A stretch of DNA of 64,000 nt from Phoronis australis (GCA_002633005.1 NMRA01000458.1:296872-360871), one strand, 5' to 3'; positions 1-64,000 are shown, numbered from the stretch's first letter. The notes: generated from the letters alone by a model not told the origin. Program-made: numbers and translations.

Positions 1-1358
1 GAGCACTGCGAGTGTGAAATGCCTCATTCGATTTTAGGCGTAAACAAGGCGAAATTTGGCAAACACATTCTTGCAGCAGTACTGCAGTTTTATTGGCCTC
101 TGAAAATGGTATTTCTGTGATATCCAAAACAGATCCCAGGAAGAAAGAGCCCCATGCGGATTCTTTAGGGATAAAGTTTAGAAAGTACCCATGGGAACTC
201 TTGAGGTTGTTTCACATGACTGACATAAGTACATTTCGACCACTGATCAGCTCTAGCTCTAGAGCAGAGAGTTCATCTGTATTAGAAAATTTTGACTACC
301 TTGAAACTGTGTCTGTAGAGTGTTGTATAACCTTGTAGTAATAGCCGAGATTACTCGACTCAAGAATCAAACCAGCGACCCTAATAAAACCAACGTGTGT
401 GCTAACCCTTCAGCTAATTAGGCAATTGCTTGTTAGCGAGTGCCTAACAGAGGCTCATATGACTCACCCAGTCACCAGAAGCATGTCTAGTCACTCTAAA
501 AAGTTGTTTTTTGGGACGCAATGCGGCTTGGCACTGGTTAGGTATAGCAGTCACTAAATAACAGGTCGTCACTTAATGGATGAAACTGGTTCTATAAATC
601 AGGGACTGCTATATCCGACCAGCGGCATGCGGCTTCACAACCGTTAAAGGTTTTATACTGTCAAACACAAGTTGTTTCACCTGCTTAGCAAGAAAACTTT
701 GAAGACTGGAAGAACACTTCTGATTTTTCTTCACGATCGCCGACAAGTTAGAGATTACGTTCAATCCTAGATTCTCCATATCACAGACGATTACTCAGGT
801 AAAGGTTTCATTAAGTAGTCTATCAGAATTAAAGATTTTCATCTCAACTGTTTATGCCCTTTCACGCATCATACTGTGATATGAAATTTTTATTTGGATG
901 CCACACATGTGTGCGCGAAGGCAATGACAACAGTTATGAGCAGTGCCCGGCTTGTGCAAATATCTTTGTTTTGCGCGCAACTTTACTTTATTAATAACGA
1001 TTTTTCAATATTTGATATATATATTTATGCAAATAAATCACCATTGATACTAATTCAATTAAAAGCTTGGAAAAAGTGGAATTCTCTGAAGAACTAAAGT
1101 CACATTCCTCTCAATTAAAATTAGAACGTTTAGTATTTTTTGGCACACTTCTGGGATCTGTCATTAAATTTCGGCATTAGTTTAAGTTTTTAAAAAATGC
1201 TTCTAAAATGTTGCATCCAATAGAAATTGAATATGTACAATGGTAATTTCAAGTTATTGCAGTGACGAATGACTTTTTGCCATTTATTTTTTCTATTTCA
1301 TTGACTAACCCTGCGTCAGTTGTGAAACCCATAAATGAGTTTCCCTTGTCCGGAAATA

Positions 1359-4300
1359 ATGTCAGATAGCGATACCATGCCTGGTAAAAAAGCGCGTATT
1401 TCAAGCCAAACCGAGGATTCTGGTGACGAAAATGTACGGATGTGTTCTTTTCAGATGTTTATTTCAATTCAGAGGTGAAAACATTCTTTGAAAGCTCTTA
1501 GAGCCGACAGTTAGTTGTGTGTTCATTTTAACAACGACTGACAAGTAACAAGTGAAGTGACATGCTCCGATTTCTCCCTGCCTTGCCTTGGTGCAATTGC
1601 TAAGCTGTATCCTAAATATATTAAATATACAGCTTTGGCCGATGTGGGTAAAAAATGGCAAAATAAAGGCTGGCCCAAAAGTGGTGTCATTAAAAACTGC
1701 ACTTTTCTTTGTGTAAACTAAATTATTTACCGATGCTAGAAAAATCAGCTTTATACCTTTTAGACAGTATGTCTTAGTCTTGCGATATGTTATTCTGCTG
1801 CTGAAGTGGTGGAGCGATCTTAGACATCGAATTTCGGCACCATGAAATATAGTGTCACCTATTGGTCAGTTTCTTGTTTTCACCAATTCTTCTATCAGCT
1901 GTTCTTCCTCGAGGTTGCATACATGTTTATTTATTTATTAGATTATTTATTAATTTAATATTTACAATGAGGGTAGCCCCATCAGTCTCAGCAAATGATC
2001 GGAATTGGTTTCACTTCATTATACGTTTTTAGTATTTTAATACTTGTGCAGCACACCAAATTTCAGAGCAAATTTTTCTGCTGCGAAGCTGTCATCATCT
2101 CCTGGGAAATGTCGCAAAAAAGCACTGTATTGCACATGTCACGAGCGCACTGTTTTCAAAACGACGATAGACCTTTCTTTGTTACAAAAGGCGGAGTATT
2201 ATGCAGGAAAATTACATTTCTTGTATGTTATTTCATTTAAAGGGCCACAACGACAAAGTGAGTGTCGGTTGACTCGTAGATTTTGAATGGACTCCTGCCC
2301 GTCGTTAGCTCTACATGTTGATATAAGTTTCATGACCAGTTGACAAACAGAACTACCCTAGTGGTGTTGGAGCTCAACACATACACACACAGTGGTTCCA
2401 AGCTGTTTTTTTGACAATAGTCTTCATACAGCTAGTTGGCTGGCTATGATTTATACAGCCCCAGGGCATTGGCAGTGCTTGTAGACTGGAGTGGAGTGGT
2501 GTGTCGAACTCAGACGCTCTAGTTTCTGTGACGTCTATCTGACTGTGTTGGCAGAGGCAGAGGCTGTGCCAAGTAGATGTACTGAAATAAAAGACAAAGT
2601 TAATTGTCTGGAGGCCGGATTACATGGCAGTGGTGCAAAGTCAACAGTGCACTAGTCTGAAGGTGCACTTGTCTGAAAATACATAAGATTTTGGACTCTG
2701 TTGTATTTTTTCATATTTTCTGTAGACATGCAATAATACGCACTACTTCGGTTGTAAGACACATTGGCGTAGGCCTCACCTAACAAAAACCACCTGCCGG
2801 GTAGTGATGCACTATGTTCGAGTTTCCTGCACATATGCAAATTTGTACTTCAAAGCTTGCCTTGATGTTTCTTTGTGCATGATTCTTCTGCATGTCACTG
2901 ACAGGACACAAAAAAACAATGTCTAAACATTGTCAAAAGTGTTACTGTGTTTGCACTCACGCGATGTCGAAGACAATACTTTGTGCTTAACACCTAGAAG
3001 CTTTCGCTATGAAAGAATTTTGATCGCGATTAAGGCTCATTAAACTTGAGACACAAGGGGTAATGCATCATTCGCATTTTTAAAGCAGAATCTCGCAAGT
3101 GAAAGAAAAAATTTCACTTTATTTAATAATTGTTTTAAACTGGTTTTTAGACACTATACCTTCATGTCTTTTTGTTATTTAAATTCCTTGGCTGCATTTT
3201 ATTCACTTCCCTGGTTCGACCAGCAAAGACATTTGATTGGTTGCCTGTGATGACTTCCAGAGCACTTTCCAATCAAATGTCTGTGCAGTCAAATGGCAAA
3301 CCTGGCGTAGTGAATGAAGTGCAGCCATGGACTGGATTCTCGCCATGGATTGGTTTCCAGGTGCATCAGCGAGTTTCGTAGAATGCTGACAAAAAGTCAT
3401 TTTAATGCTTAGTGGCTCCGTTCTGCCTTTTTAATATACTTTCTGACTTGTGCACCTTCGGACTTGTGAGCTGCTTGTGCCTGGCGTGCTGTACTTTAGG
3501 ACAATAATTAGATATAATGTGCCCACATTATGAGATCAGCTTCATGTCCGCTATTCAGTGGAGAGCTCTCGACCATATTGTCGGTTGCAGGATGGATGCT
3601 TCAGTCTATCCTGCTCTCGGCCATATTGTCGCTTTCCGGGTGAATGTTCTAGTCTATCCAGCTCTCGACCATGTTGCAGGATGAATGCTTCGGTCTATCT
3701 AGCTATTATCCATATTGTCACTTGCAGTATGAATGTTCCTGTCTATCTAGCTATTATCCATATTGTCACTTGCTGGATGATTGTTCCTGTCTATCTAGCT
3801 ATTATCCATATTGTCACTTGCTGGATGATTGTTCCTGTCTATCTAGCTGTTATCCATATTGTCACTTGCAGGATGAATGCTCCAGTCTATCTAGCTATTA
3901 TCCATATTGTCACTTGCAGGTTGATTGTTCCTATCTATCTAGCTATTATCCATATTGTCACTTGCAGTATGAATGTTCCTGTCTATCTAGCCATTATCCA
4001 TATTGTCACTTGCAGGTTGATTGTTCTAGTCTATCTAGCTATTATCCATATTGTCACTTGCAGTATGAATGTTCCTGTCTATCTAGCTATTATCCATATT
4101 GTCACTTGCAGGATGAATGTTCCAGTTTATCCAGCTTTCCAACAGACGATGTGTCTAGAAGCGAAACACCGACACCGGGCAGAAAAAAAGGGCGACATCA
4201 CAAAAAGAAATTCAAGAATTGTAAACTTCAATATAAGCTGACCACATTTGTGAAGGTAATCTGAGGTTTTGCTAATGAATGTTGATTTAAAGAATGGCAA

Positions 4301-7300
4301 ATTTTATCAATATGTTAATGCCTGAATAATTCCTACGTTCCTTTTTGACGTCCTTGTGATGCTGCAAACATCTACACTATGACACCAGAAATTTATAGGG
4401 TTGAACACCATTGCTCATGCCCGAATGAATAGTCTGATTTGAACAACAATCATGTGTCTAACGTTTTCACTAAATAGAGAATTGCACTCTTGTCAAACAG
4501 CTTCTTCTGATGCTCCAGAATATCATTGAGTGAACTGATTACAATACATAATGTGTTGCAATCAAGCTTCAGCAGGTGCTCGTGCATTAGTTGTCAATGT
4601 TTCCCCATAGCCTGTGGCGGGTAAAACACTGATCAGTTTCTCAGCCATCTTCAACACACGCCTTCACACAGGCACACACAGGCAAAGTCCAGGGAACAAC
4701 TCTGCTTTTGTGCACTATATAATAGCTCGCTTCAACAGTACACATTTCATCAATTTTTCATTCGCCATCTGACTTTATTTCATTGCACAGTCAAGCACAA
4801 CATTGCTGAGTTGGAAATTCTGATACATTACTAATTTCTGTGAAATGAACCAATCCACAATTCGCGGGCTGCTATGTCATAGTGTTTGCAATGAGTAAAT
4901 GAGAAACAGTGTTGGACTTGCTAGTGACTGTGATCTGGCTGAAACGATGGCATTATGGATTTATAGTGTAAAGAATTTGCCACTATGAATATATAAGGTG
5001 CAGAATATCACTGTGTTCTACGCTATTGATTTTGTGGTTGTTATGTTTGTGCACATGAAGACAAGGATTAAACTGCATAATTTAGTAGAAATATCAGCAA
5101 ATGGTCACATCAAATATTTTCAAAGACTCGTATTGTTGGTTTGGGCTGCTATCTGTTGATAGTATGTTGATTTAACCTAACACACTGTCAGTCAGAGTTT
5201 TCAGTTATAATTTTTCAATCGTAATCTGAATCAGTCATTGAGAGTTTGCTAAAATTCCCAAGCAAAAATGTCCAAACCTGTCATGAAATAGCCCGCTAAC
5301 TGCAAGAGAAATGTCAATGTTTTTAATGATTTCGCAAATGCAAACAAGTGTCCATTGGCTCTATCCCAGATGTGAGGCCAGATCTCATGGTGTGAAATCT
5401 AGTCTTTGACCATTGCACCTACCTTGCAATGGAATTGTGGGTAACATCACAGATGGTCATGGGATATTTGCGAGGTCATGTTTATATAAAAAGTGTCAGA
5501 ACATTAATTGTTTATATTTCATAAATTAATAACCGTTAACTGAATTTTTCAGGTTTTGATTTTTACAGAAAAGTAAAATGAAGTAGAGAACATAAAATAG
5601 GTATGATATAATTAGATTGAAGTCACTCATCTTTAAGTACAGAAAGACTTGGCACTGACGTGTATAGTTTAGTTACAGTTCAAAAGTTTAGTAAAAAGCC
5701 CTATCACTTTACTACTATCTCCTTAACTCTGGTATGTATAATTATGATTCCAGGAGGACCATGGACAGCCAATCTTCGGTGTTCAGTTCAACTATCACAT
5801 GAAAGAAAACGATCCTATGGTGTTTGCCACTGTGGGGGGTAATAGGGTAACGGTGTACGAATGTATGAAGGACGGCAAAGTGAAGCTGTTGCAAGCTTAT
5901 GGTGATCCAGATGTATCCTTGATGTTAAGCAACACTTGTTTATTTTGTGTTTTTTCACCAGGCATTTCTTGGACCATAACGGTCAGTTTAATATTCCTTC
6001 CATTTGAAAATATTTTTAAGATGTTTGAGCCCTGATGTTTTTTCATTGCTCTTGGTTAATAAGTCAAGTGTGAACATTTTTGTTACAGTAACTGTTATTA
6101 AAACGTTAGCTATTCCGAAACTTAATTTTTTGTTGTCAGGTTTACCAAATTCACCAATAGATGTCTTGGAAGAATTGAATACGATGGCAGGCTCGTAATG
6201 ATTAATTTAAACAAACTACGGCTTGTTTAAGACTAGATCAAAGGGGGACTTCAAATGGTTAATACATACTTTCAGCAAAGCTTTAAAACTCGCCATGGCC
6301 CGTAGATATGTTGAAAACCCCTCATCTAGAAGTGGGTCAGTTATTATACTCACTCTACACGTTCTTAAAGAATTTTGCTTTATTTGTTGAAAGACTTCAT
6401 TAAGTCGAAGTAAACTCTAATTGATAATTTCTATTGGTACGATGTTTTTGGAAGTATGACAACTTTCTATGAGAAAATAATCTTTGCAAGTAAAGAAGCC
6501 TTTTTGAATCATTCTTTGCAGTTTAATAGTAAATTGGGGATTGGAATTAGAGGTGTTCAGTCTCAGTTTGTAAAAGGCTTAAGATTTATCAGAGATATGT
6601 ATACCTCTGATGTTTATCAGTGATAATAAATATATACAAAAACTAGTCATGAAAAAGTGAAATTTTTCTTTCCGGTAAAAATTTCGTAATGCAGAACGTG
6701 GTCTTTGGGAGTTCTAAAGGTTTCAGTCTGAAAAAAATGATTTTCCTGTTTCATTGTTTCTATATCACATATGCATTTTGTCCACATGATTTTAGACATC
6801 TTTGTTAATTAACAAACTTCCTCTTTTTTTATCTCTAGACAATTTTCAGTTGCTGAAATTAAGAGTGTTTTTGTATACAGTAATCCCGCCAAATGGGGTT
6901 CATTGACTTGGTTATTTCCATTTTTCTTTGACACATTCTCTCAGGAGAATGAGAATTTCTACACATGTGCCTGGAGTCACGACGGCGCAGGCCAGCCATT
7001 GCTAGCTGTCGCAGGATCACGAGGAATTATACGAATAATAAGTCCCATCACCATGGAATGCATTAAGGTGGGTGATACAGGTGCACGTCATGCTTAAATC
7101 TAAGGACTACCTTAGTCCTTGTCTCAAAATTCTACGTTGCACAGTTTGCTGGCATTTATCAGCTTATCAAGAACATAAGAGCTGACTGCTTTTTTTCGGA
7201 TTTTTTTCACCGAATCTTGAAAGGTTTCTGCATGATCACAAATAGCGAAATTGTTAACTTTGTTGATTTTTTTTCTTAAAAAGTCCTGGAAAATTGTCTG

Positions 7301-10300
7301 TAAAAATTTATAAAAATGATGTGAACAGATCTTTTCAGCTTAATCGTTCAGGGTGATTTGTGTTTTGACAAACATTTGGTCTTGAAATGATTTTTATATC
7401 ATGACAAGTGAAGACCTTGTAAGAGGATGCAATAAATATGGCTTTGTGCAAACGTGAAGTTGCACTTCCTGTTCTTGAATTGAGTTCTGTGCGTCTACCA
7501 TGTCTACACACTAGTTTTCTGTAAATGTTATCTCCAGTTATCAAAGATGTCACCATTTCTGTAAATGTTGTCTCCAGTTATCAAAGATGTCACCATTTCT
7601 GTAAATGTTATCTCCAGTTATCAAAGATGTCACCATTTCCTTAAAATGCAGGCTGTCATTATGATAAGGTTTGTGCGCTGGAAAACAACTGTTTGATGAC
7701 TTTTCTATTAATGATTTTCAGCATTATGTTGGCCATGGCAACTCTATAAATGAACTCAAGTTCCATCCTAAGGATCCCAATCTGTTGTTGTCAGTGAGTA
7801 AAGGTAAGGTCACCTTTGGTCAATGTTCAAATTGTACACTGATCATTTGGTCAGTGTGTGGGGTGCTCGTGGTAGCAAGATAAACAAACAAAGTCTATAA
7901 TACTGGCATAACATTCAAGTCCTATAGCATATCATGTCACATTTGTCAACATGACTTACACAAGTGACCCGTGTCATTAATGTCAACTGTCTAATGATTA
8001 TGTTGCTGAGTTTATAATAGAAACTAACTTTGGTGCTATAAGTGTGCCCAGACAGTTGAATACTTTAGCCAAATTTGGCCAAGCTTGGACAAACTGGTAG
8101 TACGTCACCTTATTTGATATTTTCTTCAAGCTTGAATGTCCTTGCTCTCTTACCAGCCCTTGCTCAGTTACCTTCAAAAAGACTACTGATAAGCAAAGGT
8201 AAAGCACGCTTGTCGAACAATATTGAATAACTTGTTGGAACAATCATCTTTCTCTTCACTGAATTCCAAGCTTGGAAATCTTTGCCTCTTGGTAACCATT
8301 TCTGTGTAACTTTGAATGTAATTGCTGGTCAGTAACATAATTCAAGCTTACTATCTTGAGCAGATTCTGTCAAGCAGAACTTGTTTTCTTACCAACTAGT
8401 GATCCAAATAAACATATCTCATGATGCTTCGTGCATCACTCGTGTGGTACAGTCAAGTGCACTAAAATAAGATCTGTCTCATTACTAGCAAGCTTGTGTA
8501 AGCTTATTGTGGAACATTGAATAATATTTTGCAAGCTTGAATAATATTGTCCAAGCTTGAGAAAGCATGGTGTGTACTTTTTTGCATGAGTAATCTTGTC
8601 AATAAGGATTATTCAAAGTCAATGAATATGTGGCTTGTTTTTAGTGCCTTGAGTGAAATTGCAATAACTATCAGTTCTGTGATTGAGTAAAGTATGTATG
8701 TGTTTTAGAATGTCTAACTATCAGTTCTGTGATTGAATAAAGTGTGTATGTGTTTTAGAATGTCTAACTATCAGTTCTGTGATTGTGTAAAGTGAGTATG
8801 TTTTTTAGAATGTCTAACTTCCCAGTTGATTACTTGGATTTCAGATCACCAACTCCGCCTCTGGAACATAAAGACAGATACTTTTGTCCTGCTACTAGGG
8901 GGCGTGGATGGCCACAGGGATGAAGTTCTCAGTGCTGTCAGTATCATGTTAATTATGAAATGAAAACAAGATTGATAAATTGCATAGAACCAAAACGTTT
9001 TTTCTCTTAGACTAATCTTATTCCGACAAAATGTATAATTTAAACTTCCTAATTAATGGCTGACTTAAGGAAAAGTTTAAGTACTAGTTTGTCCGATTTT
9101 TTTTTCTTTCTCATTGGAAATAGTTGATTCATAACATGTAGCATGTATAAAGCATTTTTGGAAAATTTACAACCTTATTTAGCTGATTTTAACCTTGATG
9201 TGGTTTGATACAGTTTGATATGATTTGCTATGACAAAATGTGTTAGTATAAGTTTGATACTATTGAATGAGGTCTGAGTGTATCTTTCTTCAAATTGAAG
9301 GTCTTGTGTAGTCATTTGTGTTGTGTTTTTGTTTTTGGCTATTTTTTGTTCTCTACTGATTGTCGCTCATTGGCTGGTATGTTTTCATCAATGTTACTTT
9401 AAATACTATGATTTCACTTGCGAATTTATTTATTTAACATTGAAACCTGAAAGTTACAATACATAAAAGCAGATAATTGTAAGATGGATAAACATACATT
9501 AAAAAGCTTTGGTGGGAAATGACAACATATTGACTTCAGACGACTGTTGAGATTGTATCTTACTATCAAAAAGCAGTGCCCTCATTGTGATCAAATTTTG
9601 ATTCATTAGGACTTCAACCTAGATGGGTCCAGGATTATGTCGTGTGGAATGGATCACTCACTGAAGATGTGGAACTTGGACCAACCAGAAATCAATGATG
9701 TCATAGCTGCGTCATACCAGTACGATGCAAGTAAAGCGAAAAAGTATGCATCTTTTGAGCCATGACTTCGTTGAAACAACATGACTTTGGCATGTGTTAT
9801 TTGCCTTTTTGAAGACTGCTGGTACAAGTGGCAATTGTGTCATTTGATCTTATTATTATTTTAAAGTTTTTTCACTCTAGGTAGTGCACCATCAAAATAA
9901 CTTACACCAAATTTCATATCTTATTAACTTAAAATCATCCATGAAAAAATGCAAATGAATACAAAGCTGTGATTTATGAAATGTTCGTATTTTATCCTCC
10001 ACCAAAGGGTTTATATGGTGGACATCATGCCTTTTGTCTGTGCAGCGAATGTTTTGTTCTCAACTCCTGTATTTCTCATTAAGCAAACTTTAAGAAACTA
10101 TACTTATGAAGTGCCATAGCCCATATCTTTGACATTTTGTGAATCAACCAAATTTTCTTGAATTACGGCCTGTTTATGATTGTCTCGCATGCACTTAGGG
10201 AAATGTTCTTCTGTGCTGAACTCCTACATTTTTCTTGGGGATGTTGACAAAACTTTCAGAAAAACATTATTACGGTATACCATAGTGCATATCGTCGGCA

Positions 10301-13300
10301 TTTTGTGATCCAATCATATTCTCTTGAATAATGGTCCAGTTTTAATGTTCATGCATTCAATGTGCAATTCCTGTATTCGTTATGAGATTTCATCCAAACG
10401 TTCAGGTGGTGTATCATGAAGTGTGCCAGTACATATCTTCATTATTTTGCAGTTTGAGTGTATTTTCTTGAATTATCCCTCTTCTTGATTTTCAAGTGTA
10501 CATGAAAGAAAATGTTGTACACAACCCTTGCACAATAGCTGGCGGGGACACATTACTGCCTGTGTCTACCATCTTGCTATATATTCACATTGGCATTCTT
10601 AGTTTTGTTCTAAGTTGGTAAAAAGAAGGGATAGAGTATCTTAGGTGGTTGTATTATGCGATCAACAAATATTTCCATTCCAGAGCCTTTGCATCGTACG
10701 CCAACCACTTCCCAGATTTCTCTACGCGAGACATCCACCGGAATTATGTCGACTGCGTCAGATGGTTTGGCAACTTTGTATTTTCTAAGGTAACTAAGGC
10801 ATCTTTTGTTTTAAAAAAATTACTTAAAGATTAAACTCATTTTATGTTTGGTCATTTTGTAGTACTGCAGATTTATTGAACCTGCTATTTTTGTTTCATA
10901 ACTTAGCCACCATCCATTCAGGAAGAGCTGGCTGAGTTGCACATTCTTAACATTTAGAATTTAGCTTTGTAGATGACTGCAAATAAATATATAATACCTG
11001 ATGTTGTATTCCACTAATTATACTATACATTGTGCATTAATCCCCTGGGCGCTTGAATTAGGAAATTTAATAATCAGAGATTGGGCATTAAGCTGAGCAT
11101 GGGCGTTTAGAAAATAAAATGAAATTTTTGAAGAATCAGTGGTGAACATTCACCGAGACGGTCGATTAACTCTGCATGTTTTGCATACAAGACATAATGG
11201 TTGGATGCTCATGGGCTAAAAGAACAGTTTCATGTCTACTTCAGTAAAAAACTGGTGCTGTAGAAAAAGACCAAGGGCTGGCGCTTTCGGTACATTTTGT
11301 GAGCTAAGATTGTTGTTGGACACATGTTCCCAAACACACTGACACTGTTTATGAAGTCTCTGTTGTATAATTTGGAAGTGAGTGATGAACTGAGCATGTT
11401 CTTTTGAAAGTGAACATTTAGAGATTACTGGTTGGCTGTCGAGTCATTTGTTGGGCATTAACCTGAACTAGTATGGTATTAAGTGCCTCATAATAGTATT
11501 AGCAGCAGACAGTAGCGTTCTTAACACCTATACTTCAATGTGTTTTGCTCAGTTTAACTGGAGCTCTGGTTTTCAATGTTTTTGTGATTTTGGCCATGAC
11601 CAAGGCATAGCATACTTGGTTGTACTGCAGTTTGTCGCACTAATATGATTAGTCTGTTCATGAAACTGACTCCCATTTTAGGATGTAGTTTAAATAGTTG
11701 TGGACACGTGGTTGCTAACCCAATGTTGTGTTTTTCATAAGAACAAAGCATTTTAATTACCGTTAATTTGACCCCATATTCAACATTCCTACTACCATCT
11801 TCATAATTCATCTTAGTTATACTGTGCAGTAGAAAAAAAGTAAGATACGATGGTCTTTGCTAACACTGGGCTGATGACCTGTAACGAAACAGTGCCAAGA
11901 TCTGTAAGCAAATGACAATCCATGCCACCTTCTTCAATCCTTAGTCGTGTGAGAACTGCATCGTCTGCTGGAAGCCTGGCCCCCTGCCTGATGAAGAGTG
12001 CAAAAGTCATGATAACAAGCCAACCGTTCTACATAAACTGGAGTATAACCACTGTGAGATCTGGTATATGAGATTCTCCATGGACTTCTGGCAAAAGGTG
12101 AACAATGTGCTGGATAGCTTGTGTTCCGGGGGTGTACTCCTGTTCATTGTGTTCCGGGGGTGCACTCCTGTTCATTGTGTGTGGGAGGGTGTACTGATAC
12201 ATGGGTTATCTGAGTGTTCAGTTTTTGTCAAAAAAATTATGTTGTAGTATTTTTTGACATGAAACCTAGCATCTATTATAATAACCCTGTGACGAGGTTA
12301 TGCATGGGCAGATCCAACAAGGGGGCTCAGGGTATCTGTAGCCTCTTTTTCGCCAAAGTGGCAAACAAAAACCATGGGAAAATGGAAGGTTTCGATTTAT
12401 TTTTGTTTCTGTAGACTGCTCGGTGAGATCACAACACTTGAGTTTCTGTTCCAGTTTTCTACTCATTGTTTGTGATGCAGAAAGCTATCTTTTTATTTGG
12501 ACATCTCCTTTCATAAAAAGCTGGATCTGCCTTTGTTACACTTGGTTGGTTGGTAGCAATTGTATTTTTCTGGTGAAAACATATGTTAGATTAAGATATC
12601 TCCAATCACTTGGTCATGTACCCCCAAATGTTACATGGATATTATTGTCCCATGTTCTCACTGGCAGGAACTCTCATACTGGACAGGCAAAATCCTTTGA
12701 CAGTATTTATGCCTTGTGATATGCATACAGTGATTTGAAAGCAATTCGTACAGTGTGCTAAAGGTGTTTCATCTTGTAAATATTTAAATCAGGAATCTCC
12801 GCTTTTGATCCTGTTTGTATGTGCTTTAGGCCTAGCTGAACAATGAGTTAGTTGATTTGTTTTCCATTTCCGCCATCATTTCCAGCCGACTACCGTGTTC
12901 ATTTTGCACACATTCGGATTTTTGAAACTAGCAAATTGCAAATTGAGTGTGTTAATTTTTGACGTGTCTGTGCCAGAATTTGATATATACTTTTTGATAA
13001 TTGGTAGCCTAAGCTGTGATGGATAGTCACCTTTAAACTGGCACACCACTTCTGATAGTCATTCTCAATGTTGATTGTGGAGCTTTCAAAGCTTTCTGAT
13101 TGTGTGAGTGGCGTACAATAGGATTTTGAAGAAAAATGAGAATTTGACAAATTGGGGTCTCTCTTGTTAAGTCTAACTGGGTATTCTGTGACAATGTCAC
13201 TTTAGGTAACCATTGTTTTGGTTCATGTTTTGTGTTGGGACCCTTGGTTTTGGTTTGTTAACATGGCGAGTTAGCACTTTCAGTTTGACCTCTTCTGTGG

Positions 13301-14424
13301 TTATCTAAAATTGAATGATTTGTTGGCATTAACATTTCAGATCCTGGCACTTGGTAATCAAGTTGGAAAGTTATACGTATGGGACATAGATGTGGACCAT
13401 CCTGGTCAAATAAGGTCAGTAAGAAGTATTCGGGCTACGTAAACTTACCAACTGGCCAGTACGTGGCCCTGTTGTATATTCAGTTCTTTACTTGTCAACA
13501 GTATTACCAAATCTTGATTTCAAACATTTCTTTTGTGTCTCGTCTCGTGTCATTCATGTGCAAAGTTTTCAGTGTTTGAAGAAAGTTGCCATGTATTAGC
13601 AAAATTTTTGCCACATAAAGCAAGTATTGGTGAAAGGTTGTATCAACAGAAAATCACTGCTTTGGTACCCATTTTATCATTTGGAAATGGTTTCTTTAAA
13701 TCTTTCACCGCGAAGTTTTTTAGAACTGCATTCCCCTGGGCCGATACATAGAACACATGTAGTCAATAAAATGTTGTGAGTTAATTGTTTGTAGATTTTA
13801 CGAAACCTTCAGAGTAAAATAATATTCATGAAATGTGGCACCATATATCAAAGCAGGTATTCGTTCGGTAAAGTATTCAAGACTTGAAGATAATTATCTT
13901 GTATCTACGGTCAATGAAGATTTTTGCTTAAAGTACATACCTCTGCATGCCTCAGTTAGGGCAGGGAAACGCTCCAGATGTTGCTACATAAATGGAAAAG
14001 CTCAGCAAGCAATCTTAATTTGCATTTAGAATTTGATATAACTGTATTCGGGTCAATTGGTAATAAACTGCAAGACTGGACTAGCGCCCAACATGCCGAT
14101 GGTGTGTTTGGCAGTGAATGGATAAGTGGCCAAAAGGCGCGCTTGGCAGGTATAAAGGAGTTGAGCACGTGCTCATAGAAAATGACCTTGTCTCTAGAAA
14201 CATCATTTGACTTGAAATCAAGTTGTGTTCCGAGTCTTCAATTACTTTTCCACTTAGAGTTGTGTTGGTATAGTCTAATTTCTTCTCACCTTTTCAGATG
14301 CACTGTATTAGGTAATGCCAAGTGTACAACACCCATCCGTCAAACATGTCTAAGCAGAGATGGGAGCATATTATTGGCTGTGTGTGATGACTCAACTCTG
14401 TGGAGGTGGGACAGAGTAAAATAA
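1359..14424 (+). CDS. EED: Polycomb protein EED/ESC (PRC2 WD40 subunit), 11 coding exons, 422 aa
   Basis: Exons 1359-1433, 4112-4255, 5754-5912, 6945-7067, 7722-7803, 8845-8936, 9610-9743, 10684-10789, 11945-12097, 13341-13414, 14298-14424. All introns are GT-AG and phase-compatible; total 1269 nt. Translation has EED hallmarks: [118 protein letters not shown]. The exon-2 start is ambiguous because of the tandem acceptor array. Confidence 0.97.
3572..4135 (+). repeat. 48-bp minisatellite made of the EED intron1/exon2 junction (10 in-register units plus 2 degenerate upstream units)
   Basis: Unit cttgcaG|GATGAATGTTCCTGTCTATCTAGCTATTATCCATATTGTCA. Exon-start equivalents at 3680, 3728, 3776, 3824, 3872, 3920, 3968, 4016, 4064 and 4112. 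ORF 3671-4264 runs through the array into EED exon 2. Confidence 0.95.
5913..6944 (+). other. U12-type (minor spliceosome) GT-AG intron, EED intron 3
   Basis: 5' splice site GTATCCTT at 5913. Branch-like TTTCTTTGAC at 6923-6932, with the A 13 nt before the 3' splice site. Confidence 0.85.
7516..7639. repeat. 40-bp tandem repeat x3 in EED intron 4
   Basis: tttctgtaaatgttatctccagttatcaaagatgtcacca repeated three times. Confidence 0.95.
8665..8819. repeat. 50-bp tandem repeat x3 in EED intron 5, just upstream of exon 6
   Basis: taactatcagttctgtgattg..gtgttttagaatgtc units at 8665, 8715, 8765. Confidence 0.95.
12119..12195. repeat. 28-bp tandem repeat x2.5 in EED intron 9
   Basis: ttgtgttccgggggtgYactcctgttca repeated. 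Confidence 0.85.
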
Positions 14425-15020
14425 TGGGACGTCTTTGTAATGTGATTGACAATTTCTGGAAGCAACTCCGACATCATCAGTGCTGTAAGAGATAATTCTG
14501 GAAAGGACTAAAGTGTTCCAGCAACACGAGGATCTGGATTATTGTGCAATTATGTCAGGGTGCAGTTTGTTTTGTACCAGAGTTAATTTAGCTTCTTATC
14601 TATGAATCGGGTCATGATCAGTAACGATGCAAGGTAGCGTCCACTAATTGAAAATCATATGCTGTTGTCTAAAAATCATTTTTGTTCACAATATACTTTG
14701 TATAGTAATATTGTGTTTTACATGTTACTGGAACACTGAGGAAATTGTCCACATTCAGGTGTTTCTTTAATATTTACAAAAGGAGTCACTCATTTTTTGG
14801 CTACAAGGAGTCACTCATTTTATGGCTACCCTTTTGAAATTTCAAGTCTGTGGTAGATCATTTACAGGCGTTTCAATTTTTGGCGCATATTCCTATAAAG
14901 TCCTGTGTTTGGGTAGAATTTGCAAGCATATGCTTTCATAGTTTATGGATTAGGCAATCACCTTTTTATTTACCTTCAAACAACGGAGAAATTGACCATA
15001 AAAAGAATTTGAGCATCGTT

Positions 15021-15026
15021 AATAAA
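15021..15026 (+). terminator. Candidate polyadenylation signal for EED
   Basis: AATAAA about 600 nt downstream of the EED stop codon. Confidence 0.4.
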
Positions 15027-17631
15027 GGATTTTTAAATCTGTCCTAATATCTCCATGTTAGAGGTTAAATCAATAACTGAATATAACTTTCTTTGTTCAG
15101 TGACCACAAACATTCTTAAACCGGAAGTTGCTTGCATTCTTACAAGACTTGTTCAAAACTGAAAATGGCAGTTACATGGTTATGAGGTTATATGTGGTGG
15201 ATTTATATTTAAGACTCGGTGACGGGCAGTTAAAAAGTTAATATCATGTGGCATCATTTGTAAGGTTCCATGAAGGTTGGCAACTGTGGTTGGGATCTGT
15301 GGTTCTTCCCCCACCAGGCCATCATACTTGTTTTGTGAAACTTGTAACTCTGTCAGATACTTGTTGCCAGCTTGCTTCGTGAATGAAGGAAATCTTTGAT
15401 CAAATGAACAATGACAAGTTTCTTTCAAAATTACCCTTTATTCACGGTGATAAAGCAGTCGAAAATTGCTTCCCAAGCCATAGCGAGTTAAAATATTTCC
15501 ATAACTTAAGAGTTAAATCATAGTAACACACTTTATATCCAAAAATCAAGTTTGTTAGAATATAGAAATATAAATTTGTAGTCTTAAACTGGAGGCAGAA
15601 TTCCACAAAGAAAACGGACTTGACAGAAACAATAATTTTCTAACATGCTTTTCACAGGATTGTGTGTCTTTTGACTATACATTCGATGGTGTGGTTGCTT
15701 CAAACACTGCTCCATATGTACTACTACACATACTGTATTATGGCATTAGAAAACTGAACTAGGTCTGAATACATAAAACAATAAGCACAAAACAAGTGGT
15801 TACATGTTAGATTTGTATGGCACCCTAGATACGATAAAATGAGTATCTGAAGCAGTAAGTACAATTTCTTTAAGTAGTAAAAACAAAAATGATCAATACA
15901 ATTATGACAATGTCTTCAAATACAGCAATACTGCATATCTAATTAACTGTTTAATTAGACATTCAATAACTTTAGGCATACTTTGTATAAGAACATTTTA
16001 TGCAGTGTTGATATGCGCACAAAATACACCACAAATGGTACGTTTCTGGGAGTTCTCAATGAAACCCATGTCAGGTACAAAGAGACAATTTGACCACAAG
16101 GATCGTCCGATGCGACGTGAACCACTTAGAATCAGTAGCAATGGCTGCTGACAAAAGTGATATAATCACAGTTCTTAAAAATAACACCAAATCAAAAAAG
16201 TTTGAAAAATGAAGAGTAATCACCATTTGCAACCAAGGTATGCAGTACATGCCATTCAAATACAAGCAGGTCAAGTCTACTTCTTAACAAACCAGAGGTT
16301 TGAGAGATACAAAGATAACTGCACAAAACAGCAACAGCACTAAATGGATGTAAAATATTAAATACATGGCACAATAAAAATACAAAAACATCACAAGTAA
16401 ACGTTTTATAAGGACAACACATGATCATGCAAGTCTGCAAGATATCTGCAACTGAATCGATTAGACTACCTTTTCCTTAGAGTGTCTTAAGTGTAAGGAA
16501 CAACTCTGAATAGGCTTTGAGTAACTTTGACATATCAGACAATACCATGAACTAAAACTGACATGCTGTTGTAAATGACAACGGGATATGGCCGTCACTC
16601 CATATGTGCCCCCCTTTGCCGGGCTGGGCAGTAAAAGCCAACCTCCACCAAAATTCATACCAGTGAAGTAATATTCAACTAGTGCTGAACTATTCATGGC
16701 AACTTGTGACACAATCACAAGGATTCACCTCAACGTCTACTAAACAAAAATCTCAATCATGGAGGTATGAAAATACATATGGATAATTCGTAGTAATGTT
16801 CTAACAATTAGTGATCTGGTCCAGAAGTCTTATGAGATCAGGAGAGACTTTGAAACAAGCATACAAAGGTGAAACTGGGAGGTTTTAATAGAATAAACAA
16901 AACAAGCACGAATGGGTTCAAACAGTACCAGACAGTATACATATGTGTGTGTGTGTGCGGGCGTGCATTTTTTAACGGGAACATACTGGCTGGTTACTTT
17001 TAACTAAAAAGACTTTTATTTTATATTTTAGTACAGATTAGATAGCTATTCCTCCATGTTTATCAGGTTCTCTTTTGACATGTGGCAGATTTGAAAATTT
17101 GAAGAAGAATTGCCAGCCAATGGGTTTTCTGTCCTTTGCATTTCTTCTGTCTATTTGCAACAGAAACGAAACCTGTCTACAAGCTTTTAGCTAGGCGACA
17201 TTTGTGGCTGCATCTAAAGGTGGTTGAGATGCTATGCGACAAGATCGTCTGGGCCTGCTGGAGTTCAGCGCCATCCTGGAAGGATGTTATGTAAGTAGCT
17301 CTAGAATTGCTCTTACACTTTTAATTCAAACCTGCCTTGGCCACATTAAGTACAGCAGTTGGTGTAGTTGGCGACTATTTTAAGCGTTAGAGAAGCGTAC
17401 ATGACCTTTAATGGTTGCGGGAACAAAGTTTTCTTTGACTTATTTTCTCGTGTCTGTTTTCACAGCCACGTGCATCACTGCTTTTGCAGTGACCGAGTTA
17501 AGGTTTCAATAAGCAAAGAATAGAGTTGGTAGTGAATTGCCTGAGGAATTGTAATTATTTTGTGAATTGTATGTAGAATACGTAGTTATTGCTTTAATTC
17601 TGAATATATAAGACCTTTATAGGTTAGAACA

Positions 17632-19657
17632 AAGATGATTCTGAAATGCAGCAGGAAGTTTTTAAAGTGATATGTGACATTTTGATAGAATTGGCAAGGA
17701 AGTACAGCCGATCTTCAAAGTGTTAAGTTGGAATTATTATGACAAGTTTCAGAAGTGATACAAATTCATATTTCACTAAGCGATTTTTTTAGAGCCTGAT
17801 GTGCATGAAAGGATTTTCTAGAGGTTCTTATGCCTTTATAAGACAATAACGATGCAAAAGGATGAAACAGACCTTGACTAAGTATTGAAGACAAAATTAC
17901 ACCAAGGTATTCATTTCATATACAACTTTTTTAAAGAGATTAAAGAAAACAGCCTACAACGAATGGATTTACCACATGATCTAGGGATACAGAATTGGAA
18001 GATAACATTGACTAGCTGCCGATATACCAAGGGAAATGCAACAGATGTTTGAAGGGTTTCATGGTGAATTCTATGTGTATAAAACTCACAAGAGTAGATT
18101 ATGTAGTACTACTGGACACAAAGAAACATGTCGTTCACAGTTCGTGAGACGCATGTTTTGTGAATGGACATTATCGAAGTTCCTGTGAAGTAAGGAAGTA
18201 AAAAGCTTCCATGATTTGAAAAGATATGATTGACATTAAATTGCTCCTAGATAAACATCCTAAGAATTTCCATCAATGCCTGATGGTTTTCTTTGAAGAC
18301 AATCTGCTCGTCGTGGGCTGCAGATTATTTGTTACATAAAAAGACACATCTTAAAATAAATTCCACTTTTTCAGAAATTCAACCGTGTGCATACACTTTT
18401 GAGATAGGCATTTGAACTGCTACAAGGGGTACACATTTCAAGAGGGAACAGCCATTTCTGGAATAACAAAGTTGTGTAAGCCATGATTAAAGAACCTCAG
18501 CAAAGTGGAACTAAGAGAAGCATTGTGGGTAAATGATGCGAGATTCAAACATCACAATATCATCTGGAACTGTCCTATAGGTTGTCCCATTTAAATGAGT
18601 ACTAGTACTCAAAATGAGAATGAGATTTTAACAGCAACTAAAAGATTTTAAGAAAAGTTGGAAGGAAAAACTAGGGAGATTGAAAATCTGATCTGTAATA
18701 AATTTCAGGAGATGTCCAACAAAATTATTAATCTTGAGAAAGAAAACCATGATCTAAACGAACAGCTGAGAAAGCAGAGACAACATGAAAAAAACATCTA
18801 TGAGTTATGCAGATTCTGTAAAATGAGGTGATGAGTCCTCATGGAATAAAACTTATGCAAAAGAGAAAGCAGAGAATATTGTTAAGAACTTGAGTATTTA
18901 AAGCAGTTGATGATGACAACCAAGACAAAGTCATGAGAACGTAAATGAGCCTATAAAGAATATAAATCGGTAAATAAAACAACAAGAATGGATCAACTGA
19001 AATTTGAAATTTTCGGAGGTAACAACTTCCTTTATCAACAAAAACAGAAATAAAGTAAAATCAAACACGAAATGACAATTGACATATAAGATATGGTGTA
19101 ATGAAAATGATACCTTTTTGCGTAAAAAATTCAATGACATATTTTAAGTTTTAAAGAAAAAATGTAGAAGAATTCAAATGGATAAAAAAACATTTGAATC
19201 GATAGGAAATGTTCCTAAGGTTGGAGATAGCAACTTCAAAGCATTATTATACGACAAAGAGATGTCTCAGTGGGCAGACAAAAAAATCATCTAGAGAATT
19301 ATGGATGGCAGAAGTGCTACTCAATAATGTAAGATGTATCGACAAACAATAGTTAAAACTGTTACTCTTCAATTTGGTAGAAACGACCTTGCAAATGCTG
19401 CCTCAAGAATAGAAAGATGATTGTGAAATGCAGCATGAAGTTTTTAAAGTGATCTGTGGCACTTTGATAGAATTAGCAAGGAAATACAGCCAATCTTCAA
19501 AGTGTTAAGTTGGAATTATTATGCCAAGTTTCAGAAGCGATACAAATCCATATTTCATTAAGCGATTTTTTTTAGATGTGTATGAAAGAGAGATTTTCTA
19601 GAGGTTCTTAGGCCTTTATAAGACAATAATGATGCAAAAGGATGAAACAGACCTTGA
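17632..19657 (+). mobile_element. Degenerate coiled-coil + SGNH/GDSL-esterase ORF1-like repeat module (rearranged tandem copies)
   Basis: 17632-18520 matches 29920-30782, and 18637-19657 matches 29343-30159. Translates with stops and frameshifts to a coiled coil, VGDSNFKA (SGNH block I) and LQFGRNDL (block III), as in esterase-bearing ORF1s of non-LTR retroelements. Confidence 0.6.
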
Positions 19658-19719
19658 AAGAAATCGGAATCTTGTTAGTTGTTTGACGGTATTGGATTTT
19701 TTACATTGTTTACATTGTA

Positions 19720-20853
19720 GATTTGCAATATGGAGTTGTAACAAAATCTATTGGATGTCAAACTTCTTGGCATGTGTAAGTGTTGGACGAGGACAGAGAT
19801 TAGGAAGAGCCATCCATCTCCTTTTGCCCAGAACCTGAATATGACCCTGAGGAAGACGAGGACATAGACGCGATTGACTGCGAGGAGAACCCAAAGGACC
19901 CAGACTATGAACCCGAGGAAGAGTCTAGTGATGATGAGATCTGATGTCTGATGAGGAGAGCGTTCATCCCAGGTATATACTATTATAATCAAACAGTGAT
20001 CTAAACATCTTTTGGTGCATGATATCACCAGTGTTTGATTTACCAAAAATAATATACCAGTATCCCCAAATTAGCATAAGTGTCCAAAAATTGCCATTTT
20101 TTACAAATTGTGTTTGCAACATGTTGTAGATGTCTTGGTTAAATTTGCAGAATACTTTTCTGTGCACCACGAGTATCTGATATAGTTTTCTCAACTGAAG
20201 TGGCAATTCACAATACAGTATGAAATTGACATTGTTACGGTAATAAAATGTCTGAGTAGAAAAAGTCCATCTAAGCAGATTTCATTACAGTGAAATTGAC
20301 ATTTATATGTTGCCATTTTTTTGCTTTCAGTAAATCACCCTCCCAGGAACGCAAGTTCATCATATTTGAATCCTGTCTTCTAAAGTTCTTCACAATATGT
20401 ATGACGTGCAGCAGTGATGGTGCCCAAGGAATCGTTAGCCATGTTGTGGGCACAATGGTGTGTATCTCTCAGTATTGTGAGTTGTGTGATGCAACAAGCC
20501 ACTGGGCCAGCCAGCCACTCATTGGTGAAACCTACGCGGGAAATACATTGTGGTTAGCTGCCATCTTCTTTTCCCGAAACCCGCCAACCAAGACCTTGAG
20601 GTTGCTGAAATTTATGGGGCTTCAGGCTTACAGTGGGGCCACCTACTTTAATCACCAGAGAAACTATCTTCACCAAGCGATTCGGAAGATGTTCTGACAG
20701 CAGCAGGACAAATACTTCGCCTCAGTGCAAGATATACCAATTGACCTGGCTGGGGATGCCCTGTGCAATTCCATGGGTCACTCGGCTAAATTCAGAAGCT
20801 ACATGGTGATAGATGTAACTCGTAACACAGTTGTTGATGTCCAGTTAGTCCAG
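19720..20853 (+). pseudogene. Kolobok-like (THAP-associated family) DDE transposase fragment, intron-containing
   Basis: Acidic linker (SIGCQT...DPDYEPEEESSD), then exon 20331-20853: KFIIFESCLLKFFTICMTC...WASQP..AGN..AAIFFS...TYFNHQRNYL...LAGDALCNSMGHSAKF...VVDVQLVQ, a variant of the GDGRxDSPGHSAKY motif. In-frame TGA at 20695; C-terminal half missing. Superfamily assignment is from memory of the motif. Confidence 0.65.
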
Positions 20854-20872
20854 CTGAGTAGAAAATCTAGTA

Positions 20873-21371
20873 CCGTATTCGCCCTAATAAGCGCCCAGGG
20901 CACTCAGAAAAATTCATTTCAGAAAGGGGGGCACTTATTATAACCCAAAAGTGGGTAAAACCCGGTCTCCAAAACAGGTAAAATCGTAAGCTAGAATTCA
21001 TCAAATTTACGATCTGTGACTCATCAGTAACCTATGACAGAGTTTCTAAAATATTGCAGTGCATTGCTATCAAACTTTGTTGTTCAATTAAAAGCATTTT
21101 TCAGAAAATCCCAGTGCGAAAACTCGCCCACTGAAAGGTCAACTTGAATTCTTGAGGAAAAATATAGTTTCAATTCAACAAACTACCTGAAGTCCTCCTT
21201 AAGTTTTTAAAATAGCGTCCCGAAGATTTTTAAGGTCCTGTGGAGTCGGGATTAACAGCAACAAGAGAAAAATCTCTGGACGAACACACGTTGTCACATG
21301 ATGTCACATGATATTTGTTTTGAACTTCAGCTGCGCATTGTGTGAGGGGGCGTTCATTAGGGCGAATACAG
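20873..21371. mobile_element. Tc1/mariner-pogo-type MITE
   Basis: TIRs CCGTATTCGCCCTAATAAGCGCCC ... GGGCGTTCATTAGGGCGAATACAG, flanked by TA on both sides, no ORF. Confidence 0.85.
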
Positions 21372-21438
21372 TAGTCTTTTCGTGACTGAACTTCAAAAAG
21401 ACTGGCAAGTGAATTGATGTGAATAAACAACACAGTTA

Positions 21439-21738
21439 GTCATGAGAATGTAAATGAGCTTATAAAGAAAAAATGTGCAAAAATTCAAATGAATAAAACA
21501 TTTGAATCGATAGGAAATGTTCCTTTGGTTGGAGATAGCAACTTCAAAGCATTATTATACTACAAAGAGATGTCTCAGTGAGCAGACAAGAACAACATCA
21601 TCAAAAGAATTATACATGGCATAAGTGCTACTCAAGAATGTGAGAGGTATCGACATACAATAGTTAAAACTGTTACTCTTCAATTTGGTAGAAATGACCT
21701 TGCAAATGCTGCCTCAAGAATAGAAAGATGATTCTGAT
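21439..21738 (+). repeat. Third partial copy of the SGNH-esterase ORF1-like module
   Basis: Matches 19155-19425 and 29640-29930 (gttggagatagcaacttcaaagc..ggtagaaatgaccttgc). Confidence 0.8.
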
Positions 21739-22159
21739 AAATACTTAATCTTTGGTGAGGCTAACAAGTTTAGTTATTCAAACACGTTGTCAAGGCTTCA
21801 AAATCTTCCCTTCTGCCAAATTCGAGATTCAAGGTTTAGTTTATAAAATTTGATAGCAATTTCTTTATAAATTTAAATAATTACGATTCGAAATTTTTTT
21901 TAAAATTTTTATACGTCATCTTTTTCATACTATTTTTGCTTATTTTAGACTAGACAACATCCATAGAGAAGGGATGCCACAAGATCTTCGGAATCTCGTG
22001 GTAAGTTGGAATGCAACAAAGCCTTTTTGTAGCATTCAAGTGCAAAAAATGCTGGATTTTTCTTATAATTTCGTCGAATATTGACTCGCTTTGTTGGCAA
22101 ACTTAAGCTGTTTATTAATTATTTCACTCTGGAAGTGACGATCTACAACTTATTCTTTC

Positions 22160-25100
22160 AGAATCTCTCTTCACAAGACAGTTCGTGTGTTTGGAGAAAA
22201 CGGACACCGATCTTGTCCCAACCACCACGCAAAAAATCTGTTAGGCCCGCTACGGCATGGAAGAGAAAACAATTCAGTTTTCAAAAAAGGATGTCGACCA
22301 TGTCAAGGAAAAATTGCATGAGTAAGTTTATCTGTCACGTGCGCTTATTCCAAGGGAATGTGACTGCATATTTTCTTTACGGATGAAAATAACTATTTGA
22401 AAAATCTGTGCTTCTATTTTGCACACATTTATACCAAAGTCACTAAAATATAATGTTTGAAAATTGTTTATCTTTATTTTAGAACTTTCTCTGCTTAACA
22501 AGATGCCCATGGTTTTGAACTGCTCATCACCGCAAGTGGTTCACGCTCCAAATTACAAGTTGTTCACTGCGGATCGTGTGGTGTGGACAAAATGAAACAG
22601 TTTGTTTCCAGGCGAATTTACATTCGACCTATTCAAAGATGCCTCAGGATGACCCAGCCCCATGAAGAGGACAAGGACAGAGAAAAATGCATCAGATGCC
22701 AACACGAATTTCCTGTTTCACGATTACGGAGCCATCTGAGACTGTGCGCAGTATTAGTAAGTACATGTAACATAAAGCCGAGTGCACACGACATGTCGAT
22801 TTGATTTTCATATAATATAAAAGGATTGAACCTATGTGGGCGTCATCACCGTCTCACTGAAATAGACTAAATTCCCCAATGATTCGGGGCTCTCCCCTAA
22901 GAGGTTGGTAGGGATGTACCCTCTCAGGCTTCCCGGTATCGTCTCTGATTAATAAGCAAAACTATGGAGGACCGGTTGACTGGTGACTTCATCATTTGGT
23001 ATTGTCTTGGGTGCCCATATTGCTAGTCGCCCAGGTGTAATGTTGGTCATGATTTTGAAAGTGCGATGGAGTCCCCTTCCCAGTCTGTGTAGGGGCGCTC
23101 CTTACGCCATCGCCTCTATCATCACAAGCCGGCATACTTCATATCCACGTTTATTTAATGAAGAGCTTTTGTACTGAAACACATTATGCTGTACATAGAA
23201 ATGGAAGTTCAAGAAATTATTTCATTTCAATATGCAAGACCCATCTGTAAAGCATGCTTTCTATGCATTAGGGCCCTCTGCAGTAAATTGATTATGCGGT
23301 ATATGTAATTGGTTCTAACCCAAAAGACAGCTTTGTAAACAAAAAATGACAGACAAACAGAGAACTTTGGCCAACAGTAAACCATGGCTGTGCTGCTAAT
23401 CTCACATTTTGTTAGAGATAGATATAGATCTCATGCTTATGAAAAGTTTTAAATACTATGTTCTAATAGCTTTCACAGTTTTATGAAGCTTGCTCACTCC
23501 AACGTGGCTTTCTTCCTAGTCATCAACTGAAGTCACAGATTTTAAAGCATGGGCGTCTGAATGGAATGGATTGAGTGCCATTACTAAAAAGCAGTATAAG
23601 GAGAAGGCTCAGTCCAGTCAGCAACTTCAGAACTCACCGAAAACCACAACGAAGCAACTGACTATGTTGAAATCTGTGGTGAGTTTTATATCTGGACACT
23701 AAGGGTAGTCAGTAAAGCGGGGACCTGTAAGCAAGATAGCTATTGTACATTTTTGCTTCTAAAATCACTACATGACGATTTTCTGTGTTCGTTCCCTTTC
23801 GTATAGTCACTTCCTTAGTTTCATTTGTTCGTTCTCTAAATTCTTCTAATTTGAGCTGTTATACTGGAACAGACATTTTCTATCAAGCCAGGTCCCGCTA
23901 ATGAATATTGGGCACTTAAGAGCACAAAGTTAACACATTGTCTGAGCAGATTGGTTGTTAGAACTTTAGTCTATTCTGGCACTTAAGACCAGTTAAAAAC
24001 CTCACAGCCAACTTGTTAATAACATATTCATTACTTCACCTTAGGGTTAACAACATGCAGACATAGGTTGCGCAACATAACAGGTGCAATGTACACTTAA
24101 GATAATGCAACTGTAGCTTCTGGCACATTTTGAGTAATATCAGTACCACCCATTGTTTAGATTATGTTATTATGTTTAGGTGGAAGCTCTCAAAAAGGTC
24201 GGTGTGGTTTGTGGTGGCATTGTCTATGAAGTAGACAAGGAATTGCCAACAGTGTTTTTCAACGAGCATCACGTTTTAACAGGATTCTGTAGTCTGTTTG
24301 ACCAAGGTAATGTGTTTGTTGTGTTTCTGTGCCCTGTTATTTAACCATGCATTTATTTCATGTATTTGTCAGTGCTCTCATTTTTGTTGTCTGTAGTTAA
24401 TTTTTCTTTTCTCGAAATGCAACTATTTAATGCTTCAGACAGACAAAAATCTGCAACCTTAATTATGCTATAGATAAACTAAGTTTGAAGTACTTTTACT
24501 TGCAAATGCACACCCAGAAGTACTAAAATTGGGTTATAGTGTAATACATCAACTAAAGATAATGTTGAAAGTTTTTTTATTTAACTGCTTGCTTGCACTT
24601 GTAACATGAACATTTTTATTTCGCTGACAGATAAGCCACGGATGGTTGAAGACAGGCACGCTCAAGATCCAAAGATTTTCAACGATGAGTTCTGTAGGTA
24701 GCTTAATATTTCTATTTTGCTTTGTTATCTTAAGTGGTCTTATTTGTACTTCTAAATTAGAGACAAAATATCTTTTGAGAAGGACTATAAAGCCATTTTT
24801 AGTCCATTGCAATTATCATTTTTAGTAGAAGATTTTGCTACATTACAGAGAACAAATGGTTTTCAATGAATTGTTGCTGCATGAAATTAACTTACATTTC
24901 CTGGTACTTGTTTCAGCGAGAGCAGTCTGAAAACATCAAAAAGTGCCCTACAAGCAGCTGGGGAAAACATTGGAGGTCCAACATAATTTGGGAGAGGGGA
25001 TTTTCTTTAAGAGGCCAGGTGCCTATGGCATAAAAACACTGGAAAAGATTATCACTTTCCACAGAGAAAGTGGTGTGGAACTGAGTGTAAAGAGGTGGGT

Positions 25101-28100
25101 ATCTGATACGACATAGTGTTAAACAATGCTACTGCCACAGTCACGTGAGGTCATATTATGTTAGCTGCAAGTAATCACAATACTTGCTCGAGTCAGTGTT
25201 TGACTTTCAGCATGGGTGCCGCAGCCAAAATACTTCCTTAACTAATGCCTAACAATGGCACACCTTGCCAGCATACAATACTTTTAGTGAATCTGTCTAC
25301 TTCTAAGATTGATGTAAATAGTTATTTACAATATAACGTAGCGCTGGAGTCTGGAAGTGATTACACCTACTACTTTATCAAATTGTTTGTTTTGCAATTA
25401 TTTCGTCCTTTGTTAAATTAGCTATTTTAATTGTAATATTTGCTGCACATCAGACTTATTTGGGAACGTGTTTATTTCTGTTGGCAGTTTTTTTTTATCT
25501 TACCTCTGATTCATTTTATTGCATGTATTTGGAATTTTTATGGCATTTGACAAATAAACCAATGTAGCTAACAGACATCGGTGCAGTGAGTGGGTAATCT
25601 TTCCAGGATCGGGTGTTATAACAACACTATGAGCTACAAAACCCCGCCGTTGACAGGATTTTTGAAAAAGTGCATAGGCCATTCCACAGGCTTGAACTTG
25701 CGGGAAATGCGGAAGGCTGAAGACAACTACATTTTTCAAAAACTGTTATTTGGCTAAGCATAAATAAAAGTGAAGTTCATTATTCATTTTTATACATGAT
25801 CAAACTTCTCTCTACAGATTGATAGCGAAGACGAGTCTGATGACGAGTGACCTCCCATAGTACATCCTGCTTCCCCACGAGNTGATTACACCTACTACTT
25901 TGTTAAATTGTTTGTTTTGCAATTATTTCGTCCTTTGTTAAATTATTTATTTTAATTGTAATATTTGCTGCACATCAGACTTATTTGGGAACGTGTTTAT
26001 TTCTGTTGGCAGTTTTTTTTTATCTTACCTCTGATTCATTTTATTGCATGTATTTGGAATTTTTATGGCATTTGACAAATAAACCTATGCAGCTAACAGA
26101 CATCGGTGCAGTGAGTGGGTAATCTTTCCAGGATCAGGTGTTATAACAACACTATGAGCTACAAAACCCCGCCGTTGACAGCATTTTTGAAAAAGTGCAT
26201 AGGCCATTCCACAGGCTTGAACTTGCGGGAAATGCGGAAGGCTGAAGACAACTACATTTTTCAAAAACTGTTATTTGGCTAAGCATAAATAAAAGTGAAG
26301 TTCATTATTCATTTTTATACATGATCAAACTTCCCTCTACAGATTGATAGCGAAGACGAGTCTGATGACAAGTGACCTCCCATAGTACATCCTGCTTCCC
26401 CACGAGTGGCATCGATATCTAGGTAAGTCTACTTATACGGAATTTCCCGTACATTTAAACTCGAAACAAATTCTTAAACGCGTCCTCATCTAAACTTGCT
26501 CTTCTCTTCAGTCCGAAATTATTCTAAAACGAGACATTTTGAGCCAACGCTTTAAGCGGGCTTGACTACGGAGTTTCTTCATTTGAATTTTTCATGGGTT
26601 GTAATAAATTCAAAGCTGACATTTACATTTTTGAAATATGTTGTATATTTTTTTGTAATTAACCTGATGCAAAATCATTTCATTTGTGAACAAATTGTTA
26701 CGTGTATAACGAATAGGTACCTGAATATATTTATTTCCTTTCAGTGATATTGTTCCTGGTACATTTGAAGCACACCCGGATGTCCAAGAAGTGATCGACA
26801 GAATAATACAAGAGACTTGTGAAGCTAGTGAGTGTTACACTATGTGGTGTTGAAAATGCAACTTTTTCACACATATACCTTCCTTCAACACGTATTCAAT
26901 AGGAAAACAAAACAATTTGAGACTGATACCGAAATTATACGCCTAGACGCATTCATTGAAAACAAAACGATGAGCTTTATGGTGAAAAGAAATGTGTGAG
27001 GTCGGCAAAACGATATCAAAACAATTTGCAAATTTTGTTTGAAATGATACAAAAATTATATATTAATAGTAACATTTTCAAAAAAGATGTAATCCAGTGG
27101 ACGCCGCCTTAATAAGCACATAAATTCCCAAAATTCATAGAGTTATCTCTTAATTGATTTTAGGGAAAGCAAGGAGCCAGTAACAGTTCTAAAGGCTTAC
27201 AGAAGTGCTTTCTTGAAAGGACGCGCACTGGATGTTTTAGATATGTCCGCTGTACTGGACGGTGAAGTAAGCGACATATTTTTATCTCGTAGTCGTTTGT
27301 GGGAAACTGCAGTGGAGGAAATCACTGCACTAAATAATATTCGATTTCCTCTCCGCGTCATCTTCTACGACGAAGAAGTGGAACACTTGGGAGGACCTCG
27401 ACGCGAGTTCCTGACACTAGCTCTCAAACACGTGCGAGAGAATCTTTTAGTGTCAGATGAAGAGGACTCCCTGACAGTAAAATCACGACAACTTGGGATT
27501 ATCACGCCACCACTACTTCGTAGCAGGAATAATCTCAGGTACATTGCATTCAGGTCATTACAATGTAACGACGCTGTTATTATTGAGTAAAAGAAATTAA
27601 TCTATTCAAGATCAGTCAGATTTATTGCATGTCTGGTTTATCTTTTAATAGTCTGCCGTACGTGTGAGCAAGTGCTCAGAAATAGCAGTCAGCAATGCCA
27701 GTGAGGCAATGTTTCTGTCAGCTCATACACATATTACTATTGTGGTATTCAAATGTATAGAAACAGTGCACCATATGGCTTTGTGTGAGCCAAATATCAG
27801 GTGCCAAATCAATACAGTTAGTGAAGTCTTGAACTATTATTTTGTTATAGCGCCAAGTGCACATCAGCCGGGTCCGCAACATACTTCACCACTCGGATGC
27901 CAAGTACCGGACAGACGCGTAAATTGCTGGAAAGAGCTGTCCGTACTGTACAAAGATACATGTAACCCCTGGTGTGCAGCTGTTCTTGTCAACCTACACT
28001 CTTCATGAATTCACAGGACTCTCCCTCCTGGAAGGAGGACCCCGACCGTCATTTCTGTTTAACATAGTTGATCAAGAAGATGTCTCTGAAGAGCGCAACA

Positions 28101-29347
28101 GTTCATACAAGGAGTCAAACGGACCGAGCTTCTTCAGGTAGAGACTTTGATTAAATTTAAAAGCTCGGACTTGTACACATATAAGTCATGGGCGACCAAA
28201 TAAAGCACAACTTTTGACTAAAATGCTTTCGTCTAAATTCATTTATAATTCTCTTTGATTTTTGAAATGGTGCCCTAGTTAACCTTGATCGGGATCAAGA
28301 GAACTCAAAAATGCTCCAAAACCTGACCCCCAGTGTTCAAATACAAAAGGAATTTACCAATAATGAGACGTGATTTTCAGTTGTTGGAAGTGAAACCTAG
28401 CACGAGGTTCCTACTCATGCCAGGAACAGATGGAAAGCAAATGACTGTCCGTATTCTACAAAAGCTTTTAAAGCCCTCATTTTCAACCCTTGGCTCTGTA
28501 AGACGCGAGCGTGAAGAGGAAATATACAGGAAGTTCATCAAGTACATGAGAAAAGCAGCAGGTATACTACTTACATACATGTGCACTCATGCCTGTACAT
28601 CTCACTGATAAGTTATTGCACTGGCTCCATAAAAAACGCCGATTTCCAGTAATCACTTACCAAAATATGACTGGTAAAATCCGGGAATTTTGGTACCAAA
28701 TATTTCCTGGCAGGTGATGAGACATTTATTTCATTGCATGCTTCCACCTAGCTCTAAGTACAATCCTAAGTTCCCTTAGTGACAAAGTAAGGGATCACTT
28801 TCTACATGCAATGTCTAAAACTGGTTTCAATTGAAACTTTCTTCTTACAGATTTTACCTTGAATTCAGAATAAGGCTCACAAATGACCCATTGAGCTGCT
28901 GATGTATATGTATATGAAGTACAGGCAGTGAGCCAGAGCTCCCAATGAATTATTCACTACACACGTCCAGCCATACTTCCATATATAAGAATCAAATAAA
29001 ACTTGAAAGAATGGCAATAATAACAAAGATTTTAGTAGAAATATCTATTCAAATATAAATTGTTTGCTTCTCTTGCAGCTGGTTGACGAGGTGATGCCTC
29101 GCTGCAATCTATTCTGCGTTTTGTCACAGGGTTGGAAGTAATGCCAACTGTAGATTTTGCAGTGCATCCTTCCATTTCGTTTGTGCCTGTGCATAGCAAT
29201 CAGACATTTATCCCCACGGCCTCAACTTGCTCTAATCTGTTAAATTTGCTTGTGGAACCATTGCCACCGCTGAGAGCACCTACCCCAGGGAACTTGTTCG
29301 ACCTGTATGATATGGCGTTTTCGAACACATATTTTCTGAGCAACTAA
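22160..29347 (+). pseudogene. Multi-exon HECT E3 ubiquitin ligase (G2E3-like, transposon-associated type) pseudogene
   Basis: Spliced segments: IYIRPIQR..CIRCQHEFPVSRLRSHLRLC (UBZ-like), HMG-like WNGLSAITKKQYKEKA, HECT FYDEEVEHLGGPRREFL, HYFVAGIISG|LSLLEGGPRPSF, LQSILRFVTGLEVMP, FIPTASTCSNLLNL (catalytic Cys). +1 frameshift near 27480; TGA at 29084-29086 and near 26373. Confidence 0.8.
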
Positions 29348-30920
29348 AACGTTTTAAGAAAAGTTAGAAGGAAAAATTTCAAAGATTGAAAATTTGATCT
29401 GTAATAAATTTCAGGAGATGTCCAAGAAAATTAGTAATCTTGAGAAAGAAAACAATGACTTACATGAACAGCTGAGAAAGCACAAACATGAAGACAAACC
29501 ATCCACGAGTTATGCAGACATTTTAAAATGAGACGACATGTCTTCTTGGAATAAAGCTTGTGCAAAAGAGGAAGCAGAGAATATTGTTAAGAACATGTGT
29601 ATGAAAAGCAGTAGACGGTGACAACCAAGACGAGCCGAAGTCATGAGAATGTAAAGGAAAAACATGCAAGAATTCAAATGAATAAAAAACATTTGAATCG
29701 ATAGGAACTGTTGCTTTGGTTGGAGATAACAACTTCAAAGCATTATTATACGACAAAGAGATGTCTCAGAGGGCAGACAAGTACAATATCATCAAAAGAA
29801 TTATACGTGGCAGAAGTGCTACTCAGGAATGTGAGATGTATCGACAAACAATTATAGTTAAAACAGTTACTCTTCAATTTGGTAGAAATGACCTTGCAAA
29901 TACTGCCTCAAGAATAGAAAGATGATTGTGAAATGCAGCACAAAGTTTTTAAAGTGATCTGTGGCACTTTGATAGAATTAGCAAGGAAATACAGCCGATC
30001 TTCAAAGTGTTAAGTTGGAATTATTATGCCAAGTTTCGGAAGTGATACCAATCCATATTTCACTAAGCGATTTAATGAGATGTGCATGAAAGAGGGACCT
30101 GCTAGGTTCTTATGCCTTTATAAGACTATAACGATGCAAAAGGATGAAACGGACCTTGACAAAGAATTGAAGACAAAATTACACCAAGGCATTCATTTCA
30201 TATACAACTTTTATAAAGAGATTGTAGAAAGTAGCGTACAACGAATGGATTTACCACATGATCTGTGGATACAGAAATGGCAGATAACATTGATTGGTTG
30301 GCGATATACCAAGAGAAATGCAACAGATGTTTGAAGGGTTTCATGGTGAATTCTATGCGTATAAAGTCACTAGTGTAGATTATGTAGTACTACTGGACAC
30401 AAAGAAGCATGTCGTTCACAGTTCTTGAGATGTATGTTTTGTGAATGGACATGATAGACGTTCCTGCCAAGTGAGGAAGTAAAATGCTTCCATGATTTGA
30501 AAGATATCATTGACATTAAATTGCTCCTAGATAAACGTCCTAAGAATTTGCATCAATGCCTGACGACTTTCTTTGAAGTCTCCTTAGTCTGTGGCATTAT
30601 TTGTCACATATAAATGCACATTTTAACATAAATTCCATTATTTTCAGGGTGTCAATCGTGTGAACGGACGTTTGATATAAGCATTTGAACTGTTGCACAA
30701 GGTAAACATATCAAGAGAGGAACACCATTTCTGGAATAACAAAGTTGTGGAAGCCATGATTAAAGTGGAACTGAGAGGAGCACAGAGTTTACCAAAAAAG
30801 TGGCACCACTTAAACAGACAAATACTGAACCAGGAAATATTTGCCATGCAGTGGGAAAGACTAAAACCAGGAAAGACCCATGGCAAAAACAAACTTAAGA
30901 CTCATAGCTTAAAATAATCT
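29343..30920 (+). mobile_element. Most complete copy of the coiled-coil + SGNH-esterase ORF1-like module (degenerate)
   Basis: EKLEGKISKIENLICNKFQEMSKKISNLEKENNDL..SYADILK, LVGDNNFKAL, VTLQFGRNDL; many stops; homologous to 17632-19657. Confidence 0.6.
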
Positions 30921-31526
30921 GAATGCAGAGCCCATTCTGTTCAAAAGGATCAGACTAATTCTTTTCGCAAAGCAGATGGCACTGGTTTTTTCACCAATTC
31001 CTTCAACCGTTTAGATCTACTAGTATCAACTTGACACGTTGAGAGCGCAGGCAGCAATCGCTACTTATTCGATTTGTGAATTCGTTATTTCATACTTAAT
31101 TAATAAGATTCAAGATCTCAGTTTATTATCAATGTTTTTGGTGGAAACTTTATAAGAGGTTACCGTTGTACCATTGAGAAGCTTCACAGCATTGGGGGTC
31201 ATTATAGGGCTAATCTAGAATAGTCTGATTTGCCAAAAGTCACAAAGCCCTTCAATTATTGCTTACAGCTAATAGCCATAATTGAGATGAATCACTGTAA
31301 CAGTTTCATCATGTAATGATATCAGTTTCAATACAAATTTATACCTGCACCGAGACAGTTTAGACTGCAATCTCTGCCCATAAAAACCTTAAATGAATGT
31401 AGAAAGAGATTTCGTAAAAATTCAAAATAGCTGTGCACAATATCTTGAACATAAATTGTTCACTCTTAACAATGAGGTATGCATGTTCCACGTGGTTATG
31501 GAATGGCATCACATAAACATCACTTG

Positions 31527-34500
31527 CTAACTCAATGCACAACACCTCAACATATGTGGCCCACCAAAACTGCACGACATACACAGTTTGGCAGCCATTT
31601 TGATATGCATTGCAGGGTACCTTCTCTTGCACACATGACAAGTTTCGAAGCCTGGAAGTTGCTGGATCTTGTGCCGGATGCAAAGCCCAGCCTCTTGAGT
31701 TGAGTTGAGCACTGGATTGCCACATACTATACATGACTGACCATGAGGAAAGTTGGCCATTGGATTTCTCTGATTCACGCAGAATGAACAGATGTACAAC
31801 TTTTGTACGTTTGCCATCTGACCTCGCATGCTGCACCGAATTTTCTGCAGCAACAAGAGTAAAGAATTAGTCAACATAGTTGCACTGGTATACCAAATAT
31901 CATATTTATGACTATTTGTTTTGCTTTCACAATCAGTTTGGCAAAAATATATATTTCATGACGTCAAAGTGGTCTCAAATCAGCCAGAAATAAAATGGTC
32001 ACCGAGAGAGAGAGAGTTCCACATTGGCACATAGTATGGAGTTTGCAGCAAGAACAAATGACCTAAGAATCATCATTTAACACCAACTACACTATGGCGA
32101 ATGTATGAATCATACTGAAGGGTACTTACATCAGTGTAAATATGACGATAGTACTGAGGCTTGCCCTGAAGAAACTGAAGAAGCCTACAAACACAACATA
32201 TTCCATCAGTTGGTTACAACTAACAACATCAACCAATTGGAGTACATCAATGACTTGAGGTAGTACTTTCATTTCAGTGCCACACGCATGCGACATATCC
32301 TGGCTCTGTGTTATCATAGCAGGATCATAAGAAAGGAATGTTTTGATCACACCATGCTCAGCAAATTAAATACTATTGAAAACGTGTATGATTTCCAATA
32401 TTTTTCTGAGTGTGTACAGTGTACATCCTAAAATAAAAAAGTTTCAAATAATATTCATATAAAATAGCACCACAAACTTGGATAGTCATCTTGTTGCATC
32501 ACAATTGGCCACTAGGTTGAATTCACTTAAGTGAACCACAAATCTTCAAAAAATTTCGATCATTGATTTCCTTCTGCTGAAGTCTATGTGCCATAGTATG
32601 GTGACTTTTATTCATTTCCCCAGTTTCTAAATGCTGTCTAATTCCTTGGAATCCATTGGTCTCTGAAATTTCACATCAACATCCAAAAAGATGATATCTG
32701 ACAGTGCCACGTAACCAAGTTTTTCATTGGTCAGTCAGACACAGCCTTGAAAGAGGTTGACCTGTATGCAAATTATAATTAATACACACTTGTATTTAAG
32801 ATCCTAAGTTTCATTGGTTGGACCTTGAGCTTTAGACTATTTTTGTCACTTCACAAATACATTAACTTTCTAGATATTCTTTAATTTCGTTTAACTGATT
32901 TTTATGCCCTAAAAGTGTAGACTAAATCCAACAGATTGTAGGGTTGACACTATCGCAAGTCTGAGTGAAGGATATTTTTAAAAAAGCATAGAGCAAGTCA
33001 TCTAGAAAAACTTAGGGCCCTATCACACCTAAGAGAATATAGTTCTCCGTACAATCATGAAAGCCAGCTAACAGGAACAACTGACCAAACACAATGTTGC
33101 ATGTTTTTGGCAAAAGTTGCCTATTTGTGCCAAACTTTGGCAAGTTTCATAGAAATATTAAAACAGGCTAAAGCATTAAATTTTAAGAGAGTCCAGTGTG
33201 ACAGGGCATTTACTGGATTTTGCAGAACCAGCTCATTCCTTCACCTGGGCCACCAAAGCGTTTCAATTCTTTGATCAAAATATTTATTAAGTAAGATGCT
33301 CCTAAAGACTAGAATTACATTTTTCTCATTGTTAAGTAAGATGCTCCTAAAGACTAGAATTACATTTTTCTCATTGTATCAGAAACTGTAAATGAGTATC
33401 ATTTCATATGAGGAATTTAATCTTCAAGCCTAAAATGCATGATGTAGGTGTGATTGACAACTGTCAACTCTTACCATTAATCCATTCATTCACTCACCTT
33501 GACTTGTTGCCACTTTGCAGCACATGATGACACAGTTCCCCAATCATAGTGGTGTCCTTCGTGTTGCTGTATTTGGAGTACAGACAATCACTGACGTGTG
33601 TCGACCACACCACTCGGTCACTTGGATCCCCTAAGACCAGCTCAGTGGTAGCCTAATACAGATTCAAAATTAAACATAAATGGCTCTGTTCCATAGATGG
33701 AAATGAGAAATAGGTTTGTCAATGGACTCTGCAGATATTTTCACCAAGAGTTTCTTGTGTTATTCACAATTCACTTTAACAGTAAAATATTTTAAAATTG
33801 ATTCAGTCATATAATTTGCAGATGATTTCATTGACTTAGCAAGAGTTGGCTGTGGAAATGCCACGGAAGGTTTGAATTTCCAATGAGTACTAAATGTTGT
33901 AAGCAGTCAATTTTTACGACATACATTAACAGTATAAGCATAAGGTTAAGTATCCTTAAACCATGACTTGTGAAGTTACATACATGTTACACAACCTCCT
34001 CTGACCAACACAACAGCAATGTTTTGATAAATAGAAAACTTAATGTATTCACACAAATTGACATGATGAACAGACAACTTCGATTAGTCAGTTAGTGCCA
34101 GTGGCAGTGGAGGCAACAGTTACTACAATTTCTTTATTTCCCTTTTGAGTTACCTCAAGATCCTATGTTAGCTAGAGTGGCACATACTAATCAATTTGAA
34201 CCGTCACATTTGATTGTCTTTTGCTATGTGTATGCCTGATGTAAGCAATTTGTCCGATATACGCATACTGAGGTGATGGTGAGAGCGAGGAGAGAGTAGA
34301 ATGCACATTGATCCCATTACAAGTTGTATGAAGTTATAATAAAGCTCAACAAAGTCAGGGTCCATACCATTATTCACCTTACACCCAACATGTCTCGGCC
34401 TTTTACTCGAGTACTTACAGTTTGTATCACATCAGAAATGGAGTAACCACACCAAAACACTGACCTGTTGAACAGCTGTGTGGATAAACAGTATCCTTTC

Positions 34501-37500
34501 ACTCGACCCTGACACGTGACGCACAAATGGCTTCAGTTGACGGCAGATAATTGCCCAAGTTATTGGTGGTACCATGGGAAGGTCTGCGTCACCAAGAAGA
34601 CAGAGTACATCATCGCTGGTGACACCATACAACATGCTGCCCATAATGCACAGAAACTGAAAAATGAAAAAGTCAACGAATAAACAAAAGATTGGGAGCG
34701 TAGACATAAATCTTTTGCACAATGATCCTGATGGTACTTGTGATTATTCAACCTCAAAAAAATAGAAAATTTTGTGCAACCTCCTTTCCGATCTCTTATA
34801 ACATCCACCTCTAACCTAAAAGTACAACTCACCTTTTTCATGCAGCCTGTTTCATCTTCATCAATCAGCCTCTGTAGAATGTCTCTGACAAGACCATTCA
34901 GGGAGTCGGGCAGATTACTGATCTTCTGCGTCACCATGGAGAATTCGCCAAATGTTCGAAGCTCTTCGCAAGCAATTGACAACCACAGTGGTACATCAGA
35001 CGCTGGGTTGGACAGAAGTAGTCTCATTTGATTAGGGTCAAGTCTCTAAAAAAGAAGTGTTAATTTTGCAAAGTTTTACTCCATAATAAAAGTATAAATG
35101 AGATTTCTACATCACTAAAAAAAATTTCGAATGTGATAGCTTTTGATAGGTTACGTTAAAGTAACATTTCACCATACCACGGATACTACAAGACACCTGG
35201 GAAGGACAGAAAAGAAACAAGACCTTGGTTCTTTGCCACGCAGAGTACAAGACAAAATTTACATTCGGTGATTGGGCGAGTGGCTAAGTATATCCCTGAC
35301 ATAATGTAGTCTGCACTTCTGCACATCTCAGTAAACAAGTAACAAATATGCAATGTGAGCATCACTCGCTAGACTCTCAACAACAACATGAATACCTCAA
35401 AGAAAGTATATGGGTAACACCAGAAGACACCTGGTGAGAAACTGAGTAGACAACATAGACATCAAATCATGAACATTCTGGGCAAAAAATTATCATACCG
35501 TGTTTGGGGTATACAAAGGTCCCTGCACATAGCATAACAGTGGTGCTATCCTGTTCACGTACTTCATCAACCTTCATACCCGCAGGACTGCTTAAGGGAA
35601 GCATCGGCCTTAAGCTTATGGCTAACCACCAGGCCTTCATCAGCCTTGAGCTTATGGCTAACCACCAGGCCTTCATCAGCCTTGAGCTTATGGCTAACCA
35701 CCAGGCCTTAATCTACAGGGTGTCCAGAGTGTCCAAATGGAAACCCTGAATCAATTTTAGACACCCCGACTAGAATGCCCTTGTTCTGCATTTGGACCCC
35801 CAAGCAAAGCAACCATTGTTTCTTTTAATGTGCCAACAGCAGCACTGGGACCTCATAGTCCGGTCCAGGCTTACTTCTCCGCAAACAATTAATAAACAAA
35901 TTTGAATGCTCTGAATGTAAAATTTTCTGCTACTCTTGACTTACCTTGTTATAGCGACCAAAGTACCGCTCTGCCAAAGTCTGACGGCAATCAATGCCCA
36001 ACAGAGGGAGCTCCATGGGCACACAGTGCGTAAGACGAGCGGAAGTAGGAGAATCATCTGACCTGGCACTCACAATGCAACAAACGTTTCTTGGAAACAA
36101 TGGCGGAAGTAAATCCAAATAATAACTACTGCTGTGGTCATGCAACTGTAATAATAACCATATGGTGAGACGAAATATTCACTGACAGTAACGCAATTTG
36201 ACTTATCCAGACGATCCTTATTCATGAATAGTGCAAAATTAATGGGATCACTGCACTCTTTCCCAGCGCAACGAGCGCTAGCACTGTGAAAAGATCATGT
36301 AACATGGGTTCTCATTTACTAACAGAACAAAGTAATATTGTAACATTCTGATTGGTTGGAAAATAACAATCGGACATGTTGATTGATGAAATGCACATGA
36401 ACAATGCTCCCTCTATTGAGAAATGTCTCTGCAGCTTGCGGCTGCAACACGACAAGACAACTAAAAGAAACTGTCACTGACAGCTAAAATGGTGAAACAA
36501 TGCTGAGAAATATTTCTACAGTGACACGCCATCTTGTTCACTCTGTGCATCCACTATGTGGCATTGTTGTCTGGACAAGTCTAAAATTTCCTGATTACAT
36601 AGGTGTATATCCTATGGAGTTGGAATCGTAATCCATCTCTGCTTAGGTTAGAGTATGGTGATTCTCCAACCCTCTCTCGAATCAATTTGGTTCCAAATAT
36701 TGTGGACGCACAGAGTGAACAAGATAGCGAGTCGTTTTACAAGTATTTCTCAACATTATTCCACCATTATAGCCATGATTAACAGTTTAGCTTCTTATAT
36801 TGCATGTGAACAACATCAGATAACCTTTCATCAATATAAGATAGACTTATCTAAATGAATGTAATCCATACAGATAAGCGTTTACATTCACGGTAACAAG
36901 ATGTGAAACAAAACAACAAAACAAATCACTATACTTTTCCCGCTCATTCCTGCACCACATGTTTACAACATCCATAACAAGGCATGTGTATTAATGCCAA
37001 ATGCTAATTTCTAACTGTCGATCATAAGCCCTTCACATGGCCATTCTCCTGCATAGGTGGTGCTGCGACAGGGTGTAACTGTCAACAACTTTGCTGTCAC
37101 ATAGTAAAATTCTGCGTCCTTCAGAATTAGTCAAATCAACATGCTTAGCTTAACATCCTACAACAGGTGAATAGTTCAGGGCAGTTTTGCACTAACCTTT
37201 GCGAACATCAAAGAAAAAACATTCACCAGTGTGAGAGTAGTTCACAATTACCCTTTCATGTACCTCATTGAGTCCGTCAAGTATTATGACAATCCTCTTC
37301 CCGCTTTGCCTGCACTGATCCAGACAATCGGCCATTAGAGACTGACTACTACCATACCGGCTAAAGCCGCCCTTCTCTGTAACACAAGTAGGTATTGTGC
37401 TTCAAACCCACAATAAGTAAAACCAGTGCTTTAGAATCACTGAAGCCATTGTTTCATGCACATAGTAATCAATTCAAAGTATAACTTGTAGAATTAGACT

Positions 37501-40500
37501 TGGATTATTTACAAAAGAATTTGAATTATGCAGCATGTCTCTGTTTTTGCACCCATGTACAATACACACACGGCAGTCAGTTAAGACATTATCTTGTGAG
37601 TTTGGAGGGATCACACAAGACCACATCATGGTAATACAAGATTCTATGGCATAAGCGTGCTACTATTCTAAATCTATACCAGCAAAATGGGTGTTATTGA
37701 AAAGTTTTCCTTAGTGAACATGATCAAATGATAATGAGTCATGTTAAAATTTTAACAGCACTTCCCATCAAGACTTATTAGCGGAGTACTGTCAGTAGAT
37801 GAGCACGTCATCTACCTTAAATTTGAATAAGACTACTTAGGTCTCAGTAACTGTCGTCAAACTTTTTGTGGACGTGGCAAAATTTAGAGCTCTTTGAAAA
37901 TCCACACAACTCCGTGAAGGCAGTCTCGTAACACTTAATGTCTTTGACTTAGTGACTGGTGCTTTCAAATACATGTTGAGCTCTGTACAAAATTTGAAAA
38001 ATAGCAAAACCATTGCAAATTCCAAATATGCAAGCTGTTGAAGACAGCATTGGCTCCTGTCAATTGTACCTTCCTCAAAGTTGTTCCAAAATCATAAGAA
38101 AATTTGCTACAGATTTCTAAATATATCCAACAATCTAGACTGTGTTCTTATAAAGAGCAAACCTTTGAGAAGCGTAGGGGCCAAGTCAGCCAACAGTCGC
38201 TCCACCAGGTAAACACTGTTAGAACTCTGGGCTGAGCTACCGACGAAGTGATAAAACAAATGAATGGTGTCCTGAAATAAACCAATGATGGCACATTAAA
38301 TAGATTACAAAGAAGATTTATGACAAGTATGAAATCTCATTAGATAAAACACCTTTTGCGAGGCAAAAAAACAAGGTGAATTTTTGTCCCACTACCCATG
38401 AACCCATGATGTCATGTTACTGCACAGTGGGAATCTGCCTGAGGTTTAAAAGACCTTATTCAAGTTTTCCACATGCAGGGCTATAGATTTTATGCCACAA
38501 GATGGCAATTTTGTCTTACTTTCCCTGCTTAGTTGCGAAACCCTGTCTATTGACAATGGCAAGACGAGACAATGCTTCATTTCAACTTCATTAAGGTAAT
38601 GTAGTGACAAAACTATTCTTGTAATACAGCACTCACCATGAGTAATAAGACAAAATGACAGAATTTGTCATGATGGCAAAAAGCAAACACGTTTTACTTT
38701 AAGTAATCCACCATGACTGGAATTATAGGGACTTCAATGCAAAGCTAGCAGAGTGAAAGTGACACGCTATGACTACGAGTTTACCAAAATGATGAATCAT
38801 TACAGTTCATTTTTCCTGTAAAAGAAGTAAGTTATGAGAGGGGAAACAATTATTTTCAATTACACTTGGCGTCCACTGTAGGTGTAACATGAGACCTCAA
38901 TCAACTTCGAACCTCGGCACGCAGGTAACTTACAACAGCACATACCTTTTTCAACAGTTCTGATGTTACTTTGGCCAGAAGGCTGGTCTTCCCAAACCCT
39001 GCTGGAGCCTTAACCCAAACTGCTGGGCCATCGGCTAATGTCAGCTTCCATTCCTTTCGTTCTGCAATGTCAAACATTGAATGTTCAAGCTTTCTAAGAC
39101 AAAATGCAAATGCGAGAGCCACTCATTAAAAGACTGAGAAGAAACTCTACCAAACTCGATAGCACAAATAGTAATCTAGAGATTAAATTTGTTAGCCTCA
39201 GCATTATCAAATTAGCCCAGGTGTATTGTTTTCTTTGTATTTTATGAAACTTTTTCACAACAAGCAAAATTCAGAAAAAACACAGTTTGCTCACTAGTAA
39301 CACTTATCTCAAACCTTATTTAGTGGCCTCTACTCTAACTCGTACTTAGTGGCCTCCATTCTAACTCATATATCAAACCTTATTTAGTGGCCTCCATTCT
39401 AACTCGTATATCAAACCTTATTTAGTGACCTCCATTCTAACTCGTATATCAAACCTTATTTATTGGCCTCCATTCTAACTCGTACATCAAACCTTATTTA
39501 GTGGCCTCCATTCTAACTCGTACTTAGTGGCCTCCATTCTAACTCATATATCAAACCTTATTTAGTGGCCTCCATTCTAACTCGTATATCAAACCTTATT
39601 TAGTGACCTCCATTCTANATTTAGTGGCTTCCATTCTATTTCTAACTCGTACATCAAACCTTATTTAGTGGCCTCCATTCTAACTCGTATCAAACCTTCT
39701 TTAGTGGCCTCCATTCTAACTTGTATATCAAACCTTATTTAGTAGCCTCCATTCTAACTCATATCAAACTTTATTTAGTGGCCTCCATTTTAACTCGTAT
39801 ATCAAACCTTATTCAGAGGCCTCCCTTCTAACTCGTATCAAACCTTACTTAGTGGCCTCCATTTTAACTCGTATATCAAAAAAGCTTTGTCAAATAACTA
39901 ATAAAAGTATATATTTTCTGAAAGAAAAAAGACCAGGGAATATAATTTTTTTTTGTATTAATCACTATTATCATTATTAAGTTAACACCTCTTTAAGTCA
40001 AAATTTCATTTTTAAGAAAGGTATATTCATAGCAAAATAACCCCTCGGTCAATTTTAATGAAACCTTTTTTAAATGAAAACTTCACCAGTTACCTAAAAA
40101 ACGCTGTTAGGAATTTTCGATTAGTAGTCTTTTCGTTTGGTTTCTATGACAAATCAACTTGCAAAACGTAAGGCATATTTGTAAAAAATAGAAGTCATGT
40201 GTCTTTGTTGGACTGCGAAAAAACAAGGCCTTTATATCAAAAATCCTAACAGCATTGTTGAGATTGATGAATAAATATTAAATTTGGAATGTTTCTGTGA
40301 AATCATGTTAGCTATTTCAACATTCACTTGCAATGTCAACTGGATTTGCAGAGCGTAATTAACTTATCATTAAAACGTACTATCCCCACCACGAGGTGGG
40401 ATCAAAAGTAGGTCACAGTTCATTGTTATACACATAGTCTGTGCATATCACGAGGCGGAGACTGATACGAAACCAAGTAAGAAATGGATAACAAATATCG

Positions 40501-43500
40501 TGTCAGTGGTTAAAGCATATCATTAACATGAGATCGAAACAGCAAAACATCAATTTATTAATTAAATAACAGAACTTGGGTGAGGATTTACCTCTTTTCA
40601 CAATTTGCTGTGTTCATGACCACAGAGGCGTGAAGTGACTTGTAGCATTCGTTCTCATTGTTTGTATGCATACAGACACACAACTCCCTCAGGATAAAAA
40701 CTATGTTTCGTATTAGTTTTCCCAGGCACCATTCTACCATACGTACAACTCGGTGACTCAATATTATGGCAACTCGGTGAATGAAAGAACTGAGGGCACA
40801 TACGAAGCTGCTCTGCACCTGGTGGGAGATTCGATTTGAGTGACAGCCCTGTAACCTTTGACCTCGGATAAGTAGTATTTTGTAAAACAAATATCCATGC
40901 GCTTGTGCGGTTCCAAGTTGGTTTTGCTAAATCTTTTTTTCTCGCTACACGGTATATATTTTGTATTTGAAGTTCCCCGAGAATGAAAAAAGGTATTTTG
41001 CTAGACATGTGAAATATTGTAAAAATGGCCAATTTTTGTGAATAAGGTTTCAGATAACCTTTAAAGTAACATTTTGATAAAAGAAATAAACACAGAACAT
41101 TGATGTGTGCCAACAGTGTGCATCACATACGGCACATTATACAAAGGATGACCATTATTTCCACAAGAGGGAGCAACTTTATTAAATTTGAAAATGCCTT
41201 CAAGTGATTTAGCGAAAAGGGAGACAGACTCAAAAACAGACATAAAATATTAAAAATGGCAACTAGGGGTCGCAGAATATGTTGAATCTATTCGAGAGCA
41301 GAAAAGGTGTTGCGAAATTTCATGCACCTCTTTTAACTGAAATTGCCAGAAGGGAGCACAGCGATTGTCGACTCAGTCTGAAAATTTGCTCATGTCATCT
41401 GATCCATGATAGGAACATGTCTGGAAATCTTCAACTTCCATCAAGGAGTTTTGGAGATACAGCAGCAGACACAAAACAAAAAGTACAAGGTCCCAAAATA
41501 AGCCATCATAGACATTACCAAGCTATAAAATTTCATGTAATTTAACATCTCATTCCAAAACATAATGAAACTGGTAAACATATATTCATTTAAAAATGTA
41601 GAAAATGGTCTTGGTATACTACAGCACATCAACTGGGCAAAAAAAATCAAGCAAACCTACCATTTTCTGTGAGCAGTTGTTCATTGTCAACTCCATGGGG
41701 GGCGTCATAGGTCATGTCACCACAGGCAAACTCTATCAACTTATTAAGCTCCGACTCTAAACCACAGACACACTCGGAATGTTTATTGACATACAGCTTC
41801 TGAAGTTCACACTCTGAAAAGCAAATAAATCACAATGTGGTTTGTAATGAACTGATGGTACAGCACAATCTTTTACCATATTATAACTGATGTGTTTTGG
41901 ATGAATATGCACTTATAACCAATTACCTCGTAAAACCACACATATTACTTTGCAAAATGTTTGTGACAGAAAACAGACTTATTGTAATATTTAATTACAG
42001 TTACAGGCAATGACTCGTTGTCACACCTTGTTCGGATGAATCCAGGTCTTTCACATTAGCTTGGTCAGGAAATTTCTTTAAAATGGCATTTTTGAAAAAT
42101 TCCAGCACCCTTTTACCAAATTCTTCCAACCCAGACAGATTAACCTGAAAACAAAAGAACCAATCAACACTCAACACTGATATAACATACCAATACATGG
42201 CCACATCAACACTGATATTACATACCCATACATGACCTCCATGATAGCAAGTAACAGCATATGTTCACGAAAACAACAACGGATTTAAAACTTGACATGT
42301 TTCGGTGTCATTTATTAAACACCATCCTCAGAAGTCATAATACAGTGGCCACCTAGCTAGGCCCAGCAACAAGTAATGAATACATGACCACAGTAAAGAA
42401 GGTTATTCTAAATGTAGATCATCTGGTCAGAAGCTACTCATAAAATATTGTCAACATTATCATTCAGCAAACAATTTTGCCAACCAAATGAGTATTGCCA
42501 GTAAGCCTAAATGAACCATGATGTCTTCTCACTTACTCTGTTTTTCGTTCAACTTGTCGTTCTCGAGTTATTAGGCTGTGAGATACCAACTGACCAATGC
42601 AAACGCTACGAGATGTCATACAACCTTATCAATCCATAACTACATTTTTCTGATAATATACCGTAAGACAATTCCACCTAAACATCAATATGTCATCAAT
42701 CTCAGGAAAATAGATATTCCATCTACTTTTACACCATCTCAGCGCATTGACCATCTACCTTTTCCTGACCCGTAGTTCTCTCCTCAGTCCCTGTTACTTT
42801 GCACTTGTAGTGAAACACTTGGCCAGGAAACCTTTCAACCAGCTTCTCCTTCAAAGTCTGAAATCCAAAGACGTGAACAAAAGTGTATTTCCCAAACATA
42901 ACTGAAACACAAGCAGAAATGTAGCATTTAATATGACCATCGCAAACATCTCATGATGCAAAATAGATGTGTAGCAATCTTAGGGACTTTAAGGACTATA
43001 AACTGGACATGCAATGATCACCAATTTTAGTAGGCAAATGTCTTTATTCGTTAAGCAACTCTTTACACCATCAGCTAATGATTATGGGCATAAAATCAAA
43101 TGTCGTCCACCGAACACAGATTTGTAGTATGTTCGGTATGTTCAAAGTTGCATTGTACGCCATTTGAACTTGAACACCTAACCTCATGTGAAAGAAATAT
43201 GTGGCAAGTAAGCTAACGTGTGTTTTCAAAAACCAACAAAACTAAGGTAACATATTTATCTACAGCTCAACAGGAAGTTGTCGGAACAGTCCAAAAATGG
43301 ATTAGTGATGCTATCTTCTGTATCAAATCCCACGCCAAGCTCCAAACACAAAATGCAAATAAGGGCTCGATTTTCGTCAGAAAACACTTAACACTGAACT
43401 GCGAAAGAGTCCAAAGTATACGTTAGGTAACAGACAGGCATGAGCTAAATCTGAACAAAATCTCAAAAAAATGTACAGAAGCTAGAGCGATGACAAGCAA

Positions 43501-46500
43501 AATCATGACGGACAACAGCGACTGACTGATAATGGACCATGTGCCAAGAATGCATCGTAAGCACAGCCATCTAAAAATAGGTGCATAAAAAGGCCAGTAT
43601 TTCAAACTCCACAACAAAGTCCAAAGGATTCTTCAGTAGCCACACACAAGCCAAAGTTTTTGTTTTCTGTCTCAGGTCATCAGTATTCAAGTGTCAGACA
43701 TGGACAGCACATGCCTAAGTTATGAACCACATCCATTCATACAGAACAGCTTTTTCCATGAAGAAGTGCAATTACCTTCAAATGTAACTTTGCTACTTCA
43801 TCTTGTTCTGTAAAATCCTTCACAAACTGTGGCGGCAGGTCCTTGACAAAGTCAGGAGATCGGAATAAAAAGGCTGCATTAGGATTCTGTGATCTGAAAA
43901 CAAAGAAAAGCTCATCATGAGCCTCGTAAAGGTGCATTGTGGGTAACTCAGTTGTGCACTTCTAAATTGCTTGGAATAGAGCATAATGCAGTTTGCAAAA
44001 CATCCTTCAATAAGCTTCTGTGGTTAATGGATAAACTTGATTGACTTCACTGGTTCCATCAGGTCAACCAGTGCAGAGACTTGTAATGATTGGTTCTTAA
44101 TAACAGTATCTAGCCTTTCAGTTAAGCACATGTCTTGGCAAATTGACCTGACAGACCCAGAGAAGCCAATTAAGTGCAGCCAATGTGTTTGCCTGTGACT
44201 TTCAGGACCTGAATTATATTTTCGGCATTTCAAGAATGCAGGGTTAGTCCCATAAACGTGGTATACAGGCAGAGCTGCTCAGATGGACAACTTTTTCACT
44301 ACAAAAGGCTGTCTTTTAAATCCCTTTTCCAATTAAATTCCCAAAAACTTTGGGAGTTCAAAACTCTAAAAACATTCTTTTTCCACGTTATGAAAATCTA
44401 CAAGAGTTTTGTTATTATGTAATATAAATTTATATATATTTTCAAAACTAGGGCTGCAAAAGATGTTCTCATTTTTGTCAACATCGCATCTCTCTTTGTA
44501 CTCTTTCATGCTTAATAAGACAAAAATAGCTATACAAGAATCCCGACCAGAAAAGGTTAGTACTGCTAGGTTCGTGGAATCAACAACACAAAAGAAGGGC
44601 GGTTCTGGACCAAAACTATGAAAGGATGACTTTTTATGAAAGCTACCTACAAATGGAACATTAATTTCAGTCTATTCTTTAAATAGGTTGGTATCCCAAT
44701 TTTCCAGCTGCCCCATCCCCTCCCCGAGTGCCCTCAGGGTCAAGGCATATGAAATCTGCCATGTCATATGTTAGGAGATTGTGTTTTTCCTGTACCTTGG
44801 GCGAGTTCATACTAGTGCCAGTTTTCATTGTGTTGGAGTTAGCAAGTGTATAATCTCTAATAAGTAGTATTTTGTATCCTTATTTAAGCGGCAAGTTTTA
44901 TTTAGTAACTTGACCTCTAAGTACTTTCATAATTCATGCATTCAGTAAATCTGTCCCCACACCATTAAAAGCACATTAGCCACCAGTCCAACATCACATC
45001 CCCTAACAAAAGTGCCTAATGGGGCAAAACAAGCAAGTTGACATTAGGGCTCGGAATGACCAAAGACAAAAAGAGGAAAATTTTCCAGGTGATGTGTCGT
45101 TCCACAAATAAATAGGCTTGTGTGATAGAAATATTTTTCATGATGTAAAATTTAACTGAAATAAATGTTTATGCATGAATAAAGTAAAAATAAAGATAAA
45201 TAAGAGACAAAAAAGAGGAAACTGGAAATCAAATAAGAGGAAATTGAAACCATAAAGAGGAAATCCTCTTAAAAGAGGAAAATTCCAAGCCCTGCGACAT
45301 TGAGAATGTGGGACACCCAATCACTTTTAGTCATCAGGCACCAGCAAGACCAAATCAATCACCTTCCTTGAAGAAATTAGCATTTGCATGATCAAAGAAC
45401 TTTTGCCCTTAACCTACCTATAAGCAGCACATAGGATCTCCATCTGAGTGACTGAAGAACCAGACACCCATTGGTACAACTGGCATATGTCTTCTGGCAC
45501 ATCTTCATCACTAGGTACCCAGCCGTATCTAGACCATAACAATAACAGAAATTTGAGGTAAATTTTGATAGAGATGAGCCTTGAGACTACCAAACGGTAC
45601 TCAAAATTTAACTCATAAATTGACAAACTGCCATCGCTTATGATGTGATTGGTGAATTAGTTGAGCCACAAACAAAATTAGACGGCATTCAGCCTTGAAG
45701 TAGAATGTAAGTCAGCTGTAAAAAAACACACCATGTTTTAATTGTTTCCAAATCTCAACGGAATTTTAAATATCGAAAATTTCATTCATTTGTTAGAAAC
45801 TATTAGTCTTAGGAATTTGAAAAGAGATTCCTCCACAATCATTTTTCTATCTAAAAACAGAAAATACTTCATTTAAGAAATGACTTTACCCAAAAGAATC
45901 AATGTCAGTAATGACAACTGAAGGATGATAATAGTAATTTAAAACGTAAAAACAAAATACAATATTCTACCTACTAATTATAACCTGCACAAGTAACCAG
46001 CTAGCATTACATATCAGTCATAAGTCAGACATCCCATCATTCCACATTAGACATCAATTGTCAGGCATTATCTCACATTTCCACATCATAGATAAAATTA
46101 ATACCAAGAAGCAACACTGTAAACAAAGAAATTTCATGAAACCTGATGCATCCATTACGCCACCCGGTGGCAACATCGCACCAACTTGCCTTTCACTGAG
46201 CATGTTGAGAAAAAAAGCCTGACCATCAGTCTCTTCCAGACACCGATCAATCTCAGCAAGACACGTGGCTAGAACAACGCGAGATGTGGATTCCGCGGGT
46301 ACACCCCAACGCAGGTCACACTCGACAAGTTGTAGCTTGTAGGACTCGCACCACTCACGTAACTCAGGAATCACCTGCAAAGGACATATACATCATTGTC
46401 TGAGTACATTTACAACAAGACTAACAAAGAGTGGACAAGAAGATACTTTGGCAACAAACTAAGTATTGCTAAGACGGAAACCACAGACAACACTGACAGT

Positions 46501-49416
46501 GCAAAATCCTGGAAGTACTCCGTGAAACCGCACACTACTGCTAAAGTAAAGAGTAGAGAATGGTATGGCAGTTTTTCACATGGTGTAATCGTAGATATTG
46601 AGTCAGCCAAAGAAACTCGTATAAGGCCAATGAGATGAGCTCAAATTCAATTGGCCAGTGACAATGAGAAATGCACCATAACTGTCCAATAGTATTTGTC
46701 TAAGTGAGAAATGCACAAGCAACAACCAATGAGTCATAGAAAGCCTTTACATTCAAATGTATGTTGAGCTGCCAGTAACTCCAATCAGTGTTGTGGGGTG
46801 CATGGAATATTGAAAAACGCACTAAGAAAGCACTTTTTGCCAAGTAAATTTGATATTTCTGAAATGACTGGCCTATCCACTTGAGCGACGGACGACCAGC
46901 CGATAATATTAAGAAAGTGGTCTTCATGTCAAGCAATTTTAAATTTTAAATTTTGCCCGTCTTTTTAAACTCTGCCCATTCCGTTGAACCCAACCAAAAT
47001 AAAATTCTGGCCGTCCAAAAGACAGCGGCTGTATGAACCTGTGCCCCAGCAATGGACATCAAACTAAATCTGAAATTGTAACTACAGAACATGGTGATTA
47101 TAGTAGTTGCAGTGCACGTGCACAAGGACATAGAACTGACAGAGGCTTTGGACTATATGACTGGCCTATGCTGGAAAGGTATTGGTACTTAGCAATTGTT
47201 CCTCATGCCTAAAACCAGTATCAATCGTTATCGACTCATCAAAAAGTGGTAGATTGCCTAAGAAAATATAACATTAACATCGAAATAGCCAAATTTGAAA
47301 GAAACCAAATTTGAATTTACCACTAAATATTTATACGATTGCCATGGCTGTATTTTTATATTATTCAGGGTGGACAGACAGGTTCAAGTGTTTGAAACAC
47401 CCCCAATAAATAACAGTGGTAGAATTAACGCTTTCATTGTATTCTGAATGAGTAAACCCATTGATAAAACTGTAGATCTGTCAAGACTGTATCTGTCCTT
47501 TGAATAATAACCACTCCAGAAAAAATAAACTCTTGAATAGAAATTATGAATGCTCAATTTGATTATGTAATAAGCACATGCAGATTTTAAACACACTTTT
47601 TTTACAAGAAGTTCCCTTTCACAATGAAAATCCCTGAAAGTTGAAGATACGAAGAGTCTGACAATCTGTCGACCAATAATCGGAGGCGATTCAAATTGAG
47701 GCTTCACATAACATTTGCACTGGTCTTCAATGATCTTCCAGCAGCTGTCAACACACGACTGCATGGTTGAATCTAAAAAACAAAGACATGCACAATATAA
47801 TTATGGCACATGTCAACAAATAACTTATTAGGAGGGCAATGACAAATTCAACTCCACGCCATCTTGAAGTCCTTTTAAAGTAGAATATACAGATAGTGGC
47901 TTATAATTGTGGACAGATGTTGTGATTGGCTGATGATCGATTACAGTAGAAAATTACAAGATGTTACTGCACAAGGTGTACAGCATTCACCTGATGCATC
48001 CAAATTTAAATCAGAGCAACAAAAGGTGTTGATATGTGCCCACACTGCACTACAAAAAGTAAGTTTCTTGGGCTGCTCGTCAGTTTCATTTAAGGTACAG
48101 CGAGACAGCAGTTTGACCACAAGCTGCAATAGTCAGGATTGACAAAAAAGAGTTGATACCTTGTCTTTGAAAACTTAATCAAAAACTTTAAAAAATTAAC
48201 AGACATTTTACAACAAAGAACTAAAACATGCTGTAAAGAGACACAGCACTAGGCATTCGTACAATACCAGGTTTAGTCTACTGTTTTTCATAAGAACAAT
48301 CATGACAAGATTTGGCATATATAAAAGTAGACAGACAATGACAGAAAGGGCAAAGTACTATTTAGAAACTGCTCAAAATTGATAGTTGTCATCATCCCGA
48401 AATGAAACAGACACTAGGGTGTGCTGCAATAGTCAAATCACAGAAAAGTCGAATATAGAGAAAAGTGTCTTTTCACTGATGAACTTGCTGTGCACACCTC
48501 TCAGAAACTGTCTAAAGCAGACCACAGTCTTAGCACACCGAGATTATTCACTGTGGTCAACAACACTGTCATAAGAACAGTTGACTAGTGACTAGTACCT
48601 TTTAGTGCTTAACTTAAAACTGATACTTGCTTATGGTGAAAGCATATAAGTATAGCCATAAAAAGCAGTGCAGTAAATAAACATCACAAATATTCCCTTC
48701 TAATCAAAAGTGACACGGAAATTACACTTTTAGAAAAGAACACCACAAAAATTCCCCATTTAGAAGGTACAGGCACCTTTCTCTTCAGGTGAGTGAGGGC
48801 CCTGAATGCAGGGTTAGAGAGCATTCACATAAAATTGGATTGTTGATCAATGATCAATTGCCAAACACAGTCTGATTATCAATTTTGAAATCTGTCAATC
48901 CTATCAGTAGAATTTTTCTTTACAAATTATGCAAACTATACAGTCTAGTAAATTTGTTCTTACACACAAACTTCAGGCACATAGAAGAAGCCTGCACTAA
49001 ACTGTTGTTGTAAGAACCAGTCTTCGGTACAACAGTGCACACGACAGTGGCTTATCTGAATTACAAGGAGTGACAACGAATCTGTTTTCCCATAAATCAC
49101 ATGAAGACAACACCTTTCAATACAAACACTGGTCTTATTGTGGAATATTGCAGTTACCTAGTAACCTTTTAAATTTTTTCAATCAGAATACTGAAGAAAT
49201 CATGTGTGTTTATCATGTGCACTTGAAAGCAACCGTAACACCCACGTGATTATTTGCCAAGAAACTCTTTGACAAAAATCATGAACTTGACCACACCCCC
49301 TTTTGTTTACCTCCGTTAACCGAAGAGCTTGACCTTCCAGACTGAATCTCCAAACTTGATGCAGTAGTAGTTTTCTGTCTCTTCGCTCGACTGACAGCAG
49401 ACGAGATGCTTCCCAT
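31527..49416 (-). CDS. DUF4062-NACHT (TEP1/NWD/NPHP3-like STAND NTPase) protein with N-terminal MGxxxS motif and C-terminal PHF5-like zinc domain; 17 coding exons, 845 aa
   Basis: Exons (-): 49416-49311, 47772-47597, 46374-46190, 45528-45418, 43893-43776, 42857-42759, 42144-42027, 41813-41661, 39061-38946, 38271-38163, 37376-37264, 36145-35945, 35045-34833, 34656-34465, 33652-33498, 32184-32130, 31844-31527. Total 2538 nt, all phases compatible, no internal stops. DUF4062 motifs RLFVSSTFRDFHCERELL, CDLRWGV, ERYGWVP, SVTQMEI; Walker A APAGFGKTSLLA; FYHFVGSS; Walker B IVIILDGLNE; PLWLSIACEELR; FIHTAV. Confidence 0.9.
35602..35709. repeat. 36-bp tandem repeat x3
   Basis: catcagccttgagcttatggctaaccaccaggcctt units. 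Confidence 0.9.
39306..39880. repeat. ~38-bp minisatellite (roughly 14 units, contains gap N at 39618)
   Basis: tatcaaaccttatttagtggcctccattctaactcgta units with shorter variants. Confidence 0.95.
42290..42335 (-). ncRNA. Minimal type I hammerhead ribozyme (Penelope-type) in intron 6 of the NACHT gene
   Basis: Minus strand ACTT-CTGAGGA-TGGTGT-ttaataaatg-ACACC-GAAAC-AT-GTC^AAGT: stem I ACTT/AAGT, CUGAnGA and GAAA cores, stem II GGTGT/ACACC, palindromic stem III ACATGT, GUC triplet. Confidence 0.8.
45045..45294. mobile_element. Short hAT-like MITE remnant
   Basis: Termini TAGGGCTCGGAAT ... ATTCCAAGCCCTG with subterminal aaagaggaaa repeats; target-site duplication imperfect. Confidence 0.4.
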
Positions 49417-50587
49417 ACCTGAAATATTGCATCATCTTCAAGTGAAACAAGATATACCGAGTGTACCAATATACAGGTACATATCGTATGTGCCAAAGCC
49501 CACTTTACAACGACTTGGAGGTCTAAACTGAATCCTTTCTCAGTGAAATAAAAACAAGATAATGATATAAAAAGACAGTGCCGAACATTGCGAGCTTACT
49601 GTAATGCAACAGAGATTGATGCCATTTATTACTCATATCTCAGGGAAAGATTTTGCAAAATGTAACGTTTAGGTCCATCTGATATTTAGGTATACATTGC
49701 TTGAAAGGTACTAGCCTAAGTGACGTGACTTCAGCGGTACAAGTAAGTAAAATGTTTATTTGCTCACATGACCTGGAATGTGTTACGACATGACTGGTTA
49801 ATAACACCGAGTACGTAATTTTTTATATTACATGGGCAAATCACAAAGTAGAGATCCATACGCCTTACATTTTATCGTCCGCAAAACACCAAGCAACCAA
49901 ACACGCGCAAACCAAACAATGCCGGAATTCTGAGAAGGTGACAAGGCCGTCATTGACATGCAAACAACTTCTTAAAAGGACCCATCTTCGGCGGCAAATT
50001 CCATATCCACGTTCATTCAAACGAAAAAGAGCCCCAACTAAAGAGACTATCTAGCTGTGCTGTCTGAAGGTCAATTCAGTGCTCACGAACTGGGAAGCCT
50101 TGCTGACTGTTATTTATAAACATTTTTGGGTTTTAATATTACAACTTCAAAGACTATTTATTAGATTTTAACTTGAATATTTGCTACAAAAGCTGAATGC
50201 AATTCAAAATTGTTAAGCTTAAAATAAAACTATTAACAAAAAGTAACTGAATTACTTTACATTGCACAACCGTGTTTTTACAAAAGTTGCATCATGTGGT
50301 TGAAAGTTTTAGACACGTCAAGTTTTTCAACAAAAAAGAACATTTGTAAGGTTCATGTGAGAAAACAAATCCTACACTCGTCTCAGATTTATGACATGGG
50401 CAAAACCTCATCAAAATTTCGTCAAAATCCCTCCGCAAGTCTCAGGATTTTGACAAAATTTCCAAAAGGTTTTGTCCATGTCATAAACCTGAGACTCAGC
50501 ACTTGACATTCTTGCTTCATGAAATTTGAAAATCTACTGTGAAAAGTAACAATATCACAAAACAATTTCATCAAACACGAGATTGGT

Positions 50588-51314
50588 AACACTGAGAGGG
50601 TTCATCTATTCACAATAGATATGTACATACCTTGGAAGTAAATGTTTTAGACCACTGGGTACTGTCATCTTTCTCAAACTGAATGGAAATATATGGTAGT
50701 TTTCCTGAGCTGTGCAATGTATGAGGAGTCCAGCTGAAACTGACCACAGTCTTTGTTCATACACTGGTTGACACTTTTCTAGATGAAACCGACTCCCTTA
50801 ACCACCTGGAACACCCTAGATTGTACCGGCGTAGTTTTTAAAGTAGTGTTCTAGCTGTAACGTAGTGTACATTGGTGAAACCGATACACCTCTCTGAACA
50901 TTAGAAGGATCTTGAGTCTGAATCGTCCCGACTGTTCACTCGCAGTCAAAAACAGGCATCAAACTCTACTTACCACAAGTCTGCTATCACAGATCATGCT
51001 CTTCAAAACAATCATATGATTGGCTGGGAGAAGTCAGCTACTTCAGACAATAATAGCAACAAGTTTTCCAGATGGATGAGAAAGTCTGTTTACATCAAGA
51101 AAAGTGGCAATCTGTGTATGAATAGAGACTGTGGTCAGTTCCAGCTTGACCCCTCATACACTACAGTGCTCATCATAACCCTCATGACATCATTCATGAC
51201 GTCACACACTGGTTCCATTCAGTTTGAGAAAAGACCGCAATACCCAACGGTTGAAAACGTTAACTAGCAAGGTAGGTACATATCGTCTGTGAATAGATGA
51301 ACTCTCTCAGTGTT
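50588..51314 (+). mobile_element. Penelope-like retroelement 3' fragment (GIY-YIG endonuclease) with inverted pseudo-LTR
   Basis: VVYIGET...HKSAITDHALQNNHMIGWE...RWMRKSVYIKK..MNRDCGQFQL (about 50860-51160). 50588-50812 is an inverted copy of 51066-51314. Hammerhead-like motif at 51221-51264. Confidence 0.85.
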
Positions 51315-52179
51315 AGTAACAATCACTAAAACATTTAAGCTCTTTTGGTAATTTGTTCCAAAAGCTGCCCATTGTAGTTTGTCCCATATGTTGTGGTATT
51401 TGACCTTCAAATACCAAGCAAATGTTTCCCCTTATAAGCCAATTTGCAAATAGTGATACCATTCAAGCCTAACTTCAACAGAATATTGTTATTTTAGATG
51501 TACTGGGCTAACCAGATAGTCCCAACAAATAAGAAAGCGTGAGTTCAATCACACAAATGTAAGCCCGTCAAATGATAAGTGAAGCTGCCTTTTCGTGCCA
51601 TGTTGCGTCACTGCGAGATCCCTGCACAAACAACAAAAGGTTGTATTGAATAGGGGGTCTATATACAACACCATTGCAAGCGGGTGTTATTGGCAGCTGT
51701 TCGAATTAAAAGGGGGTTCTCGTAGTGACATAGACAAAAGCAAGCCAATATGCCTAACAATTCGTTACATTTAGCAATTTGTGTCAGAAGTGGGCTTAGA
51801 GCGATGCTCTTAATATACTGTAGGAACCAAATTTACAGGTGTTACCGTTGAAGATAGGCTTTCAGTGAACAAGGGCCATTTACCATGACCATGTTTAAAG
51901 ACTTCAATTGCAAGTGATTTCATTCTAAAGTTATTACAGCAATACAAAGTTTGTCCTACTTTAATAAAGTTGCATTTAAGGGAAGTCAGTGTTGTAGAAA
52001 ATACAGAGTCATGTCTGCATGAAAAGAAAAGATGAACGCTGACCAATTTATTCAGAGATGTCAGGAGAGACAATAGCATAACATACAAGCATGCAGGGGA
52101 GATAACTCCACTAACGTTAACTGTCACATAAATCAATGAACTTATAGTCCAGTAATACAATACAGTCTATTCACAGATC

Positions 52180-53410
52180 CAGCTTGACCACAGGTTTCGG
52201 TACTCGAGTTGATCGTCTTAACACAGGTTTAGGTAACACTTCAGGCTCAGGTGTAGATGGCTGTGACACTTCAGGAGCTGGTAACGTAGGTTGAACAACA
52301 TGTTTCTCAGCAGTTGTTCCAGAATGCATGAGAAATACTCAGTTTCTGCGTATCTGCGAGACAGTCTCTGTTAGAACTTGGTAAGACCGAGGCGTAGATA
52401 ATCGCTGTTCGATTTCCCCAGGGAACAGAACAGCTAAGGTAACAGTTCTGTGATGCTTATCGAAGTTCGATCTATCCATCCTCTCCTGTGTCTGTAAATT
52501 TTTGTTGTCAATGTTCGGAAGTTCTTGGAGAGCTTCCTTAGTTGTCGGCAAAGTGGTCCGTAGACGTCTTGACATCGAAAACTGACTGGGTGATAACCCA
52601 TTACGCAACGGTGTACAACGGTAAGCCAGAAGTCCAACAAAGGGGTCTGTGTTCTGCCTAAGAATGTTTTTAGCTGTTTGAACCGCTCTCTCTGCCTCGC
52701 CATTGGCCTGAGGGTATAATGGAGAGGATGTAATGTGATCAAAATGATACTCTTGCAAAAAGAGACGAAAGGCGTCACATACATACTGAGGTCTGTTATC
52801 GGAGATCAAAGCATCAGGTATGCCATGAGTAATGAAGATACCTTTAATAGCCTCAATAACATGTTGAGCACTTGTTTTAAGTAGACATTTTATCTCAAAC
52901 CAGTGTGAAAAGTAGTCTACAACGACGATATAGTAAACTCTGTCAATTTCATATAGGTCAGGTGCAACTCGTTCCCAGGCACGATCAGGAAAAGCTGACG
53001 GAAGAAGGGGTTCTTTCTGTTCAACAAAATTTTGTGCACGTAGGACATTGTCTACATATGTTTTCTATCATCGAACTAACCAGAGGCCACCACACGCTTT
53101 GCATAGCTCGGGCTTGGCATTTGGAGATGCCAAGGTGACCTTGATGTATCTGGTCCAACACTTCTATTTGGAGAGACTGGGGTATGATTATGCGATCGTC
53201 ATACATGAGCAGATCATCAGTCAAGGTTAGGTGATAACGTCTGCCTTTGTAGGTTTTTAGTAGTGGTTGGTCAGGGGGAAACGATGGCCAACCATGTCTA
53301 CAGAAGGCGATAACTTGCATGCAAACAGGATCTTCTGCCTGTACACTTTTAATTTCATGGGTGTGATGGACGTACGTGACGGACGTACAAATTTGCTGTA
53401 CGTCTGTCAC
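52180..53410 (-). mobile_element. Ty3/Gypsy LTR retrotransposon pol remnant (integrase), copy 1
   Basis: IHQGHLGISKC..VWWP..CPTC (HHCC zinc finger), ISDNRPQY, SSPLYPQANGEAERAVQTAK, LLAYRCTPL; frameshifted. Confidence 0.9.
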
Positions 53411-54230
53411 GTAATTTCTGACTAAACAAATAATCCCTGGGATCCGAAATTTTGGTCAATAGTATAGAGCAACAAGTTAAAAGAGAATCTGAAATTACTT
53501 TAATTTTGAATAAAAACTTTTAACGTAACAAAACTTTTTAACACTTTTTTGTGACGGACGAACAGCACCATGATATCCAGGAGTTGACCTTTGACCAAAG
53601 AGGTCAGTGATGTGCCAAAGTTGAAATGTTATTTTTTATAAAGTTTGGGGTTCGTGTGATTGTACAAATTTGAAAACACCATACTTAGCTTTTTTATGAT
53701 AATAATTAGCAACACACATGAAAATGGAGCTAATTTCTTAGGTAAAGTCACCCCCAAAAACGGGTCCATTTAGGCACAAACATTGAAAGTTATAGGATAG
53801 TCAAATATGGGTCCTGAAACTAGAGAGAATGGGCTTTCAGACGAGACCAGAAATGTTAGTGTAACCACTATTTCAATTTTTTGTCTCGAGGTTGACTTTT
53901 TCACAGAATTGCCCGTGACAATGAACTTGCACGCCCGACATCAACTTGCATGTTTACGAAACTTTATTTTTAAAACTTCTTGTCCTTTGTTACGATGAGA
54001 AATATTTTTTGTTTTGATACCTTGTTTTCTAGGCCCCCATACACAATGAAGCCGTGTCTGCCCATCGGTCAAAATAGTGCAGATATTGAACAGCAGCAGC
54101 CACATGAGACGGAGTCAAAGCAGAGCTGTAATGTTTTGATGTTTCCTGTCACTTCAAATCAACACAGTATCTCCTACTCGAATATCGCATGATTTTACTC
54201 CAAATTTATTGTCAGCATATAATTTCATTN

Positions 54231-54668
54231 CAATTTTCACAATCATCCTTTGAGCGGTTTGGTTGATAGAGGGGTGGACGCACAAAAACAGACACGAAAA
54301 CACTAAAAATGGCCACTAGGTGGCGCAAACTATGTCGAATCCACCTGAAAACGACAGGATAGCGTCATCTCACTAATAGGTGCCTACATACCAAATTTCA
54401 TGAAAATCCGTTAAGGACTTTTGAAGATACAAAGGTAAGCGTAAAAAACTAAAATTGCCACTAGGGGACACACCGGTAGTCGGATCCGTCCGAATGTTCG
54501 CACATGCCGTCCCATTCATGAATGGAACATATGTGCCAAATTTCATGAACGTATGTCAAAGGGAATTGGAGATAAAGCAGCGGACGCCGGACGAACGCCG
54601 CCCGGACGGACGGACGGACAGACGGAGATGACGGCATAATGCGTCCACATATAAGTATGTGGGCGCAT
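54231..54668. mobile_element. Non-autonomous interspersed repeat with (GACG)n tract (Helentron/DINE-1-like)
   Basis: Internal repeated ccaaatttcatgaa and ccactagg motifs followed by a cggacggacggacagacgg microsatellite; absent at the equivalent site in the 51632 copy. Confidence 0.5.
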
Positions 54669-55206
54669 AACAAAAAGGTTGTATTGAATAGGGGTCTATA
54701 TACAACACCATTGCAAGCGGGTGTTATGCGCAGCTGTTCGAATTAAAAGGTGGTTCTCGCAGTGACGTAGACAAAAGCAAGCCAATACGCCTAACAGTTC
54801 ATTACATTTGGCAATTTGTGTCACAAGTGGGCTCAGAGCGATGCTCTTAACATACTGTAGGAACCAAATTTACAGGTGTTACCGTTGAAGCTAGGCTTTC
54901 AGTGAACAAGGGCCATTTACCATGACCATGTTTAAAGACTTCAATTGCAAGTGATTTCATTCTAAAGTTATTACAGCAATACAAAGTTTGTCCTACTTAA
55001 ATAAAGTTGCATTTAAGGGAAGTCAGTGGTGTAGATAATACAGAACCACGTCTGCATGAAAAGAAAAGATGAACGCTGACCAATTTATTCAGAGATGTCA
55101 GGAGAGACAATAGCATAACATACAAGCATGCAGGGGAGATAACTCCACTAACGTTAACTGTCACATAAATCAATGAACTTATAGTCCAGTAACACAATAC
55201 AGTCTA

Positions 55207-56470
55207 TTCACAGATCCAGCTTGACCACAGGTTTCGGTACTCGAGTTGATCGTCTTAACACAGGTTTAGGTAACACTTCAGGTTCAGGTGTCGATGGCTG
55301 TGACACTTCAGGAGCTGGTAACGTAGGTTGAACAACATGTTTCTCAGCAGTTGTTCCAGAATGCATGAGAAATGCTCAGTTTCTGGGTATCTGCGAGACA
55401 GTCTCTGTGAGAACTTGGTAAGACCGAGGCGTAGATAATCGCTGTTCGATTTCACCAGGGAACAGAACAGCTAAGGTAACAGTTCTGTGACGCTTATCGA
55501 AGTTCGACTTGTTGCACAATCTATCCATCCTCTCCTGTGTCTGTCAATTTTTGTTGTCAATGTTCGGAAGTTCTTGGAGAGCTTCCTTAGTTGTCGGCAA
55601 AGTGGTCCGTAGACGTCTTGACATCGAAAACTGACTGGGTGATAACCAATTACGCAACGGTGTACAACGGTAAGCCAGAAGTCCAACAAAGGGGTCTGTG
55701 TTCTGCTTAAGAATGTTTTTAGCTGTTTGAACCGCTCTCTCTGCCTCGCCATTGGCCTGAGGGTATAATGGAGAGGATGTAATGTGATCAAAATGATACT
55801 CTTGCAAAAACAGACGAAAGGCGTCACATACATACTGAGGTCAGTTACCGGAGATCAAAGCATCAGGTATGCCATGAGTAACGAAGATACCTTTAATAGC
55901 CTCAATAACATGTTGAGCACTTGTTTTAAGTAGACATTTTATCTCAAACCAGTGTGAAAAGTAGTCTACAACGACGATATAGTAAACTCTGTCAATTTCA
56001 TAAAGGTCAGACGCAACTCGTTCCCAGGCACGATCAGGAAAAGCTGACGGGAGAAGGGGTTCTGTTTGTTCAACACAAGTTTGTGCACATGTAGGACATT
56101 GTCTACATATGTTTTCTATCATCGAACTAACCAGAGGCCACCACACACTTTGCATAGCTCAGGCTTGGCATTTGGAGATGCCAAGCTGGCCTTGATGTAT
56201 CTGGTCCAACACTTCTATTTGGAGAGACTGGGGTATGACTATGCGATCGTCATACATGAGCAGATCATCAGTCAAGGTTAGGTGATAACGTTTGCCTTTG
56301 TAGGTTTTTAGTAGTGGTTGGTCATGGGGAAACGATGGCCAACCATGTCTACAGAAGTCGATAACTTGCATGCAAACAGGATCTTCTGCCTATACACGTT
56401 TAATTTCATGGGTGTGATGGACATATGTGACGGACGTACAAATTTGCTGTACGTCTGTCACGTAATTTCT
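55207..56470 (-). mobile_element. Ty3/Gypsy pol remnant (integrase), copy 2
   Basis: Near-identical to copy 1: PDRAWERVASDLY..VVVDYFS..HGIPDALISGN..YPQANGEAER. Confidence 0.9.
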
Positions 56471-57169
56471 GACTAAACAAATAATCCCTGGGATCCGAAA
56501 TTTTGGTCAATAGTATAGAGCAACAAGTTAAAAGAGAATCTGAAATTATTTTAATTTTGAATAAAAACTTTTAACGTAACAAAACTTTTTAACACTTTTT
56601 TGTGACGGACAAACAGCACCATGATATCCAGGAGTTGACCTTTGACCAAAGAGGTCAGTGATATGCCAAAGTTGAAATGTTATTTTTTATAAAGTTTGGG
56701 GTTCGCGTGATTGTACAAATTTGTAAACACCATACTTAGCTTTTTTATAATAATTAGCAACACACATGAAAATGGAGCTAATTGCTTAGGGTAAAGTCAC
56801 CCCCAAAATGGGTCCATTTAGGCACAGACATTGAAAGTTATAGGATAGTCAAATATGGGTCCTGAAACTAGAGCGAATGGGCTTTCAGACGAGACCAGAA
56901 ATGTTAGTGTAACCACTATTTTAATTTTTGTCTCGAAGTTGACCTTTTCACGGAATTGCCCGTGACAATGAACTTGCACGCCCGGCATCAACTTGCATGT
57001 TTACGAAACTTTATTTTTAAAACTTCTTGTCCTTTGCAAATGGCCGTTGTTACGATGAGAAATATTTTTTGTTTTGATACCTTGTTTTCTAGGCCCCCAT
57101 ACACAATGAAGCCGTGTCTGCCCATAAGTCAAAATAGTGCAGATATTGAACAGCAGCTGCCACATGAGA

Positions 57170-59750
57170 CGTAGTCAAAGCAGAGCTGTAATGTTTTGAT
57201 GTTTCCTGTCACTTCAAATCAACACAGTATCTCCTACTCGAATATCGCATGATTTTACTCCAAATTTATTGTCAGCATATAATTTCATTCGTTGTTTTGC
57301 TAATTTGTCATTTCCTTTTGCCCTTTCCACGAAAGAGTCCTGTTTTACACTTTTAGTAATCCTGTGTAACTTTGTTTGAGGTTCACGTCCAAACAACAAT
57401 CTATGTGGTGATACTCCAGTCGAGCTATGCTATTTAGCACGATATTGTCTCAAAAATTTGTACAGTTCCTGCTTCCAGTTTTTACCTTCCGTAACTGCAG
57501 TTCTTATACATTTCATCAGCGGTTTATTGAACGATTCTGTTTGCGCATTTCCTTTTGGCTAATGCCGAGTCATTTTACAAAGTTTAAATCCACTAAACTC
57601 TGCAAACTGTCTGAATGCATACAAATTAAATGGACTTCCATTATCCGATTTCACAACTTTCGGATATCCAAACACAGAGAATATTTTATCAAGCACTGGA
57701 ATCACTGTATTAGCAGAATCTGACGTAGATTTCACAATTTCCACAACTGGGTAATGTGAATGTTCATCAATTACCACAAATAATCTCCTGATGGCAGCGG
57801 TCCACAAAAATCCACACTTAGCTTTTCCCAGGGATTATCAGAGCTCATAGACAGTGGCTCTAAAACTGTGTTCACAACTTGACAGTTCCGTATTTTGTTT
57901 TCAATCATGTTATCCATACCAGGGAACCATATGGATGATCTCAAGAATGCTTTTGTTCTCTGCATTCCTTGATGACCTTCATGCGCAATTTCAGTAGCCG
58001 ATTAACACAATGATGAAGGCATAACTCTTTGATTGCCTCTCATCAGTAGACCATCATTTGCACTTGTTAATTCATCCTGTGTGTTCTTATAATCTGTCAC
58101 TTCGTCCATATTAACACTAGTATCAAATTACAGTGTTTTGGTTTCAAACCAATGTTTTGTTTTGATTAGCTCAATAACTTTCATCAGAGTGTGTCAGCTC
58201 GTGTGGCTAGTTCGATGTCCTCAATCGAAATAGCTTTGGATTTTGTGTGTTGCAAAATACAGTTTACCTATTCTTCCACAATCTTGCTTTCGCACAAAGT
58301 TTGTTCGTTACCAGCAATTGGGTGTCGTGACATATAATCAGCTGGGTTAGATTCAGCCGGTTTGTATTTCATCATGAACTTATATGGTTGTAGCTGTAAT
58401 CCCCAACGTTCGATTCTGAGCAGTGGTCGTTCCTTTTTCCAAATCGTTTCCAGAGGTTTATGTTCCATAATGACCTCAAAGTGATGAGCGCCTCACAAAT
58501 ACATATCAAAATGTTCGCATGCCCATATAATCGCTAGTGCTTCTCGTTGCAGTTTCATGTTCATTCGCCCATTGCCAAGCAGCATCCTTCTTGGTCAGCC
58601 TACGCAGTGGTTCACTGATCGTAGCGTAGTTATCAATAAATCTCGCGTAATATGTTGTCATGCCGAGAAAACTGCGCAACTCAGGCACGTTCGTGGGTGC
58701 CTTGGTGTCAACAATTGCTTTCACCTTTTTGGGATCAGGCGAAATGCCATCCTTAGTAAATACCAAACCAAAGAATTCCATGCTAGTTGTGTTGTACTCA
58801 GATTCCTTGCGATTGAGTATCAGCCCATTGTCCTTAACGAGCGGAATACTTCTTCCAAGTTCCTATCGTGTTCTGCTTGTCTTTTCCCATACAATAATAT
58901 CATACGCTATGTTCTTAGATCCTTTCACATCTTTGATCACATTTCGTACAGCCTCCTGAAAACTTTCAAGAAGCAATATCCGAAATTCAAACGTTTATAT
59001 CTGTACAGTCCTTTGTGGGTACTGAATGTGGTAATGTACCCTCAGCTTTCGACGAGTTCCAGTTGATGGTATCCAAATCTCAAATCTAATTTGCTGAATA
59101 TTTGAGATCCATTCAAATCTGAGATCAGTTCGTTGATCATTGGCATTTGGTGTCATTCCCTTTCAATAGCCATATTCGGTGCCCTCATGTCAACACATAA
59201 CCTAATTTCGTCGTGGTTTTTCTTCGGTGGAGTCACAAACGGCGAAATCCATGGTGTCAGTGTTCCTACCTCAACTTTTTCAATGATATCATCTTTCAAT
59301 AATTGATCAAGTTTCTTCTCCACTTTTTCTCGCAAGTGAAAAGGTGTGCATCTATGATGCAATGCTACAGGTGTGACCTCCAGATTTATGTGTAACTTGA
59401 CTTTAGTATTCTTCAATTTCCCGATTCCATTAAATAATTTTGGCCATTTTTCAACTTCTGGTGAAACATTTCTCATAATTTTAACAAGACCAAGATCTTC
59501 ACATGTCGGATAGTCAATTAGTGAACCATGATTGCCTTCCGCAACCACGACTTCAATGTTATCAAGTGAATGGTCAGTTTCAATTTCCAAACGGCAACGC
59601 CCTTTTACAGGTAATAGCTTACTCTTACCGAATGGAAATAATCTCTACAGATTCTTCGTCAGGAGTTTTGTGGATCCCATCTTCTAGTAGGTTTCTTCGT
59701 CAATAATACTTGTAGTTGCAGCAGTGTCAAGCATGACCGTACATTTAGTG
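57170..59750 (-). mobile_element. Degenerate Gypsy (Mag/K02A2.6-like) pol: RT-RNaseH-integrase
   Basis: WISPFVTPPKK..IRLCVDMRAPN, RYITTFSTHKGLYRYKRLNFG, ELRSFLGMTTYYARFI, RIERWGLQLQPY..NPADYMSR, PWEKLSVDFCGP, VKSDNGSPF; many stops and frameshifts. Confidence 0.9.
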
Positions 59751-59759
59751 TTATTCAAA

Positions 59760-60250
59760 TTTACCTCTGCACCAGTTGTGGGCGAGAATGACGAAAGTGA
59801 ATTTCTGGAAAACACTCCTATCGATACTACATCAACAGAGGCAAAACCTCAACAACAGGATCCTACTGTCAGACGATCTACACGTGTTAAACGCAAACCA
59901 GGATATTTGCAAGACTTTGTAACTGACTAAAATAAACAATTACTGAACAATTTTCATGGACTGTTGAAATGTGCTTATGTTTGTGTACTTGTAGAAATTA
60001 TTGTAAGTTGAGGAGAGATGTAATGTTTTGATGGATATATAACAGATATATTACTCACACATACCAGTTAGTGCAAGACAACAATTTAATTGATTCTGAG
60101 TAAAGGAAGTTCTACATATGGTGCTCTTCCATTGTAAGAATTGCATGCTTAGTCATTGTTTTATAATAAGCCACCTTGTAGTGAATTAAGTTAGTTCCAA
60201 TAAAGTATTCTATACAGCAACGCGTGCGTTTATATGCTGCCCTCATTTAA
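59760..60250 (+). mobile_element. 3' end of another Gypsy element: integrase tail, polypurine tract and LTR start
   Basis: RRSTRVKRKPGYLQDFVTD* ending at 59930; GAGGAGAGA followed by TGTAAT at 60019; AATAAA near 60199. Confidence 0.6.
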
Positions 60251-60289
60251 AACACGCACACCGTTATAAGACGCTGCAGTTACACTAGC

Positions 60290-63200
60290 CAAAACATGAT
60301 AACTATAGCGCTGTATTACTGCACAGGTTCACTAGTTATGCCTCACGGAGAGTACTTACAATGTACGGCCAATCTGTACGGCTGAAAACCTACACAACCA
60401 GCTTTCACCAAGGTCCAGATTTGACAGGCCAAGTTCCCGGGTTTGGTGATGTTTTATGCTGGTGCCATCCGGGAAACTATCACATGGACGAATCACAGGA
60501 CAGCACAGGACAAGGACGAATGATGTTTACTATTACAACATTCCCCCTTCCCTAAAAGAAGTGAGGCCCACCCGAGAATTAACATCATTCACAAAAAAGT
60601 TTATTGCCCTCCCCCAAGCAAAAAAGTCACAAACTGTTAACATAAAGACAATGTGATAGTTCCCATTTGAAGATGGAGATAAAACAACTGTTAAATCAGA
60701 TAAAACCAATAAAAAGAGTTTGAAGTGCCAGCACACCCCAAATGGACAGTAAAATAGTAGACCGAGTTTTTCAAACGAACAACACATAAGAATTACACAT
60801 AAGACTCCCCAGGTAGGGCTGGATGTAATGGGTCATAATCACTGCTACGTGTCTCCAACATAAGGGCTGGCACTTTCTAAAAATACATGCCAATAAGAAT
60901 GGATGCCATTAAGGGTAATATTTTCGTGGAATGGGGGTGGAACTTTAAGCCTCACATCACTCTCGGCCAACCTACTGCAATCCAACGCCAAACTCGAACG
61001 AAAAGCAGAGGTATCCTGGGGTAAAACGCTCTTGTTGGCTAAAAATTTGTTAGAGACTGAGGTAATGGATGGGGTACAACGGGACAGATTGGTGTCAGAT
61101 TTCCTATTGTCAGTTTCACTTTGGACAGAGGGTTGATAACTGCAATTGACATCTGACCCTACTGCAACAGAGCGATATACCTTTTGTGGGATATTGGAGT
61201 TCAGTTTTTTATAGTGTCTTTTTACTTGTTTTTTAATATATCCCACAAGGTTAATTACTTGGGACATCGATTTTTCATTCAGTCTGCTCCAACTTAAAAC
61301 GTTTGAAAACGCTGATGCTACCCACTTGACGTTAGCCGGTCTGTTTTTTGGACAATTGACACGCAAATGATCGCTTTCTCCACATCTAAAGCATTTGTCA
61401 TACTTGTGTGTTGAATGGACAGGACGAACAGGAGCTGTGGTGGGAACTGGACGGGTAGAATCATGGCAAGATGGGACAGTGATCGGACAAACTTTCTCAA
61501 CATTTGGTTTAGTGTTAGAGAAATTGTCCTCCATTTTATAAAACATGCGAGTCATGTGGTCCAACTTTTGGTGTAATAATTTTTTATCTTCTGTTAGATA
61601 ACTAACACGGGACTCTAATACATTACATCTGTCCTCTAAGGCACTGATAGTATCCTCAGATGGATGTTTGGGCGTGACTGGGTAATGACTCTGCATGTAG
61701 CAGTCATCATCAATCACTTTTGAATTTGTGAATGGATGATGTGCATGAATGAGAGCTTTGGTTGTCGAATACCAAACCGCACAATCCAAAGCCTCGTCAA
61801 AAGAACGGGGGCCACTATTAAGGACATGGTGAGCCATTTGCTTATCAATTAACCCCAGGCAAAACCTGTGTATTGACAATTGGTGGTCACTGTTGGAAGG
61901 ATGGGGGAATGCCAACAAAAATAAATGATAGAGCCTGTCAGCCCACTGGTGAAGGGATTCGGCATGCTTTTGGGACACAGAGTGGAACTGTAATTGATCC
62001 ACCCCTGGCACTCCAGAAGAAATGTCAAAGCGTTTTCTCATGGCTTCCACCACATCCTCATATAATGCCTCTGGCCGACTTTCTATAAAATTACAGAGAA
62101 AGCGGAGTGCATCCCTTCACAGCAAAGACTTAGCTCTGCTAAACATTTATCACCAGATCAGAAGTTTTCCCTAGCAAAATGGCTAAACTTCCAGTGGAAA
62201 TCCTTCCAGGTATTTCGCAAGCCCTTGAAAACTAAATTATGAGGAGCATGCGAATCCACTTTATACCCCCTGGCATTTCTTGCGCCAGGACTNTTTTTAA
62301 TATATCCCACAAGGTTAATTACTTGGGACATCGATTTTTCATTCAGTCTGCTCCAACTTAAAACGTTTGGAAACGCTGATGCTACCCACTTGACGTTAGC
62401 CGGTCTGTTTTTTGGACAATTGACACGCAAATGATCGCTTTCTCCACATCTAAAGCATTTGCCATACTTGTGTGTTGAACAGACAGGACGAACAGAAGCT
62501 GTGGTGGGAACTGGACGGGTAGAATCATGGCAAGATGGGACAGTGATCGGACGAACATTCTCAACATTTGGTTTAGTGTTAGAGAAATTGTCCTCCATTT
62601 TATAAAACATGCGAGTCATGTGGTCCAACTTTTGGTGTAATAATTTTTTATCTTCTGTTAGATAACTAACACGGGACTCTAATACATTACATCTGTCCAC
62701 TAAGGCACTGATAGTATCCTCAGAATGATGTTTGGGCGTGACTGGGTAATGACTCTGCATGTAGCAGTCATCATCAATCACTTTTGAATTTGTGAATGGA
62801 TGATGTGCATGAATGAGAGCTTTGGTTGTCGAATACCAAACCGCACAATCCAAAGCCTCGTCAAAAGAACGGGGGCCACTATTAAGGACATGGTGAGCCA
62901 TTTGCTTATCAATTAAGCCCAGGCAAAACCTGAGTATTGACAATTGGTGGTCACTGTTGGAAGGATGGGGGAATGCCAACAAAAATAAATGATAGAGCCT
63001 GTCAGCCCACTGGTGAAGGGACTCAGCATGCTTTTGGGACACAGAGTGGAATTGTAATTGATCCACCCCTGGCACTCCAGAAGAAATGTCAAAGCGTTTT
63101 CTCATGGCTTCTACCACATCCTCATATAATGCCTCTGGCTGACTTTCTCTAAAATTACAGAGAAAGCGGAGTGCATCCCCTTCACAGCAAAGACTTAGCT

Positions 63201-63879
63201 CTGCTAAACATTTATCACCAGACCAGAAGTTTTCCCTAGCAAAATGGCTAAACTTACAGTGGAAATCCTTCCAGGTATTTCGCAAGCCCTTGAAAACTAA
63301 ATTATGAGGAGCATGCGAATCCACTTTATACCCCCTGGCATTTCTTGCGACGGGACTTCCGCTTCTGTCGCACCTTCCCTCTCTATTTTCCCAGTACCCC
63401 CTAGGGCGAACAGGAGAAATAAAAGTGTCGGGATCCAGACCGTTGTCACACCTACCTCCTATGTTTCCCGAATACCCTCTTCGCCTACTAGGAGGAGTTT
63501 AAACGCCGGGACTTATGCCACTGTCGCGCCTACCCTCATCTACCTGGTATTGGGAACCCGCTTGGTACCTTACAGTCCTTTCCAAACGAGGACTAGGCGA
63601 CGTATTCAGCCTGTCGCAAGTGTCAGCCACTCGAGCTAACCCTGCCGGCAAATTGTATGTACGGAAATCTGATACGGGGGCTAATGAGTAATCCACCCGC
63701 TCAGTCACCAAACTTGTAACCACCCAATCATCCGATATCTCAAAGATATTCCGGTGATCGATGGGACACCTTTTTCGGAAGTCAACTATCTGAAGGGCTA
63801 TGTCCTTGTCGACTCCTGGCAAAGCCCACAACTCTGACTCACGACAGTAGTTAATAGGTACATAAAAACTGACTGACAT
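60290..63879 (-). mobile_element. Pol-less LTR retroelement with HhH-gag ORF
   Basis: Gag capsid-like region (FSHFARENFWS..A..F..Y..VVEAMRKRF, Q...ESLHQWADRL..L..LAFP, RFCLGL) and CCHC knuckle CFRCGESDHLRVNC. Gag stop at 60845; PPT GGAAGGGGGAA followed by TGTTGTAA at 60540. N-terminal HhH ORF from ATG 63879. Lower LTR boundary approximate. Confidence 0.75.
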
Positions 63880-64000
63880 GATCGAGTTTGTAAGCAATAT
63901 AAATAAATAAATAAACAGGGACAAAGTATTAGGGAATGAATTGGCGTTTATAACCAAGACACTGCCTGAACCATGGAAATGTACGGGAAACCACACCCAA

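Follow-up and report, generated by a model that had tools for sequence, protein, structure and literature searches.

A gene on the minus strand of a 64,000-nucleotide stretch of Phoronis australis DNA, here called the window, raises the question of whether an animal DUF4062-NACHT protein can end in a zinc-binding domain in place of a repeat array, and whether such a domain shares the knotted fold of the spliceosomal protein PHF5A/Rds3. A gene of this kind had been proposed from the nucleotide sequence in the original prediction. It was modelled here from splice sites and homology; the 2517 nt of coding sequence contain no internal stops, and the features of the gene are as follows.

31527..49416, minus strand: whole gene, 17 coding exons, 838 aa (open frame, splice sites, homologs)
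49311..49416, minus strand: exon 1, MGSISS start (Gly2, Ser6, basic patch), predicted N-myristoylation signal
47772-47597, 46374-46190, 45528-45418, 43893-43776 (span 43776..47772), minus strand: exons 2-5, DUF4062 TIR-like domain
42857-42759, 42144-42027, 41756-41657 (span 41657..42857), minus strand: exons 6-8, DUF4062-NACHT linker
39093-38946, 38271-38163, 37376-37264, 36145-35945 (span 35945..39093), minus strand: exons 9-12, NACHT NTPase
35045-34833, 34656-34465, 33652-33498, minus strand: exons 13-15, helical domain, winged helix and start of the APAF-1-like arm
32184-32130, minus strand: exon 16, 55 nt, end of the helical arm and in-frame bridge from the core to the last exon
31844-31527, minus strand: exon 17, unannotated Cys/His domain with 12 ligands, predicted to bind three zinc ions

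The encoded domain order is an MG start, DUF4062, NACHT, HD1-winged helix-HD2 and the 12-ligand Cys/His domain. Exon 33652-33498 ends in phase 2, and the 55-nt exon, which reads RLLQFLQGKPQYYRHIYTD and is bounded by the acceptor gtttgtag and the donor gtaagt, ends in phase 0. The last exon follows the acceptor ctgcag, starts at 31844 and stops at 31527. The coordinates and phases that had been predicted for these two exons match the 17-exon model. Fifteen introns are GT-AG and one is GC-AG (after 46190); the GC donor of this third intron, at window 46189-46190, was needed to keep the conserved ERYGW motif. An acceptor-like AG lies 2 nt 5' of the ATG, so a further upstream exon is possible. The N at window 39618 lies in a tandem repeat (39300-39900) within intron 8; the exons on either side of it connect without a frameshift, and homologs align across the junction.

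Three RNA runs, picked by the same species label as the window, were compared with the gene model, and expression of the gene was low in all three. The joint 35045/35945 (CT..AC) was the only one to reach the listing threshold, with 3 reads in run X2 and 2 reads in run X3; the predicted junctions 33498->32184 and 32130->31844 were not among the joints listed for these runs. Bin depth in X2 was 55 aligned nt in the bin of the 55-nt exon and 41 nt in a bin containing 20 exon nt, with zero in the adjoining intron bins. These depths, which come from one or two reads, are compatible with removal of the final two introns; reads also fell in some other intron bins of the gene. Repeats in several introns drew many RNA reads that originated elsewhere.

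Pfam DUF4062 and NACHT matches were obtained in all six full-length members of the family that were scanned (best DUF4062 E value 1e-10), and the window exon alone matched DUF4062 with an E value of 0.016. Both Walker motifs of the window NACHT are intact (Walker A, APAGFGKT; Walker B, IIILDG). An AlphaFold model of the C-terminal 365 aa of a homolog, L001, had a pLDDT mostly of 85-96 over residues 21-240. Its helical part resembled APAF-1 (Foldseek E value 1e-3), it aligned with the STAND-TPR structure 6mfv (Z 11.7, rmsd 3.6, 214 residues aligned), and it contained the APAF-1-like helical domain, winged helix and arm. The Pfam matches and this model support the DUF4062-NACHT-winged-helix core that had been proposed. 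A C-terminal repeat sensor (WD40, TPR or LRR) is absent, and the Cys/His domain comes directly after the APAF-1-like arm, at the place where APAF-1 has its WD40 sensor; the domain therefore occupies the repeat-sensor position, as had been claimed.

The MG start was likewise where it had been placed, as MGSISS in exon 1. When scored with the N-myristoylation consensus, an MG-type start was present in seven of ten full-length zinc-type proteins and lacking in the other three as modelled. An MGxxx[ST] start was found in 80 of 114 other relatives.

The same architecture was found in other animals. A profile search returned 869 proteins at E<=1e-20, and among the best 120, which were examined, the Cys/His domain formed the C-terminal end of six: P0113 and P0118 (Logan), P0114 (Antedon), P0116 and P0119 (Branchiostoma) and P0117 (Glandiceps). 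The P0118 cluster contains a Pocillopora damicornis model. These six proteins were also the six best BLAST matches (36.5-39.6% identity) of the window core searched without the domain, which argues that the fusion is not a matter of chance. The seventh match was a partial Nematostella model, the full-length cluster mate of which (P0146) ends in the domain. Zinc-ended proteins were 800-980 aa long with the domain C-terminal, and a fragment of 218 aa, P0003, comprised a helical tail and the Cys/His domain. The domain was present in 5 of 80 metagenome loci. Among these five, L002 and L003 carry a complete coding sequence for the protein as one uninterrupted frame; in the genomic loci L031 and L032 the domain is preceded by an acceptor whose position, in phase 0, matches that of the window gene.

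The proposed joining of the Cys/His exon to the NACHT/winged-helix core is upheld by the stop-free frame and by homologs of the same architecture, which come from Nematostella, a Pocillopora cluster, Antedon, Glandiceps, Branchiostoma and metagenome contigs. The window gene encodes a conserved type of animal DUF4062-NACHT protein. An artefact of the gene model, or a separate neighbouring gene, was ruled out by the full-length homologs and the uninterrupted contigs.

The last exon by itself was a poor query. It gave no candidate among longer proteins, no PDB sequence match and no Atlas match at 0.9 or above; a search of 1.84 billion representatives gave two matches, of which P0003 is the true fragment described above and P0002, which is repeat-like, was rejected as spurious. 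No viral contig matched the L001 domain or PHF5A. Pfam has no family for the Cys/His domain, and public records name the proteins TEP1-like or TPR-containing. The public model P0137 (Pocillopora damicornis RMX58457.1) ends just upstream of the zinc-domain exon, and its transcript-like cluster mates P0118 and P0138 contain the domain. The missing of last exons in public models may be one reason why the domain has gone unnoticed.

Trees were built on the DUF4062-to-winged-helix core alone, with the Cys/His domain excluded. FastTree, run on a set from which every second non-zinc match had been omitted, placed the zinc-ended proteins in one clade (11 of 64 rows, support 1.0). In a quick IQ-TREE analysis, for which the non-zinc rows were halved again and 15 metagenome rows added, the clade was recovered with an SH-aLRT of 100 (10 of 52 rows). 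Under midpoint rooting the zinc clade was nested among TPR-ended animal proteins, and the branch linking it to the main TPR group had a support of 89; the branch of the window protein was long (1.35). The TPR-ended invertebrate proteins, which are annotated as 'telomerase protein component 1-like' or 'TPR repeat-containing protein DDB_G0287407-like', form the nearest groups in the tree and share the MG start, DUF4062, NACHT and winged helix; they end in a TPR array, whereas the zinc clade ends in a Cys/His domain of 105-118 aa. The window protein was 31% identical to one such protein, P0001 from Dimorphilus (CAD5125807.1), over 734 aa, and the alignment ended where the TPR array of P0001 begins. 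The nesting suggests a single replacement: with the root at the midpoint, a TPR array was likely exchanged for the zinc domain in an event that predates the divergence of cnidarians and bilaterians.

In the window protein the putative ligands are C737, C752/C755, C771/C774, C788/H791, C802/C805, C821/C824 and C834, with spacings of 14, 2, 15, 2, 13, 2, 10, 2, 15, 2 and 9, an order and spacing identical to those originally given. None of the 12 positions varied among the 13 aligned domains; outside them, conservation of 90% or more was limited to two columns. The loops were variable, with an identity of 22-34% between the window domain and its relatives, and the second ligand of motif 3 was His in the zinc-clade domains. 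From the ligand count, three zinc ions per domain are predicted. Site types alternated within the family (0.80 vs 0.00 +/- 0.17, 0 of 300 column shuffles), and the single-Cys flanks scored best against knuckle sites, by small margins. Its sequence pattern makes the domain a three-fold repeat built from CxxC sites of two types, knuckle and helix, and the two single cysteines probably close this repeat into a ring.

The published PHF5A crystal structure provides a reference for this pattern. In the text available for it, PHF5A has five CXXC motifs and two single cysteines, with motifs 1+4, 2+5 and 3+singles paired; motifs 2 and 4 are knuckles, motifs 1, 3 and 5 are helical, the chain forms a trefoil knot, and Rds3 is given as the only other instance of the fold in the PDB (PMC5458519). 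Rds3 is described, in the accessible parts of two further papers, as three fused GATA-like or treble-clef fingers (PMC7614390, PMC4506424). For the comparison a natural PHF5A gene, L081, was set against 10 non-redundant family rows, three near-duplicates having been dropped. This four-exon eukaryotic PHF5A gene (L081 425-966) has His for the second Cys of the first CxxC motif, and one exon differs from the human PHF5A PDB chain at about 3 of 55 positions. The record that contains it is titled as a bacterial MAG, so the eukaryotic gene is likely host contamination.

The likeness to PHF5A/Rds3 (Pfam PF03660) that had been claimed held for the order of the 12 ligands (a single C, five CxxC/H and a single C) and for the alternation of site types. 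The flanks of motifs 1, 3 and 5 resembled those of PHF5A motifs 1, 3 and 5, and those of motifs 2 and 4 resembled PHF5A motifs 2 and 4; the alternation score between PHF5A and the family was 8.0 vs -0.1 +/- 2.0 (0 of 5000 shuffles). The colinear flank score was equalled in 41 of 5000 shuffles (32 and 88 with two other windows), and the per-site score was highest in a register shifted by two. At the level of profiles no significant match was found. Pfam PHF5 matched 1 of 13 members (E value 0.073, 13.7 bits over 73 residues, against a cut-off of 26.7 bits and 74.9 bits for the L081 control), this match ranked below several unrelated zinc-finger models, and the window last exon gave no PHF5 match at E<=10. 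Comparison of the family with PHF5A by hhalign gave a probability of 9% in local and 2% in global mode, and 4% against the central exon, and neither PHF5A nor Rds3 was among the chains that two family profiles retrieved from the PDB at E<=10.

Two local matches to PHF5A had also been put forward. These were found to be out of register: in one, motifs 2-3 are set against PHF5A motifs 4-5, and in the other, motif 5 is set against PHF5A motif 3. A single colinear alignment cannot contain both, and the internal repeat present in both proteins accounts for them. As proof of homology they were rejected. The two domains also differ in context and spacing. PHF5A is a stand-alone protein of about 110 aa, whereas the window-type domain is fused at a C-terminus; motifs 1 and 2 are 3 residues apart in PHF5A and 11-18 apart in the zinc clade, and the knuckle-to-helix spacings are 12 and 10 compared with 13-17 and 13-23.

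The AlphaFold model of the window domain (8 sequences) had a pLDDT of 54.5 and, at this low confidence, placed helices at motifs 1, 3 and 5; the pLDDT of the zinc domain in the L001 fragment (15 sequences) was about 40-65. Foldseek and VIA-align, applied to these low-pLDDT models, found no match for the zinc domain, an outcome that speaks neither for the PHF5A fold nor against it. Alternation of a knuckle and a helix is a generic trait of treble clefs, so the shuffle result supports a three-finger repeat, does not support a knot and does not single out PHF5A.

The domain may instead consist of unknotted, local treble-clef fingers of the GATA, LIM or C1 kind that are unrelated to PHF5A, for example a C1-like lipid sensor beside the membrane anchor; this alternative bears on the fold and leaves the switch model set out below untouched. 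The longer knuckle-to-helix spacings would be sufficient for a local finger, the long loop between motifs 1 and 2 points the same way, and C1 or Prok-RING models equalled or beat the PHF5 score. The best PDB profile match was the C1 domain of PKC theta (E value 0.0027). The weak profile likeness to C1 domains (PKC theta, delta) is limited, however, to the C-terminal half of the zinc domain and leaves the N-terminal half unexplained. C1 domains have eight ligands in the order H-C-C-C-C-H-C-C, and in the PKC theta alignment the second His, which precedes the seventh ligand, and the last Cys are missing, so that two of the eight have no counterpart. Membership of the C1 family was rejected on this account. 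A linear array would also make poor use of the two single terminal cysteines, the flanks of which fit a split knuckle that closes a ring (by small margins), and no Pfam model but PHF5 was seen to cover a stretch as long as 73 residues in a member. We put local, unknotted fingers slightly short of an even chance. A relationship of the zinc domain to PHF5A is plausible, and the chances for and against a PHF5A-type knotted fold are about equal.

Conservation bears on a further proposal, in which the domain is a captured PHF5A copy that serves as an integrated decoy, so that a pathogen effector directed at splicing would trip the NADase. The shared ligand order (PMC5458519, in its available text, and L081), the shared site alternation (0 of 5000 shuffles) and the single PHF5 match across 73 residues (E value 0.073) would be expected of such a copy. 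A mimic would, however, have to preserve the PHF5A surface; PHF5A is nearly invariant and the zinc domain, at 22-34% identity, is far less conserved, which makes a decoy unlikely. The hhalign values and the lack of any PHF5A or Rds3 chain at E<=10 in the profile searches also weigh against it, and a domain present in animals as far apart as cnidarians and lancelets, yet without recognisable sequence kinship to PHF5A, would be a poor mimic. The decoy function that had been suggested thus fares badly, and we regard it as very improbable.

At the other end of the protein, the available text of a recent preprint (Osinski et al., bioRxiv 10.64898/2026.05.01.722283) establishes DUF4062 as a TIR-like NADase by experiment in TEP1. 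E1008 was required for this activity, R908 and R976 contributed, and activation of the TEP1 TIR was concentration-dependent; TEP1 alone of the four human DUF4062-NACHT proteins cleaved NAD+, with NWD1, NWD2 and NPHP3 inactive. The TEP1 TIR crystal chain 11gz was the top PDB match of P0001 (E value 5e-20). The construct start given in the preprint fixes the numbering of this chain, and all three named arginines then land on arginines. The equivalents of E1008 and R976, E186 and R156 in the window protein, were each present in all 11 zinc-clade rows, and the predicted TIR-like nature of DUF4062 thus agrees with the TEP1 experiments and with the catalytic Glu kept here. Nine of the 11 zinc-clade rows have A or T at the position of R908, which is R82 in the window protein; 49 of the 53 other rows have K or R there. 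Similarly, the position of E1006 was H in 10 of 11 zinc-clade rows, Q in the window protein and E in 46 of 53 others. The predicted active site is therefore retained yet changed in a clade-specific manner, and differs from that of the TPR-ended relatives at two positions. Activity may be changed or lost as a result; alternatively, H for E1006 together with A or T for R908 may mean a different substrate or product.

These residues are also relevant to a reading in which the protein is a non-immune scaffold of the NPHP3/NWD1 type, myristoylated and possibly ciliary, with a weak or dead DUF4062 and a zinc domain that serves as a constitutive protein-binding module. The precedent is human NPHP3, in which DUF4062 adjoins NACHT and which lacks NADase activity (bioRxiv 10.64898/2026.05.01.722283, available text) and is a myristoylated ciliary cargo (PMC8246649, available text). 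The window contains no paralog of the gene, and each named species was represented by a single cluster among the listed matches, unlike fast-expanding immune receptors. Such an apparently low copy number, conservation over a long span, the low expression in the three RNA runs and the absence of the R908 equivalent from most zinc-clade rows are what a scaffold would show. Against this, the catalytic Glu and the R976 equivalent persist in every zinc-clade row, the family DUF4062 aligns well to TEP1, the active protein, and Walker A and B are intact. We consider a scaffold the main rival of the switch reading given next, and less likely than not.

Our leaning, at slightly better than even, is that the conserved STAND protein is a likely membrane-anchored switch, in which the predicted three-zinc domain lies in the sensor position and gates a TIR-like NADase. 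Gly2 would be myristoylated and would tether the protein to the membrane. At rest, the zinc domain after the APAF-1-like arm would either keep the NACHT closed or await a ligand; binding of a protein or modified-protein partner would then lead to nucleotide exchange and oligomerisation, and clustering would line up the DUF4062 domains for NAD(P)+ cleavage. The fuller proposal, that this is an ancient animal NLR-like NADase switch with a PHF5A/Rds3-type trefoil-knotted three-zinc sensor, is tentative, and we would sooner doubt than assert it.

The zinc-type proteins share with human TEP1, NWD1, NWD2 and NPHP3 a DUF4062 effector before NACHT, an APAF-1-like helical domain and the catalytic Glu; unlike that set they have neither WD40 or TPR repeats nor TROVE/vWA. 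The word 'zinc' does not occur in the main text of bioRxiv 10.64898/2026.05.01.722283, which names no zinc domain (its auxiliary-domain figure, S1D, E, lies outside this statement), and the architecture is not described in the available text of a ctenophore genome preprint or of PMC11788884. The literature searched, which lay mostly outside subscription journals, gave no description of it, in line with what the original prediction had supposed, and an earlier mention is possible. This is, then, a conserved and apparently undescribed form of DUF4062-NACHT protein, whose terminal domain lacks annotation and probably binds three zinc ions.

The zinc clade offers a candidate sensor domain of about 110 aa for animal DUF4062-NACHT proteins, small enough for expression, structure solution and use as bait. 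Orthologs are present in tractable animals, namely Nematostella (XP_032236172.2) and Branchiostoma (XP_035668714.1). If the domain is knotted like PHF5A, it would widen a fold reported as unique to the spliceosome, giving the PHF5A/Rds3 fold a second home, would inform the origin of knotted zinc domains and would represent a STAND sensor other than a repeat array.

Elsewhere in the window, two plus-strand frames had no Pfam match: one at 5748-6032 that resembles an exon of a Polycomb EED/ESC WD40 gene, and one at 27141-27587 that resembles the start of a HECT-type domain. Pieces of an LTR retrotransposon occupy 52300-63999 on the minus strand, including an integrase core at 52342-53064 (Pfam rve, E value 1.8e-10) and a gag-like frame with a zinc knuckle at 60848-62116, and gag and integrase segments recur there as near-duplicates. 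A small zinc-finger-like frame (FYVE, E value 0.005) was present at 22499-22801.
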